From assembly GCA_963845565.1 (NCBI GenBank), contig CAWJSJ010000005.1:288001-352000 (forward strand): a DNA stretch of 64,000 nucleotides, given 5' to 3'. This document shows, piece by piece, positions 1 to 64,000 of the stretch (position 1 is its first letter; each line of letters begins with the position of its first letter). The DNA comes from an uncultured Methylomirabilota bacterium. GTDB lineage: Bacteria > Methylomirabilota > Methylomirabilia > Methylomirabilales > 2-02-FULL-66-22. The notes below the pieces were generated by a model, which made no database searches, was not told the DNA's origin, and was given only the letters and a program-made list of their open reading frames with translations. The position numbers and the translations under genes are program-made.

Positions 1-582
1 GCTCAGGTGCGGGTCACCCTGCGCGATGAAGTGAGGCAGCTGCAGCGGCGCTTGGGGGTCACGACGCTGATGGTGACCCACGATCAGGAGGAGGCGCTTA
101 CCATGGCCGATCGCATCCTGGTCATGGACCGCGGCCGCGTGGTTCAGAACGGCACCCCGCTGGACATCTATAACAAACCCGCCACCCCGTTCGTCGCCGC
201 CTTCATCGGGTCCATGAATTTCCTGCGGAATGCCATCAAGGAGGGGCCGGGGCGCTTCCGCCTCGGCGACCTGCAGTTGCAGGTCGAGAACGGCAGCGCG
301 GCGCTCGGCGCCGGCAGCCGCGTGGTCATGGCGATCCGCCCCGAGGACATCACCGTGGGAAACGGGCACGCGGATGCGCGGAACACGCTGTCCGTCCGCG
401 TGGAGAGCCTGGAGTTCCGTGGGCCGCTGTACCGAGCGACGCTTCGGCTCCCGATGGGAGCGGACGCTCCCACCATTCAGGCAGATCTCTCGGCCGATGT
501 CATCCGACGCCGCGGGATTCGTGAGGCCGCGGATCTTTCCGTTCAGCTTCCCCCAGACCGCATCCGGGTCTACGCGGAATGA
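1..582 (+). CDS. ABC transporter ATP-binding subunit (2-aminoethylphosphonate/Fe3+/polyamine class), 5'-truncated by window edge
   Basis: H-loop VTHDQEEA, 'PATPFVAAFIG', C-terminal TOBE-like region; upstream of permease and phnXW. Confidence 0.85.
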   Translation, partial: AQVRVTLRDEVRQLQRRLGVTTLMVTHDQEEALTMADRILVMDRGRVVQNGTPLDIYNKPATPFVAAFIGSMNFLRNAIKEGPGRFRLGDLQLQVENGSAALGAGSRVVMAIRPEDITVGNGHADARNTLSVRVESLEFRGPLYRATLRLPMGADAPTIQADLSADVIRRRGIREAADLSVQLPPDRIRVYAE

Positions 583-2379
583 TGCCGCCAGGCTCCGCCT
601 CGTCCGCGCTCTCCTCCCCACCGCCCACCGCCGGCAGCCTCGGAATCCTGGGGGCAGTCGACACCGAGCGGTGGCTCCGCGCCGCCCTGATCGTCCTGGT
701 GTGCCTCTGGATGGTGGCGGCCATCGTGCTTCCCCTGGGGCAACTGCTCCTGCTGAGCGGGTACGATCGAGCCGGGAATCTGGTGGGCCTGGAGAACTTC
801 CGCACCTATTTCCGGACTCCCGCGCTCTCCAGTTCGCTCCTGAACAGCCTCGTCGTCTCGGGCATCACCACCGTGCTCTCGGTGGTGTTCGGGTTCCTGT
901 ATGCGTATGCGCTGACCCGGACCTGCATGCCCGGCAAGGGATTCCTCCGAGGGGTGGCCATGCTGCCCCTCTTCGCGCCGACGCTGCTGAATGGGATCGC
1001 GCTGGTGTATCTCTTCGGAAAGAAAGGGCTGGTCACCACGGGGTTCCTCGGCGCCACGGAGGCCTGGCTGGGGCCTGCCGCTCAAGGTGGACATCGGGCT
1101 GTACGGACCCGTCGGCATCGTCCTGGGTGAACTGATCTACATCTTCCCCCAGGCGATGCTGATTCTCTCGGTCGCCCTGCGCATGAGCGATGCCCGGCTC
1201 TACGAAGCCTCGAACTCGCTCCGCGCCTCCCGGCTCCGCACCTTTCTCACGGTGACACTGCCGGGGATCAAGTATGGCGTCGTCAGCGCCACCCTGGTGT
1301 CCTTCATCCTCGGATTCACGGATTTCGGCGTGCCGAAGGTGGTCGGGGGAAACTTCAACGTGCTGGCCACCGACATCTACAAGCAGGTGATCGGCCAGCA
1401 GAACTTCGAGATGGGGGCCACGGTGAGCGTCGTGCTGCTCCTCCCCACGGCCGCAGCGTTTCTCCTCGACCGGCTGACCCAGCGTCGGCAGATGACCCTG
1501 ATCGCCGCACGGTCGGTACCGCTCAGGCCGAGGCCGTCCCCGGTGCTCGATCGCCTGGCGCTCGCCTATTGCGGGGTGGTCGCCGTCCTCATCCTGGGGT
1601 TCTTCCTCACCGCGGGGTTCGCATCCCTGGTCAAGGTCTGGCCCTACGACCTCGGCGTGACCTTTCGTCATTACGACTTCCGCACGGTGGGCGGCGGGGG
1701 GTACAACGCGCTGTGGAACAGTATCCGGATGTCGCTCTACACCGCCGTGATCGGGACCATCCTCACCTTCGTGAGCGCCTATCTGATCGAAAAGAGCCGG
1801 GGCCTCGGCCCGCTCCGCCAGGCCGCCTACTTCCTGTCCATCCTGCCGCTGGCGCTGCCGGGCCTCGTCATCGGTCTGGCCTACATCTTCTTCTTCAATA
1901 CCCCGCACTGGTCCCTCCTCGGGCTGTCCGTCCCGAATCCTGGGTATCTTCTGTACGGAACGATGGGGATCCTGGTCCTGAGCAACATCGTGCATTTCGG
2001 CACCGTCGGCTTTCTCACCGCGACCACCGCGCTCAAGCAGCTCGACCGGGAGTTCGAGGCCGTCTCGGAATCCATGCGCGTCCCCTTCTACGTGACCTGC
2101 GTCCGGGTGACCGCCCCCGTCTGTCTCCCGGCGATTCTGGAGATCGGGATGTACTTCTTCGTCAATTCCATGGCCACCGTGTCGGCCGTGATCTTCCTCT
2201 ATTCCGCCGACATCCCGTTGGCGACGGTGGCCGTGGCCAACATGGACGATGCGGGCGACATCGCCGCCGCCGCGGCGATGTCGATGCTCGTGGTTCTGGT
2301 GAACGTGGGGGTTCGGCTGCTGTACGAGGCGGCGACGCGGGGCCTCCAGCGGCGCACGCAAGCCTGGACGTCCGCATGA
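579..2379 (+). CDS. Putative 2-aminoethylphosphonate ABC transporter permease (double-domain), split by a frameshift near 1070
   Basis: ORFs 579..1130 and 991..2379 join at G-run ctggggcctg to give ...EAWLGLPLKVD...; two EAA-like motifs (LYEAS, EFEAVS); many TM helices. Confidence 0.85.
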
Positions 2380-2599
2380 GTGGGGAGGCGAAACCCGCGG
2401 ACGCGTTGTCCGGTTACCATACACGGAGTGTTTCGACGTGGCGACGGGCCGGCCGCGGGATGCGTACCTCGATTTCACGGAACGCGTATGGGCGGAACTC
2501 TCAGCGCTCGGATTCCCGCGCGGGTAGCGGCCTGTCCTTCATGCGCGGCGCGCGCGGATCTGTGTTGTTCGCACATTGCCATTTAACGGGAGGATCATT

Positions 2600-3433
2600 G
2601 TGAACGGTAACGCTGGCAGAATCCCAGATTCCGGCCAAGTCCGAGCGCTCGTGCTCGACTGGGCGGGAACCGCCGTGGATTATGGCTGTATCGGGCCCGT
2701 GGCGGTCTTCATCGAGGTCTTCAGGCGGCAGGGTGTGCAGGTGACAACCCCCGAAGCGCGAGGACCCATGGGGCTCATGAAGAAGGATCATGTCCGCGCC
2801 ATGTGCCGGACGACATCCGTGGCGGAGAAGTGGCGGAGCGTGCATCACCGCGACCCGCAGGAAACGGACGTGGACGCTATGTACGCCGACGTGGAGCCGC
2901 TGATGGTGTCCTGCGTTGCCCGCCACGCCGAGCCGATCACGGGAGCCGTCGAGACCGTCGCCCGCTTCCGACAGGCCGGCCTGAAGATCGGGTCGTCCAC
3001 GGGTTACACGACGCCCATGATGGACGTGCTCGTTCCCGAATCGGCGCGCCGGGGTTATCGGCCGGACTCCATCGTGTGCTCCTCGGATGTCCCTGCCGGT
3101 CGCCCGGCCCCGTGGATGTGCTACCTCAATGCCATCAATCTCCGCGTGTATCCCATGGAAGCGATGGTGAAGATCGGCGACACCGTGAGCGACATCCAGG
3201 AGGGGCGGAACGCTGGGATGTGGACCATCGGGGTAACGAAAACGGGGAACGAACTGGGCCTCACCGAAACCGAAGTCGCCGCCGTGGCCCCCGCGGAGCT
3301 GCGCGCACGTCTGGAGGCCATCGGGGACCGATTGCGGGCGGCGGGTGCCCATTACCTCGCCGAGAGCATTCAGGAGTGTCCGGAGATTGTGGACATCATC
3401 AACGACCGCCTTGCCCGCGGAGAGCGGCCATGA
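2600..3433 (+). CDS. phnX: Phosphonoacetaldehyde hydrolase (phosphonatase)
   Basis: HAD motif [20 protein letters not shown] (Schiff-base Lys), [19 protein letters not shown] start after GGAGGA. Confidence 0.95.
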
Positions 3434-4632
3434 CGTCGGGCTGCCACCCGTGCGACCCGTCTCGATTGGAGGCCAACGTGGATATCAATGTGATACCGGA
3501 CAACCCGTATCTGCTCCTCACGCCGGGGCCGCTTTCGACGACCAAGAGCGTCAAGGCGGCCATGTTGCGCGACTGGTGCACCTGGGATGATGAATATCAT
3601 TCGATCGTCCAGGATCTCCGCGCCGCACTTGTCCGCTTGGCCACTCCGGCCGAGGGATACACCGCCGTGCTGATGCAAGGAAGCGGCACATTCAGCGTCG
3701 AGGCCGCCATCGGGACGGCGCTTCCGGTGGACGGGAGGCTGCTGGTCTTGACGAACGGTGCGTACGGCGAACGGATGGTCGAGATTGCCCACCGACTGCG
3801 GATCAGCGTGGTGACCCACGACAGTGGCGAGCTGCACCCGCCGGACCTCGACCGATTGGAGCGCACCCTCGCCGCAGAGCCGGGCATCACGCACGTGGCG
3901 ATCGTTCATTGCGAGACCACCACCGGTATGTTGAATCCAGTGGAGGCGGTCGGCCGAATCGTACAGTCCTTCGGCCGGACATACCTCGTGGACGCCATGA
4001 GCAGCCTTGGGGGCATTCCGTTCGATATCGCCGACCTGGGTGCGGACTTCGTGATCAGTAGCGCCAACAAATGCATTCAGGGTGTCCCCGGTTTCGGATT
4101 CGTCATCGCCAGACGCCAGGCACTGGAGCGGACCAAGGGGCGAGCCCGGTCGGTCAGTCTGGACCTCTACGAGCAGTGGCGCGAGATGGAGATGAAAGGC
4201 GGGAAGTGGCGCTTCACCTCTCCCACACATGTCGTGCGAGCGTTTGCGCAGGCGATGAAGGAACTGGAGGAGGAGGGCGGAGTGGCGGCCCGCTACGCCC
4301 GGTACCGGCGGAACCATCGGATCCTGGTGGACGGCATGCGCGCACTCGGTTTCTCGTGTCTGTTGCCCGACGAGAATCAGTCGCCGATCATCACCTCGTT
4401 TCTGAGCCCGACCCACCCCGGCTACCGTTTCGAGCGTTTTTACGCCGATCTCAAAGCTCGCGGCTTTGTCGTGTACCCCGGGAAGGTGACGTCGTTGGAC
4501 ACCTTCCGGATCGGGAATATTGGTCACGTCTGCCCGGACGACATGCGTCGCTTGATCGAGGCGGTGAGAAACAGCATGTTCTGGCGCGAGGGGCAATCGC
4601 CAGCCGAGCCGGCCACCTGGGCATGGCGTTAG
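3430..4632 (+). CDS. phnW: 2-aminoethylphosphonate-pyruvate transaminase
   Basis: [38 protein letters not shown] (PLP Lys), [13 protein letters not shown] overlap with phnX. Confidence 0.95.
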
Positions 4633-4930
4633 TGCGGGGGCCTGCCACGCAGGTCTAGCAATGGCTACGTGTGCGCGACCGCACGTGTTGCGAGTTCCAC
4701 ACGACACCCCAAGGCCCCCAAAGGCCTGACGGATACGGCGGAGACGGAAGCCGACTCGTCTGCCATGCTGCGCCTCTTGCCTCCGTCTTCAATTCCACCA
4801 ATCCACACTTCTATCAGCGGAGATACCTCGGACACCTCTGTGGCGCGGCAGGGCGTCCCGCCGCCCGGAACGTCGTCGATCGGGCTGGTGTTCGCCTAGG
4901 GCCGTCGAGGTGTGTCGCGGCGCGCCAAGA

Positions 4931-4959
4931 CTTCACTGACGCGCAATCACGTTGTCATC
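4931..4959 (+). promoter_or_regulatory. Pho-box-like direct repeats upstream of metallophosphoesterase
   Basis: TTCAC(4932), GCAAT(4943), GTCAT(4954) at 11-bp phase. Confidence 0.4.
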
Positions 4960-5159
4960 CGCGGGCGGTATCCATCTGCCATGAATCTGCATTGACTTCT
5001 CGGCTCGCGCGGCAGCGTCCTGTCTGGATTGCACACCGTGGTGCGCCGCCGCCGGCGGGCGCAGGGGGCGGCGCGCGCGAATCGACCATCAGAAAGGAGG
5101 GCGCGTTTCGTAGCACCCGGACCTGAATGAACAACCAGCTAACCGATTGGAGGGAAACC

Positions 5160-6817
5160 ATGAAACGTTGTGCGCGGTCTGCAATCCTTATGTTCGCGTT
5201 GACACTGCTGGCGGCTGGGGCCGCCTCGGCAGAGCCGTGGCGTTTCGGCGTGATGTCCGACACCCAGTGGAAAGCCAACATAGACGGGCAGAACCCAGGC
5301 ACGGTGGCGGTCGGGATCATCAACCAACTTAACAAGCAATTCATTGACCACGATGTGAAGTTCGTGATTCAAGTCGGTGACCTGGTGGACAAAGAAACCA
5401 ACAGCCCGAATGGTCTGCCCAACGAACGCACCATGGGCACCCGGGCCGTTGCCGCACAGGCCCTGTACGATGCCGGCATCGGTTTCTTCCCTGTCCGCGG
5501 TAATCACGAGGCCTCCCAACTCGCCGCGGCGGAGTTTCAAACGCTCTACCCGCAAACCATCGGCGGCGGCGGTCAGGTGTTTGGCGCCAAGAACTTCAGC
5601 AGCCCGTTCGCGAACTTGAACGGGCTGAGCTACTCCTTTGACTACAAGGATGCTCGCTTCGTACTCCTCGACCAGTTCACGCGGACCGATGGCACGAACA
5701 ACCTGGGCAGCGCCGACAACAACATCCTCGACCAGCAAGGTTGGATCGATACTCAACTCTCTACCAAGGGGCGCCAGACGCACGCCTTCGTCTTCAGTCA
5801 TAAGAATCTCATCGGTGGGAACCACACCGACATCCTCTTCGGTGCCAATCCCGCCGCAAACCCGGTTGGCCAGAACGCATTCTATAGCAGCCTCCAGAAC
5901 CACGGCGTTCGGTATCAGTTTGGCGGCCACGACCATATGCACCACCGCGCCGTCATGCGCAGCCCGGACAACAATTCCAGCGTGCAGGAGATCATCGCCG
6001 CGTCGAACAGCTACAAGTTCTACATCCCGCAGATTCCCACCATCGATACGAAGTACAACGTCCCTGCCTTTGGAGGCACCCGGGAGACGCCCATCGCCCA
6101 GGAGTTATTCACGATCGGCTATTACATCGTCACCGTGGACGGTCCCCGCGTGACGGTGGACCACTATGCGTCCGACAACGGATGCGGCGGAACGCTGGGC
6201 GCCGGGGTGGACTGCGATCTTACCGTGACACCCGCCCTCACGTTCTTCAAGCGAGAGACCTTCGGCTACAGCTTGAACGGCCAGGAGTTCCTGATCCCCA
6301 AGGCCATGCGTACACGGACGTGCGGGACAGCTTCGACGGCACCACGGCGAAGATCCTCTGCTGCGTCAACGGGAGCACGGCGACGTTGTACGACAGCCGC
6401 CCCACGACCAAGGCGGTGAATACGGGGTGGGCCCGCAAAGAGGAGCGGCGTTGGGGCCATGGGCAAGATCGCGACCTCGCGAGCAATATCCTGAGCCTGT
6501 GGGGGCTGGCGGACCTCGGAACGGATCAGACCGACACATACGTGCTCTCTATGACCTACGACACGTTGTGGGGCCACCTGCGGGACCTCTTCCGCGGGGA
6601 GTTCGGGCTGGCGGTCCGGAATGAGCATGGCAAGTGGATCAACGCGGTGGACGCGAATGTCGGCGGGACGAAGCGGTTCGTCTTGGGGCCGTGGCGACCA
6701 CACTACACGCTCGGCACCTACGGCGTGGACCTGTTTACGCGCACGGCCTGGGCCGTCGTCAACCATACGGGGGAGTTTGCGGTTGCGGAAGACTTGGAGT
6801 GGGGTCCGCGCAAGTAA
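5160..6817 (+). CDS. Secreted calcineurin-like metallophosphoesterase with C-terminal extension; frameshift near 6297
   Basis: Signal peptide ending ASA; motifs SDTQW, GDLVD, GNHE, FSHK, GHDH; ORFs 5127..6419 and 6182..6817 join at a C-run (atccccaagg). Confidence 0.85.
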
Positions 6818-6860
6818 GCACGGCCGACCTTCCGGCGATGTCTGCGTAGTTGCTTGAGCA

Positions 6861-6900
6861 AGAGGGGGGCACCTCGGCGGTGCCCTCCTTGCCTTTTTCT
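6861..6900 (+). terminator. Probable intrinsic terminator
   Basis: Hairpin gggcacc-tcggc-ggtgccc followed by T-rich tract after stop at 6817. Confidence 0.5.
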
Positions 6901-7216
6901 TGTTTGTGGTAACGCGACGCCCTTATACACCCGAAGAATCCCCTCGCGTGAGACTCCGAGGAGTGCGAGGTGCAGTCAGGGCAGAAGATGTATGCGGTCA
7001 TCGCCATTCGGCGTTTCGACTGCCCCCGTCCGAATACGCCCCACTCCCGATGGTCGAAGGACCGCTGCGAGAGGTTCGTTGCTCCTTTGCTTCTTTCGGA
7101 TGAACATTCGGCGTCGACGAACGAATGGGTCGGCCGATAGCGCCGATACGCCGAATTGCCCGCCCCGCGCAGCCGCCGCACGACCTCCAGGGCCCGTCAT
7201 GGGATCTTCTCGCCGC

Positions 7217-7234
7217 GTTCACACCGCTGTAACC
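7217..7234 (+). promoter_or_regulatory. Pho-box-like site upstream of pstS
   Basis: GTTCACA-ccgc-TGTAACC, half sites 11 bp apart. Confidence 0.5.
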
Positions 7235-7327
7235 GCCTCGGAAGAGAGTCAATCGCTCTTGGCCGAAGAACGCTGTTCCACCGACGACTCCCCAGCGCCG
7301 TGTGGGGACGAACCTTGGGAGGGAACC

Positions 7328-8209
7328 ATGAGGAAGACGACGGGCATCGCGCTGGTGTTGGCAGTCATGCTGTGCGGTATCGGGATTTCCCAGCCGTTCG
7401 CGGCCGAGTTTGACGGGACGCTCCGCATCGGCGGGTCGACGACGCTGCTCCCGGTCGTCGCGGATGCCGCGAGCCAGTTTATGGAAAAGTATGGCACCTG
7501 GGACAAGGCCGACGCCTCGCTGCCGAAGAAGCAGGCCCTGATCTTCGTCACCGGCGGCGGTTCCGGGTTCGGCGTCAACGCGGCGATCAGCGGGACCGTC
7601 GACCTCGGGATGAGCTCGCGCGATCTCAAGGATGCCGAAAAGACGAAGCTCGGCGATCACAAAGAGGTCCTCGTCAGCAAGGACTGCATCGCGTTCGCGG
7701 TGAACAAGAAGAGCCCCCTGGCCAAGCTGGACAACCTGACAAAGGCCGACGTCGTCAAGATCTTCTCGGGCGAGGCGAAGACGTTCAAGGACGTCCGATC
7801 CGACCTTCCCGCGAAGCTGATCGTCGTTCTGATGCGCGACATGGCCGGCGGCTCGACCGAGATGCTCCAGGGGATGGTCCTGAAGGAGAAGTCCTTCTCG
7901 CCGTCGGCGATTCAGGTTCCGTCACAAGGGGCCAACATGAAGAAGGTCGAGGAAAACACGTGGGCGATCACTTACATCTCGTCCGTCATCGCGCTCCAGA
8001 ACCCGAAACTGAAGGTCCTCAAGTATGAGGGGATCGCGCCGACAAACGAAAACGTGGTCGCGGGGACGTATCCCCTCACGCGCCCGCTGCTCCTTCTCGC
8101 GAAGGGCGCGCCGTCCGCCGCGGGGCAGCGGTTTATCGATTATATGCTCAATGAGGGGCAGTCGGTCATCCTCGAGCACGGGTATGTTCCCGTCAAGAAA
8201 GCGATGTGA
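7328..8209 (+). CDS. pstS: PstS-family phosphate(-like) substrate-binding protein
   Basis: Signal peptide, GGSTTLLP, TGGGSGFG, MSSRDLK, GTYPLTRPL; GGAGGG RBS. Confidence 0.85.
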   Translation: MRKTTGIALVLAVMLCGIGISQPFAAEFDGTLRIGGSTTLLPVVADAASQFMEKYGTWDKADASLPKKQALIFVTGGGSGFGVNAAISGTVDLGMSSRDLKDAEKTKLGDHKEVLVSKDCIAFAVNKKSPLAKLDNLTKADVVKIFSGEAKTFKDVRSDLPAKLIVVLMRDMAGGSTEMLQGMVLKEKSFSPSAIQVPSQGANMKKVEENTWAITYISSVIALQNPKLKVLKYEGIAPTNENVVAGTYPLTRPLLLLAKGAPSAAGQRFIDYMLNEGQSVILEHGYVPVKKAM

Positions 8210-9135
8210 GACGGGGGTCGGGTTGCGGTCTAGGGCCGTTTGTGCCGCCCGGCGATCTGTCGGTCCGGGACCGGCTCCTCCGGTCGGCGTGCCTGGTGTC
8301 CCTGGCCGTCGGAGGGGGGACCCTCTTTCTGACCGTCGGGTATCTCTTCCTCGAGTCGGGGGCGGCGTCCGGGCTCTCGTCCCGCTTCGTCGACTGTTTC
8401 CGGGGAACGTGGAGGCCGCTGGCCACGCCGCCGTCGCTGGGGCTAGCGCATGCGTGGGCCTCGACGCTGGTCGTGACGGGAATCGCGCTCGCGATTGCTC
8501 TCCCCCTCGGCGTCTCGATCGGCCTCTTTCTCGCGGAGGTTGCCCCGCTGTGGCTCCGTCGGGCACTGACCCCGGCCATGGAGCTTCTGGCCGGCATCCC
8601 GGCGGTGGTGTTCGGCTTCTTCGGGGCGGTCACGTTGGTGCCGCTCGCCGAATGGCTCTTTGAGCTCCCCACCGGGGAGACGCTGCTCGGCGCGGGGATC
8701 GTCCTGTCGGTCATGATGGTCCCCTTTGTCGCGAGCACCTCGGGCGAGGCGTTCCGCGCGGTGTATCGCGAATACCGGGAGGCCGCGTTCTCCCTCGGCG
8801 TCGACGCGTTTTACGCCTTCCGCCGCGTGGTTCTCGTCCGGGCGATGCCGGGCCTCATGGCGGCGGCGGCGCTGGGACTGGCGCGCGGCCTGGGGGAGAC
8901 GCTCGCAGTCCTCATGCTCTCGGGGAACACGACCGAGTTTCCGGCCTCGGTGATCAGTCGCGGACAGCCCCTCACGGCGCTGCTCGCCACCGAGGTTGGC
9001 GAGACGGCGGTGCACTCGGCGAAGTACCACATGCTCTTCACCGGGGCCCTGGCGCTGATGCTGATGGTGCTCCTCGTGAACCTGTTGATCGCCCTGCTGA
9101 AGAAGCGGCTCTACCGAGGACTCCATGCGGTCTGA
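8206..9135 (+). CDS. pstC: Phosphate ABC transporter permease PstC
   Basis: ELLAGIPAVVFG, EAA motif YREAAFSLG, ARGLGETLAV. Confidence 0.88.
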   Translation: MRRGSGCGLGPFVPPGDLSVRDRLLRSACLVSLAVGGGTLFLTVGYLFLESGAASGLSSRFVDCFRGTWRPLATPPSLGLAHAWASTLVVTGIALAIALPLGVSIGLFLAEVAPLWLRRALTPAMELLAGIPAVVFGFFGAVTLVPLAEWLFELPTGETLLGAGIVLSVMMVPFVASTSGEAFRAVYREYREAAFSLGVDAFYAFRRVVLVRAMPGLMAAAALGLARGLGETLAVLMLSGNTTEFPASVISRGQPLTALLATEVGETAVHSAKYHMLFTGALALMLMVLLVNLLIALLKKRLYRGLHAV

Positions 9136-9980
9136 ACCCGCGTCCGTCGGGAGGCGCCGTCTCGGAAACACGGTGTTTCTCGGCATGATCTGGGTCTCCG
9201 GCGTCGTCGGGATCCTTCTCCCGGCGAGTATCGTGGTCCACCTGCTCGCCAACGGGGGGAAGCTCCTCGATCCGTCGTTCCTGCTGGACCGGCCCCGAGG
9301 CACCCCGCTCGGCTCCGCCGGAGGCATCTTCCCGGCGATAGCAGGCAGCGTCTCCCTCGTGGGCATCGGCCTCGCCGTCGCATTCCCCATGGCGATCGGC
9401 GGCGCGCTCTACCTGTCGGAGTTCAGCCGCTCCGCGCGCGGGACCCGGGCGGCACGGCTCGTCATCGAGTCGCTCGCGGCCGTCCCGTCGATCGTCTACG
9501 GCCTCTTCGGCTACGCGTTCTTCGTCGTGCTCCTTCGGATGGGGACGTCGCTGGCGGCGGGGAGCCTCGTGCTGGCCATCGTGATGTTTCCGATCATCCT
9601 GATCACAGCACAGGAGGCGTTCGACGCGGTTCCGCGGGACTACCGCGAGGCGGCGCTGGCACTCGGCGTCGACCGGTACGAGTGGGTCCTCCGCGTATTG
9701 CTCCCGAAGTCGGCGACGCGCATATCTGGCCGGCGTCGTGCTGGCGGTCGGGCATGCGGTGGGGTCGGCCGCCCCGATCCTGTTCACCGCGGCGGTTTTC
9801 TTCTCGGCGGGCGGAATCCAACTCGACCGCCCGGTCATGACGCTGCCGACCCATCTCTACTTCCTGGTGTCGGAGGCCGTGTCGTTCCCGAACGCCTATG
9901 GGACCGCCTCGGTCCTGGTGGTCGGTCTGTTCCTCTTCAACGCCGCGGCGATGGCGCTGCGAAACATGGGCCGGGAGTGA
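9125..9980 (+). CDS. pstA: Phosphate ABC transporter permease PstA; frameshift near 9725
   Basis: GGIFPAIAGS, LAAVPSIVYGLFG, YREAALALG; C-terminus continues in ORF 9738..9980 (TLPTHLYFL). Confidence 0.85.
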
Positions 9981-9984
9981 GGCG

Positions 9985-10749
9985 ATGAGAAACGGGTCCC
10001 TGTTCGAGGTCCGAGAGCTCCAGGTAAACTACGGCGAGCGCAAGATCCTGCACGAGGTCAGCACCGACATCCCCGAAGGCGCGGTGACGGCGATCCTCGG
10101 GCCCTCGGGGTGCGGGAAGTCGACGCTCCTGCGCGCCATGAACCGCACGCTGGAACTGATCCCGCACGCCCGCATCGCGAAGGGGTCGATCCGGTTCCGG
10201 GGCACCGACCTGATGTCGCATCCGGCCGGCCCGCACCGGATCCGCAAGCGGATCGGCATCGTCCAGCAGCGCCCACTGCCGTTCCCGATGTCGATCCAGG
10301 ACAACGTGCTCTTCGGTGCCCGCTACCACGAGCGGCTCGCGGCCGGGGAGAGGCGGGAGCTGGTCGAGACGCATCTCGCCCGCGTGGGGCTGTGGGAGGA
10401 GGTGAAGGACCGCCTGAAGGCACCCGGCAATGCCTTGTCGATCGGCCAGCAGCAGCGGCTCTGCATTGCGCGCTCCCTCGCCAACCGGCCCGAGGTGCTG
10501 CTGATGGACGAGCCGTGCTCGGCGCTCGACCCGGCCTCCACGGCGAAGATCGAGGAGCTGATCCTCGGGCTGCAGGACGAGGTCACCGTCGTGATCGTCA
10601 CGCACAATCTCGCGCAAGCGCGCCGCGTCTCCTCGCGCTGCCTGTTCTTCCTCGCCGGCACGCTGGCGGAGCAAGGGGACACGGGGCAGGTCCTGACCGC
10701 CCCGTGCCACCCGGGCGTCCGGGCGATCGTCAGCGGGCAGGAGGGATGA
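9985..10749 (+). CDS. pstB: Phosphate ABC transporter ATP-binding protein PstB
   Basis: GPSGCGKST, PFPMSI, LSIGQQQRLCIAR, DEPCSALDP, VTHN. Confidence 0.92.
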   Translation: MRNGSLFEVRELQVNYGERKILHEVSTDIPEGAVTAILGPSGCGKSTLLRAMNRTLELIPHARIAKGSIRFRGTDLMSHPAGPHRIRKRIGIVQQRPLPFPMSIQDNVLFGARYHERLAAGERRELVETHLARVGLWEEVKDRLKAPGNALSIGQQQRLCIARSLANRPEVLLMDEPCSALDPASTAKIEELILGLQDEVTVVIVTHNLAQARRVSSRCLFFLAGTLAEQGDTGQVLTAPCHPGVRAIVSGQEG

Positions 10750-11882
10750 CCATGCGCCTCGAACGCGGGCAGTTGTGCGTTGTGGTGATGATCGACGGGT
10801 TCGGGATGGACTATTATCGCGCGTCGGAGATGCCGGTGCTGAAACGGATGGCCCGGGACGGCTTCTTCCGCGAGGGGTCGGCCGTCTTCCCGACGCTGAC
10901 GAACGCGAACAACCTCTCGATCGTCTGCGGCGCCTTTCCGGAGACCCACGGCGTCACGACGAACTGTTACCTCGATCCGGCCACCAACCGACCGGCATTC
11001 CTGGAGGACCCGGGGTTCCTGAAGAGCCCGACCCTGTTCGACGTCGCCGCACGTCGCGGGATCCGCTCGGCGCTGGTGACGTCGAAGTCGAAGACCGTGC
11101 GCATCCTCGGCCCGTCGGTCGCGGTCGGTGTTGCCGTGCAGGACCCCGACCCGGCGACGATCGCGCGATTCGGGACGCCGCCCGACATCTACTCCGTCGA
11201 GGCGAACGAGTGGATCATGCGCACCGGCCTGCGAATCCTCGAGGAGGAGCCGGACATCGGGGTCCTGTACGTCCACACGACCGACTACCCGATGCACATG
11301 TGGGGGCCGGACGCCCTCCAGTCGCTCGACCACCTGGCGCGGCTCGACTGGCTGATCGGGGAGATGGTCGAGCGGCATCCGGATGCTGCCTTCCTCGTCA
11401 CGGCCGACCACGGGATGAACCCGAAGTCGGATTGCCTGGACCTCGAGACGATCCTCAGCGCCGCTGGGTTCCCGATCAAGGCCGCGATCTCGCCGGTAGC
11501 CGACCGGCTCGTGAAGCACCATGGCGGCCACGGTGGGGTGTCGTACGTCTACCTGTCAGACCGGGGCGCCCGCGCCGACGTCATTGAATTCCTCAGGGGC
11601 CTTCCCGGCGTCGACCGGGTGCTTCCATCCGAGGCGGCCGCGGTCGCGTACCGTCTGGACGCGGACCGCATCGGCGACGTCGTCGTCGGGGCCGACCACG
11701 ACACGGTGTTCGGCTCCGTCGGCCACGACCGGGTCTCCCTTGATCCCGGGTATCGCAACCACGGCTCCCGGTTTGAGGCTGAGATTCCGTTGATCGCGTG
11801 GAACGCGCCGCTTCGCCCCGGCGACGACATCCGGTTCAACCTCGATCTCACCCGGGCGGTTTTCTTCGATGAAACCGCCTGA
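10746..11882 (+). CDS. Alkaline-phosphatase-superfamily hydrolase, phosphonoacetate hydrolase (PhnA)-like, copy 1
   Basis: IDG, FPTLTNANN (Thr nucleophile; PhnA has PSFTNPNN), TTDYPMH, TADHGM, NHGS. Confidence 0.8.
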   Translation: MTMRLERGQLCVVVMIDGFGMDYYRASEMPVLKRMARDGFFREGSAVFPTLTNANNLSIVCGAFPETHGVTTNCYLDPATNRPAFLEDPGFLKSPTLFDVAARRGIRSALVTSKSKTVRILGPSVAVGVAVQDPDPATIARFGTPPDIYSVEANEWIMRTGLRILEEEPDIGVLYVHTTDYPMHMWGPDALQSLDHLARLDWLIGEMVERHPDAAFLVTADHGMNPKSDCLDLETILSAAGFPIKAAISPVADRLVKHHGGHGGVSYVYLSDRGARADVIEFLRGLPGVDRVLPSEAAAVAYRLDADRIGDVVVGADHDTVFGSVGHDRVSLDPGYRNHGSRFEAEIPLIAWNAPLRPGDDIRFNLDLTRAVFFDETA

Positions 11883-11898
11883 GGGAGGCATAGCGCGC

Positions 11899-13020
11899 AT
11901 GCAACACCAGCGGCTCGTCATCGGGATGATGGATGGACTAGGGTTGCCTACGTATCGGGCGTCCCGGATGCCGACGCTCAACCGCATGGAGCGCCACGCC
12001 AACCTGTTCGCCGCCGTGGCGGGCGTCTTCCCGAGCGTCACGAACGTGAACAACGTATCGATCGCGTGCGGGAGCTGGCCCGTGGAGCACGGGATCACCG
12101 CGAACTCTTACTACGACCCCACTGAGGCGCGGGCCGTCTACATGAACGACGCCTCGCTGATCCTTGTCAAGACGCTCTTCCAGCGCGCGGCCGAATGGGG
12201 GGTTCGCTCCGCGCTGCTCACGAGCAAGCGGAAGACGGCTGAGCTGTTTCGCGCGGGGACGGAGATCTTGCTGGCCGCCGAGGCGCCCGATCCGGCGTTC
12301 GTCGAGCGGTACGGGCCGCCCGCCGGAATTTACAGTCGCGAGATCAATTACTGGCTCTGGGACGTCGCCGTCGATTTGCTACGCACCCGTCCGGACATCG
12401 GACTGCTCTACGTCCACACGACGGACTACCCGATGCACGCGTGGGCGGAATCCGCCGCCGAATCGCTGGAGCATCTGGAGGAGGTGGACCGTCGGGTGGG
12501 GGAGGCGATCGAGGCGGCGCCCGACGCGGCCTTCCTCGTCACCGCCGACCACGGGATGAACAACAAGACGCGCTGCTACGACCTCGAGAAGGTCTGCCGC
12601 GACGCGGGGCGCCCGGTGCGCTTCGTCCTGTCGCCGGAGCGGGACTACTACATCGTCCATCACCGGAACTTCACCGGCTGCTCGTGGATTTGGCTCGAGC
12701 GGGAGGAGGACCGGGAGGCCGTCCGCGGGGTGGTTTCCGGTCTGCCGGGCGTGGAGCGCGTGGTGGACTCGGCCGACGCGGCGCGCGAGTTCCGGACCGA
12801 CCCCGCCCGCATCGGCGACCTTGTCGTCTTCGGCGACCGCGACACGATGTTCGGCGAGATGGAGCGTGCGGTCGAGGAGTTACCCGCGACGTACCGCGCG
12901 CACGGCTCGATGCACGAAATGGAATTGCCGCTCATCATCTACAACTACCGGCATCCGCTCCCCCCGCCGGCGTTCTTCCGCCACAACCTCGACCTGACGC
13001 GGTTCCTCTTCCGCGCGTAG
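11899..13020 (+). CDS. Alkaline-phosphatase-superfamily hydrolase, PhnA-like, copy 2
   Basis: MDG, FPSVTNVNN, TTDYPMH, TADHGM, AHGS; alternative start 11869. Confidence 0.8.
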   Translation: MQHQRLVIGMMDGLGLPTYRASRMPTLNRMERHANLFAAVAGVFPSVTNVNNVSIACGSWPVEHGITANSYYDPTEARAVYMNDASLILVKTLFQRAAEWGVRSALLTSKRKTAELFRAGTEILLAAEAPDPAFVERYGPPAGIYSREINYWLWDVAVDLLRTRPDIGLLYVHTTDYPMHAWAESAAESLEHLEEVDRRVGEAIEAAPDAAFLVTADHGMNNKTRCYDLEKVCRDAGRPVRFVLSPERDYYIVHHRNFTGCSWIWLEREEDREAVRGVVSGLPGVERVVDSADAAREFRTDPARIGDLVVFGDRDTMFGEMERAVEELPATYRAHGSMHEMELPLIIYNYRHPLPPPAFFRHNLDLTRFLFRA

Positions 13021-13198
13021 CGGCAGGATAATCGGATCTGCGCGGGCGGTACACGCCCGCGTGCCTTGCCGCCTCGGCCTGCCGCAATGAATGACAAGTG
13101 CTTGCGCCGTCGTGAAGAACCACACCGCCAGAACGCTGTCTGCGGTGGCCATGGGCACGGCAGACAGCGGCTGGCTTACCGTTGGCGACGATTCACTA

Positions 13199-13253
13199 TT
13201 GACATCGCGAGCGACACTGCGGTACCGTTTCCACATTGGGAAAACGATTTACC
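13199..13253 (+). promoter_or_regulatory. Sigma70-type promoter with LacI-type operator palindromes
   Basis: TTGACA(13199)-18 bp-TACCGT; GGTACCGTTTCC and GGAAAACGATTTACC resemble LacI-family operators with central CG; LacI gene lies in the operon. Confidence 0.55.
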
Positions 13254-13304
13254 GACATGCGAATCTGCTGTGATCGGATGGATGTGGAGGAGAGAGGGGC
13301 CGGC

Positions 13305-14630
13305 ATGAAGATCACGTTTGTGGGCGGAGGCAGTCTGGTCTGGGGAACGATGCTCCTGACAGATCTGGCGCTGACGCGGTCACTCCACGGGGCCACGATC
13401 GCGCTGCAGGACGTGGATCAGGCCGCTCTGGACCTTATGGCCGGGATGGCACGCAAGATCTCGGAGCAGGCCGGCGCCCGTTTTCGGATCGAGACGAGCA
13501 CGGAACTGGACGCCGCGGTCTCGGAGGCAAGCTTCGTGCTCGACTCCGTGGGAGTCGGTGGCTTGGAAGCGATGCGTGCGGATCTGGAGATTCCTGCCCG
13601 GTATGGCGTGGCCCAGCCCGTGGGCTGCAACGTTGGACCTGGCGGCATCAACCGGGCGCTGCGCCACATCCCTCATATCCTTCGCGTCTGCCGGACCATG
13701 GAGACCGCCTGTCCCGATGCCTGGCTGCTCATCCTCACCAACCCCTTGACCCAGTTGACCCGCGCCGCCACCCGGGAGTCCGGCATCAAGACCATCGGAC
13801 TGTGCCACGAGATGCTCCACTCCCGGTACCGGATCGCCCAGGGCCTCGGGGTCGCCCCGGAATCCCTCTGGTTCCGGGCGGGCGGCATCAACCACCTTCC
13901 CTGGATCACCGAAATGCGGATCGGGGAACAGGATGGGTTCACCTTCCTGCGGAAGTGGCTGGCCGAGCACGGCGCCCTCCGATATGCCAAGGAGGGGCTC
14001 CTCAACACGTGTGACAGCGTCTTCGAGGACCGGCACGCGGTGAAGTTCAGCCTCTTCGAAGCCTACGGGATCCTGGCGGGGGGCGGGGATCGCCACGTGG
14101 CGGAGTTCTACCCGCACTTTATCCGGCGCGAGACCAACTGGGGGTTGGACTACGGCGTGGAGCTCACCACCGTCGAGCATCGCCTGGAGCGCCATGCCCG
14201 GGAGCGGAATCGTCTGCTGCGCTGTCTCCGGGGGGAGGAGCCGCTTCCCCTCGAGCACTCCATCGAGGAGGTGGCGGAGCTCGTGGCCGCCCTGAGTGGC
14301 GGCGCGCCTGGGCGATTCATCGTCAATCTGCCGAACCAGGGGCAGATCCCCAATCTTCCGACCGGCGCCGTGGTGGAGTGCTATGCAGGGATCGACGGCT
14401 GGGGGGTCCGCCCCGAGTTCATCGGCCCGCTGCCTCACGGACCCGCCGAGGTCTGTCTGAGCCATCTGGCCGAACAGGAGTTGACCGTGGATGCCGGGAT
14501 CCGGGGGGATCGCCATACCGCCCTCCAGGCTCTCCTGATGGATCCGGCGATCCAGACCTGGTCCAGCGCCGGCCCGATGCTGGAAGAGATGCTGAAGGCC
14601 ACCGCAGCCTTTCTGCCGCAGTTCCGGTAG
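13305..14630 (+). CDS. Glycoside hydrolase family 4 (NAD+-dependent alpha-galactosidase/glucosidase)
   Basis: MKITFVGGGS, TNP, IGLCH, GINH, VNLPNQGQIPNLP. Confidence 0.92.
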   Translation: MKITFVGGGSLVWGTMLLTDLALTRSLHGATIALQDVDQAALDLMAGMARKISEQAGARFRIETSTELDAAVSEASFVLDSVGVGGLEAMRADLEIPARYGVAQPVGCNVGPGGINRALRHIPHILRVCRTMETACPDAWLLILTNPLTQLTRAATRESGIKTIGLCHEMLHSRYRIAQGLGVAPESLWFRAGGINHLPWITEMRIGEQDGFTFLRKWLAEHGALRYAKEGLLNTCDSVFEDRHAVKFSLFEAYGILAGGGDRHVAEFYPHFIRRETNWGLDYGVELTTVEHRLERHARERNRLLRCLRGEEPLPLEHSIEEVAELVAALSGGAPGRFIVNLPNQGQIPNLPTGAVVECYAGIDGWGVRPEFIGPLPHGPAEVCLSHLAEQELTVDAGIRGDRHTALQALLMDPAIQTWSSAGPMLEEMLKATAAFLPQFR

Positions 14631-14639
14631 GGACGAGGT

Positions 14640-15700
14640 ATGGGCCGACCGACGATCCTGGACGTGGCGCGCCGCGCCGGGGTGTCCCCGCCGTGGTGTC
14701 CCACGTGATCAACGAGAACCCCGCGCACGTCGGCGAGGCCACCCGGCGCCGGGTGAAGGCCGTGATCGCCGAGATCGGCTATCGCCCATCCGGCGTGGCG
14801 AAAAGTCTCCGACGCCGCCACACCCGGACCCTGGGTCTGGTGATCTGCGACGCCACCAGTGCGCTCTTCGCCCCGGTGGCGCGCGGGGTGGAGGCCGTGG
14901 CCAGCCGCGCGGGCTACCAGGTGCTGCTGGTCCACGCGCCTGATCCCGCGACCGAGCGGGAAGCCCTGGCCGTCCTGGCCGCTCATCCGGTCGAGGGCGT
15001 GATCCTCATGGCCGTATCCACGCGGCAGAAAGCCCCCCACCTGGCGGAGGCCGGGGAGCTGCCGATCGCTGTCATCAATCGCTACGGGGTGGGCCCGCGC
15101 TTCACGCGGATCCGTTGGGATGACCGTTCCGGGGCCCGTCTCGCCGTCGAACACCTCTTCCGGCTCGGTCATAGGCGCATCGGCTTCATCGGAGGTCCGC
15201 GCACGGGGCCCGCGGCACGCCTCTCGGCGATCCGGAGGTTGGAGGGGTTCCGCGCGGCTCACCAGGCGGCGGGAATCCCGGTTGCCGAAAGCGTGATCGT
15301 TTCGGGGGATTATTCGGTTGAGGCCGGCGTACGCGGCGCGGAGCGGTTGTGCCGGCTGGCGCAGCGTCCGACGGCAATCGTTGCCTCCGATGACACCATG
15401 GCCATGGGGGCGCTTCGCGGTATTCGAGATTCCGACCTGCGCTGTCCGGAGGATGTCGCCGTGGTCGGGATAGGGGACCCCCCATTCATGGCCTTCGCCC
15501 ACCCCCCTCTCACGACGGTGGCGCTGCCCGTCGAGGAAGCGGGGGCCCTGGCGGCGGAGTGTGTTCTGGAGCAGGTTGAGGACTCGGACGAGAGACCACG
15601 GACCGAGATCCTTCCCTGCCGCCTCGTCGTCCGCGCGTCGTGCGGGGTGGCGCGCCTTCCGACGGATCGGATGGTGCGTCTCACCGGAAGGCGCCGGTGA
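14640..15700 (+). CDS. LacI-family transcriptional regulator; frameshift near 14688
   Basis: MGRPTILDVARRAGVSP joins AVVSHVIN at a C-run; GHRRIGFIGG, PPLTTV. Confidence 0.88.
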
Positions 15701-15815
15701 TGAAGGTTCCTGTGCCTGCTGGTGCGATACGTGAGGTCCCGCCCCGTCCGGTGTGGCGGGAGCGCGGTGAGTCAACTACAACACGTTGGGAGCCCGTGGA
15801 CGGGCGGAGGGCACC

Positions 15816-17066
15816 ATGAGACATCGAAAAATTGGGATCCTGCTGTTGGTGGCGGGGCTGCTCATCGCGGTGGTCGGTCAGGCCGACGCCCAGGTGCAGA
15901 CCCTGCGCTTCCTCTGGTTCACGGACGGCCCGGATAGGCCGGCCATCGAGGGACTGGTCAAGAAATTCAACGACACCAACCCGGACGTCAAGATCGAGTT
16001 CTCCATCGTGCCGTTCGCCGAGCTGAATCAACTCCTCGTGACGCAGGCCTCCGCGGGGCAGGCCCCGGACCTGGCGCGCGTCACCGAGCCCTACCGGTTC
16101 TTCCAGTACGCCCTGGATCTGCGTCCGCACCTCAAGAATGCCGGCTTCGCCAAGGAGTTCCTCGACGAGCCGATGAAGATGGTGCTCGGCCAGGGCGGGG
16201 AGGTGTACGGCATCCCGCACGACCTGACGATGAACGGACCCTTCGTCAACGTCAGTCTGTTTAAGAAGGCCGGCGTGGAGTTGCCCAAGGGTGAGCGGGT
16301 CACCTGGGAGGAGTGGATGGACGCGGCCGCCAAAGTGCGGAAGGCCACCGGGGTGCCCTTTGGCGCCACCGCGGACCGCAGCGGGCACCGGCTGGACGGC
16401 TTCCTTCAGTCTTACGGCGGCGGATTCTTCACCCCGGATGGGAAGGACGTCCGCATCAACAGTCCGGAGACCAAGAAGGCCGTCGAAGCGTTCGTCAAGT
16501 TTCACAAGGACGGCATCATGCCGCTGGACATCTGGGCCGGCGGCACGGGCTACGTCGGCGCCAACCAGCAATTCGTGAACGGCCAGTTGGTCTTCTACCT
16601 CTCCGGGAACTGGCAGGTGGCTCAGTTCAATGACGCCATCGGCACCAAGTTCGAGTGGAAGGCGGTCCCGAACGGTTATAACACCCAGGCCGGCGGCATG
16701 CCGGGCGGCAAGTTCCTGATCGCCTTCAAGAACAGCAAGGTCCCGGACAAGGTCGCCCGGCTCATGGAGTTTCTGGGCGGTGCCGACGCCATGACCGAGT
16801 ACGCCACCAAGGCGATGTTCCTCCCCACCCGGAAGGACCTCATCCGGCAGGGCGTCAAGTTCCCCGCCCGGAATGAAGACATGAACGTGTTCCTCAAGGG
16901 TGTCGGGACACTGCCGCAGTCCGCCTATGTGGACAACTACAACCTGCGGTTCGGGCCGATCGCCAACGAGGTCCGCGACCGCGTGACCCAGGCGATCGTC
17001 GGAGAACTCGGCGTCGACAAGGCGCTGGAGATGGCCCAAGCCAAAGCCAAGGACTTGATGAAGTAG
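15816..17066 (+). CDS. Carbohydrate ABC transporter substrate-binding protein
   Basis: Signal peptide, APDLAR, VYGIPHD, NVSLFKKAG typical of sugar SBPs. Confidence 0.88.
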   Translation: MRHRKIGILLLVAGLLIAVVGQADAQVQTLRFLWFTDGPDRPAIEGLVKKFNDTNPDVKIEFSIVPFAELNQLLVTQASAGQAPDLARVTEPYRFFQYALDLRPHLKNAGFAKEFLDEPMKMVLGQGGEVYGIPHDLTMNGPFVNVSLFKKAGVELPKGERVTWEEWMDAAAKVRKATGVPFGATADRSGHRLDGFLQSYGGGFFTPDGKDVRINSPETKKAVEAFVKFHKDGIMPLDIWAGGTGYVGANQQFVNGQLVFYLSGNWQVAQFNDAIGTKFEWKAVPNGYNTQAGGMPGGKFLIAFKNSKVPDKVARLMEFLGGADAMTEYATKAMFLPTRKDLIRQGVKFPARNEDMNVFLKGVGTLPQSAYVDNYNLRFGPIANEVRDRVTQAIVGELGVDKALEMAQAKAKDLMK

Positions 17067-17178
17067 TCTCGCCCTCGGGCCGCCGCACGGCCCGCCCTTC
17101 GAAACGCGCGCAGACCCCGCCCGTTCCTGCGGGTGGGGTCTGCGTCGAGGGTCGGAGGGTGCTCCGAAAAGAGGTTCC

Positions 17179-18073
17179 ATGAAAAGGGCCAGCCCCGGCC
17201 AGTCCATGCTCGCCCCATACCTGTTCCTCGCGCCGAACGTGGTGATGTTCGTGATCTTCATCATCGTCCCGGCAGGCTACAACTTCTATCTCGAGCCTGT
17301 ACCGCACGTCGCCCTTTCGGCCGCCGGCGTTCGTCGGCGCGGACAATTTCCGGTACCTCCTCCAGCAGGACGATCTCTTCTGGCGCGCGGTCTGGAACAT
17401 CGGCGTGTTCGTGGTCGGGGACGTGACGCTGATGACGGGCTTGTCCGTGCTGGTCGGCGTGCTGTTGAACCAGAACGTCCGGTTTCGCGGGTTCTTCCGG
17501 AGCGCCTTCTTCTACCCGGTGCTCCTGTCGCCGTGGTCGTGGCCCTCGTCTGGCAGTGGATCCTGAACAGCCAGTTCGGCGTGCTGAACGCGATCCTCCA
17601 GGGCCTCGGGCTCCCGCGGCAGCCCTGGCTGCTCCGGGCGGACTGGGCCATGTTCTGGGCGATCTTCGTCCACGTGTGGGCCACGCTGGGCTTCTTCGCG
17701 ATGATCGTGCTCGCGGGGCTGCAGGCGATCCCCGCCGCCCTGTACGAGGCCGCCCAGATCGACGGCGCCGGCCGGTGGGAGACCTTCCGCCACGTGACGG
17801 TGCCCATGCTCATGCCGACCTTGATGGTGGTCCTGATCCTCGGCATGATCCGCAGCTTCGAGGTCTTCGACCACATCTACGTGCTGACCGGCGGCGGACC
17901 GGCACGGCGACGCTTCTGATCGTCCAATTCATCTACCGCTCGGCGTTCCAGCTGGACCAGTCGGGGCTCGCGGCCGCGGCGTCGGTGGTGCTGTTCGTGG
18001 TCATCTTCACGCTGACGGTCGCCCAGTACCTGCTCGGCCGCTGGCGGGAGACGATCTCGCTGGACGACCTTGA
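17179..18073 (+). CDS. Carbohydrate ABC transporter permease 1; several frameshifts, 3' end approximate
   Basis: PYLFLAP, FGVLN, LQAIPAALYEAAQIDGA, LTGGGP; segments in different frames near 17295, 17530, 17900. Confidence 0.8.
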
Positions 18074-18948
18074 GCGATGCCGTCACCTTGGGACCATTGC
18101 CCGGTCCCCGCCTCGGTCGCGGCCGCGGCGAACGAGTGGACCAGGCACGGTCGGCGTACGGCTGCCTCGTGCTCGGCGCGGCGGTGATGTTCCGGCCGGT
18201 GCTGTGGATGGTGCTGTCGTCGTTCAAGGACCTGAGCGAGATCTACCGGTTCCCGCCTACCTTCCTGCCGGAGCACTGGATCCTCACGGAACTACCCGAG
18301 GCGCTCCGAGCGGTTCCCGTTCCTGCGGTACCTGGCGAACAGCGTGACGGTGACGGTGGTGGCCACCGCGATCACGCTCGACGATCAACTCGATGGCGGC
18401 CTTCGCGTTGAGCAAGTACCGCTTCCGCGGCCGGGACGCCATCTTCCTGGTGATCCTCGGCACCCTGATGATCCCGCTGCAGGTCATCATGCTGCCGGTG
18501 TACCTGGTGATCGCCAAGCTCGGGATGGCGAACACGCTCTGGGGGATCATCATCCCGCCGGCGGCGACGCCCACCGGGGTGTTCCGCTCGGCAGTACATG
18601 CTGACGCTGCCCGACGAGCTGCTCGAAGCGGCGCGTATGGACGGCGCGGGGGAATTCGGTATTTACTGGCAAATGATTCTGCCGCTGACCGCACCGGCGC
18701 TGGCGGTGCTCACCGTGTTCTCGATCATGTGGCGCTGGAACGATTTTCTCTGGCCCCTGATCGTGATCAACCAGGACCGGCTGTTCACGCTGCAGCTCGG
18801 CCTGGCGCGATTCCGGGGGGAGTTGGTCACCGACTGGCACTACGTCTTCGCCATGACCGTGCTCTCCATCGTGCCCATCACGCTGGTCTTCGCCGTGCTC
18901 CAGCGATACCTCGTGAGCGGCATCGCGGCCACCGGGCTGAAAGGCTGA
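18070..18948 (+). CDS. Carbohydrate ABC transporter permease 2; several frameshifts, start approximate
   Basis: SSFK, AAFALSKYRFRGRD, LPDELLEAARMDGA, WNDFLWPL, GIAATGLKG. Confidence 0.8.
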
Positions 18949-18962
18949 GGAGGAGGATCAGG

Positions 18963-19969
18963 GTGCGCGCCACAGGCCTGCTCTTTCCCGAGATCAATCG
19001 CACTGCGTGGGAAGAATTCGAGGTTCCCGAGACGCCCGCCGCCCACGGCGCGGCTGTCCACTCGATCTGCAGCCTGGTGAGCCCGGGCACCGAGCTGGCG
19101 ATCTACACCGGGGCGCACATGGGGTTCAGCCTGCCCGAGCCGCCGTTCCCGCTCATCCCGCACCGGCCGGGCTATGCGCTGATCGGCGAGGTGGAGGCCG
19201 TGGGGTCGGCGGTGCAGGGAGTCGCGGTGGGGCAGCGCGTACTCATGGAGGCCGGTCACGGTACGGTGGGGGTGGCCGACACCCGGACGCACGCGGTCGT
19301 TCCCGTTCCGGCAGGAGTCCCCTCGGCCTACGCACCGCTGGCACGTATGGCGGGGATCGCCTTCACGGCCCTGCGGCTCGCGCCGCCGCACTCGGCGACC
19401 AGGTCGTCGTGATGGGGCTGGGGCTGGTCGGGTTGCTCGCCGGCCAGCTCTTTCGCCTCGCCGGGGGGCGCCCGGTGCTGGGAGTCGATCGGTTGCCCTC
19501 TCGGCTGAAGCTGGCCGAGGCGCTCGGCATCGTCCCCGTGGACACCTCTCGGGAGGAGCTGCTCCCGGCATTGCGGCGGGCGGTCGGATCGCGCGGTGCG
19601 GACATCGTCGTCGAGGCCACTGGCAGCCCGGCCCTGGTTCCGCCGGCCCTCGACAGCGCACGACAGGGGGGCTCCGTCGTGCTCCTCGGTTCCACCCGCG
19701 GGCTAGTGACCCTCGACGCGTACAGCTTGCTCCATCGGAAGGCCGTGCGCGTCGTCGGCGGCCACGAGACGGCGCTCCCCTTCAGTAGCGGTCATGCCTG
19801 GCCGCGCCTCCGCAACCTTGGTCTCGCACTGGATCTGATGGCCGCCGGCGACCTCCGCACGGACGGAATGGTCACCGACGAGCTGACCGTCGCGCAGGCC
19901 CTGAAAGCCCACGACATGTTGCGAGAGAACCCGGAGGCGCACCTCGGGGTGGTGATCCACTGGCGGTGA
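18963..19969 (+). CDS. Medium-chain (zinc-binding ADH family) dehydrogenase; frameshift near 19388
   Basis: VSPGTE, PGYALIGEV, GLGLVGLL Rossmann motif, ADIVVEATG. Confidence 0.82.
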
Positions 19970-20062
19970 GCCTGGTTTCTGCGCTGCGCGAAAGAACCAA
20001 AAACACAATTCAAGCCTTTCATTTGGCTCTTGCGCGTACCGCAAGAGACCAGGAGGCATGAG

Positions 20063-21082
20063 ATGCCGGACCTTGCGCCGCTCAAGTTCGCCGTCATCGG
20101 AATCGACCACCCCCACATCTATGAGCAGGTGGCTCACCTGCTCGAACTGGGGTGTGAGTGCGCAGGATGGTACACGGATGGCGAGCCGCGCCCGCTCGAG
20201 GGGTTTCGGCGGCAATTCCCGCAGCTCGAACGGGTCAATGACCGCCGACGGCTCCTCGAGAATCCCGCGGTCGCGCTCATCGTCACGGCGGCCGTCCCCG
20301 ACCTCCGTGCGGGCATTGCCGTTGACGCCATGGCGCATGGCAAGGACGTGATGACGGACAAGCCTGGCTGTACGACGCTCGGACAACTGGACGAGGTGCG
20401 GCGCACCCAGGCCGCGACCGGGCGCATCTGGTCCGTCTGCTTTTCGGAGCGTTTCGCGGTCCGCGCCGTCACCCGAGCCGCCGAGCTCATCGTCCAAGGC
20501 GCGATAGGCCATGTCGTCAATGTGGTGGGGCTCGGTCCGCACCGCCTGAACAAGCTTCAGCGACCAGCCTGGTTCTTCGACCGCGCGCGCTACGGCGGCA
20601 TCCTCTGCGACCTGGCGTCGCATCAAATAGACCAGTTTCTCTATCTGACCGGTTCCGTTGGTGCCAGCGTCGTCGCCAGCGCCGTGGCAAACTACGCCAA
20701 CCCGGATTGCCCCGGCTTGGAAGATCTCGGAGAGGTCTGGCTGCGGGGCGAGCGGGCCACCGGCTACGCGCGCGTCGATTGGTACACACCCAACGGTCTC
20801 AACACCTGGGGGGACGGCCGGCTGACGATCCTCGGAACCGAGGGCTTCATCGAAGTGCGGAAGTACGTCGACGTCGCCGGTCGCGAAGGCGGGGACCATC
20901 TGTTCCTTGCCACCCAGAAAGAGACGCGGTACATCAATTGCGCCGACGCCTCTCTACCCTACTATCCCAGCCTTGTCCGCGATGTGCGTGAGCGCACAGA
21001 AACGGCGATGGCACAATCGCATTGCTTCAAGGTGATGGAACTGGCACTGACAGCGCAAGCGCAGGCCACCCGCCTGAACTGA
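20063..21082 (+). CDS. Gfo/Idh/MocA-family oxidoreductase
   Basis: GIDHPH, GKDVMTDKP, GGILCDLASHQ, WGDGR. Confidence 0.9.
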   Translation: MPDLAPLKFAVIGIDHPHIYEQVAHLLELGCECAGWYTDGEPRPLEGFRRQFPQLERVNDRRRLLENPAVALIVTAAVPDLRAGIAVDAMAHGKDVMTDKPGCTTLGQLDEVRRTQAATGRIWSVCFSERFAVRAVTRAAELIVQGAIGHVVNVVGLGPHRLNKLQRPAWFFDRARYGGILCDLASHQIDQFLYLTGSVGASVVASAVANYANPDCPGLEDLGEVWLRGERATGYARVDWYTPNGLNTWGDGRLTILGTEGFIEVRKYVDVAGREGGDHLFLATQKETRYINCADASLPYYPSLVRDVRERTETAMAQSHCFKVMELALTAQAQATRLN

Positions 21083-21190
21083 TTCGGCCGCGCCCAAGGA
21101 CAGTTCCGACATCGACCGGACCCGCTGTGGCTCTGAGGTCTGCTACGCACGGCATTCTAGCGTTGCTCCGCTCGATCCGTCGTCAACAAA

Positions 21191-21219
21191 CTTAACGCCT
21201 TTGTCACGGCGCGCTAACA
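21191..21219 (+). promoter_or_regulatory. Pho-box-like triple direct repeat
   Basis: TTAAC(21192), GTCAC(21203), CTAAC(21214) at exact 11-bp phase ~80 bp before ATG 21298. Confidence 0.55.
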
Positions 21220-21297
21220 CTTGCACGCTCAAATACGCGTGGCAATTCGGGACAGAGCTCGCCTAGTCGCGAACCCGGGAGATTGGCGGGAGGACGG

Positions 21298-23736
21298 ATG
21301 GGAGACGACGCGTTCGATGTGGCGCCCGGACGGCATCCCGTATCGGCGCAGGCGGCGCTGACGATCCTCGGCGTCCGCGGGAATGACGCCACGCATCTGC
21401 TGCAGGCGCTGCCATTCTCGCGGGACGACGCCACGGCGGGAGTCGAGAACGAGCTCCAGGCGGTCGTGCTGGGGGGCACGGGGGATGTGGATTTGCCCTG
21501 CACTATCCGCGAGTCCAATTACTACGCCAACTGCGTCAAGCGGCGCGCGGCAGGCACCATCGGACGCCAGGGCATTCGCGGGTTGGAGCGCTACCTCGAC
21601 CAGAACCCGGACGGCGTGTGGGAGAACAGTTGGGTCCGATTTCCGGCGCGGGTCCTCAGTCCCACCGCGCGGGACACGCTGGATTTCGACCTGCTGGCCG
21701 ACAAGACCAATCCCGGCCAGGGGCAGCGGGACGATGCCGGTCGCTTCTTCTTCCACGCCGCGGGGGAAGAGTGGATTCGCGTTCCGATCAGTTACCTCCT
21801 CAAGCTGTCGCTGGCGGACGTCCTGGGCTCCGGCCCCGGTGTGTCCGCGACGATTCAGCAGGCCGGACGCGGGCTTCTCGATCACTTCTCCAACGACAAC
21901 ACCTCGCCGGAGATCCAGTCCTTTTTTGTCATTCCTCTCTCTGCCGCCGGCGGCATGGGGAAGGCGGTGGCGCGCGAGACGGCCAAGCGCTTCCTTCTGA
22001 CGCAGCTCCTGACGTCCTACGCGAATCTCAAATTCGAGTTGGCCGCCCGCGGCCAGCGGGCCTTGGTGTATTTCGCACCCCATCCGCCCGTCCGCCAGCG
22101 GGAGCTGAACGATTGCGTGGCCGACGCGTTCTACCGGGACCTCTTCATGAGTCCCTGCCTTTCCGGGTGGAGCTGCGGGGAAGCCAAGCAGCAATACATG
22201 CACATGTGCCACCGGGTCTTGAGCCGGAGCCAGCTCAACGCCGTGGCGAAGCTTCGCGAAGCCGGCATCATCGTGAATGACCTGATCGTGCTTCCGACCA
22301 CGTCCAACATCAGCCTGGCCAACAACGGGACGCACGTCAGTCTGGGCAGCACCATGCTCTCCCGCGCCCTGGGTGAGGCCGGGCGTGGTTTCACGCCCGC
22401 CCACGAGAAACTGCTCGGGGATCTGGCGATCAAAATGGTCGAGCACTTCCTTCCGCTCTTCGTCGGAACCTACACCGCCGATCCCTACCGCTTGGCGTTC
22501 TCGGACTTTCACCCGGAACGCGTCCTGGGATACCTCCCCCACGAGCTGGATTACACGCACCTTCGCATGCTCTGGCAGCGGTGGCGCAAGAAGGCCAAGC
22601 TGCGCGTCCTGGGTCGTCCGCTGACGCCGTTTGGCCCGCGATGGATTGACGACCTGTTGGCGCGCGTGTTCCGCCTCCGGGGCGACCTGGTTACGGATTT
22701 CCGGCTGCTGGACTATCTGGTGGCGCTGATGAGCACGGATCGGAGTCCGGGACTCGATGGCCGCCTCGGAAACTGGGACCGCCTGAAAAAGGATCTCGCC
22801 GACCTGGGGGTGTTTGACGGCCGGATGGCGATGTATGTCCCCTACCGGCTCCGGGAGCACGCCCGTGTGGGTTTCTCGGGGTTCGAAGGCCGTTACTACA
22901 GCCAGTTCGACGGTTTCGCGCAGGACCTGGGGCAGGCGGTCAATCTGCAACTGCTCGTGACCGCCCTGGCGTTCAAGTATATGGCGCAGGGACGGTTCGA
23001 CCACGCCGATATCCCCGACGATCCGACCCTGGAGAGCGAGCGCCGGCAACTCTTCTTTGCGACGGCGATCGGAGTGCCCAGCGTCTTCGTGCATGTGAAT
23101 ACGCGTAACCGGTTTCTCCGGGCGATCCTGGAGCGAGCCAAGGGGGTGCGGGCGAGCCGGCGCCACGCGGGGTACCTGCGGGTGCGGACGCGAGAGTATC
23201 AACGCGCCCTGCTGCGAATCCTTCGATCGGATGCGGCGGACCTCGCGGAGGCCTTGGGCCTGGAGTCCACGCTTGACGACCTGGCGCTCCGGCTGGAATA
23301 CCCCGAGGAACGCTCCGCTGCGGGCCGGTTGACCCGCGGCATTCTCGACAAGGCGGGCGCGGCCTCGGCCCTCGGCCTCGACGCGCGGGAGTTCAACCTC
23401 TGCGCCGAGTCGCACTACCGCGAGGATCTCCGTCGGCGACAGATGGCAGAAGCGCTGGAAGTGCTGGCGGAGGACCTCCGGATGCTTGACCGCCGGGCGG
23501 TCGCCGTCGGCCAGGCGGGGGGCCTGCGCGCGGCGGCCGGCGAGCGAGGCGGCGCCGCGTTTGTGGCCGGAGTTCGCGACGACATCCTGCGGGAGCGAGC
23601 GTCCCTGGAGGACGTGCAGCGCCTGGTCGCACTGCTGGTGCTCAGCGTTCACCATGACACGAAAGAGGCGGAGCGACATCTTCATGCGCCGACACCCGTG
23701 GCGGCCTCTGCGCCATCAATATATCGAGCGGCATAG
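21298..23736 (+). CDS. Large hypothetical protein (~812 aa) with glutamine synthetase/glutamate-cysteine ligase-like catalytic motifs
   Basis: GGGAGGA RBS; GVENELQ (ExE), TSPE, NNGTHVSLG (GxH), FEGR (ExR) in GS/GCS order; the function call is an inference. Confidence 0.6.
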   Translation: MGDDAFDVAPGRHPVSAQAALTILGVRGNDATHLLQALPFSRDDATAGVENELQAVVLGGTGDVDLPCTIRESNYYANCVKRRAAGTIGRQGIRGLERYLDQNPDGVWENSWVRFPARVLSPTARDTLDFDLLADKTNPGQGQRDDAGRFFFHAAGEEWIRVPISYLLKLSLADVLGSGPGVSATIQQAGRGLLDHFSNDNTSPEIQSFFVIPLSAAGGMGKAVARETAKRFLLTQLLTSYANLKFELAARGQRALVYFAPHPPVRQRELNDCVADAFYRDLFMSPCLSGWSCGEAKQQYMHMCHRVLSRSQLNAVAKLREAGIIVNDLIVLPTTSNISLANNGTHVSLGSTMLSRALGEAGRGFTPAHEKLLGDLAIKMVEHFLPLFVGTYTADPYRLAFSDFHPERVLGYLPHELDYTHLRMLWQRWRKKAKLRVLGRPLTPFGPRWIDDLLARVFRLRGDLVTDFRLLDYLVALMSTDRSPGLDGRLGNWDRLKKDLADLGVFDGRMAMYVPYRLREHARVGFSGFEGRYYSQFDGFAQDLGQAVNLQLLVTALAFKYMAQGRFDHADIPDDPTLESERRQLFFATAIGVPSVFVHVNTRNRFLRAILERAKGVRASRRHAGYLRVRTREYQRALLRILRSDAADLAEALGLESTLDDLALRLEYPEERSAAGRLTRGILDKAGAASALGLDAREFNLCAESHYREDLRRRQMAEALEVLAEDLRMLDRRAVAVGQAGGLRAAAGERGGAAFVAGVRDDILRERASLEDVQRLVALLVLSVHHDTKEAERHLHAPTPVAASAPSIYRAA

Positions 23737-24715
23737 CGCCGCAGTCCGGACCGAGCGTCTGTACGGCGACCGGATCGTCTCCTTTCTCTACGCCGACCTC
23801 TGGGAGAAGGGACCGGCGCTCTATTCGCTGCTCACGGCGACCTGGACGTCGCGCCTGCTCGGTTTTCTCAACTACGATTCCCTGCTGGGGGCGAGGGCTG
23901 GAGGGACGGGGGAGTTTTTGAAGCGGAGCGGCGTGGACCTCGGCGAGTGTCTGGAAGCGCCCGACCGTCTCGATACGGCCCGCAAGCTGTTCGAGCGCCA
24001 GATCCGCTATTGGGACTGCCGCCCCATGCCGGACCAGCCCGACATCGCCGTCTGTCCCGCCGACGCCCGGGTCTTGGTAGGCTCGCTGAGCGAGGTGTCG
24101 AGCCTGTACCTCAAGGACAAGTTTTTCGACCTGGAGGAACTGCTGGGAAGAGACCGGCGGTCGTGGTGCCGGGTGTTCGAGGCGGGAGACTTCGCCATTC
24201 TGCGTCTGACGCCGGAGAAGTACCACTACACCCACGTGCCCGTGGCTGGACGCGTGGCGACCATCTACGAGATCCCGGGCCGGTACCATTCCTGCAACCC
24301 GGGCGCAGTGGTGGCGGTGGTCACCCCACACTCCAAGAACCGGCGCGTGGTGACGATCCTCGATACGGACGTGCCCGGCGGATCGGAGGTCGGGGCGGTG
24401 GCGATGATCGAGGTGGCGGCCCTGATGATCGGCGACATTGCGCAGTGCTACAGTGCCGAGCACTATCGGACGCCACAGTCGGCGGCACCCGGGATGTTCC
24501 TGCGGAAAGGGGCGCCCAAGAGCTTGTTCCGGCCGGGCGGCAGCACGGTGGTGCTGCTCTTCGAGCCTGGGCGCGTGGTCTTCGCCGAGGACATCGTCCG
24601 CAACATGTCGCGGGCGGGCGTCGAGAGCCGCTTCGCGGCCGGGTTCGGGCGACCGTTGGTGGAGACGGACGTGATGGTGCGCTCCCCGCTGGCCCGGGCC
24701 GCGCGCCGTCGGTAG
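23684..24715 (+). CDS. Phosphatidylserine decarboxylase-family pyruvoyl enzyme
   Basis: CPADAR, RLTPEKYHYTHVPVAG, KNRRVV, autocleavage motif FRPGGST; overlaps upstream gene. Confidence 0.88.
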   Translation: MRRHPWRPLRHQYIERHSAAVRTERLYGDRIVSFLYADLWEKGPALYSLLTATWTSRLLGFLNYDSLLGARAGGTGEFLKRSGVDLGECLEAPDRLDTARKLFERQIRYWDCRPMPDQPDIAVCPADARVLVGSLSEVSSLYLKDKFFDLEELLGRDRRSWCRVFEAGDFAILRLTPEKYHYTHVPVAGRVATIYEIPGRYHSCNPGAVVAVVTPHSKNRRVVTILDTDVPGGSEVGAVAMIEVAALMIGDIAQCYSAEHYRTPQSAAPGMFLRKGAPKSLFRPGGSTVVLLFEPGRVVFAEDIVRNMSRAGVESRFAAGFGRPLVETDVMVRSPLARAARRR

Positions 24716-24753
24716 GCCGGGAGACGCGGCGACGCACCGACAGGAGGCTCGTC

Positions 24754-25806
24754 ATGGTCAACGATCTGTTCCTCTTCGTGGTGGCGGCCCTTTCGATCTG
24801 GGTGTTGATCTGGGGGTTCCGCACCCTGCCGCAGGAGCAATGGCAGATTGCGGCGGCGATTCCCGTCGCGAAGACCGCGGCGGGGCAGTGGCAGGGGCTC
24901 AATCTGACCTACTACGGTTTGTTCCATGCCGGCGCCTACGCCGCGGGCGTCGCCATGATGCTGGTTCTGCTGGGGGCGGTGGGGGTCTCGCTCCCCGGTA
25001 TCATCACCATGGTCCTCCTGGTCTTGGGGTGCTGCATTCCTGCGTCGAAATTGGTGGCGCGTGTCGTCGAGCGAAAGGCGGCCACATTCACGGTCGGGGG
25101 GGCGGTGTTCGTCGGGATCCTGGTGTGCCCCTGGTTGCTCTTGGGAGCGAATCGCGCCCTCGGGCCGTTCCTGGGGTTCGAGATCCCCGTGACGGCCGGG
25201 CTGGCGGCGGCGTCCATCGGGTACGCCCTGGCGGAAGGTGTGGGTCGCCTGGCGTGCGTGAGCTTCGGCTGCTGCTACGGCAAGCCCGTGTCTCAGATCT
25301 CGCCTCGCCTCCGCCGACTCTTCGAGCGGTACAGCTTCGTCTTCACGGGACAGACCAAGAAGGTGGCCTACGAGGGAGGTTTGGAAGGTGAGAAGGTCGT
25401 CCCGGTCCAGGCGATCACGGCAGTGCTCTTCGTCACCACGGCGCTCATCGCTGCGGAGGTCTTCCTGCGTGGACACCACCGCACGGCCCTGGGCCTCTCC
25501 TTGGCGGTCACCCAAGGCTGGCGGGCGGTATCCGAAACGCTCCGGGCGGATCATCGTGGAGGCGGCAGGGTCAGCGCGTATCAGGTCATGGCAATCCTGG
25601 CCATCGTGTACCTATTCACGGCGCTGCCATTCATCCCTGCCGGGTCCGGGCTCGAGGCCGACATCCTGACGGGGCTTCGAGTGCTGTGGGATCCGTGGGT
25701 GATTCTCTTTCTGCAGGGTTTGTGCCTCGCCATCTTCCTGCGCACCGGCCGAAGCGTGGTGACCGGGGCGACGCTGTCCTTTCACGTCCGGCGGGACCGA
25801 ATCTAG
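24754..25806 (+). CDS. Prolipoprotein diacylglyceryl transferase (Lgt)-like membrane protein, divergent
   Basis: Multi-TM; TYYG, GRLACVSFGCCYGKP, PVQ, WRAVSETLR align with Lgt motifs; AGGAGG RBS. Confidence 0.75.
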   Translation: MVNDLFLFVVAALSIWVLIWGFRTLPQEQWQIAAAIPVAKTAAGQWQGLNLTYYGLFHAGAYAAGVAMMLVLLGAVGVSLPGIITMVLLVLGCCIPASKLVARVVERKAATFTVGGAVFVGILVCPWLLLGANRALGPFLGFEIPVTAGLAAASIGYALAEGVGRLACVSFGCCYGKPVSQISPRLRRLFERYSFVFTGQTKKVAYEGGLEGEKVVPVQAITAVLFVTTALIAAEVFLRGHHRTALGLSLAVTQGWRAVSETLRADHRGGGRVSAYQVMAILAIVYLFTALPFIPAGSGLEADILTGLRVLWDPWVILFLQGLCLAIFLRTGRSVVTGATLSFHVRRDRI

Positions 25807-25830
25807 GTCAATGCATCCCCGTCCCGTGTG

Positions 25831-26697
25831 ATGTCGTTGCCCATCTCACGCGAAACGCACCCTACGCGCTGGAGCGATCGCGCGCGGCGCGCCCGACGCG
25901 CCGGGATGCTGTTGGGCGCCCTCTTGTCAGGTTGCCTCGAAACCGACCTCGCGCACGCCGATCGGGGATCGCACATCCCCCCGGTCGCGGCGGTCGAAAC
26001 TGGAGAGTACCTGGCCCGCGACGACCGGACCGGGGTGGAACTCTGGCGACATGGCTGGACCATCGAGCGGCACATCCAGCCTGACGGTGCAACCCTCCGG
26101 GTTCACCAGGAAGGACGGGGCCGCCGAGGGCGCTCGGCGCCGACGGCATGGGTCGCCGAGACGCATGTGACGCTCCTCGGCGGTGGTTACCGGCTTTCGT
26201 CTTGGCGCGAGGTCCGCGACGCTCAGGGCGCGCTCGTCGAAACGGAGAAGCGGGATCTGGACTCGACCACGGGCGCCGGTCTGGTCGCCATCCGGGACGC
26301 TCGCTCCTGGCGCACTAGCGTTCGCCGCGTCCACGTGACGCGAGGCTCCGTCGATCTGGAAATGCTTCCGGTGGAATTACGTCTGCTCCCCGGCCGGGCG
26401 GACAAGCGGTTTCGATTCGAGTTGATCATGGCGGGGGGAGAGGTGGTCGGCATGGAGGCCACGATCGTGGGCCGCGAGGTGGTCGAGGCGCCCGCGGGGA
26501 CCTTCGAATGCTACCGCATCGAGCTCACGGCGACCGGGGCCTTGGGCCTCGTGGCAGGTCTCGTGCTTCCCAAGACGACACTGTGGCATACGGTGGCGCC
26601 TCCCCACGTCTGGGTGAAGCACCGGGGCCCCGAGGGAGGCGTGGGTTCTCGGGTGATCATCAGGGAACTGACGCGGTTCGAACGGCAAGCCGAATGA
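25831..26697 (+). CDS. Putative lipoprotein, DUF3108-like beta-rich fold
   Basis: Basic n-region RARRARR, hydrophobic stretch, lipobox LSGC; VEAPAGTFECYRIE motif. Confidence 0.6.
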   Translation: MSLPISRETHPTRWSDRARRARRAGMLLGALLSGCLETDLAHADRGSHIPPVAAVETGEYLARDDRTGVELWRHGWTIERHIQPDGATLRVHQEGRGRRGRSAPTAWVAETHVTLLGGGYRLSSWREVRDAQGALVETEKRDLDSTTGAGLVAIRDARSWRTSVRRVHVTRGSVDLEMLPVELRLLPGRADKRFRFELIMAGGEVVGMEATIVGREVVEAPAGTFECYRIELTATGALGLVAGLVLPKTTLWHTVAPPHVWVKHRGPEGGVGSRVIIRELTRFERQAE

Positions 26698-26712
26698 CCT
26701 CCGACCCGGTCA

Positions 26713-26742
26713 TGGTCACGGAATCTTCACAGGTCCGTCATC
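26713..26742 (+). promoter_or_regulatory. Pho-box-like triple direct repeat upstream of ppx
   Basis: GTCAC(26715), TTCAC(26726), GTCAT(26737) at exact 11-bp phase. Confidence 0.65.
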
Positions 26743-26776
26743 GTCTTCTCCCTGAGCCGCTGTTAGCATCCACGAC

Positions 26777-27763
26777 ATGACAAGATTGCTCGCTCTCATT
26801 GAGTTGGGATCCAACGCGACCCGCTTGCTGCTCGCGGAAGTGACGATGGGCGCCGGATACCGGGTGCTACAGCAGAAGCGGGTACAGACTCGCCTCGCCG
26901 GCGGCCCGGAGCGCGAACTTCCTCGTCGGGCGGTGCGCGACACCTTGGCGGCGGTGCGGGGCTTCGTCCGCTCGTTTCGCAGCGGGAACGGGGTCAGCAC
27001 GATCGCCGTCGCGACGGCAGCCGTGCGCGACGCCGAGAATCGGGCCACTCTCCTGAATCCCCTGATCCATAAGTACGGTCTCAACGTGGTGGTCCTCAGC
27101 CCGCACGACGAAGCATGCCTCGGGACGCTCGCCGTCCTCCACCATCTGCCGATGCGGGATGGGCTCGTGGCCGACCTGGGAGGCGGGAGCCTCCAGCTCA
27201 CCAGCGTCCGCGCGGGCAGAGTCGAGGACACCGCGAGTCTGCCTATCGGGGCAGTTCGGATGACCGAGCGCTTCCTCCGGGGTGATCCGCCAGCGGCAGC
27301 GGAAGTCAAGGCGCTGCGGTCGGAGGTCCGGGAACGGCTGCATCGGGCGATGCCATTCCTGGAGTGCCGCGGACGCCTGGTTGGCATCGGCGGCACCGTC
27401 CGGGCTTTGGCGAGTTTGCAGCTGGCCGCGCGGACCGACGAGGCGATGCGACATGGACTCCGCCTCAGTCAGGACGACATCGTCGCCGTGCGAGCGCGCG
27501 TGGAGGCGCTACCGTTGAGCCGTCGCCAATGCGTCCCGGGCCTCAGGCCAGAACGAGCCGACATCATCGTGGCCGGGGCCCTCGTCGTCGAGGAATTGGT
27601 CCGGGCGTCGGGATACCCGGAACTTACGGTGTGTACCTTCGGCGTGCGAGACGGTTACCTGATCCGTCGCACCTTTCCCGACTCCTGGCCGCTACATGGC
27701 CCGGCACCCGTGGTCGCCGAGGCAATGGCGGCCGCGGGTTCGGGCGCTCGACGGTGCGCCTAA
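26777..27763 (+). CDS. ppx: Ppx/GppA exopolyphosphatase family (short form, no HD domain)
   Basis: ELGSN, ATAAVRDAEN, DLGGGS, GIGGT, RADII, GVRDG. Confidence 0.88.
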   Translation: MTRLLALIELGSNATRLLLAEVTMGAGYRVLQQKRVQTRLAGGPERELPRRAVRDTLAAVRGFVRSFRSGNGVSTIAVATAAVRDAENRATLLNPLIHKYGLNVVVLSPHDEACLGTLAVLHHLPMRDGLVADLGGGSLQLTSVRAGRVEDTASLPIGAVRMTERFLRGDPPAAAEVKALRSEVRERLHRAMPFLECRGRLVGIGGTVRALASLQLAARTDEAMRHGLRLSQDDIVAVRARVEALPLSRRQCVPGLRPERADIIVAGALVVEELVRASGYPELTVCTFGVRDGYLIRRTFPDSWPLHGPAPVVAEAMAAAGSGARRCA

Positions 27764-27844
27764 ATTCCACTCGGTCGGCGCCGAACGTGGGCGGCCGAGT
27801 GGCCTACCCACCGCGGGAATCTCCTCATAATCATAAGGGCTCTC

Positions 27845-27920
27845 GGCGGCAAGCTCCTTCCTGTCGGGCATGGCGCACGTTCCGTTGAAGACGGCGCCTT
27901 CTTGAATCACCAGCAGAAGC
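27845..27920 (-). pseudogene. Orphan C-terminal fragment of a bactofilin gene
   Basis: LLVIQEGAVFNGTCAM matches the last beta-helix turn of polymer-forming cytoskeletal proteins; N-terminal part absent. Confidence 0.5.
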
Positions 27921-27941
27921 CGGCGCGAGCCCGCGCCGCGT

Positions 27942-28217
27942 TCATCCTGGCGGGTTCCGCCGAAACGAATGTTCCAAGTGCTTGCGCAGCGCAGCGATCA
28001 GCGCTTCGTCAGGAACCCTCCTCAGGATCATCTGTACGGTGAAGCCGCACACGCGGCAACGCTTGTACACGTATTCCCATCGCTCTCCGCGCTGTGCGTC
28101 GCCGATCTCTTCCATGGCAGAGAAGCAGCACGGTCCCGAATCCGCCGGGGAGACGATGTGCCAAGGGTAGAGGTTTTCCGGCAGCTTCTTGTTGGTGTAC
28201 TCGACGATGGTGGGCAT
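27942..28217 (-). CDS. Small hypothetical Zn-ribbon-like protein
   Basis: AAGGAGG RBS; CC...CxxC cysteines; 91 aa. Confidence 0.7.
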   Translation of the reverse strand: MPTIVEYTNKKLPENLYPWHIVSPADSGPCCFSAMEEIGDAQRGERWEYVYKRCRVCGFTVQMILRRVPDEALIAALRKHLEHSFRRNPPG

Positions 28218-28373
28218 GGCGTCCTGCCTCCTTGTTGCTTTCGCGGGAAGTGCGTCCGCCGGGGGCGAAGCATGGGTGGAGCGTGAAGGTTGACGCTGTA
28301 CCGCGCCTCAGGCGCCATCCGGTCGTCGCGTACCCGGTCGTGGTATACCGCAACTCCAACCCTTCTTTCAGGG

Positions 28374-28790
28374 TCAAGAAAGCGGGGCGAAGGTCTGGGC
28401 TCCGAGCGGGCTGTCGCATTCGCCACGCACTAACCCCGTGATGATGAGGTCCGCGGTTGCGAGGTTGGTGGCCAGAGGCACGTTGTGCACGTTGCAGACG
28501 CGCATCAGCGCCTGGATGTCGGGATCGTGGGGTTGGGCGGTCAGCGGGTCCACAAAGAAGAAGACCGCGTCGATTTCGTTCGAGCCGACGCGGGCGGCGA
28601 TCTGGACGTCACCGCCCTGCGGGCCGCTGAGCACGGTTTCGACCTCGATTCCCACCTTCTCCTTCAGAAATCGCCCGGTGGTCGCCGTGGCGACGAGGTG
28701 GAAGCGTCGGAGTGTCTCGCGGTTGTACGTCGCCCAGGCGAGCAGGTCCACCTTCTTATGGTCGTGCGACACCAGCGCAAGTGCTTTCAT
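28374..28790 (-). CDS. mgsA: Methylglyoxal synthase
   Basis: ALVSHDHKK, ATTG, SGPQGGD, DPLTAQPHD, PLATNLATA; GAAGGAGG RBS. Confidence 0.95.
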   Translation of the reverse strand: MKALALVSHDHKKVDLLAWATYNRETLRRFHLVATATTGRFLKEKVGIEVETVLSGPQGGDVQIAARVGSNEIDAVFFFVDPLTAQPHDPDIQALMRVCNVHNVPLATNLATADLIITGLVRGECDSPLGAQTFAPLS

Positions 28791-29049
28791 GGCAGTCCTC
28801 CTTCGTGAGAAGGGTGCAATGGGGCAGGACTGTCGGGGAAACATCGATCCGGTCGAACGCCCCCTGGCACCCCTCGAAAGATCGAGCAGGGCCCGCGAGC
28901 ACCAGCTTCGCTTCGCTTCGCAACAAGGGTATGACGGAGGAATGAATTTTCCGACCGAGGACCATCACCGCGGGGGGCAAGAAGCCTGCCACGCGATGCC
29001 GGGGAATCCGCGGCAGGCGTTCAGCGCCCGTTCGTTGGATGCCGTCGCC

Positions 29050-29709
29050 TCACCAGATGGACCCGCTGTAGAGATACCGGCCGAGGCCGACCGTGAAGAG
29101 AAAGTTGCCCCACAGCCCATGCTCCAGACTTACGGCGAAGACCGAGCCGGTGCGGTGATAGCGGTACGCGAAGAGCCAACCACCGAGCGTGGACAGGGCC
29201 ATCGCCGTCCAGTTCCCACAGACGGCATGCGCCAGGCCAAAGCTGAGTCCGTTGCATGCGATCAGGATGACGGGATTCGAAAACAGTGAGCCATACCGTG
29301 CGAAGAAGAGGGCGCGGAAAATCACCTCCTGGGGGAGAGCCGACAGTAACGGGTAGAGCAACATCACCACCGCCCAGGTCCCGGGCGTACGGCGTGGGAA
29401 GGCAAGGAAGCGGATCGGGAGGAATACCACCGCGGCGCTCGCAATAAGGGTGCCCGCCAGGACGAAGACCGTCAGGATGCCGGGCAGGTAGGTGCGCAGG
29501 CCGGCCGGGCACCACAGAGACCGAAGGTCCATGGCCCTCGTCCGCACCAGATGGAAGACGCAAACCGCCCCCAGGACAAGGAGGATGGGGACCACACGAA
29601 ACGCGAGTTGGTGTCGGAAAAAGTAGAGGGACGGCGGGAGGGCAAAGAACAACACCGCGCATTCCAGCAGGCGGAGGACCTGTCTACGCGACCTGTCGGC
29701 ATCGAGCAT
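29050..29709 (-). CDS. CPBP-family intramembrane glutamic endopeptidase (Abi/CAAX)
   Basis: QEVIFRA, FGLAH, HGLWGN motifs; multiple TM helices. Confidence 0.85.
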   Translation of the reverse strand: MLDADRSRRQVLRLLECAVLFFALPPSLYFFRHQLAFRVVPILLVLGAVCVFHLVRTRAMDLRSLWCPAGLRTYLPGILTVFVLAGTLIASAAVVFLPIRFLAFPRRTPGTWAVVMLLYPLLSALPQEVIFRALFFARYGSLFSNPVILIACNGLSFGLAHAVCGNWTAMALSTLGGWLFAYRYHRTGSVFAVSLEHGLWGNFLFTVGLGRYLYSGSIW

Positions 29710-29717
29710 CCTGGTCG

Positions 29718-30947
29718 TCAGCTCCGCAGACCGGCAGATACGGATTGCCGATAGCTTGACCAGGACGGGATTCCGGCGAGGAGCATGCCGATGACGACCA
29801 CAGCCGCCGCCATGAGCAGTTCTTGGCGGGCGAGCGTCGCGGAAAGAACGATCCCGGTGCGTGCGGAAAAGACCGCAGAGAGCGCCGCGGCTCCTGCCCA
29901 CCCTGCCAACAGGCCCAGCACGGACCCGAGGGCGATCATGAGGCTGACGTGGGTCCACACGACTGCGAACACGTACCGGCGGGACGCCCCGAGGGCTCGG
30001 AGGATGGCGAGTTGCCGGCGCCGCAGGGCCAGCGAGGCCAAGACGGCGAGCAGGACAGCAGCGATGACCAGCGCCTGGGTCGCAACGGAAATGGCCGCCA
30101 GGAGATCGCGGGCGTCTCCGAGGAGACTGTAGAGATCGACCAACACTTCGGCCGGGAAGAGGGCCGTCGTGCCTTCCGTCCGGTATTTCCCGCGGAGCTT
30201 GTACGCGTCCGCGACTGTCTTGGGTTTCACGACGATCGCGGGAACTCCGGCGACCTCGGCACCGTCCCACGGAGGACCAATAACGTTCCGCGCCCTCCGT
30301 GTGGCCGTTGGAGAGACCGTGGACTTCCCAGACCGCTTCTATGGGTGCGACGATGGCGCGATCCCAGGGGGTGCCGGATCGAGCCATGCGACCGACGACG
30401 ACGTACTCGACATCGTGATGGTCTCGATCCGAGGCCTTGTCCTCCGGCTCCGCCTTGGGGGCGGCCACCCCGTGACTGGGGCGAAGCGGGCGCCGAGCGC
30501 CAAGCCGACATCCGCCCCCACGACGACCTCGCGCTCGGATGCAAAGACCCGGCCCTCTGCCGGTTTGCGCGTTCCGCCCAGGGTGACGAAGGCCGCGGTC
30601 GAGCCGACGACGGGATAGTCCCGGTAGCGATCGCCAAAGGCGATGGGGGCCACGTAGACGGCGCCCGACTCTTGTTGGAGGCGTTTGAGCACGGCGCCGG
30701 GCACCAACGGCAGCGCCGCCGGCTGCAGGTAGACGCTGGTCAACACAAGCTGGGTCGGGCTCCCGGGAGCGCCGACGAGAAGGTCGAAGGCGTCGGCGGC
30801 TCGCGCGCTCCCGGTGCGCAGCGCCCGCTCCTGGGCGCTCACCGAGACGCCAAGGGCCACGGCCACGGCGATCAGCCCGACCACCGCCAGGAAGCCGGTC
30901 CGGGATCGCCGGATATCCGCCACCACGACGGGCAAGGGGTTCAACAT
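29718..30947 (-). CDS. FtsX/MacB-like ABC transporter permease; several frameshifts between 30250 and 30660
   Basis: DLLVGAPGSPTQLVL, PIAFGD, His-rich loop, RRRQLAILRALGASR. Confidence 0.82.
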
Positions 30948-31642
30948 CGGGAGACCGTGTCCTGGGCGGTTGTCGTCAGGCGGCCGCCCACCAGCGTGTG
31001 CACGGCATCCAACCGTCGGAGCACCGCGGCATCGTGGCTCACGATGACGACGGTGGTCCGCGCTTCGCGACACGAATCGAGCAGGAGCATGGTCACTCGC
31101 TCGCCACTGGCACCGTCGAGGCTCGCGGTCGGCTCGTCGGCGAGAACGATGGACGGGGCGAAAAGAAGGGCTCGCGCGACGGCCACGCGCTGCATCTCAC
31201 CTCGGGACAGCGTCTCGACACGCTGGAGGCCGCCGGGCACCCCCACGTGTGTCAGCAGGGCTCGGGCGCGATCCTTCACCCGGCCAGATAGTACGAAGCG
31301 ATCGAACGTGGCAGCCACCAACACGTTCTGCAGGGCGGTCATGCCGGGCAAAAGGTGGAAGTCCTGGAAGATCATTCCAACGTGTCCGCGTCGCCAGCGG
31401 TCGCACTCCGTCTCAGTCAGGCGGCAGAGATCGTCCCCGCCCCAGCAGACCGACCCGTACTGCGGTCGCTCCAGGCCGCCGAGCACGTGAAGCAACGACG
31501 TCTTCCCGGATCCGGATGGCCCCGTGATGCCGACGACCGATCCCGCCGGGACGACCAATTCTTCGAGGTTGAGAACCGTATGGATGCCGGCAGACATCCG
31601 GTAGGCAAGAATGAGGTTAGTCGCTTTCAAGCCATTCGTCAT
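30941..31642 (-). CDS. ABC transporter ATP-binding protein (LolD/MacB type)
   Basis: GPSGSGKT, FQDFHLL, LSRGEMQRVAVARAL, ADEPTASLD. Confidence 0.9.
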   Translation of the reverse strand: MTNGLKATNLILAYRMSAGIHTVLNLEELVVPAGSVVGITGPSGSGKTSLLHVLGGLERPQYGSVCWGGDDLCRLTETECDRWRRGHVGMIFQDFHLLPGMTALQNVLVAATFDRFVLSGRVKDRARALLTHVGVPGGLQRVETLSRGEMQRVAVARALLFAPSIVLADEPTASLDGASGERVTMLLLDSCREARTTVVIVSHDAAVLRRLDAVHTLVGGRLTTTAQDTVSRC

Positions 31643-31644
31643 GG

Positions 31645-32172
31645 CTACAACCGACGGAGCCTGGCGTCCACGATGCGCAGCAGGCTCACGAAACCGGTCT
31701 TCGGGTCGGTGGCAGACCCCACCTCCAGGCTCCCGGTGACCTCGATCGGGTCCGTGTTGCGCGTCAGCGTGCTGCCGTTTCGCAGGTGCACCACGATGAT
31801 GTCCGAAGGCCAGTCGGCGTCCGTCTGGCAAAATGGACAAAGGGACACCGGCTCTCGGGTCATGACGAAGAAATCCGCCTCGGGCTTGAGCGGCGGCGCC
31901 ATGAAACCGCGCATGGCCACCGGTTTGCCCTTCAAGCTGTTCACCTTGTCGGAGAATTGGAGGCCGAGGACGCCGATGGACTTGTACAACTCCGTAAAGG
32001 CCAGTCGAGAGGGCTCGTCCGCCTGTCCCTGCCCTGCGACGGCGAGGAGTGCCCCGACAATTCCCGCCACGATCCATGGCCGACCGGCGCGGCGCTCTGG
32101 ACTCCTTGGTCTCCGGACCGACGCGCGGGACACCGTCGGAGCGGTGTCCCGCGCGCAGCGGGATCGACCCAC
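31645..32172 (-). CDS. Exported hypothetical protein with CPFC motif (DUF3299-like OB fold); start uncertain
   Basis: Signal-like hydrophobic stretch, RGFMAPP, CPFC, IEVTGSLEVG. Confidence 0.7.
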   Translation of the reverse strand: MGRSRCARDTAPTVSRASVRRPRSPERRAGRPWIVAGIVGALLAVAGQGQADEPSRLAFTELYKSIGVLGLQFSDKVNSLKGKPVAMRGFMAPPLKPEADFFVMTREPVSLCPFCQTDADWPSDIIVVHLRNGSTLTRNTDPIEVTGSLEVGSATDPKTGFVSLLRIVDARLRRL

Positions 32173-32173
32173 G

Positions 32174-33917
32174 TTACTTCCCCAGGCCCAGGGAAAGTGC
32201 CATGACCCGGAAGACTTCCGTGTTCTCCATGAAACCGTGGATGTACTCCGATCCGGGTCCCATGGCCGTCAGGACCACATCTTCGCCCGTGTGGACGCCG
32301 GTGCTGCTGTTGCGAGGCAGGATGCCGGTGCGGAAGACGGCGCCGGGGACGTTCTTGTACTGCTCGTTGGCCACGTAGTTCTTGTCGGGCGCCTGGATCG
32401 CCGGTGTGAAGACCCCGTCCAGCTTGGGCCGGAAGGTCTCGTAGTGATCCGGGAAGTTGGCGAAGAAGATGGCGAGGCGTTTCGACACGTTCAGGTCGCC
32501 CGGGTAGCCGTCGGCATCCGGCCGCGGATAATTGGGATAGCCGGCGTCGGCGTACACGCCGACCTTGTCGCGCATCTGCTCGCCCTTGGCATTATCGTCC
32601 ACGGTGCCGACGATGGAGAGTCCGTGGCTGTGATCGGCCACGACCATGATGAGGGTGTCGTTGCGATCGGCGGCGAACTCCTTGGCCACCTTGACCGCGT
32701 TATCGAGCATGATGGTGTCCATGACCGCCCGCTCCCAGTCCAGGGGATGGGAGTACTTGTCGATGTTCCCGGATTCCACCATCAGGAAGAAGCCCTCGGG
32801 GCGGCGGGACAGGATGTCAATGGCCGCCTTCGTCTGGTCGACGAGGTCCGGCTGATCGGGGAACTTGTTCACCGTTCCCTTCTTGAGGAACTTGCGATCG
32901 AGGACGCCGTCCATATTTCCGGTGTGGAAGAGGCCGAGAAGCTTCTGGGTGCCAGGGTTGGCCGCCGCGGCCCGCATCTCCTGATCGTTGGTGGCCAGGG
33001 TATACCCGGCCTGCCGGAACTTGGCGATGTAGTCCTCGTTGTCCTTGCGGCGCGAGCCGGGCGTGGATTTGCGGCAGGAAGTTGGCGGAACCGCCGCCCA
33101 TCAAGACATCCACGCCGCTTCCGTAGAATTGCTTCACGATCTCGTCGTAGTCGCTGCGTCGCCGGGTGTGGGCCACCATGGCAGCGGGCGTCGCGTCCTC
33201 CACCTCGGTGTTCGTGACGACCCCGACCGCCATGTTCAGCTTCCGCTTCACCAGGCTGCTGATCGTCTCGACCTTGGGATCGTCCAGGGTGTCCTTGGTC
33301 CGATCGGCGTACACCCCCAGCGCGTTGACGCTGGACTTGTGGCCCGTGGCATAGGCGGCGGCGGAGTTGGCCGAGTCGGTGATGACGGAGTCAACGCCGG
33401 AGGTTCCGACCAGCGCCATGCGGGGCATGGTATCCATGGCCAGGTCGCCGTGGTATTTTCCCTCGGCGATCCCCTTGGACAGGATGCGAGCCGCAGTCCG
33501 ATGCGCGACGCTCAGGCCGTCCCCGACGAAGAGAATCACGTTCTTGGCCGTGCGGGGGCGCTCTGCGGCGAAGACCTCCCAGGTCACCACTTGGGTAAAC
33601 TCCTTGCCGTCATGGGCCACCACGCGATAATACCCCGGTTGCGTCAGGACAACGTCTCGGAGGATGAGCGCTGATTTGTCTACATCCGGTTCCTTCTCTA
33701 CGAAGGTGGCGGTTCGCCCCAGGGTCAGGGCGTAATCGGCGCCATTGATCGTCACCTTGGCTTCGCCAGGTTTCAGGACGCGGTCAAATTCCACCTTGAA
33801 ATCGAACTTCGCGCCGGCCAGAATCGTGGCGCGATGCACGGGATAGACGGTCAGAGCGTCGGCGTGCGAAGTGACGGTAACAAGGAGTGCTATCGCGAAC
33901 AGCAATCGCGTCAACAT
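32174..33917 (-). CDS. phoA: Alkaline phosphatase (PhoA family) with N-terminal extension; frameshift near 33070
   Basis: KNVILFVGDG, TDSANSA (Ser nucleophile), DATPAA, LMVESGNIDKYSH, ADHSH, HTGEDV; signal peptide. Confidence 0.9.
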
Positions 33918-34018
33918 GCCTGGATCCTCCTGAACGCATGTCTCGCGCCCGCGATCGCCACCACGACGGGGGCGACGACGAGCATGAACAAGACTGCGCG
34001 CGTTAAGTGTCTGAACAT
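33911..34018 (-). CDS. Putative 35-aa single-TM peptide overlapping the phoA start
   Basis: MFRHLTRAVLFMLVVAPVVVAIAGARHAFRRIQAC; GAGG before ATG; stop TGA lies in the first codons of phoA. Confidence 0.35.
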   Translation of the reverse strand: MFRHLTRAVLFMLVVAPVVVAIAGARHAFRRIQAC

Positions 34019-34096
34019 GGGGGCATCCTCGAGATTCACAGGACGTTCCGACAGGGCGCTACCCGACATCCAGTTGGGGGATGCGGGCCGTCTCGG

Positions 34097-34321
34097 TCAT
34101 TCGCAGAACAGCGAGAGGTAGCGGCGTGCGACCACCCGGGCGCAGCGCGGGCACCAATACGCGAGCTCTGCAACCGGCCCCAACAGCCCATCCGCCTCGC
34201 GGGTCAGGGGTTCGGCGGGGATCAGGCAGTTCGGGCAGCGAGCGGGCCGAGCCGAGAGCCGGAGCAAAACCACGGCGCACGCGAGGCAACCGACCATCAG
34301 GCCAACCCAGAGCAAAGCCAT
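34097..34321 (-). CDS. Small membrane-anchored Zn-ribbon protein
   Basis: N-terminal TM then CPNC and CPRC; GAGGG RBS. Confidence 0.6.
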   Translation of the reverse strand: MALLWVGLMVGCLACAVVLLRLSARPARCPNCLIPAEPLTREADGLLGPVAELAYWCPRCARVVARRYLSLFCE

Positions 34322-34393
34322 TCCGTTTCCATTCCCTCGCCGCCGCGAAAACGCGTTACGGCACACCGCACGGGCGCCATTCTCGCCAGGATG

Positions 34394-34433
34394 TGTTACA
34401 GGTCGCTGACATTTCGGTGTGGTTTTCGCGACT
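34394..34433 (-). promoter_or_regulatory. Pho-box-like repeats upstream of the phoA cassette
   Basis: Minus-strand GTCGC, CACAC, GTCAG, GTAAC at 11-bp phase (plus coordinates 34428, 34417, 34406, 34395). Confidence 0.4.
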
Positions 34434-34534
34434 TTTCGTGTTCCGGGTGTAACTACTTCTGTCGGTGGTGCGTCTGCGGTATAGTGCAGAGAACAGGCGT
34501 CGGCGATGTGGGGTGCGGGAGAACAGGAGGCGCC

Positions 34535-34957
34535 ATGAGGGCTAAATTCAAGGCATGGGTGGTATTTGGCGACCGCGTGAAGTTCGGCCAGGGGCGGGCG
34601 GAACTCCTTCGCCTGATTGATGAGCTAGGTTCGATCAAGCAGGCGGTGGACCGGTTCGAGATGTCGTACCGGAACGCCTGGGGGTATCTGCGGGAACTGG
34701 AGAAGGCCGCGGGGTTTCGCCTGCTGGAAAGGCAACCGGGGGGAAGCCGGGCTTCCGGGACCAGGCTCACGGCCAAAGGGCGAGAATTTCTCGATCGGTA
34801 CGACCGATTCGAGCGGAGCCTCGAGGAGAGCGTCGCCCGGTGTTTCGACCGGACGTTCTCAGCGCCGCAGCGGCTTCGAGCGGGCGCCGTCAGCCACCGC
34901 GCCGGCAGCGTTGCGGGGATTCGAGGATCGCAAAGAGCGGTACGCCGGAAAACCTAG
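34535..34957 (+). CDS. modE: ModE-family winged-helix regulator (DNA-binding domain only)
   Basis: FGQGRAELL, GSIKQA, MSYRNAWGYL, GTRLT. Confidence 0.88.
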   Translation: MRAKFKAWVVFGDRVKFGQGRAELLRLIDELGSIKQAVDRFEMSYRNAWGYLRELEKAAGFRLLERQPGGSRASGTRLTAKGREFLDRYDRFERSLEESVARCFDRTFSAPQRLRAGAVSHRAGSVAGIRGSQRAVRRKT

Positions 34958-35051
34958 ATTCCGCGTCAGGCGCGGCGTTCGATCGTGGAGACAACGGGGG
35001 CAACCGGCAGATGCGGCTGCCCCCGTTGTCTGTGGAGCGAGCGGACAGCGA

Positions 35052-36629
35052 TCAGCGATGCGTCTGCGCGCGACATATTTGGGCATGCTTGGCGCACAGC
35101 CGGTGGTGGTGGCAGAAGGGCGGCGGTGGGGCCGAGCCTTCCTCCTTGGCGATGTTCAAGAGGACGGACACCTCGTTCAGTGACCAGTAGACCTGCTTCT
35201 GCAGGTCGCAATCGGCAATCAGATCGTTGCTGTGGCGTGCAGGTTTCACGTAGCAGGCGTCGGTCTCTGGGAGGAGCTCCTTTTGCAGCGTGCGTAGGGC
35301 AAGCCCGTACCATCCCCGCTTGACCAGCCACTCGACCCCCTCGATTTGCCGGATCAAGAGTTCCTTGAACGCACGGTTCCGGAAATCCTTCTTGGATGCC
35401 GCCTCGAGAATCGACTCGATCGCGTCGAGCTTTTCGAGGATGTTCGGGACCGGATCGATGGCGCCATACACCACGATCTTGGCCTCATCCACATACGGCC
35501 AGCCGGCTTCCATCACATTGATATCGGTGGTGCCTTCGGGCAACGGCTCGACTCTGATGATGGTCATCGATCGGGTCGCGAATCCCGAGTTGTGGTCGGC
35601 ATTGACATCATACGGCCAGGGCACACTTTGATTGGCCGCCGTGGAACGCTGATCCGGAGGGCCAGGCAGCTTCTGCGGCGGCACGACCCGGAACGGCCCT
35701 TCGCCGTCGAGCTTGTTCTGTAGAGTCAACACTCCCGTGGTGAGGTTCTGTCCATCCCGCTTGATAGCCAAGAGCAACCTGAGGCCGTCCGGATTGACGA
35801 TGGGGTCGCCGTTGACCCTCCCGGCGGCAGACGGCGAATCGTACTTGCACCAGCCGGCGGAGTTGAGGGCCATGTCCGCGACGTTGTTGTAATAGTACGA
35901 GGCGCTCGGGTAATCGCCGAAGACATGATAGAGCCCGGGCGCGGGATCCGGATACAGCGGATGGTATTGCGAGAAGCCGTCCGGTGCGTACGCGGTTGTG
36001 CCGGTCGCGGAGCCGAGGAGTAGGTCATCGAGGAGGTCCTCCAGCGTGACTCCGCTGTACTGTGCGTAGAAGTCATCGGACTTGCTGGCGTTCATCAGCA
36101 GGAACTGGCTGTGTTGCGGTTTCTGGAGGAGTTGCTCGCGAGTGAACACGCGGTACGGCGCCGGCACCTTGGTTGGGTCGTCCGCCTTGTCCCCGGGGTA
36201 CCGAACCGCCGCGATCTCGTCGGCATTGATATAGCCGTCACCATCGGAATCCAGGCCGGCAATCGTCTGGACGGCGGCTGGGCTGCGTCCGGCGAGTAGG
36301 TAGTCCAGGCCATACGGGTTCAGGGTGGCTTCGAGGTTGGCCGGCGTGCTCTGTTTGCCATACTCCGTCTTGTAGTGGCACCACTGACAGCTTCCGAGGC
36401 TGACCGTTTTGCCATTGGACGTATACGAACCGCCGGTGTGGCACAGGTTGCAGCTATCGAGCTTGGTCCCGGCCTTGTCAGGGAAGACCGAAAGGAAGTG
36501 CCCCGAATCGATTTCCCCCATGTGGTGATACGCTGCCGTTACGGTTCCGACAGGAGAAAAGAATACAATGCCGACACCGATAAGGAGCACTGCAAGCCTC
36601 GTTTTCGAAAACCACCGCTTTCCGTCCAT
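35052..36629 (-). CDS. Exported diheme c-type cytochrome with GEGP motif
   Basis: Signal peptide; CNLCH and CQWCH; DSDGDGYINADE Ca-binding-like loop; LDGEGPFRVVPP. Confidence 0.8.
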   Translation of the reverse strand: MDGKRWFSKTRLAVLLIGVGIVFFSPVGTVTAAYHHMGEIDSGHFLSVFPDKAGTKLDSCNLCHTGGSYTSNGKTVSLGSCQWCHYKTEYGKQSTPANLEATLNPYGLDYLLAGRSPAAVQTIAGLDSDGDGYINADEIAAVRYPGDKADDPTKVPAPYRVFTREQLLQKPQHSQFLLMNASKSDDFYAQYSGVTLEDLLDDLLLGSATGTTAYAPDGFSQYHPLYPDPAPGLYHVFGDYPSASYYYNNVADMALNSAGWCKYDSPSAAGRVNGDPIVNPDGLRLLLAIKRDGQNLTTGVLTLQNKLDGEGPFRVVPPQKLPGPPDQRSTAANQSVPWPYDVNADHNSGFATRSMTIIRVEPLPEGTTDINVMEAGWPYVDEAKIVVYGAIDPVPNILEKLDAIESILEAASKKDFRNRAFKELLIRQIEGVEWLVKRGWYGLALRTLQKELLPETDACYVKPARHSNDLIADCDLQKQVYWSLNEVSVLLNIAKEEGSAPPPPFCHHHRLCAKHAQICRAQTHR

Positions 36630-36758
36630 CCTGTCCTCCTTGTGTGAGATGAAATTGCGGTCGGTGCGTTCTTACCCCGAAGGCGCCACCTCAACGTGGT
36701 AGCCTGAAATGACGCGAACCGATCGGGCGCATCATGCGATTTCCCGCCCCGGGCTCGA

Positions 36759-37142
36759 TCACGGGGTTCCGAAGAGCAGGTTTCCTTTGAAGTCCGTCGC
36801 GAACTGCCAAAGCGCGATCAAACGATCTGATCTCATCCCCAGTTCGACACGCAGGTAGTAGGCGCGCTCTGTCTGGGCCCACCTCTCACCCTGTCGGGCC
36901 AGGTGTCGCAATCGAGCTCTGAAGGCGCGGCCGTGCCCCACGGTTCCGATGTGACACATTTCATGGAGGAGGGTTTCGCGGACCTCCCGGGGAGTACAGA
37001 TCCAGATCGTGCGCGCTTCCTCCTCGATGAAGCCGCGCTCTCCGGTCCGAGGCGCGCATCTGCGCACCCGGTACTTTGGCAGCCGTCCATCGAAGAGGTC
37101 GGCGTTCAGGCGATCGAAAAGCGCATCCAGGTCAGTGTCCAT
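36759..37142 (-). CDS. SprT-like zinc metalloprotease (short, possibly truncated)
   Basis: LFDRLNADLFDGRLP, TLLHEMCH, GHGRAF. Confidence 0.7.
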   Translation of the reverse strand: MDTDLDALFDRLNADLFDGRLPKYRVRRCAPRTGERGFIEEEARTIWICTPREVRETLLHEMCHIGTVGHGRAFRARLRHLARQGERWAQTERAYYLRVELGMRSDRLIALWQFATDFKGNLLFGTP

Positions 37143-37193
37143 GATCAGGGTCTCCGTTGGCGAAACCGACTCTGGCTTGGCGTCGGGCGGATG

Positions 37194-39084
37194 TCACCAC
37201 GTGTCCCCAGGTTTCGCCGCCCACTCGATTCCCAGTTCGGCCAGCTTGGCGAACGTCGGCCAGCCGGTTTCGCGGTCCCACCCTTCCATCTGGTAGTAGA
37301 GGCGGAGGGCGTGCTGGAACAGCTCTGGCTCGACCCGGACATCCTTCAAGGGGCCGCTCGTGAAGGCCTCATGCAGTCGCTTGGGAAGTTGGTCATCTTT
37401 CGGGGTGAAGCCCTCGCGCGAGTTGAACACCCGAGCGAGAGCCTTGGATCGCTCGCCGACTTTGATCAGCTCCCACAGGCTGGTGTCCCAGCCCGTGAGG
37501 GCGCGCATGGCGTTGACGATCAGCGTGATCCCGACCGCGTTGCCCGGCGCCGAAGCCAGGTGGCACACGCCCACGCAACTGCACAGGGCCCACCAATGGC
37601 TGGCGTAATGAAACGCCCGCACCTTGCGGGGGCTCAGCTCCAGCTTCGACAGCGGTTCGGCCAGGCCGAGTGGCTCCAGGGCGTGCGCCCCCTGCGGGTG
37701 GAACCCCGCATAGGCCGGATCGTGGGGGGCACGCATGTGGTCCGCCCCGGCAGGCGCGGTGGCGTAGGCCAAGGACAGCCCCTGCTTCCCCCGCGGCTCG
37801 TGCATGGGGAGTTCCTGCTTCTTGACCGTCAGGGCGAATTGCTCGGCCCCCCGCCCGATCTGTTTCGCCGCGCGCTCCGACCCCAAGGCCAGCAGGTCGC
37901 CGAAGCCCTCTCGTTTGCCGATCTTCTCGGTGAGGGTCAGCATCGCCTCGGCGTTCCCGAACCGGAGGTCCAGTCCGTCGGTGTCGGCGGTGGTCAGGAT
38001 CCCGGTCTCGAAGCACTCCATGGCGAAGGCGATGGTCATCCCGACGGAGATCGTGTCCATCACGTACTCGCCGCAGATCTGATGGAACTTGGCGATGGCA
38101 CCGAGGTCGCCGACCCCACAGACCGAGCCGGCGGAGCCGATGGTCTCGTACTCTGGGCCCCCATACTTCGCGATGACCCCGCGCGCTGGCACGTCCACGT
38201 CGCGTTTGCACGCGATGGCGCAGGCGTAACAAGTGCCCTCATCGGTCAGGATCGTCTCCGCCATGGTCTGCCCGCTGATCTCCTTCGCGTGCTCGAACTG
38301 CCCCTCACGGAAGTTTCGAGTGGGAAGGATGCTGTCGGCGCTCATCGCCACCACGTTCCGTGAGGTGCCGAACTTGTGGAGCATGTCGGCGTTCCGGTTG
38401 TAGTGCTCACGGAACCATTTCAGACACGCCTGAAGCCCTTCCTTGTCCTTGGGCTCGATCCGGTCGTGGCCGCGGACCGCGATGGCCCGGAGCTTCTTGC
38501 TGGCCATGACGGCCCCCAATCCGCTCCGGCCATTGAAGTGTTTCAGCTCGTTCACGATATTGGCCATGAGGTTGCCGCGTTCACCGGCGATGCCGCACTG
38601 GAGGATGCGGGCCCGCTTGTCCGTCTCGGCCACGAGGAGATCCTGCACTTCGCCGGAGAGCTTGCCCCAGATGTGTGCGGCGTCGCGAATCTCCACGGTC
38701 CCGTCGCAGATCCACAGGTATACCGGCTTGGGCGACTGGCCCGTCACGATGATCCCGTCGAATCCGGCGAACTTCAGCTCCGGCCCCCAGTAGCCGCCCG
38801 CCTCCCCCTCGCCGTACCCGTCCGTCAGGGGCGACTTCGTGGCCACGCTGAACCGGGTCGTCCCCGCGAGCGGGATGCCGGTCAACGGGCAGGTTGCGAA
38901 AACCATGATGTTCTCCGGGCCAAGCGGGTCGACCCCCGGCGGAAGCTCCCGCACCAGGATGGAGGCAGCCATGGCGGCGCCGCCCATGATACAGGCGATA
39001 GGTCAACGCGGGGAATTCCTCGACGGTGGTCGTCCCCTCGGTCAAGTTCAGGCGGAGGTACTTTCCAGCAAAGGCACCCACCAT
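37194..39084 (-). CDS. aor: Tungsten aldehyde:ferredoxin oxidoreductase family; frameshift near 38988
   Basis: KSPLTDG, ELKFAGFD, GRSGLGAVM, CYACAIAC, GPEYET, DTIS; N-terminus MVGAFAGKYLRLNL in adjacent frame. Confidence 0.92.
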
Positions 39085-39177
39085 GCTCGATGTCTCCTTT
39101 TCTCCGGGAGTCTGTGGTGCGCAGGGCGAGGTCTACGAGGGGTCGTCTTTCGGCTTTGCCGGCGCCCCCCGCTAACC

Positions 39178-40563
39178 TCACCTGCCGTGCCTGGCCCAGT
39201 GGCTTCCGAAAATTGCGTTTTCGTCAGGAAGCACCGCCTCGATTGGCGTGGAGATCCAGGTGGTATTGATGAAATGCTTCCAGGTAATGTTCTCGCTGAC
39301 GATGTTGCCGCCCCACGTGCCGCACCCCAGTGTGAGAGAGAAGGGCATGCCGTTGACGTAGTCGCCGCTGTTGGCATAGCACTGCGGTTGGCGAACCATG
39401 ATGCGGCTGACGGACGCACACATCCCCAGTTCCCGGACGCGGTCATCCCGCGTGGTGTGGATGCTGCATGAGTGGCCGAGACCGCTATAGCCGGTGAGTT
39501 TCTGGACGTAGGCGATCGCTTCGGGAAACGCCCGGAACGTCCAGAGGGTCAAGACCGGGGAGAGCTTTTCCCCCGAGAACGGATCCAGCGGTCCGATAGC
39601 CTCGCCCCGAACCAGAAGGAAGCGGGTGCCTTCGGGAACGGAAAGCCCGGCGGCGGCCGCGATCTTTATGGCAGCCTGGCCGGGGACCTGCTTGTTGAGG
39701 TGCGCCCCGTCGGGCCACATGAAGCGCCGGAGACGCTCCCGCTCCAGGGGGCCACACAGGTGCCCTCCTTCGGCGGCAAAGCGGGTCAGCATCTCCTCGA
39801 GAATCGTCTCGTGGATGACGACGGAGTTTTCGCTGGAACAGGAGGTGGCATTGTCGAACGTCTTGCTCTGGACGATCTTATGGACGGCATCGGCAAGATC
39901 CGCCGTCTCGTCGACGATGCAGATCGAATTGCCGGCCCCGACACCGTACGCGGGGGTACCGCTCGAGTAGGCCGCCTTCACCATGGCGGCGCCGCCCGTG
40001 GCGACGATGAGGTCCACGGCCTGCATCAACTCCTGGGTCGTGGGAATCGACGGCTCGGCGATGCTCTGCACGAGGTCCTCGGGCGCGCCTACCTGCCGCA
40101 GAGCTGCGCGCATGTACCCGCAGGTCAGCGCGGCAGTCCGTTTGGCGGACGGGTGCGGGGCGAAGATGACGGCGTTCCGGCACTTGAGAATGGGCAAGCC
40201 GTTGCAGCAGATCGTCGACGACGCATTGGTCACCGGCGTAAGCGCCCCCACGACGCCCACCGGCTTGGCGAATTTGAGGAGGCCCCGGCGGCGATCCTCC
40301 CCGATGAGCCCCACCGTCTTTGCATCCTGGAGGTCGCGGAGCGTGCCCAAGGTCTTCTTGCGATGCTTGAGGACCTTGTCCTCGTAGATCCCCATGCCGG
40401 TCTCGTCGCACGCCAAGCGGGCGCAGGCCTCCGCGTGCTCGCGTCGGTAGACGGCCCACCCCACCGCCGCGACCATCTCATCAACCTGCGCTTGGGTCCA
40501 GGACTCCACCGCTGCTTGGGCGGCTCGGGCGCGAGCGACGAGGGCTTGTACGGAATCGGTCAT
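39178..40563 (-). CDS. CoA-acylating aldehyde dehydrogenase (SauS/SucD-like)
   Basis: PVTN, ATGG, GVGAGN, FDNATSCSSENS (catalytic Cys), EKLSP, GCGTWG. Confidence 0.88.
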   Translation of the reverse strand: MTDSVQALVARARAAQAAVESWTQAQVDEMVAAVGWAVYRREHAEACARLACDETGMGIYEDKVLKHRKKTLGTLRDLQDAKTVGLIGEDRRRGLLKFAKPVGVVGALTPVTNASSTICCNGLPILKCRNAVIFAPHPSAKRTAALTCGYMRAALRQVGAPEDLVQSIAEPSIPTTQELMQAVDLIVATGGAAMVKAAYSSGTPAYGVGAGNSICIVDETADLADAVHKIVQSKTFDNATSCSSENSVVIHETILEEMLTRFAAEGGHLCGPLERERLRRFMWPDGAHLNKQVPGQAAIKIAAAAGLSVPEGTRFLLVRGEAIGPLDPFSGEKLSPVLTLWTFRAFPEAIAYVQKLTGYSGLGHSCSIHTTRDDRVRELGMCASVSRIMVRQPQCYANSGDYVNGMPFSLTLGCGTWGGNIVSENITWKHFINTTWISTPIEAVLPDENAIFGSHWARHGR

Positions 40564-40579
40564 GGTCGACTCCTTGGCG

Positions 40580-41497
40580 TCACCACAGTCCGAGAATATC
40601 CGTGCTCCGTTCGTGCCGGTCCTCGGCGGTGCGCGGGTGAAATGGGTCTCGTTCACGTCGTGACCAATCGCGTGGCGCGCTGCGTATGTGCTCCCGCATC
40701 GCGCATTCGCACAGGTCGGGGTCGCGCAGTCGCAGAGCCGTCAGAATCCTGCGGTGGCCTTCCGCGGTCCGTCGGCAGGCGTCCCGTTCCGGCTGGGTAC
40801 CCTCGCTGTACCGAAACGCATATTGCCGCAGGGTGACCAATTGCTGATAGATACGGCACTTGTCGCTGATCAAGGCGTGGAGCGCATCGTGGAATCGGGC
40901 GTTCCAGCGGGAGATATCGCATAGGCCCCGTGACGCGACCGCCTCCTCGGTGCTCCGCACGATCTCTCCGAGCCGCTGAAACTGTTGCTCGGTCAAACGG
41001 TCACAAATGACACGCAGGGCGTACCCCTCCAGGACGGCTCGCAGGTCAACCAGTTCCTCCGCGTCCGTCTGCGAGTCGCGGGGAGCGGCGAACCCGCGCG
41101 TCGGGAGGGACGCGATCAGCCCTTCCGATTTGAGCTTGTGGAGGGCCTCCCGGATGGGGGTTCGGCTGATTCCGAGGTCTCTGGACAGCCGCTCTTCGGC
41201 AAGTCGCTGCCCCGGGGAGAACCGGCCGGACAGGACGAGGGCCTTCAGGCGCATGTACGCGTATTCCCTGGCAGGCGTCGCCTTGTGACGGGAAGGTCCG
41301 ATCGCCTCCCATTGCCCCTGACGGGGCCGGCGCCGGAGGCGGCGCGGAGCAATCTCTGCTTCGGGCGTTGGCACTGGGAGGACGATGACGACCGGATCCG
41401 AGACGTGAGGCAGGACGGCGAGGGGTGCGCGGTGTTCCCGCACGCCCTCTTCGCGGACTGCAGTTGCGGTCCCATTGTTGGATGCCGAGGATTCCAT
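40580..41497 (-). CDS. GntR-family regulator (FCD domain); start uncertain
   Basis: PGQRLAEERLSRDLGISRTPIREAL, NARFH, GHRRIL. Confidence 0.88.
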   Translation of the reverse strand: MESSASNNGTATAVREEGVREHRAPLAVLPHVSDPVVIVLPVPTPEAEIAPRRLRRRPRQGQWEAIGPSRHKATPAREYAYMRLKALVLSGRFSPGQRLAEERLSRDLGISRTPIREALHKLKSEGLIASLPTRGFAAPRDSQTDAEELVDLRAVLEGYALRVICDRLTEQQFQRLGEIVRSTEEAVASRGLCDISRWNARFHDALHALISDKCRIYQQLVTLRQYAFRYSEGTQPERDACRRTAEGHRRILTALRLRDPDLCECAMREHIRSAPRDWSRRERDPFHPRTAEDRHERSTDILGLW

Positions 41498-41919
41498 GAA
41501 TGCGGCCTGCCGGTTTTCCGTTCCCTTCGGGTGTTGCGAGGTTGAGCCGATGTCGCGGTGCTGGCGAGGGGTGAAGACGGATGGCCGTGGCATCACCACG
41601 CAGCGCGGGGGAGCCTATATGCTTCGCAAAACATAATCAAGAAAAAACATCTAAAGCCCCTTCCGGCTTTCTCAGTCGTCGGTAAGACGCGAGAGGCCGC
41701 GCGACACGGACGCGCGACCACATGGTGCTTGCGCTGCTTCGCGCGAGCCGCCAGGAAATCACTTGACTATGCTCTCCGGAGCAGATACAGATCAATACGC
41801 CGTGGTGCTGCCTGTCCGATTCTGGCGTCGGTGCGCATCCCGCACGATCCCCTCCGGTGGTCAGTGCGTGAAACACAGCAGGTATAGCGGTGTTGTCCTG
41901 ACGGAAAAGGGAGGCCTGG

Positions 41920-42852
41920 ATGATGGGTAAGGCGTGTGATGGCTGGTCGAGGTGGATGTGCTTTCTGGTCGCGGTCGGCCTTCTCGTGTCGGCGTGTGCG
42001 GTGGCGCCCGCTGGCCCAGGGGCCACGCCCGCCGCGACGCGCGATGTTCTTTTGATGGCCAGCACCATCGGTCCGATTGACGCCGGGATCGTCGGCGCCC
42101 TGGAGGACGCCTATTTCACCAAGACCGGAGTGTTGGTCCGCCACGCGGGCGCTGGAACGGGGGCCGCGCTGGAGATGACGAAGCGGGGCGGCTTTGACCT
42201 CGTGATGGTGCACGCCCGGGCTCTGGAGGACAAGTTCATCGCGGACGGGTTCGGCGTGGACCGCCGGGACGTGATGTACAACGACTTCGTCATCCTGGGA
42301 CCGGCCGCCGATCCAGCCGGAATCAAAGGGGAAAAGCTGGCAGTCAACGCGTTGCGAAAGATCGCCCAGGCTCAGACCCTGTTCGTTACTCGCGGAGACA
42401 ACTCCGGCACGCACGTCAAAGAGGTGGAATTGTGGCAGAAGGCTGGCATCAAACCAGCGGGGGCGTGGTACGTCACTTACGAAAAGGGAGCGTCCGGCAA
42501 CGCCCCGACAACGCGCTATGCCAACGAGCGCCGGGCGTACCTCTTGATGGATCGGGCCACGTACCTTACCCTCAAGAAGGAGATCGGGTTGCAGATCCTA
42601 GTGGAGAAGGACCCGGACCTCCTGAACTATATCGCTGTCATTCGGATGAACCCTGCCAAGTTCCCGAAGGCGAATACGGCTGGCGCGAGGGACTTCGTGG
42701 ATTGGTTGGTGTCGGATGAGGCGCAAAGGCTGATCAAGTCGTTCGGTGTGACTCAGCACGGTGAATCGCTCTTCTTCCCGAACTCGGAGGAGTGGCGAAG
42801 GAAGCACCTGCGTAATAGGCCGCGTGGCGAGGTGTTGTTGACTGTGGGTTGA
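41920..42852 (+). CDS. TupA-like oxyanion-binding lipoprotein, variant copy
   Basis: Lipobox VSAC; ASTIGPIDAG, GTGAAL, VHARALE, YNDF, RGDNSGTH, DRAT. Confidence 0.85.
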   Translation: MMGKACDGWSRWMCFLVAVGLLVSACAVAPAGPGATPAATRDVLLMASTIGPIDAGIVGALEDAYFTKTGVLVRHAGAGTGAALEMTKRGGFDLVMVHARALEDKFIADGFGVDRRDVMYNDFVILGPAADPAGIKGEKLAVNALRKIAQAQTLFVTRGDNSGTHVKEVELWQKAGIKPAGAWYVTYEKGASGNAPTTRYANERRAYLLMDRATYLTLKKEIGLQILVEKDPDLLNYIAVIRMNPAKFPKANTAGARDFVDWLVSDEAQRLIKSFGVTQHGESLFFPNSEEWRRKHLRNRPRGEVLLTVG

Positions 42853-42917
42853 GCCGGTCCGAAATTCGCTGGCCAAGCACCACGGTGGGGTGGCTTGGCC
42901 ATGACAAGGAGGAGACC

Positions 42918-43781
42918 ATGGGGCGGATGATGGCTGCGATTTCGCGAAGAACTCTCGTTGTCGGTCTGAGTCTCGCCGTAGTATTCGGCGGGCTGATTGC
43001 GACGTCCTCGGTGTGGGCGGGGCAGGCGGTGATTCTGTCCACGACCACCAGCACGCAGGATTCCGGGTTGCTGGACGTGCTGGTGCCGCTGTTCGAGAAG
43101 AAGACAGGGTACTCGGTGAAGACGATTTCGGTGGGCACGGGGCAGGCGTTGGCGCTGGCGGCGAAGGGCGAAGCGGACGTGTGCCTGGTGCATGCGCCGG
43201 ACTCGGAGAAGAAATACGTCGCGGACGGCCTGCTGGTCAATCGCCGGTTGGTGATGCACAATGATTTCCTGATCGTGGGCCCGGCGACGGATCCCGCCAA
43301 GATCAAGGGAATGGCCAGCGCGGTGGAGGCCATGCGGCGGGTCGCGGAGGCGAAGGCGACCTTCGTGTCGCGCGGCGACAACTCGGGGACGCATCAACTG
43401 GAAAAGAAACTGTGGCAAGAAGCGAAGGTGACGCCGGAAGGCGCCTGGTATCTCCAGGCGGGGCAGGGCATGGGCGCGACGCTGGGGATCGGCTCGGAGA
43501 AGCAGGGGTACGTCCTCACCGACCGGGCCACCTTCCTGGCGTTCACCAAGCGGGTTCAGCTCGTACCCATGGTGGAGCGCGACCGGATCCTTCTGAACAT
43601 CTACTCGGTGCTGGAACCCAACCCGGCCAAGTTCCCGCGCATCAACGCCACGGGCGGAAAGGCGTTTGCGGACTTCATGGTCTCGGCAGAGGTCCAGGAT
43701 ATCATCCGCACGTTCGGCGTGGACAAGTTCGGCGAGCCGCTGTTTTTCCCGGATGCGGGCAAGCGGGAAGAGAGCCTGTAA
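42918..43781 (+). CDS. tupA: Tungstate ABC transporter substrate-binding protein
   Basis: Canonical TTTS motif, VHAP, HNDF, SRGDNSGTH, DRATF. Confidence 0.92.
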   Translation: MGRMMAAISRRTLVVGLSLAVVFGGLIATSSVWAGQAVILSTTTSTQDSGLLDVLVPLFEKKTGYSVKTISVGTGQALALAAKGEADVCLVHAPDSEKKYVADGLLVNRRLVMHNDFLIVGPATDPAKIKGMASAVEAMRRVAEAKATFVSRGDNSGTHQLEKKLWQEAKVTPEGAWYLQAGQGMGATLGIGSEKQGYVLTDRATFLAFTKRVQLVPMVERDRILLNIYSVLEPNPAKFPRINATGGKAFADFMVSAEVQDIIRTFGVDKFGEPLFFPDAGKREESL

Positions 43782-43954
43782 CAGGCCGCTGAAAAAGGCC
43801 CATCTGCGGCGTTGGCGCGCTCGGGCAGTCGTTGCGGCGTACCTGAGCGTGAGGCGTGTGGAACGGCGCTCGGCAGTCGTTGCGGCGTACCTGAAGTACG
43901 CCTCACTCCGTCCTTTGCGTGCCGCCTTGCATCTGGACCTTTTTGAGCAGCCTG
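43782..43954. mobile_element. MITE-like element family A, copy 1 (with internal duplication)
   Basis: Ends CAGGCCGCTGAAAAAGG / CCTTTTTGAGCAGCCTG; similar to 46228..46352; ggcagtcgttgcggcgtacctga occurs twice. Confidence 0.7.
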
Positions 43955-43984
43955 CGGGACGTGGGGATTTCTGTTTCTTGAAGG

Positions 43985-44012
43985 AATGACCAATGACCAA
44001 GTCCCAATGAAC
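43985..44012 (+). repeat. Degenerate heptamer tandem repeat (AATGACC)
   Basis: aatgacc aatgacc aagtccc aatgaac. Confidence 0.6.
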
Positions 44013-44077
44013 GGGATTGCTGCCTCCGACGCCGTTGGTTATTGGCTCATCGGGGCTTCGTTATTGCTGGGGCGAGC

Positions 44078-44776
44078 ATGGAACTGATCTGGCAGGGGGT
44101 TCTGGAGGCGTTGCGCCTCATTCTATCGGGAGATCCGGGGGTCCTCCGCATTACCTGGCTCTCGATCCAGATCTCTGGCGTGGCCACGCTTCTCAGCCTC
44201 GTCGCGGGCATCCCGGCGGGAGTGGGTTTGGCTCTGGCGCGGTTCCCTGGGCGGGGCCTTCTGGTCGCTCTTGTGAACACTGGGATGGGGCTGCCTCCGG
44301 TAGTCGTCGGCCTCTTCGTCAGCATCTTCCTCTGGCGAAGCGGACCCCTGGGTACTCTGGAGCTTCTCTACACGCCTGCGGCGATCGTGATCGCCCAGTT
44401 CGTGATCGCCGCCCCGATTGTCACGGGTCTCACCATCGCTGCGATGCAGCAGCTCAACCCGAAACTGCGGCTTCAGTTCATGGGGCTGGGTGCCTCGCGC
44501 GGGCAGGTGCTCTGGCTTCTCATGCGCGAAGCGCGGCTGCCCCTGCTCGCGGCGGTCATGGCGGGTTTCGGGGGGGTGATTTCGGAGGTCGGGGCCTCCA
44601 TGATGGTCGGCGGAAACCTGTTGGGCCAGACGCGGGTTCTCACTACGGCCACCGTCCTCGAGACGGGAAAAGGGAATTTCGACGTCGCCATCGCCCTGAG
44701 TGTCATCCTGCTCGCATTGGTCTTCGGGGTCACCTACCTACTGACGTGGATTCAACAGCGAGGGCGAACCTCGTGA
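44078..44776 (+). CDS. tupB: Tungstate ABC transporter permease
   Basis: GLPPVVVGL, ISEVGASMMVGGN, TRVLTTA. Confidence 0.93.
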   Translation: MELIWQGVLEALRLILSGDPGVLRITWLSIQISGVATLLSLVAGIPAGVGLALARFPGRGLLVALVNTGMGLPPVVVGLFVSIFLWRSGPLGTLELLYTPAAIVIAQFVIAAPIVTGLTIAAMQQLNPKLRLQFMGLGASRGQVLWLLMREARLPLLAAVMAGFGGVISEVGASMMVGGNLLGQTRVLTTATVLETGKGNFDVAIALSVILLALVFGVTYLLTWIQQRGRTS

Positions 44777-45864
44777 CCATCCCCATTCTGGAGGGGCGCG
44801 ACCTGCGTGTCACCTATGGTGATGCGACCGCCCTCGTTGTGCCCTCGGTCGAGGTTGCAGACGAAGAGGTTCTGGCTCTCATCGGTCCGAACGGCGCCGG
44901 GAAGTCCACTCTGCTGCGGGTCCTGGGGCTGTTGGAGCGGCCAGCGTCCGGGACGGTTCGTTTTCGGGGGGCCCCGGTGCCGTGGGGCGGACAGGAAGCG
45001 CTGACCATCCGTCGCCGGTTCGCCTGCGTCTTCCAGGAACCGCTGCTGTGTGACGGATCCGTCGAGACCAACGTGGCGCTCGGCCTGCGGCTTCACCATC
45101 GGTCCTCCGGCGAAACGGCGACTCAGGTAAGGGTATGGCTCGAGCGTCTGGGGATCGCTCATCTGGCCTCCCGGCGGGCTCGCACCCTCTCCGGCGGCGA
45201 GGCCCAGCGGACTAGCCTGGCGAGGGCCTTCGCTCTTCGACCCGACGTTCTCCTGCTGGACGAGCCGTTCGCCGCGCTGGATCCGCCGACGCGTGCCGAG
45301 TTGCTTGGACAGTTGCAGGATCTGCTCCGTCACGAGGCGTGCACGACCGTGTTCGTGACGCATGATCGGGAGGAGGCGATGCGACTTGGCGATCGCGTCG
45401 CCGTGCTCGTGGACGGCCGCGTCCGCCAGGTCGGGACACCGGCGGAGGTGTTTGGACGGCCCGTCTCGGAGGACGTCGCTCGATTCGTCGGCATGGAAAC
45501 CATCTTGCCGGGCCGGGTCCTGGCCAGCCAGGATGGCTTGCTCACGGTCGATGTGGAAGGAACGCCGATCACAGCCCTCGGGAAGGCCGGCGTGGGCGAG
45601 CCGGTCTTCGTCGGTCTTCGTCCCGAGGACGTCACCCTGCGCCCCCGGGATGGTCGCGCGGTGTCCGACAGCGCGCGGAACCGTCTGGAGGGTTGCGTCG
45701 CGGCCGCCGTCCGACTGGAAGCGCAATACCGGGTCGAGATTTCCTGCGGGCCTCGGCTGGTGGCCCTCGTGACCAAGCAATCTTTCGAAGAGCTGGACCT
45801 CGTTCCGGGCCGCCAAGTCCTTGCCACGTTCAAGGCGTCGGCCGTCCATCTCATCCGCCGCTGA
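44773..45864 (+). CDS. tupC: Tungstate ABC transporter ATP-binding protein with TOBE domains
   Basis: GPNGAGKST, LSGGEAQR, DEPFAALD, SARNRLEG, FKASAVH. Confidence 0.9.
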   Translation: MTIPILEGRDLRVTYGDATALVVPSVEVADEEVLALIGPNGAGKSTLLRVLGLLERPASGTVRFRGAPVPWGGQEALTIRRRFACVFQEPLLCDGSVETNVALGLRLHHRSSGETATQVRVWLERLGIAHLASRRARTLSGGEAQRTSLARAFALRPDVLLLDEPFAALDPPTRAELLGQLQDLLRHEACTTVFVTHDREEAMRLGDRVAVLVDGRVRQVGTPAEVFGRPVSEDVARFVGMETILPGRVLASQDGLLTVDVEGTPITALGKAGVGEPVFVGLRPEDVTLRPRDGRAVSDSARNRLEGCVAAAVRLEAQYRVEISCGPRLVALVTKQSFEELDLVPGRQVLATFKASAVHLIRR

Positions 45865-46014
45865 CGTCGTCCCGTCACCGTTCTCCGCATGTGCCATCCT
45901 TCCTTGTGTCCGCCAGGCTATTGAGGCATACTCCAACAGAAAAGCGGGGCTCGATTTCCGCCACTCCCGGCGGACATCGGAAGGCCGCCGGTCGTCGACA
46001 AGGAGGACGCAACC

Positions 46015-46227
46015 ATGAAAATCAGCGCGCGAAACACACTGAAGGGTGTGGTGAAACGCATCGAGCAGGGGGCCGTGAATACTGAGGTCACGATCGAGCT
46101 GCCCGGGGGAATCGAGATCGTCTCGATCATCACGAAGCGATCGGTGGCCGACCTCGGTCTGGCGGTCGGGAAGCCGGCGTACGCGGTCGTCAAGGCGTCC
46201 AGCGTGATGCTGGCGGTCGATCATTAG
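46015..46227 (+). CDS. mop: Molybdate/tungstate-binding Mop (molbindin) protein
   Basis: MKISARN, SIIT, VKASSV; 70 aa. Confidence 0.93.
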   Translation: MKISARNTLKGVVKRIEQGAVNTEVTIELPGGIEIVSIITKRSVADLGLAVGKPAYAVVKASSVMLAVDH

Positions 46228-46380
46228 CAGGCTGCTGAAAACGGCCCATCTGCGGCGTTGGCTTGCTCGGGCGCTCGTTGCGGCGTACCGGAAGTACGCC
46301 TCACTCGGCCCATCGCGCGCCGCCTTGCATCTGGACCTTTTTGAGCAGCCTGGGCAAAAACGGGTTCTTTCAGCATCCTG
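46228..46380. mobile_element. MITE-like element family A, copy 2
   Basis: CAGGCTGCTGAAAA start; inverted ends TTTTGAGCAGCCTG (46352) and TTTCAGCATCCTG (46380). Confidence 0.7.
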
Positions 46381-46486
46381 TCAGGTGCCGTTACGAAATA
46401 GCGTGTCCGTTTTCTGTAATTTCGTTACGGCTCCTTATGCCGTTTCCGGAATTTCTCCGGTCAAGTTGTTCTTTGACAACGGCTTA
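46381..46486. mobile_element. MITE-like element family B, copy 1
   Basis: AT-rich ~105 bp with internal inverted GCCGTTACGAAAT / ATTTCGTTACGGC; reverse complement of 49021..49125. Confidence 0.7.
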
Positions 46487-46550
46487 ATCGGGAAACAGGG
46501 CCTGTGCAGCGAGTGACGACGAGAGAGTCGAGGCAAAGGAACGCTCAGCC

Positions 46551-47642
46551 ATGGTGACAGAGCAAGATGTAATTCGAATTTTGTCCGAGGTCCAAGACCC
46601 GGAAATCCACCGGGACTTGGTGTCCCTCGGGATGATCCGCGACCTCAAGGTGGATGGGTCGAACGTCAGCTTCGAGGTCGTCCTGACCACGCCCGCCTGT
46701 CCGTTGAAGACTCAGATCGAACAGGATTGTCGCGCGGCCCTGGCGCGCGTTCCCGGCATCGGGCGGATCGACATCCGGATGGGGGCCAAGGTGGTCGCCG
46801 CCGGCCCGATGGCGGGACCCGGGGGGATTCCGGGGGTCAAGAACAGCATCGCCATCGCGTCCGGCAAAGGGGGTGTGGGCAAGTCCACGGTGAGCGTGAA
46901 TCTGGCAGTGGCGCTGGCCGAAGCCGGCGCCAAGGTCGGCCTCTTGGATGCCGACGTCTACGGGCCCAGCATCCCGCTGATGATGGGAATCCACCGGATG
47001 CCGGAGATGGATGAGGAGCAGCGCATTCTCCCGCTGGAGGCGCACGGCGTGAAGCTCATGTCGCTCGGCTTCGTCTTGCCGGATTCCTCCACGCCGGTGA
47101 TCTGGCGCGGCCCCATGATCGCCAAGACCCTGAATCAGTTCCTCCGCCAGGTGCGGTGGGGGGACCTGGATTACCTGCTCCTCGACCTGCCGCCGGGAAC
47201 CGGCGACGCCCAGTTGACGCTGTGCCAGACGCTGGCCATGTCCGGCGTGGTCATCGTGACGACGCCGCAGGATGTGGCCATGACGATTGCCAGCCGGGTG
47301 CTGGTGATGTTCCGTAACATGAAGGTGCCGATCCTCGGCATCGTGGAAAACATGAGCACATTCGTGTGTCCGACCTGCCACCATGAGACGCCGATCTTCA
47401 GTCGGGGCGGCGGGCGGAAGGCCAGCGAGCAGCTGGGGGTGCCGTTTTTGGGAGAGATCCCCCTGGATGGCGACCTCTGCGAGGGCGGGGACGACGGACG
47501 CCCCGTGGTCATGAGAAACCCTGCCTCTCCGGCGGCCGCGGTGTTTCGCGAGGTGGCTCGGAGTCTCGCCGGTCGGGTGAGCGTCGAGGCTCTTAGGTTG
47601 CAGGAGGGATCCGGTCCGCCCTCTCCCGCCGTCGCGTCGTAG
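46551..47642 (+). CDS. apbC: Mrp/NBP35 (ApbC) Fe-S cluster carrier ATPase
   Basis: DUF59-like N-terminus (DPE, TTPACP), GKGGVGKS, DLPPGTGD, ENMS-CPTC. Confidence 0.93.
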   Translation: MVTEQDVIRILSEVQDPEIHRDLVSLGMIRDLKVDGSNVSFEVVLTTPACPLKTQIEQDCRAALARVPGIGRIDIRMGAKVVAAGPMAGPGGIPGVKNSIAIASGKGGVGKSTVSVNLAVALAEAGAKVGLLDADVYGPSIPLMMGIHRMPEMDEEQRILPLEAHGVKLMSLGFVLPDSSTPVIWRGPMIAKTLNQFLRQVRWGDLDYLLLDLPPGTGDAQLTLCQTLAMSGVVIVTTPQDVAMTIASRVLVMFRNMKVPILGIVENMSTFVCPTCHHETPIFSRGGGRKASEQLGVPFLGEIPLDGDLCEGGDDGRPVVMRNPASPAAAVFREVARSLAGRVSVEALRLQEGSGPPSPAVAS

Positions 47643-48033
47643 AGGTCCGAGGAACGCGAATCGGCATGGAGCAGGGGAGACCCCGGTTGCCCGACACCGG
47701 CCCCTCATGCTCTTCCCAGGTTTCTCTGCCGATACACCGGCGTTTTGCGTGATTGTAAGTTTTACATAGTAGGAACAACCATCGAGGCGCCAGGATGGGC
47801 CATCGCCGGGGTGCTACCACCCCATAACACATGATTCTTTCTGACGATCTGGTCGCAAGGCTCGACGAGTGCCCTTCGGTACGAAACCTGCCCTTAACAA
47901 ACCTCCGGTGCGAGAAGCGGACTCCGGGGCGGTGGTTCTCTGCGGGACTGCCCATACCGGCGGCCCCGGCTGCGACGGTCCAGTCTGCGGTAGGGAACAT
48001 GGAATCTTACGGACATCTAGGAGGGCTCAAGAC

Positions 48034-48561
48034 ATGGCATTGTTTGCGCAAACCCCGCGAAAAGACGAAACCGTAACGACAAAAGTGGAGCCGAAAGGTG
48101 ACGCCATGCAACAAAGTCCCGCACCAACACCACCAAGCCCCGTGCGACGCGTGGAAGAGCCGCATGTCGCGACAGTGCCGGGAAAACCGTCGGAATCCGT
48201 CCTGTCTGCGGGTCTGACGATCGAGGGGAAGATCGAAGGAAGCGGGAACGTCCGGGTGGCGGGCCGTTTCAAGGGCAACATCAACGTCAAGGGCGAGTTC
48301 ACCATCGAGTCCGGCGCGTCGATTGACGGCGAGGTGCGCGCGGAAACCGTCTTCGTCGGTGGCGAGGTGCGCGGCCAGATCATCGCGTCGTCCCGCGTCG
48401 AGTTCAAGGAGTCCGGCACGCTCGTCGGTGATCTGAAGGCGGGGAGCCTGACGGTGGCCGCCGGGTCGAAGATGCGGGGCAAGGTCGAGTTCGGGTGGAA
48501 AGAGGGTGAAATCGAGGACACCGCCCCCCACGAGAGCGGTGGTCCGCTTCTCCGACGGTAG
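48034..48561 (+). CDS. Bactofilin (polymer-forming cytoskeletal protein)
   Basis: SVLSAGLTIEGKI...GSKMRGKVEF beta-helix repeats; AGGAGG RBS. Confidence 0.9.
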   Translation: MALFAQTPRKDETVTTKVEPKGDAMQQSPAPTPPSPVRRVEEPHVATVPGKPSESVLSAGLTIEGKIEGSGNVRVAGRFKGNINVKGEFTIESGASIDGEVRAETVFVGGEVRGQIIASSRVEFKESGTLVGDLKAGSLTVAAGSKMRGKVEFGWKEGEIEDTAPHESGGPLLRR

Positions 48562-48567
48562 GGATCC

Positions 48568-49023
48568 ATGGGCTCAGCGGGGGAGACGTGGAACTGTCCG
48601 CACTGCGGGGAGCGGATCCTCCGGAGCGCAGGGAGTTGTCCGTCCTGTCAGCGTCGGCTGCGTTTCGATGCCGCTTCGGCGAGTCGCTCGGCGACGGCCA
48701 CGTCGTGTCCTCTCAGCGTCGAGGGCACGATCCGTCATCCGAGCGCCGAGGCCCCCTGGGAATTCTCGGTGGTCGTGCAGGTCCGCGATTCGCAGGGAGA
48801 GGTCCTCGTCAGGCGCGTCGTCGGGGTGGGCGCGATTCGGCCCGGCGACACGCGAACGTTCAGCCTGCAGGTAGAGATGCGTGCGCCGGAGCAGATATCC
48901 CCCGCCGTGGAATCCGCGCGGCCTCCGTCGGTTGAGCCAGGCTCGCTTGTGTCTCCGACGCCGCCGGGAGGCGCCAAAGCCGAAACGATCGTTCCTGGGA
49001 AACCCGCCGGTCGGCCGGACTAA
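48568..49023 (+). CDS. Hypothetical protein with double CxxC zinc ribbon and Ig-like domain
   Basis: CPHC, CPSC; IRPGDTRTFSLQV; follows bactofilin by 6 bp. Confidence 0.7.
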   Translation: MGSAGETWNCPHCGERILRSAGSCPSCQRRLRFDAASASRSATATSCPLSVEGTIRHPSAEAPWEFSVVVQVRDSQGEVLVRRVVGVGAIRPGDTRTFSLQVEMRAPEQISPAVESARPPSVEPGSLVSPTPPGGAKAETIVPGKPAGRPD

Positions 49024-49125
49024 GCCGTTGTCAAAGAATAACGTGACCGGAAAATTCCGGTAACGGCATAAGGAGCCGTAACGAAATTAAAAGAAATGGA
49101 CAAGTTATTTCGTAACGGCTCCTAA
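49021..49125. mobile_element. MITE-like element family B, copy 2 (inverted relative to copy 1)
   Basis: taagccgttgtcaaagaa...tttcgtaacggctcctaa is the reverse complement of 46381..46486 with scattered mismatches. Confidence 0.7.
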
Positions 49126-49290
49126 CCGCTGCCCATCCGTGTGCCCCGCCCCTTCGTTGAGCGGCTGAATCCTGCGCGTGACGCCGCGTCCTGTTTGCGC
49201 TTTCCATCCTTCGCCTTTTTGGGCTATACTCCCGCCCGACACCTGAATCTGCCGCCGGTCGCTCGCACGCCCGCTCCCGAGGAGCCTGTC

Positions 49291-50313
49291 ATGGCAAAGC
49301 GTTCCACCAAGACCTCTGCAGAGGCGGCCCCCGAGGCCGCGAGGACACCGTCCATGGACAAGAAGGTCGTGATGGATCTTCTCTACCACATGCTCCTGGT
49401 CCGTCGGTTCGAGGAGAAGGCAGCCGAGATGTACTCCCAGGGGAAGATCGGAGGCTTCCTGCATCTCGCCGTCGGCATGGAGGCCTCTTGCGTGGGCGCG
49501 ATCTCCACGCTGCGGGCGGACGATTATGTCATCGGCGGATACCGCGAGCACGGCCATTATCTGGCAAAAGGCGGCGATCCGAACCGGGCCATGGCCGAAC
49601 TGTTCGGCCGCATCGACGGGATGTCCAAGGGTAAGGGCGGATCGATGCACTTCTTCGACAAGGCCCGCAACTTCTTGGGGGGCACCGGGATCGTGGGCGG
49701 CCAGATCCCCATCGGGACGGGCGCCGGGCTGGCCATCAACTACAACGGAGGCGATCAGGTCTGCCTGGTGTTCTTCGGGGACGGGTCGGTCGCCCAGGGG
49801 GTCTTCCACGAATCGCTGAACCTCGCGTCCCTGTGGCGACTGCCGGTCATTTATGTCTGCGAGAACAATCTGTACGCCATGGGGACGGCGCTGAACCGGA
49901 CCCAGGCGGTCACCGACCTGTACAAGAAGGCCGAAGGGTACGGTATGGTCGGCGAGCAGGTGGACGGCATGGATGTCCTGGCGGTGCGCGAGACCGTGGG
50001 GCGGGCGGTGGACCGTGCACGGCGCGACAAGACGCCGACCCTGATCGAGTCCCGCACCTACCGGTTCCGGGGCCACTCCATGCGGGACCCTGCCGCGGCG
50101 GTGTACCGGACCCGCGAAGAAGTGGAAGAGTGGAAGAAATCGGATCCGATCGTCCTCTTGTGGGACCGGATGAGCCGCGAGGGGATCATCAGCGACGCCG
50201 AGTACAAGGACATGGACAAGGAGATCACCCAGGTGGCGGAAGAGGCGGTGCGGTTTTCCGACGCGTCGCCGGAGCCGCCGCTGGAGGAATTGCTAACCGA
50301 CGTGTACGTTTGA
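49291..50313 (+). CDS. pdhA: Pyruvate dehydrogenase E1 alpha
   Basis: GKIGGFLH, YREH, GGSMH, GDG...ENN TPP motif, YRFRGHSMRDP. Confidence 0.95.
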   Translation: MAKRSTKTSAEAAPEAARTPSMDKKVVMDLLYHMLLVRRFEEKAAEMYSQGKIGGFLHLAVGMEASCVGAISTLRADDYVIGGYREHGHYLAKGGDPNRAMAELFGRIDGMSKGKGGSMHFFDKARNFLGGTGIVGGQIPIGTGAGLAINYNGGDQVCLVFFGDGSVAQGVFHESLNLASLWRLPVIYVCENNLYAMGTALNRTQAVTDLYKKAEGYGMVGEQVDGMDVLAVRETVGRAVDRARRDKTPTLIESRTYRFRGHSMRDPAAAVYRTREEVEEWKKSDPIVLLWDRMSREGIISDAEYKDMDKEITQVAEEAVRFSDASPEPPLEELLTDVYV

Positions 50314-50316
50314 GAA

Positions 50317-50383
50317 ACCGACAGGGACAGCGATAGCGACAGGGCAGAGCGGTTCGGAGTTCGCTGTCGGCAGTCGCTGTCGG
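50317..50383. repeat. Intergenic inverted repeat built from (G/C)CGACA hexamers
   Basis: ccgacagggacagcgatagcgaca ... tcgctgtcggcagtcgctgtcgg. Confidence 0.5.
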
Positions 50384-50395
50384 AGGTTGCCCAAC

Positions 50396-51373
50396 ATGGC
50401 CATCATCACGTATCGCGAGGCGTTGAATCAGGCTTTGCGGGAAGAGATGCGACGGGACCCCCGGGTCTTTCTGATGGGGGAAGAGATCGGGGTGTACCAG
50501 GGGGCCTACAAGGTGACGCAGGGCCTCCTGGACGAATTCGGGCCGCGGCGCGTCATCGACACGCCGATCAGTGAGGCCGGCTTCGTGGGCGCGGGCGTCG
50601 GGGCAGCCATGGCCGGGCTTCGCCCCGTCGTGGAGATGATGACGTTCAACTTCGCCCTGGTGGCCATCGACCAGATTGTCAACCACGCCGCCAAGATTCT
50701 GTACATGTCGGGCGGCCAGTACCGGGTTCCCATGGTGATTCGCGGTCCCGGGGGTTTCTCCGTCCAGGTGGCGGCGCAGCATTCGCAGAGCATGGAATCG
50801 TATTTTTATCATGTGCCCGGCCTGGTGGTGGTGCGCCCGTCGACGCCGAAGGATGCGAAGGGCCTGCTGAAGAGCGCCATCCGCGACGACAACCCTGTCA
50901 TCTTCATCGAATCCGAGACCATCTACGGGATGAAGGGCGAGGTTCCCGAAGAGGAGTACCTGATTCCGCTGGGTGTCGCCGAGGTGAAGCGCGAGGGGAC
51001 CGACGTGACGGTCGTGGCCTGGATGGGGATGCTCCACCGAAGCCTGGAAGCGGCGGAGGAGCTGGAGAAGGAGGGGATCTCGGTCGAGGTGGTGGACCCC
51101 CGGACCCTGCGCCCCATGGACAAGGGCACGATTCTGGCGTCCGTCCGGAAGACGCACCGCGCCGTCGTGGTGGAGGCGGGCGCGGGATTCGCGGGCCTCG
51201 GTGCGGAGATCGGCACCATCGTCACGGAGGAAGCGTTCGACTACCTGGATTCCCAGGTCGTGCGAGTGACCGGGGCCAACGCCCCCATGCCGTACGCCAA
51301 GAATCTGGAACTGGCCAAGACCCCGACCAAGGCTGCCATCATCGCGGGGATCAAAAAGGCCCTGGCCATCTAG
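50396..51373 (+). CDS. pdhB: Pyruvate dehydrogenase E1 beta
   Basis: DTPISE, EMMTFNF, AQHSQ, DPRTLRP, PMPYA. Confidence 0.95.
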   Translation: MAIITYREALNQALREEMRRDPRVFLMGEEIGVYQGAYKVTQGLLDEFGPRRVIDTPISEAGFVGAGVGAAMAGLRPVVEMMTFNFALVAIDQIVNHAAKILYMSGGQYRVPMVIRGPGGFSVQVAAQHSQSMESYFYHVPGLVVVRPSTPKDAKGLLKSAIRDDNPVIFIESETIYGMKGEVPEEEYLIPLGVAEVKREGTDVTVVAWMGMLHRSLEAAEELEKEGISVEVVDPRTLRPMDKGTILASVRKTHRAVVVEAGAGFAGLGAEIGTIVTEEAFDYLDSQVVRVTGANAPMPYAKNLELAKTPTKAAIIAGIKKALAI

Positions 51374-51400
51374 CCTCTGAAGAGGCAATGGCAAATTCGA

Positions 51401-51450
51401 AACCGACAACCGACAACCGACAACTGAGAACCGACCACCGGCAACTAAGG
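51401..51450 (+). repeat. Heptamer tandem repeat (AACCGAC) x~7
   Basis: aaccgac aaccgac aaccgac aactgag aaccgac caccggc aactaag. Confidence 0.8.
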
Positions 51451-51520
51451 CCACCGACCCCTTTCCCTTTTTCAAATCGCGGTTGTCCGTTCAACCCTTT
51501 GCATTGCAGCGGAGCTGACC

Positions 51521-52795
51521 ATGCCATCTCAAGTGATCATGCCCAAGCTCTCCGACGCCATGACCGAGGGACGCCTTCTTCAATGGCTCAAGAAGGAGGG
51601 GGATCGCGTCCAGGGCGGTGACGTCTTGGCGTCTATCGAGACCGACAAGGCGGAGATCGAACTGGAATCCTTCGGCGCCGGCGTTCTGCGGAAGGTCCTG
51701 GTGGCCGAGGGGGACATGGTGCCCGTGGGCAAGCTGATTGCCATCGTGGCCGAGCCGGACGAGGATATCTCGTCGCTCCTCGCCGGAGCCACCCAGGCGG
51801 CCGCGCCGCAGACCGAGGCCAAGGCGCCGGCGGGGGCAGCCCCGGCGCCGTCGACGCCCACCGCGCCTCCGAAGGTCGGGACGAAAGGGTCTCCAGCGCC
51901 GCCCGCACCCCCCTCGCCGCCACCCGCGGCGGGATCGGGTTGGATTCCTGCCTCGCCCATTGCCCGCCGTATGGCACGCGACGCGGGGGTGGATCTTGCC
52001 AAGATCGCCGGCAGCGGACCGGGGGGACGGATCCTGGAACGCGACGTGGAGGCCCACGTGGCCACCCAGGCGCAACGCATGGGGGGCGCGGATGTGCCGG
52101 CGGGTGCCCGCGAGTTCGAGGACAAGGAGCTCAGCGTCATCCGCAAGACCATCGCGGGTCGGATGCTGCAGAGCAAGGCCCCCATCCCGCACTTCACGGT
52201 CACCGTCGAGGCGGACATGGGCGCCGCACAGGAACTGCGGACCTCGCTCAACGCCGTTGACCCCGAGGCCGAGAAGCTCAGCGTCAATCACATTCTGATC
52301 AAGGCGGTGGCGCTCGCCCTGAAACGGCATCCGGCCATCAATGCCGCCTATCAGGATGGTAAGATCCGGCTGTTCAGCCGGGCCCATATCGGCGTGGCGG
52401 TGGCTCTGGAGGACGGGCTGATCGTGCCGGTAATCCGCGAGTGCGACCGGAAGAGCCTGGGCGAAATCGCCCGGGAGGCGAAGGGGTTGATCGAGCGGGC
52501 GCGCGGCAAGAAGCTCCGTCCCGAGGAATATTCCGGTGGGACGTTCGCCATCTCCAACCTCGGAATGTATGAGGTGGTGGAGTTCACTGCGGTGATCGAT
52601 CCCGCCCACGGGGCCATCCTGGCGGTGGGCGCCATCGAGGAAAAGCCGGTGGTCCTGAACGGCCAGATCGTCGTCCGACACCGGATGCGCCTGACCGGCT
52701 CCTTCGATCATCGGATCATCGACGGCGCCATGGGTGCCAAGTTTCTGCAGGAGGTCAAGAAGATCCTGGAGAACCCGGTTCAGCTCTTGCTGTAA
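51521..52795 (+). CDS. pdhC: Dihydrolipoamide acetyltransferase E2
   Basis: Lipoyl motif ETDKA, E3-binding GSGPGGRI, catalytic DHRIIDG. Confidence 0.95.
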   Translation: MPSQVIMPKLSDAMTEGRLLQWLKKEGDRVQGGDVLASIETDKAEIELESFGAGVLRKVLVAEGDMVPVGKLIAIVAEPDEDISSLLAGATQAAAPQTEAKAPAGAAPAPSTPTAPPKVGTKGSPAPPAPPSPPPAAGSGWIPASPIARRMARDAGVDLAKIAGSGPGGRILERDVEAHVATQAQRMGGADVPAGAREFEDKELSVIRKTIAGRMLQSKAPIPHFTVTVEADMGAAQELRTSLNAVDPEAEKLSVNHILIKAVALALKRHPAINAAYQDGKIRLFSRAHIGVAVALEDGLIVPVIRECDRKSLGEIAREAKGLIERARGKKLRPEEYSGGTFAISNLGMYEVVEFTAVIDPAHGAILAVGAIEEKPVVLNGQIVVRHRMRLTGSFDHRIIDGAMGAKFLQEVKKILENPVQLLL

Positions 52796-52818
52796 CCAAC
52801 CAGTTCGGACTTCCTCAC

Positions 52819-52866
52819 AGGCCCTCTTGCCCGCCCTGGCGTGCCCGCGAGAGGGCCTTTTGTTTC
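52819..52866 (+). terminator. Intrinsic terminator after pdhC
   Basis: Stem aggccctct...agagggcct followed by tttgttt. Confidence 0.65.
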
Positions 52867-53071
52867 CCCCGGTTCTGTTTTCTCTTGACGCCCGTGGACG
52901 CCTGAGATACGTAGCACCATGTCGGCCTCTTCGCGATGGCTCCAGATCGCACCGCCGTCTATTCGGGAGCCGCCATGCGCCATCGGCCAAATCCACGAAC
53001 CGTTCGGGGCCAGTACCGCCGCGGCGCGTCGATCCGCGAACCCATCAACCCACCCGAACTGGAGGGACACC

Positions 53072-53536
53072 ATGTCGCCTCGTAAAGCGACTCCGACGAA
53101 ACGCCGGGACGCCACCATCGCTCCCGGCACCGGGGGAACGGCCAGCGTCGTGAAGGTGGGCCAGAAGCGGTGCCGCCCGTTCCTGCTCCAGGTCATGGTC
53201 TTCAGCCCGGAGGCGGGCTACAAGTTCGAAGTGGTGGTGGAGAAGGGGTGCACGCCGGAGAACGATCCGATCTGGAAACTGGTCTTCGATCTCTACAAAC
53301 AGAAGCGAGATGGCTTCGACCAGATTGTCCACGTCTCCTTCAGGGCCGGAACGGCCGCGGAGAGCGAGGGGCTCAAGCGCATGGCCCTCCAGGGCGTCTC
53401 CGAAAAGCAAGCAGACCTTCTCACGGGACCGGTGTACGATGCCGCCAAGACCCTGGAGGGCGTCTCGACTCCGACTCCGCAGCACAAAGAAAGGATCCGC
53501 ACCTCGATCGGCAAGGTTGCGACCGTCGAACTCTGA
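53072..53536 (+). CDS. Hypothetical protein
   Basis: GGAGGG RBS, GC3-biased codons, no recognised motif. Confidence 0.7.
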   Translation: MSPRKATPTKRRDATIAPGTGGTASVVKVGQKRCRPFLLQVMVFSPEAGYKFEVVVEKGCTPENDPIWKLVFDLYKQKRDGFDQIVHVSFRAGTAAESEGLKRMALQGVSEKQADLLTGPVYDAAKTLEGVSTPTPQHKERIRTSIGKVATVEL

Positions 53537-53569
53537 TCCACTACGGATGCCTACGTGACGAGCTTTCGG

Positions 53570-55363
53570 ATGAGCCGTCGCAGGTCTTTCGCCCTGGTCT
53601 TGTGCCTTGCTCTCCCGTTCGTCCGGGCGTTGCCGGCGTGGTCGCAGCCGGATCAATGTCGGGCCGACATTGCGGCGGCGGATGGCTATGCGATCCGGGC
53701 GATGCGGGTGGAAGGGCGATGGACGCCGCAGCTCTCGCTGCCCGGTGGAGACTATTCGCCGGACAAGGTCTCAGAGGCAATCGGGCTCGTTCGGGAGGCG
53801 CTCGACGCCGACCGAAACCGCGACGCGGAGTTCGAAGGGATCGGCGCCGTATCCATCCTGCATATCGACTCGTGTGTCCGAGCGGTTGACGAGACGACAT
53901 GCCGGGCGGGCGTCGGGAACCCGAAATGCGTTGAGGTTGTGATTCGGCCGCACGCGTTGCGCCTCTTCCTGGCCCGGGTCGGCTCAAACGTCTTGCCCAT
54001 TCCCCGCGCGAATCGCCCGACCTTCTTTGGCGAGGTGCCCGCGCCGCTGCTTGCGTTGAATCCTACCGTCGGGACGGCGTACGATAGTGCGTTCGGACTC
54101 TCGCTGGGTGCGGGGATTTCCGCAAATCTGCTGGATCTTCCGAAGACCCTCGGGGGCGAGCCGGTCACTCTCAGCGACACAAAGCTCCAGTTCCAGGCGA
54201 GCGGCCGAACGTCACTCACCGAGCCATTCTACAACGCGTACACAGACCTCACGTTTTCCCGGCGTCGGTTCGACGGTGCCGTTCACGACATCGCTGTGAG
54301 CGGATACTACACGGCGAATGACGTGCCCCTCGGCGAGAGCAGGTATGCGAACTCCGCCCTCGGCTTAGGCGGGAGCGTCGGGTTTCGACCGCGCCTCGAG
54401 CCCTTCACGCAGATCACCCTTGGTGCAGCCTATCGGTGGTCGCGCAACGACCTCTCCTCCGGCGCCGTGTCCCGGGTCGCCACGGAGAATGCCGGCGAGG
54501 GGCGGGTCATGGCGGACGGGTATCTGGCGGGCGGCTTCCTGCGACTTGCCTTGTGGGGTGACGTGGCGGCACCGACGGGCAACCCCGAGTCGTATCAGCG
54601 TGTTGTCGGCATGGCCGGGTATGGGAAGGAGTTCGCCATCGCCCTGAACCAGACGATCGGCGTGGAGGTGCTCGCGAGCGGCGGACACGCCTGGGGCACC
54701 CCGCCGGAGTACGCGCGCTTTTTCGGGGGCAACTCGGCCAAGAGCTTCCTGTACGATGCACGGGATTCGGCGGCGCTCACCTCGTTCCCCCGGGGCCCCC
54801 TGATCCGGAGTCTTGGCGAAGGGCAGGCCGGTGTCAGCACCGGGGCGGGAGGCATTCGAGGCGGCACGTCGTTCTGGGGTGTCAGCCTGAATGTCAGCAT
54901 CCCGATTCCCCCCTGGTCCCGCCCGCTCATTCCCAACGAGGTGGTGGACACCCTCACCGATCCGGACGGCACGCAGCAGGACGTGACCCTGAAGGAGGTC
55001 CTCAAGCAGCAGGTGGGTCAGGGGGAACGCCTCCTGAGAAGCTCTCTCGCGAGGCAAGGATTGCCCCCGGATGAGGCGACGGCCCAGGCCCGGGGCACCT
55101 GGAAGGAAATCCAGCCAGTCGCCGATTTCATCGCGGACCAGGCGAACCTCTTCTCCGTGAAGCCGCTTCTCATGTTGGACGTGGCGCAGATCCTGGCCGC
55201 CGCCGCCGGCGAGAGTCGGGTCCGGGTGGCGATCGGGGGCGGGCTTCAGCTCACCATCGTTGTCGCTCGTTTCGAGATCGGCTATCTGTACGCCGTGCAG
55301 CGCGCCCCCGGCGACGATCGCGGGAACCTGTTCGCCCGCCTGACCTTCCAGAATCTGTTTTGA
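53570..55363 (+). CDS. Hypothetical exported protein, probable outer-membrane beta-barrel
   Basis: Signal peptide, amphipathic beta-strand pattern, C-terminal ARLTFQNLF ending in Phe. Confidence 0.65.
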   Translation: MSRRRSFALVLCLALPFVRALPAWSQPDQCRADIAAADGYAIRAMRVEGRWTPQLSLPGGDYSPDKVSEAIGLVREALDADRNRDAEFEGIGAVSILHIDSCVRAVDETTCRAGVGNPKCVEVVIRPHALRLFLARVGSNVLPIPRANRPTFFGEVPAPLLALNPTVGTAYDSAFGLSLGAGISANLLDLPKTLGGEPVTLSDTKLQFQASGRTSLTEPFYNAYTDLTFSRRRFDGAVHDIAVSGYYTANDVPLGESRYANSALGLGGSVGFRPRLEPFTQITLGAAYRWSRNDLSSGAVSRVATENAGEGRVMADGYLAGGFLRLALWGDVAAPTGNPESYQRVVGMAGYGKEFAIALNQTIGVEVLASGGHAWGTPPEYARFFGGNSAKSFLYDARDSAALTSFPRGPLIRSLGEGQAGVSTGAGGIRGGTSFWGVSLNVSIPIPPWSRPLIPNEVVDTLTDPDGTQQDVTLKEVLKQQVGQGERLLRSSLARQGLPPDEATAQARGTWKEIQPVADFIADQANLFSVKPLLMLDVAQILAAAAGESRVRVAIGGGLQLTIVVARFEIGYLYAVQRAPGDDRGNLFARLTFQNLF

Positions 55364-55584
55364 GTGGCCGCGATCCCTGGGAGCCGGTGTCGATCAGCTA
55401 TCCCGCGCGATGGCTGGGGTTCTGGCGGATGCGCTGAGCAAATCGTCCCCACGTTTCCGCTTGACAGCTCGCGCTGGTCCCCCGGATACTCCCATCCGAC
55501 CTGCGGACAGCCAATCGCGTGTGCACGTCGACCGCCGTCCGCGCGAGGATTCCACACCTTGATCAACCAAAGGGGTACACACTG

Positions 55585-56577
55585 ATGCAACATATTCGCT
55601 TCGGCCCCACCGGGCTGCAGGTCTCCCGGCTCTGTCTCGGCACGATGACCTTCGGCCTGCAGTGCGACGAGACCACCTCGCACGCTATCATGGACGCGGC
55701 GACGGAAGGGGGCATCACCTTCTTCGACACCGCCGACGTGTATCCGCTCGGCGGCTCGCTGGCGACCGTGGGCCGCACCGAGGAGATTATCGGCCGGTGG
55801 CTGCGCGGGAAGCGGGACCAGGTCGTGCTGGCGACGAAATGCGGCGGCAAAGTCGGCCCCGCGCCCTGGCAGCAGGGTACGTCACGCAAGCACGTGCTCG
55901 CCGCGATCGACGCCTCGCTCAGGCGTCTCGGCACCGACTATGTGGACCTCTACCAGGTGCACCACTTCGACGCCGGCACGCCCGTGGACGAAACGGTCGA
56001 CGCCCTCCATGCGGTGGTGACCAGCGGCAAGGCGCGCTACGTGGGGGTGTCCAACTATCATGCCTACCGGGTCGCGCGGGCGCTGGGCCGAAGCGAGGCG
56101 CTGGGGATCACCCGCCTGGTGTCCGTGCAGCCGCGCTACAACCTGGTGTTCCGCCAGATCGAGCGCGAACTACTGCCGCTGTGCGCGGAAGAGGGGTTGG
56201 CGGTCATCCCGTACAACCCGCTCGCCGGCGGCTTGCTCACCGGCAAGCACACGCGCACCGCCCTGCCGTCGGAAGGCTCGCGCTTTGCGCTCGGCACCGC
56301 CGGCAAGATGTACGTCCAGCGTTATTGGCAAGAGCGCGAGTTCGCCACCGTGAGCGCGTTGGTCCAACTCGCGGCAGACAACGGGGTCGCGCCCGCCACG
56401 CTCGCCGTCGCCTGGGTGCTGGCCCATCCGGCGGTCACCGCGCCCCTCGTGGGCGCGAGCAAGCCAGAACAGTTGAAGGCAAGCATCGCCGCCGTCGACC
56501 TCACGCTCGACCCGACGCTCAAGGCGCACCTCGACGAGCTCACACATGACTACCGCATGGGCGACGCGGCGCGCTGA
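55585..56577 (+). CDS. Aldo/keto reductase
   Basis: LCLGTMTFG, FDTADVY, LATK, DLYQVH, GVSN, PYNPLAGG. Confidence 0.95.
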   Translation: MQHIRFGPTGLQVSRLCLGTMTFGLQCDETTSHAIMDAATEGGITFFDTADVYPLGGSLATVGRTEEIIGRWLRGKRDQVVLATKCGGKVGPAPWQQGTSRKHVLAAIDASLRRLGTDYVDLYQVHHFDAGTPVDETVDALHAVVTSGKARYVGVSNYHAYRVARALGRSEALGITRLVSVQPRYNLVFRQIERELLPLCAEEGLAVIPYNPLAGGLLTGKHTRTALPSEGSRFALGTAGKMYVQRYWQEREFATVSALVQLAADNGVAPATLAVAWVLAHPAVTAPLVGASKPEQLKASIAAVDLTLDPTLKAHLDELTHDYRMGDAAR

Positions 56578-56648
56578 GCGCGCGTTGATCTTACCCCTGA
56601 GTATCGGTCGAGTGGTCGAGTAACATTGGACCCCAGAGGAGGACCGCA

Positions 56649-57020
56649 ATGGAGTACGTCCGCAAGGTGGATTTCGCGGCCATCGACCGGAGCGGCGCCG
56701 ACGAGCGCCTGACCCAGGCGCTGCACGATCGGGCCTCCGGGGCGACGACCTGCACGATCAATTGCATCAAGACGCCGCCCGGCGGTGGCTCGCCGGCCGG
56801 CCGGCACGTCCACGACGTCGACCAGATCTTCTACATCCTGCGCGGAACGATGAGCGTCGAAATCGAGGGCCGGCAATCAGACTGCCCTCCCGGGTCGCTC
56901 ATCGTCTTCCCGGCCGGCGTGCCGCACCGCAACTGGAACGGCGGCAGCGAGCCCACCGTCCACCTCGCCTTCAATACGCCCTTCCCCGACCCCACGGTCC
57001 CCTTTGCGCGGTCCGTCTGA
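56649..57020 (+). CDS. Cupin-domain protein
   Basis: HVHDVDQIFYILRG, PAGVPH. Confidence 0.9.
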   Translation: MEYVRKVDFAAIDRSGADERLTQALHDRASGATTCTINCIKTPPGGGSPAGRHVHDVDQIFYILRGTMSVEIEGRQSDCPPGSLIVFPAGVPHRNWNGGSEPTVHLAFNTPFPDPTVPFARSV

Positions 57021-57211
57021 CCTCGGCTGCGAGGGCATCTGTCGCCGGGCCCAACGCCTCCTCCGTCTGCGGCTGCTGACGTAACCCACCGTCGATCTGC
57101 CGGCGTTGAGCTGCCGGGACGAACCTACACTGACACGCAGATGAAAACGGCGGACACCGCCAACGGGAACCTTCGGGGCGCGGCGATAGTTCTCAACACG
57201 ACCATCGAGAC

Positions 57212-57988
57212 TCAGCGCAGCAAGTTCTTTGCGTAAAAGATCTCGGCCATCTCCCGTTTCACGCTCTCCTTGACCTTGCGCCGCTGCCCACGGTCGAGTT
57301 CCTTGGCCGTGGTTCCGAACAGGTAGTGGTTGAGTTGGAAGTCCCGCAGGACCATCTTGGTGTGGAAGATGTTCTCCTGGGCGAGGTTGAGATCCACCCG
57401 GTGGTACCGCTTCTTGATCTTGGCGGCGATAAACTGCTGGATGGTGCGGATCTTGTGGTCGATGAACAGCTTCTTGCCCCGCACGGTCCGGGTGAAACCG
57501 CGCACCCGGTAGTCCAGTTGGACGACCTCCGACTCGAGCGACCGAATCAGGTAGTTGAGCGCCCGCAACGGGGAAATCTTCCCGCAGGTGGCGATGTCGA
57601 TGTCAACCCGGAAGGTGGAGATACCGCTGCGCTTGTCGGTCTCGGGGTAGGTGTGGGCGCACAGATGGCTCTTGTCGAGATGGGCGAGGCTGAGGGCGCG
57701 CCGCGCCTTCCGCTGCAGCGGGCCCTCGGCAATCAGAACCGTCACGCTCGCGCCCATGGGGTCGTAGTCTTGGGACGAGATGTTAAGGATGGTGGCGCCG
57801 ATGAGGGTGGCCACACCCCGGAGGATCGTCTCCAGCCGCGTGGAGTTATACGCCTCGTCGAGGTACGCCAGATACTCCTTGCGGTCCGCGCGGCTTTTCG
57901 CGTAGCAGATGTCGTAGATGTTGAAGCTCAGGCTCTTGGTCAGGTTGTTGAACCCGCGGAGCTTGAGTTTCTTCAGATGCTTCTGCAT
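57212..57988 (-). CDS. speD: S-adenosylmethionine decarboxylase proenzyme (E. coli-type)
   Basis: [48 protein letters not shown]. Confidence 0.95.
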
Positions 57989-58341
57989 GTCGAGCCTCCT
58001 CGCCGAAGGCCACCACCGCGCCTAGTTTACCGCGGACCTTATGCACCAAAAACGGATCGGTGACAACGGAAAACTGCATGGCCACCCTTTTTGTCTGGGG
58101 ACGACGACGAGCGTGTTCTCTGCGAATTGCGGAAGGAGCATTCACTGGCGGCGGACAATGCGCGTCGGGCCGGTCGGTTGCGAATTGCGCAACCGGGCTG
58201 CTTGAGACCGCTTTCCCCTCGTCGCCGAAACCGGGGAGAGCTCGGGGACGACAGGCTTTTGGCGAGAACACGTGGGCTTGCTATACTCTCGACAATTCTG
58301 TGGGTTCTTCGAGAGTGGGGGCGTCCATGGACGATCCGGTG

Positions 58342-58595
58342 TTCATCGACTTGCGGAAGTACGTCGACGTCGCCGGTCGCGAAGGCGGGGACCATCTTTT
58401 TCTTGCCACCCAGAAAGAGACGCGGTACATCAATTGCGCCGACGCCTCTCTACCCTACTATCCAAGCCTTGTCCGCGATGTGCGTGAGCGCACAGAAACG
58501 GCGATGGCACAATCGCATTGCTTCAAGGTGATGGAACTGGCACTGACAGCGCAAGCGCAGGCCACCCGCCTGAACTGATTCGGCCGCGCCCAAGG
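58342..58595 (+). pseudogene. Near-identical duplicate of the 3' end of the Gfo/Idh/MocA gene (20846..21099)
   Basis: ~254 bp direct repeat including the stop codon and 17 bp downstream; about five substitutions. Confidence 0.9.
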
Positions 58596-58714
58596 GTGGC
58601 TCCGGACGACAAAGGGAGCACGGAGGGGACATGGTGGGGTGTCACCCTGGCTGAATGATGGGTGTTGCCCTCCTTCACCAATCTGAAAGCCTTCGGTCGA
58701 CCCGGTGGGCCTCC

Positions 58715-58800
58715 AGATTCGCCGGCAACTGCTGAGCTTGCTGGTAAACGGCGGGCGGTGCTCCGGAGGGCCGCCGCCGCAGGGGGCCGGCGCGGGCTGG
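58715..58800 (+). repeat. Dispersed repeat, copy 1
   Basis: agattcgccggcaactgctgag...gctggt...cggagggc...ggggcc...gcgggc shared with 62074..62160. Confidence 0.7.
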
Positions 58801-58873
58801 TTGAAGCGTGAAGGGGACAACACCATTCCCTGCATTCCCAAATAGGAACCGCGCAATCCCCCAGGAGGAACCC

Positions 58874-59794
58874 ATGACACGAAAGCCCCTGAAAGGCCCT
58901 TTCCCATTGATGCCCTTTGTCGTGCACGCGAACGGGGAGCTGGATTTGAAGGGGCTCAAGCATAACATCGGGCTCTATGAAAAAGCTGGGGTGCCCGGCT
59001 ATATTGTCTTTGGCTGCATGGGGGAATGCTACGCCCCCAGTTTTGACGAGTTCTGCCGGGTGGTGGATACGGCCATGGAAACGACCAAAGGGATGGCGGT
59101 GGTCGTCGGAGTGACCTATCACAACACCGGAGAATGTGTGCGGCGGGCCCAATATGCCGACAAGGCCGGGGCGGATGGGGTGATGGCCGGCCCCCCGTAT
59201 TTGATCCCGTGTAGCAACGAGGCGGCAGTCGCCCACTATCGGAGACTCAACGACGCCGTGGGCACCCTGCAGATTCTGGTCTACAACAACCCCGCGTCGT
59301 TCCATTTCAATATCACGCGGGCGCTTTGGGATAAGCTGATGACCTTAGACAATGTCAAGGCCGTCAAGGAGTCGAACGGCGATACCGGGCATCGCGCCAA
59401 TGTGATTGCCCACATTGCGCACCGCATCAACGTGTTTTCTGGCAGCGAGCATTGGTTCCTCGCCGATTCCCTGGTGGGCGCGAACAGCTTTGTGGGCATC
59501 GCGGCTCCGGGGGCGCTTGCCGCATCTCTGGCCTATTATGACGCATGCATGAAACGAGATCTGGCCACGGCGACTCCCTTCTACATCAAGTATAACGACC
59601 TCGTGACCGATATTACGGGCCAGAACGAAGTCGCCTGGCTGAAAGCATGCGCCGAGTCTGGTGGGTTGCGGGCGGGGCCGCCCCGACTCCCGTACCAGCC
59701 GCTGGATGTCACAATACGCCGGCGCCTGGAAAAGAAGTTGAAGGGCCTCCGGGGGTTGGCGACTAGCTACGGTCCTTCGACACCGACGCGGTGA
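58874..59794 (+). CDS. DapA/NAL-superfamily aldolase/lyase
   Basis: GCMGE, GADGVM, PPY, VYNNP, VKES (Schiff-base Lys); AGGAGG RBS. Confidence 0.88.
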   Translation: MTRKPLKGPFPLMPFVVHANGELDLKGLKHNIGLYEKAGVPGYIVFGCMGECYAPSFDEFCRVVDTAMETTKGMAVVVGVTYHNTGECVRRAQYADKAGADGVMAGPPYLIPCSNEAAVAHYRRLNDAVGTLQILVYNNPASFHFNITRALWDKLMTLDNVKAVKESNGDTGHRANVIAHIAHRINVFSGSEHWFLADSLVGANSFVGIAAPGALAASLAYYDACMKRDLATATPFYIKYNDLVTDITGQNEVAWLKACAESGGLRAGPPRLPYQPLDVTIRRRLEKKLKGLRGLATSYGPSTPTR

Positions 59795-59868
59795 GCCGTA
59801 TGATCTCTCCCGGAAGGGATCTCGCGTGATCCCCTGGACGGCGTGGTTGGACACGACAGGAGGAAGCG

Positions 59869-60756
59869 ATGCGACGGGACATCGAATTCGATGCTGAAGG
59901 AACGCGCTTGCGTGGTTGGCTCTTTCTGCCGGCGGCGCCCGCCGGTCGGGTGCCGGGCGTCGTGATGGCGCACGGCTTCACCGCGGTAAAGGAGATGTAC
60001 CTCGACAGGTACGCCGAGGTGTTCGCCGCCGCCGGCCTTGGGGTGGTCGTGTTCGACCATCGGAATTTCGGTGCCTCCGGTGGCGAACCCCGCGGCGAGA
60101 TCGACCCCTGGGCGCAGGTCCGCGACTACCGGCACGCCATCAGCTTCGCCCGGACCCTTCCGGAGCTTGACCCGGACCGCCTCGGGATCTGGGGTACCAG
60201 CTATAGCGGGGGGCACGTCCTGGTGGTCGGGGCGCTGGACCGGCGGGTGCGCTGCGTGGTCAGCCAGGTGCCGGCGATCAGCGGGTATCAGGCCGCGCTC
60301 CGCCGCGTACCGGCCGCGCAGGTTCCGGCTTTGCTGGAAGCCTTCGTGGCAGACCGGGAACGGCGCTTCCGCGGCGAGCCACCTGCCATGCGCGCGGTGT
60401 TGCCGCGGCAGCCCGGGGAGCCGGCGGTGTTCACCGGTGCGGATGCCATCGAATTCTTCCGCGAGGCCGCCCGCCGCGCGCCCACCTGGCCCGAGGAGAT
60501 CACGCTCCGTTCGGTGGAAATGGCGCGCGAGTACGAGCCGGCCGCCTACATCGCCCGCATCAGCCCCACCCCACTGCTGCTCGTCGCTGTCACCGACGAC
60601 GCCCTGACCGGCACGGACCTGACGCTGGAGGCCTACGAGCGGGCCCTGCAGCCCAAACACCTCGTGCTGATCCCGGGCGGGCACTTCGTTCCCTACGTCC
60701 AGGAGTTTCCGACCTCCAGCGGCGCCGCTCGGGACTGGTTCCTCCGCCATCTCTGA
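59869..60756 (+). CDS. Alpha/beta hydrolase (S15/CocE-like)
   Basis: AHGFT, FDHRNFGASGG, GTSYSG nucleophile elbow, GGHF. Confidence 0.9.
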   Translation: MRRDIEFDAEGTRLRGWLFLPAAPAGRVPGVVMAHGFTAVKEMYLDRYAEVFAAAGLGVVVFDHRNFGASGGEPRGEIDPWAQVRDYRHAISFARTLPELDPDRLGIWGTSYSGGHVLVVGALDRRVRCVVSQVPAISGYQAALRRVPAAQVPALLEAFVADRERRFRGEPPAMRAVLPRQPGEPAVFTGADAIEFFREAARRAPTWPEEITLRSVEMAREYEPAAYIARISPTPLLLVAVTDDALTGTDLTLEAYERALQPKHLVLIPGGHFVPYVQEFPTSSGAARDWFLRHL

Positions 60757-60964
60757 GCCTGCCGGTGTCGGGCCGCTGTCGCCCCTCGTGCGTGCATTGC
60801 GGGGCGGAGGCAACGGGGGGACGACTCAGTGCACTCCGCCGGCGATTCCCTTTCGGGACAAGCGCGACGCGATGGGTCTCCAGATCACAGTCTCCGTCGG
60901 CCGATGCCAGATCGCGCCTTCACGCGCCCATGCGTGGGGGCGCAACCTTCGTCGAGCCGCCGCG

Positions 60965-61360
60965 TCAGTCGATGAGTCTCAGCGTGCGAAGTTCCGCCAG
61001 GAGCTTTGCCTTCTGGATGGGTTTGACGAGGAAGCAGTCGCAGCGCTGTGCACGGGCCTGCAGGATATTGGCCTTGTCGGCTAGAGCGGTGGTCATGATG
61101 ATCTTCACGCGGCCCGGCCCGGCGATGCTGCTCGCCGCCTCCAGCCGCCGGATTTCCTGCAGTGCCGCCTGGCCGTCCATCTCCGGCATCATGATGTCCA
61201 GGCAGATCAGGTCGTACGGGGCGCCCGCCTCGAGTGCGGCGCGCACGGCGGCGACTGCCTCCGTGCCAGTGGCGGCGAGGTCGGACGGGCCATAGCTCTT
61301 CAGGAGTTCGTGCAAGAACCGGCGGCTGGTGACACTGTCGTCCGCAATGAGTGTCTTCAT
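60965..61360 (-). CDS. Single-domain response regulator (CheY-like)
   Basis: ADDS, LDIMMPEMDG, MTTA, VKP. Confidence 0.92.
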   Translation of the reverse strand: MKTLIADDSVTSRRFLHELLKSYGPSDLAATGTEAVAAVRAALEAGAPYDLICLDIMMPEMDGQAALQEIRRLEAASSIAGPGRVKIIMTTALADKANILQARAQRCDCFLVKPIQKAKLLAELRTLRLID

Positions 61361-61583
61361 GGTGTCCTTCGTTGGTGGTGGCACAGGGTTACGGGCTGTT
61401 GTCAGCGCGTGCATCAACCGGGCGAACCACGTTCCCTTCATCGGGCATTGCGTACGAATTGGCTTCCCGGACGTCCGCTAGGCCGCTGCGGAAAAAGACC
61501 TCGTGCGCTATACGCCACCACAATCCACCGCCCGGAGGGATCTTGCTGACCGGGCGGATGCGGCGAGAGCGACGAGGAGCGGG

Positions 61584-61931
61584 TTACCCGAGGGCAGGCG
61601 GAGCGCGCGGGGGGCGCGCCCGGCGGGATGGCGCGACCGCGGGGGCGGGTTTGGGACTCAGGCACAGGCCGAGCAGTGCGAGGATCGGGAAGAGCACCAG
61701 GGCGCCGGTGACGACGCTCGCGCCGGTGTCGTAGCTCCACTGGCACTCCACGCACCGGCGCGCGTCGAGGCCGCCTTGGAGATGGGTCAGATCATGGACC
61801 CCGACCAGGGTGGCGAGGAGGATGATCGCCCCGACTACCCCCCAGGCGCACATCCTCGGGGCGGCTTGCGTTGCCGAGTCCCCCGAAATGCGCGCTGCCC
61901 GGTGGCTGTACTGCACGAACGCAGTCCGCAT
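61584..61931 (-). CDS. Small membrane protein with His/CxxC and C-terminal RAPP (DUF2946-like leader)
   Basis: TM, HDLTH, CVEC, ...RARPPRAPPALG; true start may be downstream (MCAWG). Confidence 0.6.
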   Translation of the reverse strand: MRTAFVQYSHRAARISGDSATQAAPRMCAWGVVGAIILLATLVGVHDLTHLQGGLDARRCVECQWSYDTGASVVTGALVLFPILALLGLCLSPKPAPAVAPSRRARPPRAPPALG

Positions 61932-62073
61932 GGTTTCCCCATACCCTTCCGGCGCCGTATCTACACCTGGGCCGGTCCGCTGTCAAGTACGACACGCCGG
62001 ACATGGCAGATTCCACACCGGTTGTTGACGCCCAGGATGCGGGGTTGCCTACGTTCACTTACGGTGACCCTCT

Positions 62074-62160
62074 AGATTCGCCGGCAACTGCTGAGGTCGC
62101 TGGTGAACAGTGACGGATGTTTCGGAGGGCGGACGCGGTTCGGGGCCAGTGCGGGCCGAT
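62074..62160 (+). repeat. Dispersed repeat, copy 2
   Basis: Matches 58715..58800. Confidence 0.7.
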
Positions 62161-62279
62161 TGGCAGGTTAATGAAGGGAACGCCGTCCCCTGACTACCTT
62201 AGAACGCGATATTGAAGGTGTCCTTCGGAGCGACCGCCCCCCGCCACGGGAATTACCGGTCGGTCTGAAGCACGGCTCA

Positions 62280-62975
62280 TCACGACCGCGCCTTTGCGGG
62301 AGGGGAAGGCTTGCGAACGCCCGCGCGCTCCCACAGGCGAAACCCGCCGAGGAACGCATTGGCGTTGTCGCCTGCCCGGCACCCCGCAGGCAGCGTCTTC
62401 AGTTGCTTCACGTTGCCGCCCCCCAGGACCACATCGTCGGGTTCGAGGGCGGCGATCAGGCGCTCTATCAGCTCCACGACATGCTGCTCCCATCTCTTCC
62501 TGCCCATGCGCTTCAGCCCTCGTAATCCCACGTAGTCCTCGTAGGTTCTCCTCCTGCTCTTGTACGGAAGGTGGCCCAATTCCGCGGGCTCCACGACACC
62601 GTCCACGATCATGGTGGATCCGAGACCGGTTCCCAGGCCCAGAAAGAGCATCTTGCCGCGCTGGTAGCTCCCCAGGGCCTGCATGGCCGCGTCATTGATG
62701 ACTTTGACTGGGCGCCCGAATGCGGCCTGAAAGTTGAACCCGACCCAACCGGGTCCCAGGTTGAAAGGTTCCGAAACCGGCCGGCCCCCGAGGATCGGCC
62801 CGGGGTAGCCGATCGAGACCACGTCGTATTTCCAGTCCCCGGCGAGCTTCTTGACGCCGGCAACCATCCGTTTGGGCGTCAGCGTCGGTCCGGAGGGGAA
62901 CTTCCGCGGCTCGGCTTGCCCGGTGGCAAGGATCTTGACGTTGGTTCCGCCGATGTCGACAACCAGCACGTTCAT
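62280..62975 (-). CDS. ROK-family sugar kinase, polyphosphate glucokinase-like
   Basis: DIGGTNVK, GYPG, NDAAMQ, GLGTGLG, ELGH, GGGN; GGAGG RBS. Confidence 0.88.
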   Translation of the reverse strand: MNVLVVDIGGTNVKILATGQAEPRKFPSGPTLTPKRMVAGVKKLAGDWKYDVVSIGYPGPILGGRPVSEPFNLGPGWVGFNFQAAFGRPVKVINDAAMQALGSYQRGKMLFLGLGTGLGSTMIVDGVVEPAELGHLPYKSRRRTYEDYVGLRGLKRMGRKRWEQHVVELIERLIAALEPDDVVLGGGNVKQLKTLPAGCRAGDNANAFLGGFRLWERAGVRKPSPPAKARS

Positions 62976-63438
62976 GACGACACCTCCAAGGGCATCGAGA
63001 CGGGGTTGGCGGGGCATGGCGCGAACAGAGTAGCATAGGGAGTCACAGGATGCCGTCCCCTTTTTTCGTAGGCGGCTTGATCGCGGCGTCGGAGCAGCAA
63101 CTCATAAGGACTAGGCGGCGGCAGAAGTTGCCCAGCGTCGGAAAAGAGACGCGACCGTCCTTCACCTCGCAAAGCGGTGGAGCGAGGTGGGGGGCGGGAT
63201 TTTCCGCCACCGAAAGTGCCGATGGAGCCGCATCCCCACTGCGGAGGGAGCGATGAACTGAGGCGGGAGGCGGGTGGGTTCGGGCGGCCCAGCGGCCGCG
63301 CATCCGGTGCGGGGCACCGTGTGGCATGCGGTTTGCTCGACTTTCGGTCGTCTTGGGACGGGCGGTGGGTGATCCGTGCGCGTTCTCGCGTCTGACGCCT
63401 GGCATCTCCGCCCCCACCGGCTGTCGGAGGAGCCCGCC

Positions 63439-64000
63439 ATGCCCCACGAGATGACCAAGGTGCTGACCACCCCGGGCCACACACGTCCAGCGGTCGGGAG
63501 GGACGCATCCCCCAAGCACCTGAGGCTCAGATGCGCGGATTACGAGGCGGAACTGGCCAGGCTGCAAGTGGAACTGGTCAAGCTGCAGGAGTGGATCAAG
63601 AACAAGGGCTTGAAGGTCTTGGTGATCTTCGAGGGGCGGGACACTGCCGGCAAAGGCGGCACCATCAAGCGGATCATGGACCGACTGAATCCGCGGGTCG
63701 TCCGGGTGATGGCGCTGGGAACGCCCACCGAGCGGGAGAAGACGCAATGGTACTTTCAGCGCTACGTCGCGCATCTACCGGCCGGGGGCGAGATGGTGCT
63801 CTGCGACCGCAGTTGGTATAACCGAGCGCTGGTGGAGCGGGTCATGGGATTCTGCTCCGACGCGGAGTACCACGAGTTCCTGCGCGCCTGTCCCGAATTC
63901 GAACGCATGCTGAGGGGTGCGGGCATCCGGCTCATCAAATACTGGCTGTCGGTGAGTGACGAGGAGCAGGAACGACGATTCCACGCGCGGATCCACGACC
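63439..64000 (+). CDS. ppk2: Polyphosphate kinase 2, 3'-truncated by window edge
   Basis: LQVELVKLQ, FEGRDTAGKGG, TQWYFQRY, DRSWYNR; GGAGGAG RBS; not in ORF track because it has no stop in the window. Confidence 0.93.
   Translation, partial: MPHEMTKVLTTPGHTRPAVGRDASPKHLRLRCADYEAELARLQVELVKLQEWIKNKGLKVLVIFEGRDTAGKGGTIKRIMDRLNPRVVRVMALGTPTEREKTQWYFQRYVAHLPAGGEMVLCDRSWYNRALVERVMGFCSDAEYHEFLRACPEFERMLRGAGIRLIKYWLSVSDEEQERRFHARIHD

Follow-up and report, generated by a model that had tools for sequence, protein, structure and literature searches.

A conserved three-gene unit in a phosphate-starvation island, a candidate source of a phosphorus-free cysteine aminolipid

Gene layout and phosphate context of the locus

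The stretch of DNA analysed (the window; 64,000 nucleotides) originates from an uncultured Methylomirabilota bacterium and contains four forward-strand genes, here termed A to D. Gene A (21298-23736, +) encodes 812 amino acids from an ATG served by a GGAGGA ribosome site; an alternative TTG start at 21283 would lengthen the protein by 5 residues. Gene B (23684-24715, +; 343 amino acids) overlaps A by 53 bp, gene C (24754-25806, +; 350 amino acids) starts 38 bp past B, and gene D (25828-26697, +), the start of which is uncertain, follows C after 21 bp and is predicted to encode an exported DUF3108-like protein. This series of four co-directional genes, overlapping or less than 40 bp apart, is as described in the original prediction, and so is the ppx gene downstream of D (26777-27763, +; exopolyphosphatase family, PF02541, 149 bits). 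It had also been pointed out that no pssA is adjacent to A-D, and none was found; the ordinary psd of this genome lies elsewhere, beside a CDP-alcohol phosphatidyltransferase gene. A standard phosphatidylethanolamine cassette was rejected as a description of the locus, as there is no adjacent pssA and the pssA-linked psd is another gene. A search of the same genome also revealed an ordinary lgt at another location; as these two genes cover the standard functions, B and C are available for a different role.

A sigma-70 scan over positions 20900-28500 yielded no promoter, and terminators showed no excess over the same interval. Five sediment metatranscriptome runs contain parts of the stretch, and contigs from four such runs cover parts of A-D; being assembled contigs, these are uninformative on transcription, strand, level or a joint transcript.

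A Pho-box-like site (21191-21219, +) is located 79 bp before the ATG of A, and is composed of three half-sites with an 11-bp period, CTTAAC-N5-TGTCAC-N5-GCTAAC. A 22-bp motif was trained on the DNA preceding A homologs (65 regions, the window being left out), and its best site upstream of A was at 21191; by this motif, the control for which comprised only two shuffles, the phased triple repeat noted in the original prediction is more than a chance occurrence. Under the two-unit model, 325 of 10.7 million genome positions scored as high as this site; under a three-unit model, picked after the window's site had been seen, 5 positions did so (37 with the genome background). With a threshold of 10 bits, the same motif was detected in front of 6 of 9 held-out pstS genes and in 34 of 277 intergenic regions serving as controls; the site in the window, at 9.7 in the two-unit model, falls short of this threshold.

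The window is part of a phosphate-starvation island: its copy of A-B-C is surrounded by pstSCAB-phoU-phoBR, another pst operon, genes for phosphonates and phoA. On the same contig, phoB-phoR-pstS-phoU is found ca. 25-38 kb upstream. The suggested linkage to Pho regulon genes was also observed in other genomes: Pho genes were present at 17 of 28 named loci and 19 of 40 Desulfobacterales loci, compared to 8 of 278 genome tiles, a rough control drawn from a single genome with queries taken from the loci. The other 32 of the 68 loci display no Pho gene within the fetched stretch, which counts against the explanation favored below. An 11-bp-phased box common to pstS promoters and a genome encoding PhoBR are features of a Pho regulon member, and judging from the sequence A-B-C is likely to be a PhoB-controlled operon, which would be induced by low phosphate.

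A second Pho-box-like triple site (26714-26742, +; GGTCAC-N5-CTTCAC-N5-CGTCAT), absent from the original prediction, lies directly upstream of ppx, the ATG of which is 35 bp past it. This site scored 14.6 in the three-unit model, ninth genome-wide. The ppx gene is probably a Pho-island neighbor with its own promoter.

Conservation of A, B and C

Among the 401 Desulfobacterales genomes searched, A was found in 103 and C in 96, while 298 had neither; all 96 C-bearing genomes were among the 103 with A, the genomes being related and hence not independent. B and C followed A in all 40 Desulfobacterales loci fetched, and in 18 of the 28 named loci, which represent several phyla. Some Syntrophales-like loci have A apart from B-C; in the four genomes tested in which A stands apart, B and C were always found elsewhere, and the detached pair sits behind pstS or between ppk and ppx. 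A dksA-like small gene is present between B and C in 4 of the 28 named loci, as well as in L127-L129, and in none of the 40 Desulfobacterales loci; no small partner gene was conserved with the trio in the 68 loci surveyed. The A family comprises at least 2,922 unannotated protein clusters, and occurs in about a quarter of the Desulfobacterales genomes searched. A plasmid search returned no A homologs, and a protein atlas search returned only clusters of the families themselves. A tree of A, constructed by a quick method and with 14 of its 54 branches open, is not robust enough to trace donors.

Gene D was present in none of the 68 related trio loci. The expected co-conservation in other genomes was thus confirmed for A-B-C (96 of 96 C-bearing genomes have A) and failed for D; the conserved unit is the three genes A-B-C, and the four-gene system originally put forward is not supported, D homologs occurring also without the trio. 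D has a weak DUF3108 profile match, with two D homologs above the cut-off. Homologs were detected in 8 of 251 genomes of its own phylum, mostly without A; they were found in genomes lacking A or on a different contig. The assignment of D as a lipoprotein agrees with a lipobox-like LSGC after a short hydrophobic stretch in the window's copy, but a lipobox is found in none of the 7 D homologs. Membership of ppx in the system was also rejected, as a 70-bit search of 68 loci gave no ppx next to the trio; a weaker ppx match was observed in L003, and one ppx follows C in L129. D and ppx are local passengers outside the conserved unit.

Predicted folds and active sites of the three proteins

Gene A had no Pfam or NCBIfam match at E 0.1, the GshA (PF04262) and GCS2 (PF04107) profiles included; a search of its own genome for these two families was empty, and single-sequence and profile searches of A against solved structures returned nothing. 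Its AlphaFold2 model (pLDDT 93.1) best matched GshF (Z 16.1, rmsd 4.1, 378 residues aligned), with YbdK (Z 15.5), GshA (14.8), Dop (14.4) and PafA (14.2) also retrieved; all 19 rows with Z of at least 6 were GCL, PafA or GS proteins, and Foldseek agreed on the fold (E 5e-4). In carboxylate-amine ligases, strand 1 carries GhExE, strands 2-3 carry acidic residues, and strands 4, 5 and 6 carry a His, an Arg and ExR, respectively (PMC2588565). Assigned by motif and predicted secondary structure, not by residue-level superposition, the corresponding residues of A are G48/E50/E52 (83 of 83 homologs), D200 and E205 (89/89), H346 (92/92), R519 (88/89), E530 (88/90) and R532 (86/88). The full [HD]x[NH] and Ex[RK]xxD patterns are lacking, with S348 at the third position of the former (88/92) and S535 in place of the Asp of the latter (86/89).

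The GS/GCL-like assignment was thus upheld by both structural matches and conserved catalytic motifs, and A is a predicted gamma-glutamyl ligase of the glutamate-cysteine-ligase (carboxylate-amine ligase) fold. It shares the fold (Z 14-16) and the GhExE, acidic, His, Arg and ExR motifs with GshA/GshF, YbdK (GCS2) and PafA/Dop, but differs from them in its 9-16% identity, absence of a Pfam match, and length of ~810 residues with large inserts; it is linked to lipid genes and, unlike glutamate-cysteine ligases and PafA/Dop, not to gshB or pup. As its best matches lie within 2 Z units, the fold does not specify cysteine as the acceptor. A conserved insert at residues 419-460, basic-aromatic in composition, may bind the membrane.

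Gene B belongs to the Psd family, as proposed, with a PF02666 score of 130.8 bits against a cut-off of 22 and an intact triad; it is below all four NCBIfam Psd equivalog cut-offs. The triad of E. coli Psd is D90-H144-S254 (PMC7952604); in B, which is alignable to this enzyme, D127, H181, H184 and S287 were present in 60 of 60 homologs, S287 being placed by motif. The cleavage motif is PG-G-S287-T (PG-S-S in most homologs). B also retains the Psd anion-binding positions (Arg at Y137, Ser at S166), and would therefore also suit phosphatidylserine. Its residues 30-66, compared with the N-terminal amphipathic helices of Psd, are aromatic and basic in character, and their hydrophobic moments are modest. 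Family, D-H-S triad and cleavage serine are thus common to B and E. coli Psd, whereas B has no pssA nearby, is a second copy in its genome, carries PG(S/G)S(T/V) for LGST and falls below the equivalog cut-offs. PF02666 also includes an enzyme of a soluble substrate, the L-tryptophan decarboxylase PsiD.

Gene C scored 21.4 bits with the Lgt profile PF01790, under the cut-off of 24.9, and a profile search against solved structures by sequence gave only a chance ArcB match. Its AlphaFold2 model (pLDDT 89.9) matched E. coli Lgt (Z 12.8, rmsd 3.9, 231 residues aligned), the only match with Z of at least 8 (the next was 6.7), in line with the divergent Lgt initially suggested. Nine long membrane helices are predicted, one extra at each end, as compared to seven in Lgt. 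Y54, R165, G176, R257, E261 and R264 were present in 61 of 61 homologs; by a weak profile alignment (hhalign probability 9.8%, E 0.0008), C keeps equivalents of the Lgt phospholipid-binding arginines R143/R239, plus Y26, G154 and R246, and those of Y26, G142, R143, G154, R239, E243 and R246 are invariant. The H103 position is occupied by V, I or T in 61 of 61 homologs, the H103GGL motif being absent, and a Cys is found at that of N146. The loss of H103 and the changes N146C, G145A and Y235T affect residues essential in E. coli Lgt and count against our explanation; H103 and N146 vary among distant Lgts too (PMC13251419). C further differs from Lgt (PF01790; E. coli 5AZB/5AZC) by E151C and by its two additional helices.

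The arm/head side of C carries 22.2 Lys and Arg residues versus 3.0 on the opposite side, an excess seen in 61 of 61 C proteins as compared to 1 of 30 ordinary Lgts; the net charge is +12.3 on the head side and -0.6 opposite, versus -1.6 and +4.1 in the 30 ordinary Lgts. The head side of E. coli Lgt is periplasmic and acidic (PMC4728403). By the positive-inside rule, the active site of C appears to face the cytoplasm, which argues against lipoprotein modification. C is a predicted Lgt-fold diacylglyceryl transferase, probably inverted, in a genome that has kept an ordinary Lgt; the proposed chemistry, diacylglyceryl from phosphatidylglycerol to a cysteine thiol, is that of Lgt, but the acceptor would be a small molecule.

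A candidate route to BACys lipids and its alternatives

In the proposed pathway, A would couple, at the expense of ATP, the glutamate gamma-carboxyl with the cysteine amine. C, facing the cytoplasm, would transfer the diacylglyceryl (or ether-glyceryl) core of phosphatidylglycerol to the cysteine thiol, freeing glycerol phosphate into the cytoplasm for reuse; B would remove the carboxyl of the glutamyl group, the free alpha-amine of which would be bound as a Schiff base to the pyruvoyl moiety of the enzyme. A might act before C, on free cysteine, or after it, on S-diacylglyceryl-cysteine, the latter being conceivable because of its possible membrane-binding insert. The zwitterionic product would serve as a stand-in for phosphatidylethanolamine at the cytoplasmic face of the inner membrane. 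As in the PssA-Psd route, an anionic aminolipid would be decarboxylated to a zwitterion at that face, but from a substrate without phosphate.

Such a product resembles the orphan BACys (N-butyramide cysteine glycerol) lipids of Desulfatibacillum alkenivorans PF2803, the structure of which is tentative (Ding et al. 2024; PMC11181052). In that article, BACys replace phospholipids in phosphate-starved cells, rising from <1% to about 65% of lipids, and their ester and ether cores are the same as those of the phospholipids, as transfer from phosphatidylglycerol would give; no genes for BACys are named in the available part of the article. Diacylglycerol plus decarboxylated gamma-Glu-Cys, minus H2O plus H, gave 11 of the 11 distinct diacyl BACys formulas computed, which stand for 12 of the 15 rows covered, the other 3, with an extra O or 2 H, being left out; this match cannot tell a thioether from an ester via the cysteine carboxyl, nor isomeric dipeptides. 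The predicted head group minus hydride, 205.0641, equals the diagnostic ion given there. A protein named Desulfatibacillum sp. (metagenome-derived) is an A homolog with B and C at its locus, and the trio is also present in two further genomes with an 81% identical A; D. alkenivorans by name was not among the best 120 matches to the window's A or to the C of L016. Predicted product formulas and head-group ion, specificity to phosphate starvation and bacterial order are thus common to the two systems, while the thioether and 4-aminobutyryl assignments are ours.

Taken together, it is very probable that A-B-C makes some Pho-controlled phosphorus-free aminolipid, and likely that this is N-(4-aminobutyryl)-S-diacylglyceryl-cysteine, in which case most likely BACys; here we infer every substrate, the thioether and the step order. 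The central idea of the original prediction, that ligation, decarboxylation and diacylglyceryl transfer could yield a phosphorus-free aminolipid under Pho control, is supported by co-conservation, folds, residues, Pho linkage and formula, without its four-gene framing. The lipid class was first observed in 2024, and the trio offers good candidates for its missing genes.

One alternative scenario is that a different phosphorus-free aminolipid is produced, from another amino acid pair or with a hydroxyl or amine acceptor, and that the match to BACys is coincidental. H103, which in E. coli Lgt is associated with the lipobox cysteine, is lost in C, the fold matches of A leave the acceptor unfixed, and the link between the trio and the producer strain PF2803 goes by way of a Desulfatibacillum sp. 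genome. The textbook reactions of the three folds, however, give the exact published BACys formula with no free parameter, the Desulfatibacillum sp. genome carries the trio, and BACys are specific to phosphate starvation; we consider this scenario unlikely. Even less weight is due to the possibility of a loose coupling of Pho genes, with B as a surplus phosphatidylserine decarboxylase, A as a source of gamma-glutamylcysteine for thiol buffering and C as an inactive or unrelated membrane protein. The Psd triad and anion-binding residues of B, the gap that A could fill in a genome with no GshA or GCS2 match, and the loci in which A is apart from B-C would fit this possibility, which is made very improbable by the absence of C without A in 401 genomes, the A-B-C order kept across phyla, and the alignment of the invariant polar residues of C with the Lgt active site; extra phosphatidylethanolamine, moreover, saves no phosphorus.

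Two further explanations have a protein as the target. The trio could modify a cytoplasmic protein or peptide, A ligating glutamate as PafA does and the inverted C lipidating a cytoplasmic cysteine, as might be suggested by the presence of Dop and PafA among the structural matches of A and by the dksA-like gene found in some loci; the lack of a conserved small partner, the absence of the dksA-like gene from the Desulfobacterales loci, and a Psd-family decarboxylase and Pho control that better suit bulk lipid replacement leave this with a very low probability. Dedicated modification of the adjacent lipoprotein, an option raised in the original prediction, would make C an Lgt for D or another exported protein. 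The co-directional position of D just past C and its LSGC are in its favor, but D is missing from the related loci, its homologs occur without A or on other contigs and have no lipobox, the catalytic side of C is predicted to be cytoplasmic and an ordinary lgt is present; this option was dropped as the least probable of all.

Returning to the BACys route, bacteria facing phosphate starvation are known to form betaine lipids (BtaAB), sulfoquinovosyl lipids and PlcP-Agt glycolipids. Replacing phospholipids at low phosphate is thus a known strategy, and the trio would share purpose and Pho control with these lipids and with ornithine and related aminolipids (OlsB-type). None of them is known to combine a GCL-fold ligase with a Psd and an Lgt fold, and in the trio the release of the phosphate head and the attachment of its replacement would fall to a single enzyme. 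The earlier statement that no characterized pathway has this composition holds for the literature searched, in which this route was not found; a search by locus tags of five named homologs retrieved no paper.

With somewhat more reserve, we favor a wider interpretation: an Lgt fold flipped by a gained N-terminal helix would be a bulk lipid synthase, swapping the glycerophosphate head of phospholipids already present for a glutathione-like dipeptide in one step. Together with the GCL-fold ligase and Psd, it would supply thousands of anaerobic bacteria in sediments with BACys, a zwitterionic, thioether-linked mimic of phosphatidylethanolamine, in a widespread, unrecognized course of phosphorus recycling and organic sulfur burial. 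If this is true, genes are assigned to a lipid class that makes up ~65% of lipids in phosphate-starved D. alkenivorans; the A family of at least 2,922 clusters gains a function; an Lgt fold is seen to act at the cytoplasmic face, with a small molecule as its substrate; and anoxic sediments gain gene and lipid markers of phosphorus stress. It would also correct the database labels of C proteins, which read prolipoprotein diacylglyceryl transferase.

Conservation of the ligase, decarboxylase and Lgt-fold genes

The arrangement of four co-directional open reading frames followed by ppx was confirmed in the sequence. On the + strand, A (21298-23736), which encodes a ligase-like protein of the GCL fold and has no match in Pfam or NCBIfam, is followed by the Psd-family gene B (23684-24715; PF02666, above cut-off), the Lgt-fold gene C (24754-25806; PF01790, sub-threshold), and D (25828-26697; DUF3108, weak), which encodes an exported protein; ppx starts downstream of D at 26777. 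The genome itself (98.7% complete, 6.4% contaminated) also carries an ordinary lgt and, on another contig, an ordinary psd adjoining a CDP-alcohol phosphatidyltransferase gene, so that B and C are second copies.

Homologs of A fall into at least 2,922 clusters, either without a name or labelled hypothetical. Cultured bacteria with an A homolog listed under their name include Geobacter pickeringii, Citrifermentans bemidjiense, Desulfosarcina ovata, Desulfonema ishimotonii and Desulfococcus. A gene-neighbourhood survey bore out the expectation that the three enzymes are co-conserved. B and C were present in 18 of 28 named loci (spanning Thermodesulfobacteriota, Acidobacteriota, Nitrospirota, Gammaproteobacteria, Lentisphaerota, Kiritimatiellota and others), and in 16 of the 23 with at least 3 kb of downstream sequence. 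Of the seven lacking them, two have A in fragments only, and the other five have it whole; in all four of these five that were tested (L006 was left out), B and C sit together at another genomic site, either behind pstS or between ppk and ppx. In 401 Desulfobacterales genomes, tallied at thresholds of 1e-3 and 1e-20, A was matched in 103 and C in 96, all of them among the 103, and neither in 298; most A matches in the seven A-only genomes are partial. B and C accompanied A in 40/40 fetched Desulfobacterales loci, tightly in 37; these were picked from the 103 for long contigs, and two duplicate named loci. Few genomes of the window's phylum have A (2/251, a tally which, as that for D, includes one genome flagged unpublished, G216).

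The inclusion of D in the unit, as proposed in the original prediction, did not stand: D was found in 0 of 68 related loci, and in its own phylum it occurs in 8/251 genomes, mostly without A. The conserved unit is A-B-C.

Several variations were observed around this trio. In L026 and L028, A is reduced to fragments (as is B in L026) beside pstS or phoBR-phoU; these are decayed cassettes. In Syntrophales-like genomes (L012, L013, L025, L127-L129), B and C are separated by an inserted dksA-like gene. Five loci (L002, L004-L007; e.g. L006:10449-11426) have a 326-aa alpha/beta hydrolase close to A; in the four of them with B-C elsewhere, it is directly downstream of A on the opposite strand. A GAK system (ATP-grasp, HprK-related kinase, CofD-like) was seen upstream of A amid Pho genes in L004 and L006 (e.g. 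L006:1366-4542).

Association with phosphate control

The suspected linkage to Pho genes was upheld. With pst, phoU, phoBR, phoH, phn, ppk and phoA counted and their identities checked, such genes were present in 17/28 named and 19/40 Desulfobacterales loci, compared to 8/278 19-kb tiles of the own genome; 32 of the 68 loci contained none. In the own genome, phoB-phoR-pstS-pstCAB-phoU-phoH lie 25-38 kb upstream, and a large phosphorus-scavenging island extends over window positions 1-13020 and G000:C5:262000-288000 of the same contig. The island also contains a phosphonate ABC transporter, phosphonatase- and aminotransferase-like genes, a metallophosphoesterase and two phosphonoacetate-hydrolase-like genes. 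The window itself contains a second pst operon along with phosphonate genes, ppx and phoA. A similar phosphonate block adjoins the trio of another genome, G011.

Sampling for motifs in 65 regions upstream of homologs, with the window left out, yielded one with an 11-bp period (11.2 bits, versus 8.5 and 8.7 in two shuffles). This motif selected position 21191 upstream of A, in agreement with the Pho-box-like repeat originally noted there. In a two-unit model the score of 21191 is reached by 325 of 10.7 million positions; in a three-unit model, picked after the site had been seen, by only 5. At 10 bits or more the motif was detected upstream of 6/9 held-out pstS genes, compared to 34/277 control regions, and upstream of only 2/8 phoH genes. 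By motif score, a second Pho-box-like triple site is located at 26714-26742, before ppx. The ppx ATG has no ribosome site and a TAGCAT hexamer is found 7 bp ahead of it, and one might speculate from this that the transcript is leaderless.

Candidate enzyme route to a phosphorus-free lipid

The model of A (pLDDT 93.1) matched GshF (Z 16.1, rmsd 4.1, 378 residues aligned), then YbdK, GshA, Dop and PafA (Z 15.5-14.2) and then glutamine synthetases; by profile, A belongs to neither GshA nor GCS2. Carboxylate-amine ligase superfamily motifs, as given in PMC2588565, are near invariant in its homologs (G48-x-E50-x-E52, D200, E205, H346, R519, E530-x-R532); two motif ends are Ser where the superfamily has Asn/His and Asp. 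A has the look of an active ligase and belongs to a new family. Its residues 419-460 average 8.7 K/R, 1.8 D/E and 6.4 aromatics over 79 homologs, a composition that suggests membrane binding.

B is alignable to E. coli Psd, and D127, H181, H184 and S287 are kept in 60/60 homologs; D127, H181 and S287 correspond to the D90-H144-S254 system described in PMC7952604. The positions with which Psd contacts the phosphatidylserine phosphate are retained in B as well, and this speaks against taking a switch of substrate as certain. Pyruvoyl enzymes require a free alpha-amine; in gamma-Glu-Cys this belongs to the glutamyl group, whose decarboxylation would leave a 4-aminobutyryl group.

The sole clear structural match of C was E. 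coli Lgt (Z 12.8; next 6.7), with one additional helix at each end of the model. Residues were mapped via the own genome's Lgt, in a weak profile alignment anchored by motifs, and their roles taken from PMC13251419 and PMC4728403; so mapped, each of Lgt Y26, G142, R143, G154, R239, E243 and R246 has a counterpart that is invariant in 61/61 C homologs, whereas C has V/I/T at H103 and Cys at N146 and E151. The arm/head side of E. coli Lgt is periplasmic and acidic (PMC4728403). In C this side carries a K+R of 22.2 versus 3.0 opposite (11.1 versus 3.0 without two long loops), with the same direction in 61/61 homologs; 30 ordinary Lgts gave 6.7 versus 9.4, and C's direction in 1/30. By the positive-inside rule C is predicted to be inverted in the membrane, where its active site would meet the products of A and B, both of which lack a signal peptide.

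Ding et al. 2024 (PMC11181052) describe BACys, N-butyramide cysteine glycerol lipids of Desulfatibacillum alkenivorans PF2803, which at low phosphate increase from <1% of the lipids to about 65%, share the diacyl, mixed and diether cores of the phospholipids and yield an ion C7H13O3N2S+ at 205.064. Subtracting hydride from the predicted head group gives 205.0641. When water is subtracted from the sum of diacylglycerol and decarboxylated gamma-Glu-Cys, 11/11 distinct diacyl BACys formulas computed (12 of the 15 dataset rows shown) are reproduced, a match which leaves the bond type unfixed; an additional oxygen, present in some rows, could point to thioether sulfoxides or hydroxy chains. The predicted product would give [M+H]+ 757.576 (32:0) and 783.592 (34:1), and the form still carrying the carboxyl that B would remove 801.566 and 827.581. 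Among the A homologs with the motifs is a protein whose name gives Desulfatibacillum sp. as source, and its locus (G409) has B and C in order. Two genomes (G331, G260) have an 81% identical A, a tight trio and the upstream motif.

We consider it probable that the trio, induced under Pho control, would convert Glu, Cys and phosphatidylglycerol to N-(4-aminobutyryl)-S-diacylglyceryl-cysteine, with glycerol phosphate freed from phosphatidylglycerol. The missing H103 of C, and fold matches of A that do not define the acceptor, leave some room for a different phosphorus-free aminolipid, an unlikely outcome given the formula match. Modification of a cytoplasmic peptide appears improbable, and equally improbable is that A, B and C are uncoupled, the separated A and B-C genes notwithstanding. 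Lipidation of D by C, suggested by their adjacency, is the most doubtful: a lipobox was found in 0/7 D homologs.

The phospholipid-replacement strategy is known; new is the enzyme route proposed here. Neither the trio nor any genes for BACys were found described in searches of an open-access library, to which subscription papers and supplements might add; the accessible part of a 2024 review (PMC11631085) covers amide-linked aminolipids only.

A PHP-domain::GT4 glycosyltransferase fusion is often found beside the trio (L027:5509-7923; 9/40 Desulfobacterales loci), with a Pho-like box in 4/9, and is a candidate for the glucuronosyl lipids that increase alongside BACys. In the window, an alkaline phosphatase is split into two ORFs (32174-33917, - strand). 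RNA contigs of related strains differ from the window by one base at 33067, with further differences at 30282 and 30480; a number of the frameshifts in the window may therefore be assembly errors. A 91-aa cysteine-rich protein is encoded at 27942-28217 (- strand); its paralogs in the genome comprise four of full length and two that are partial.
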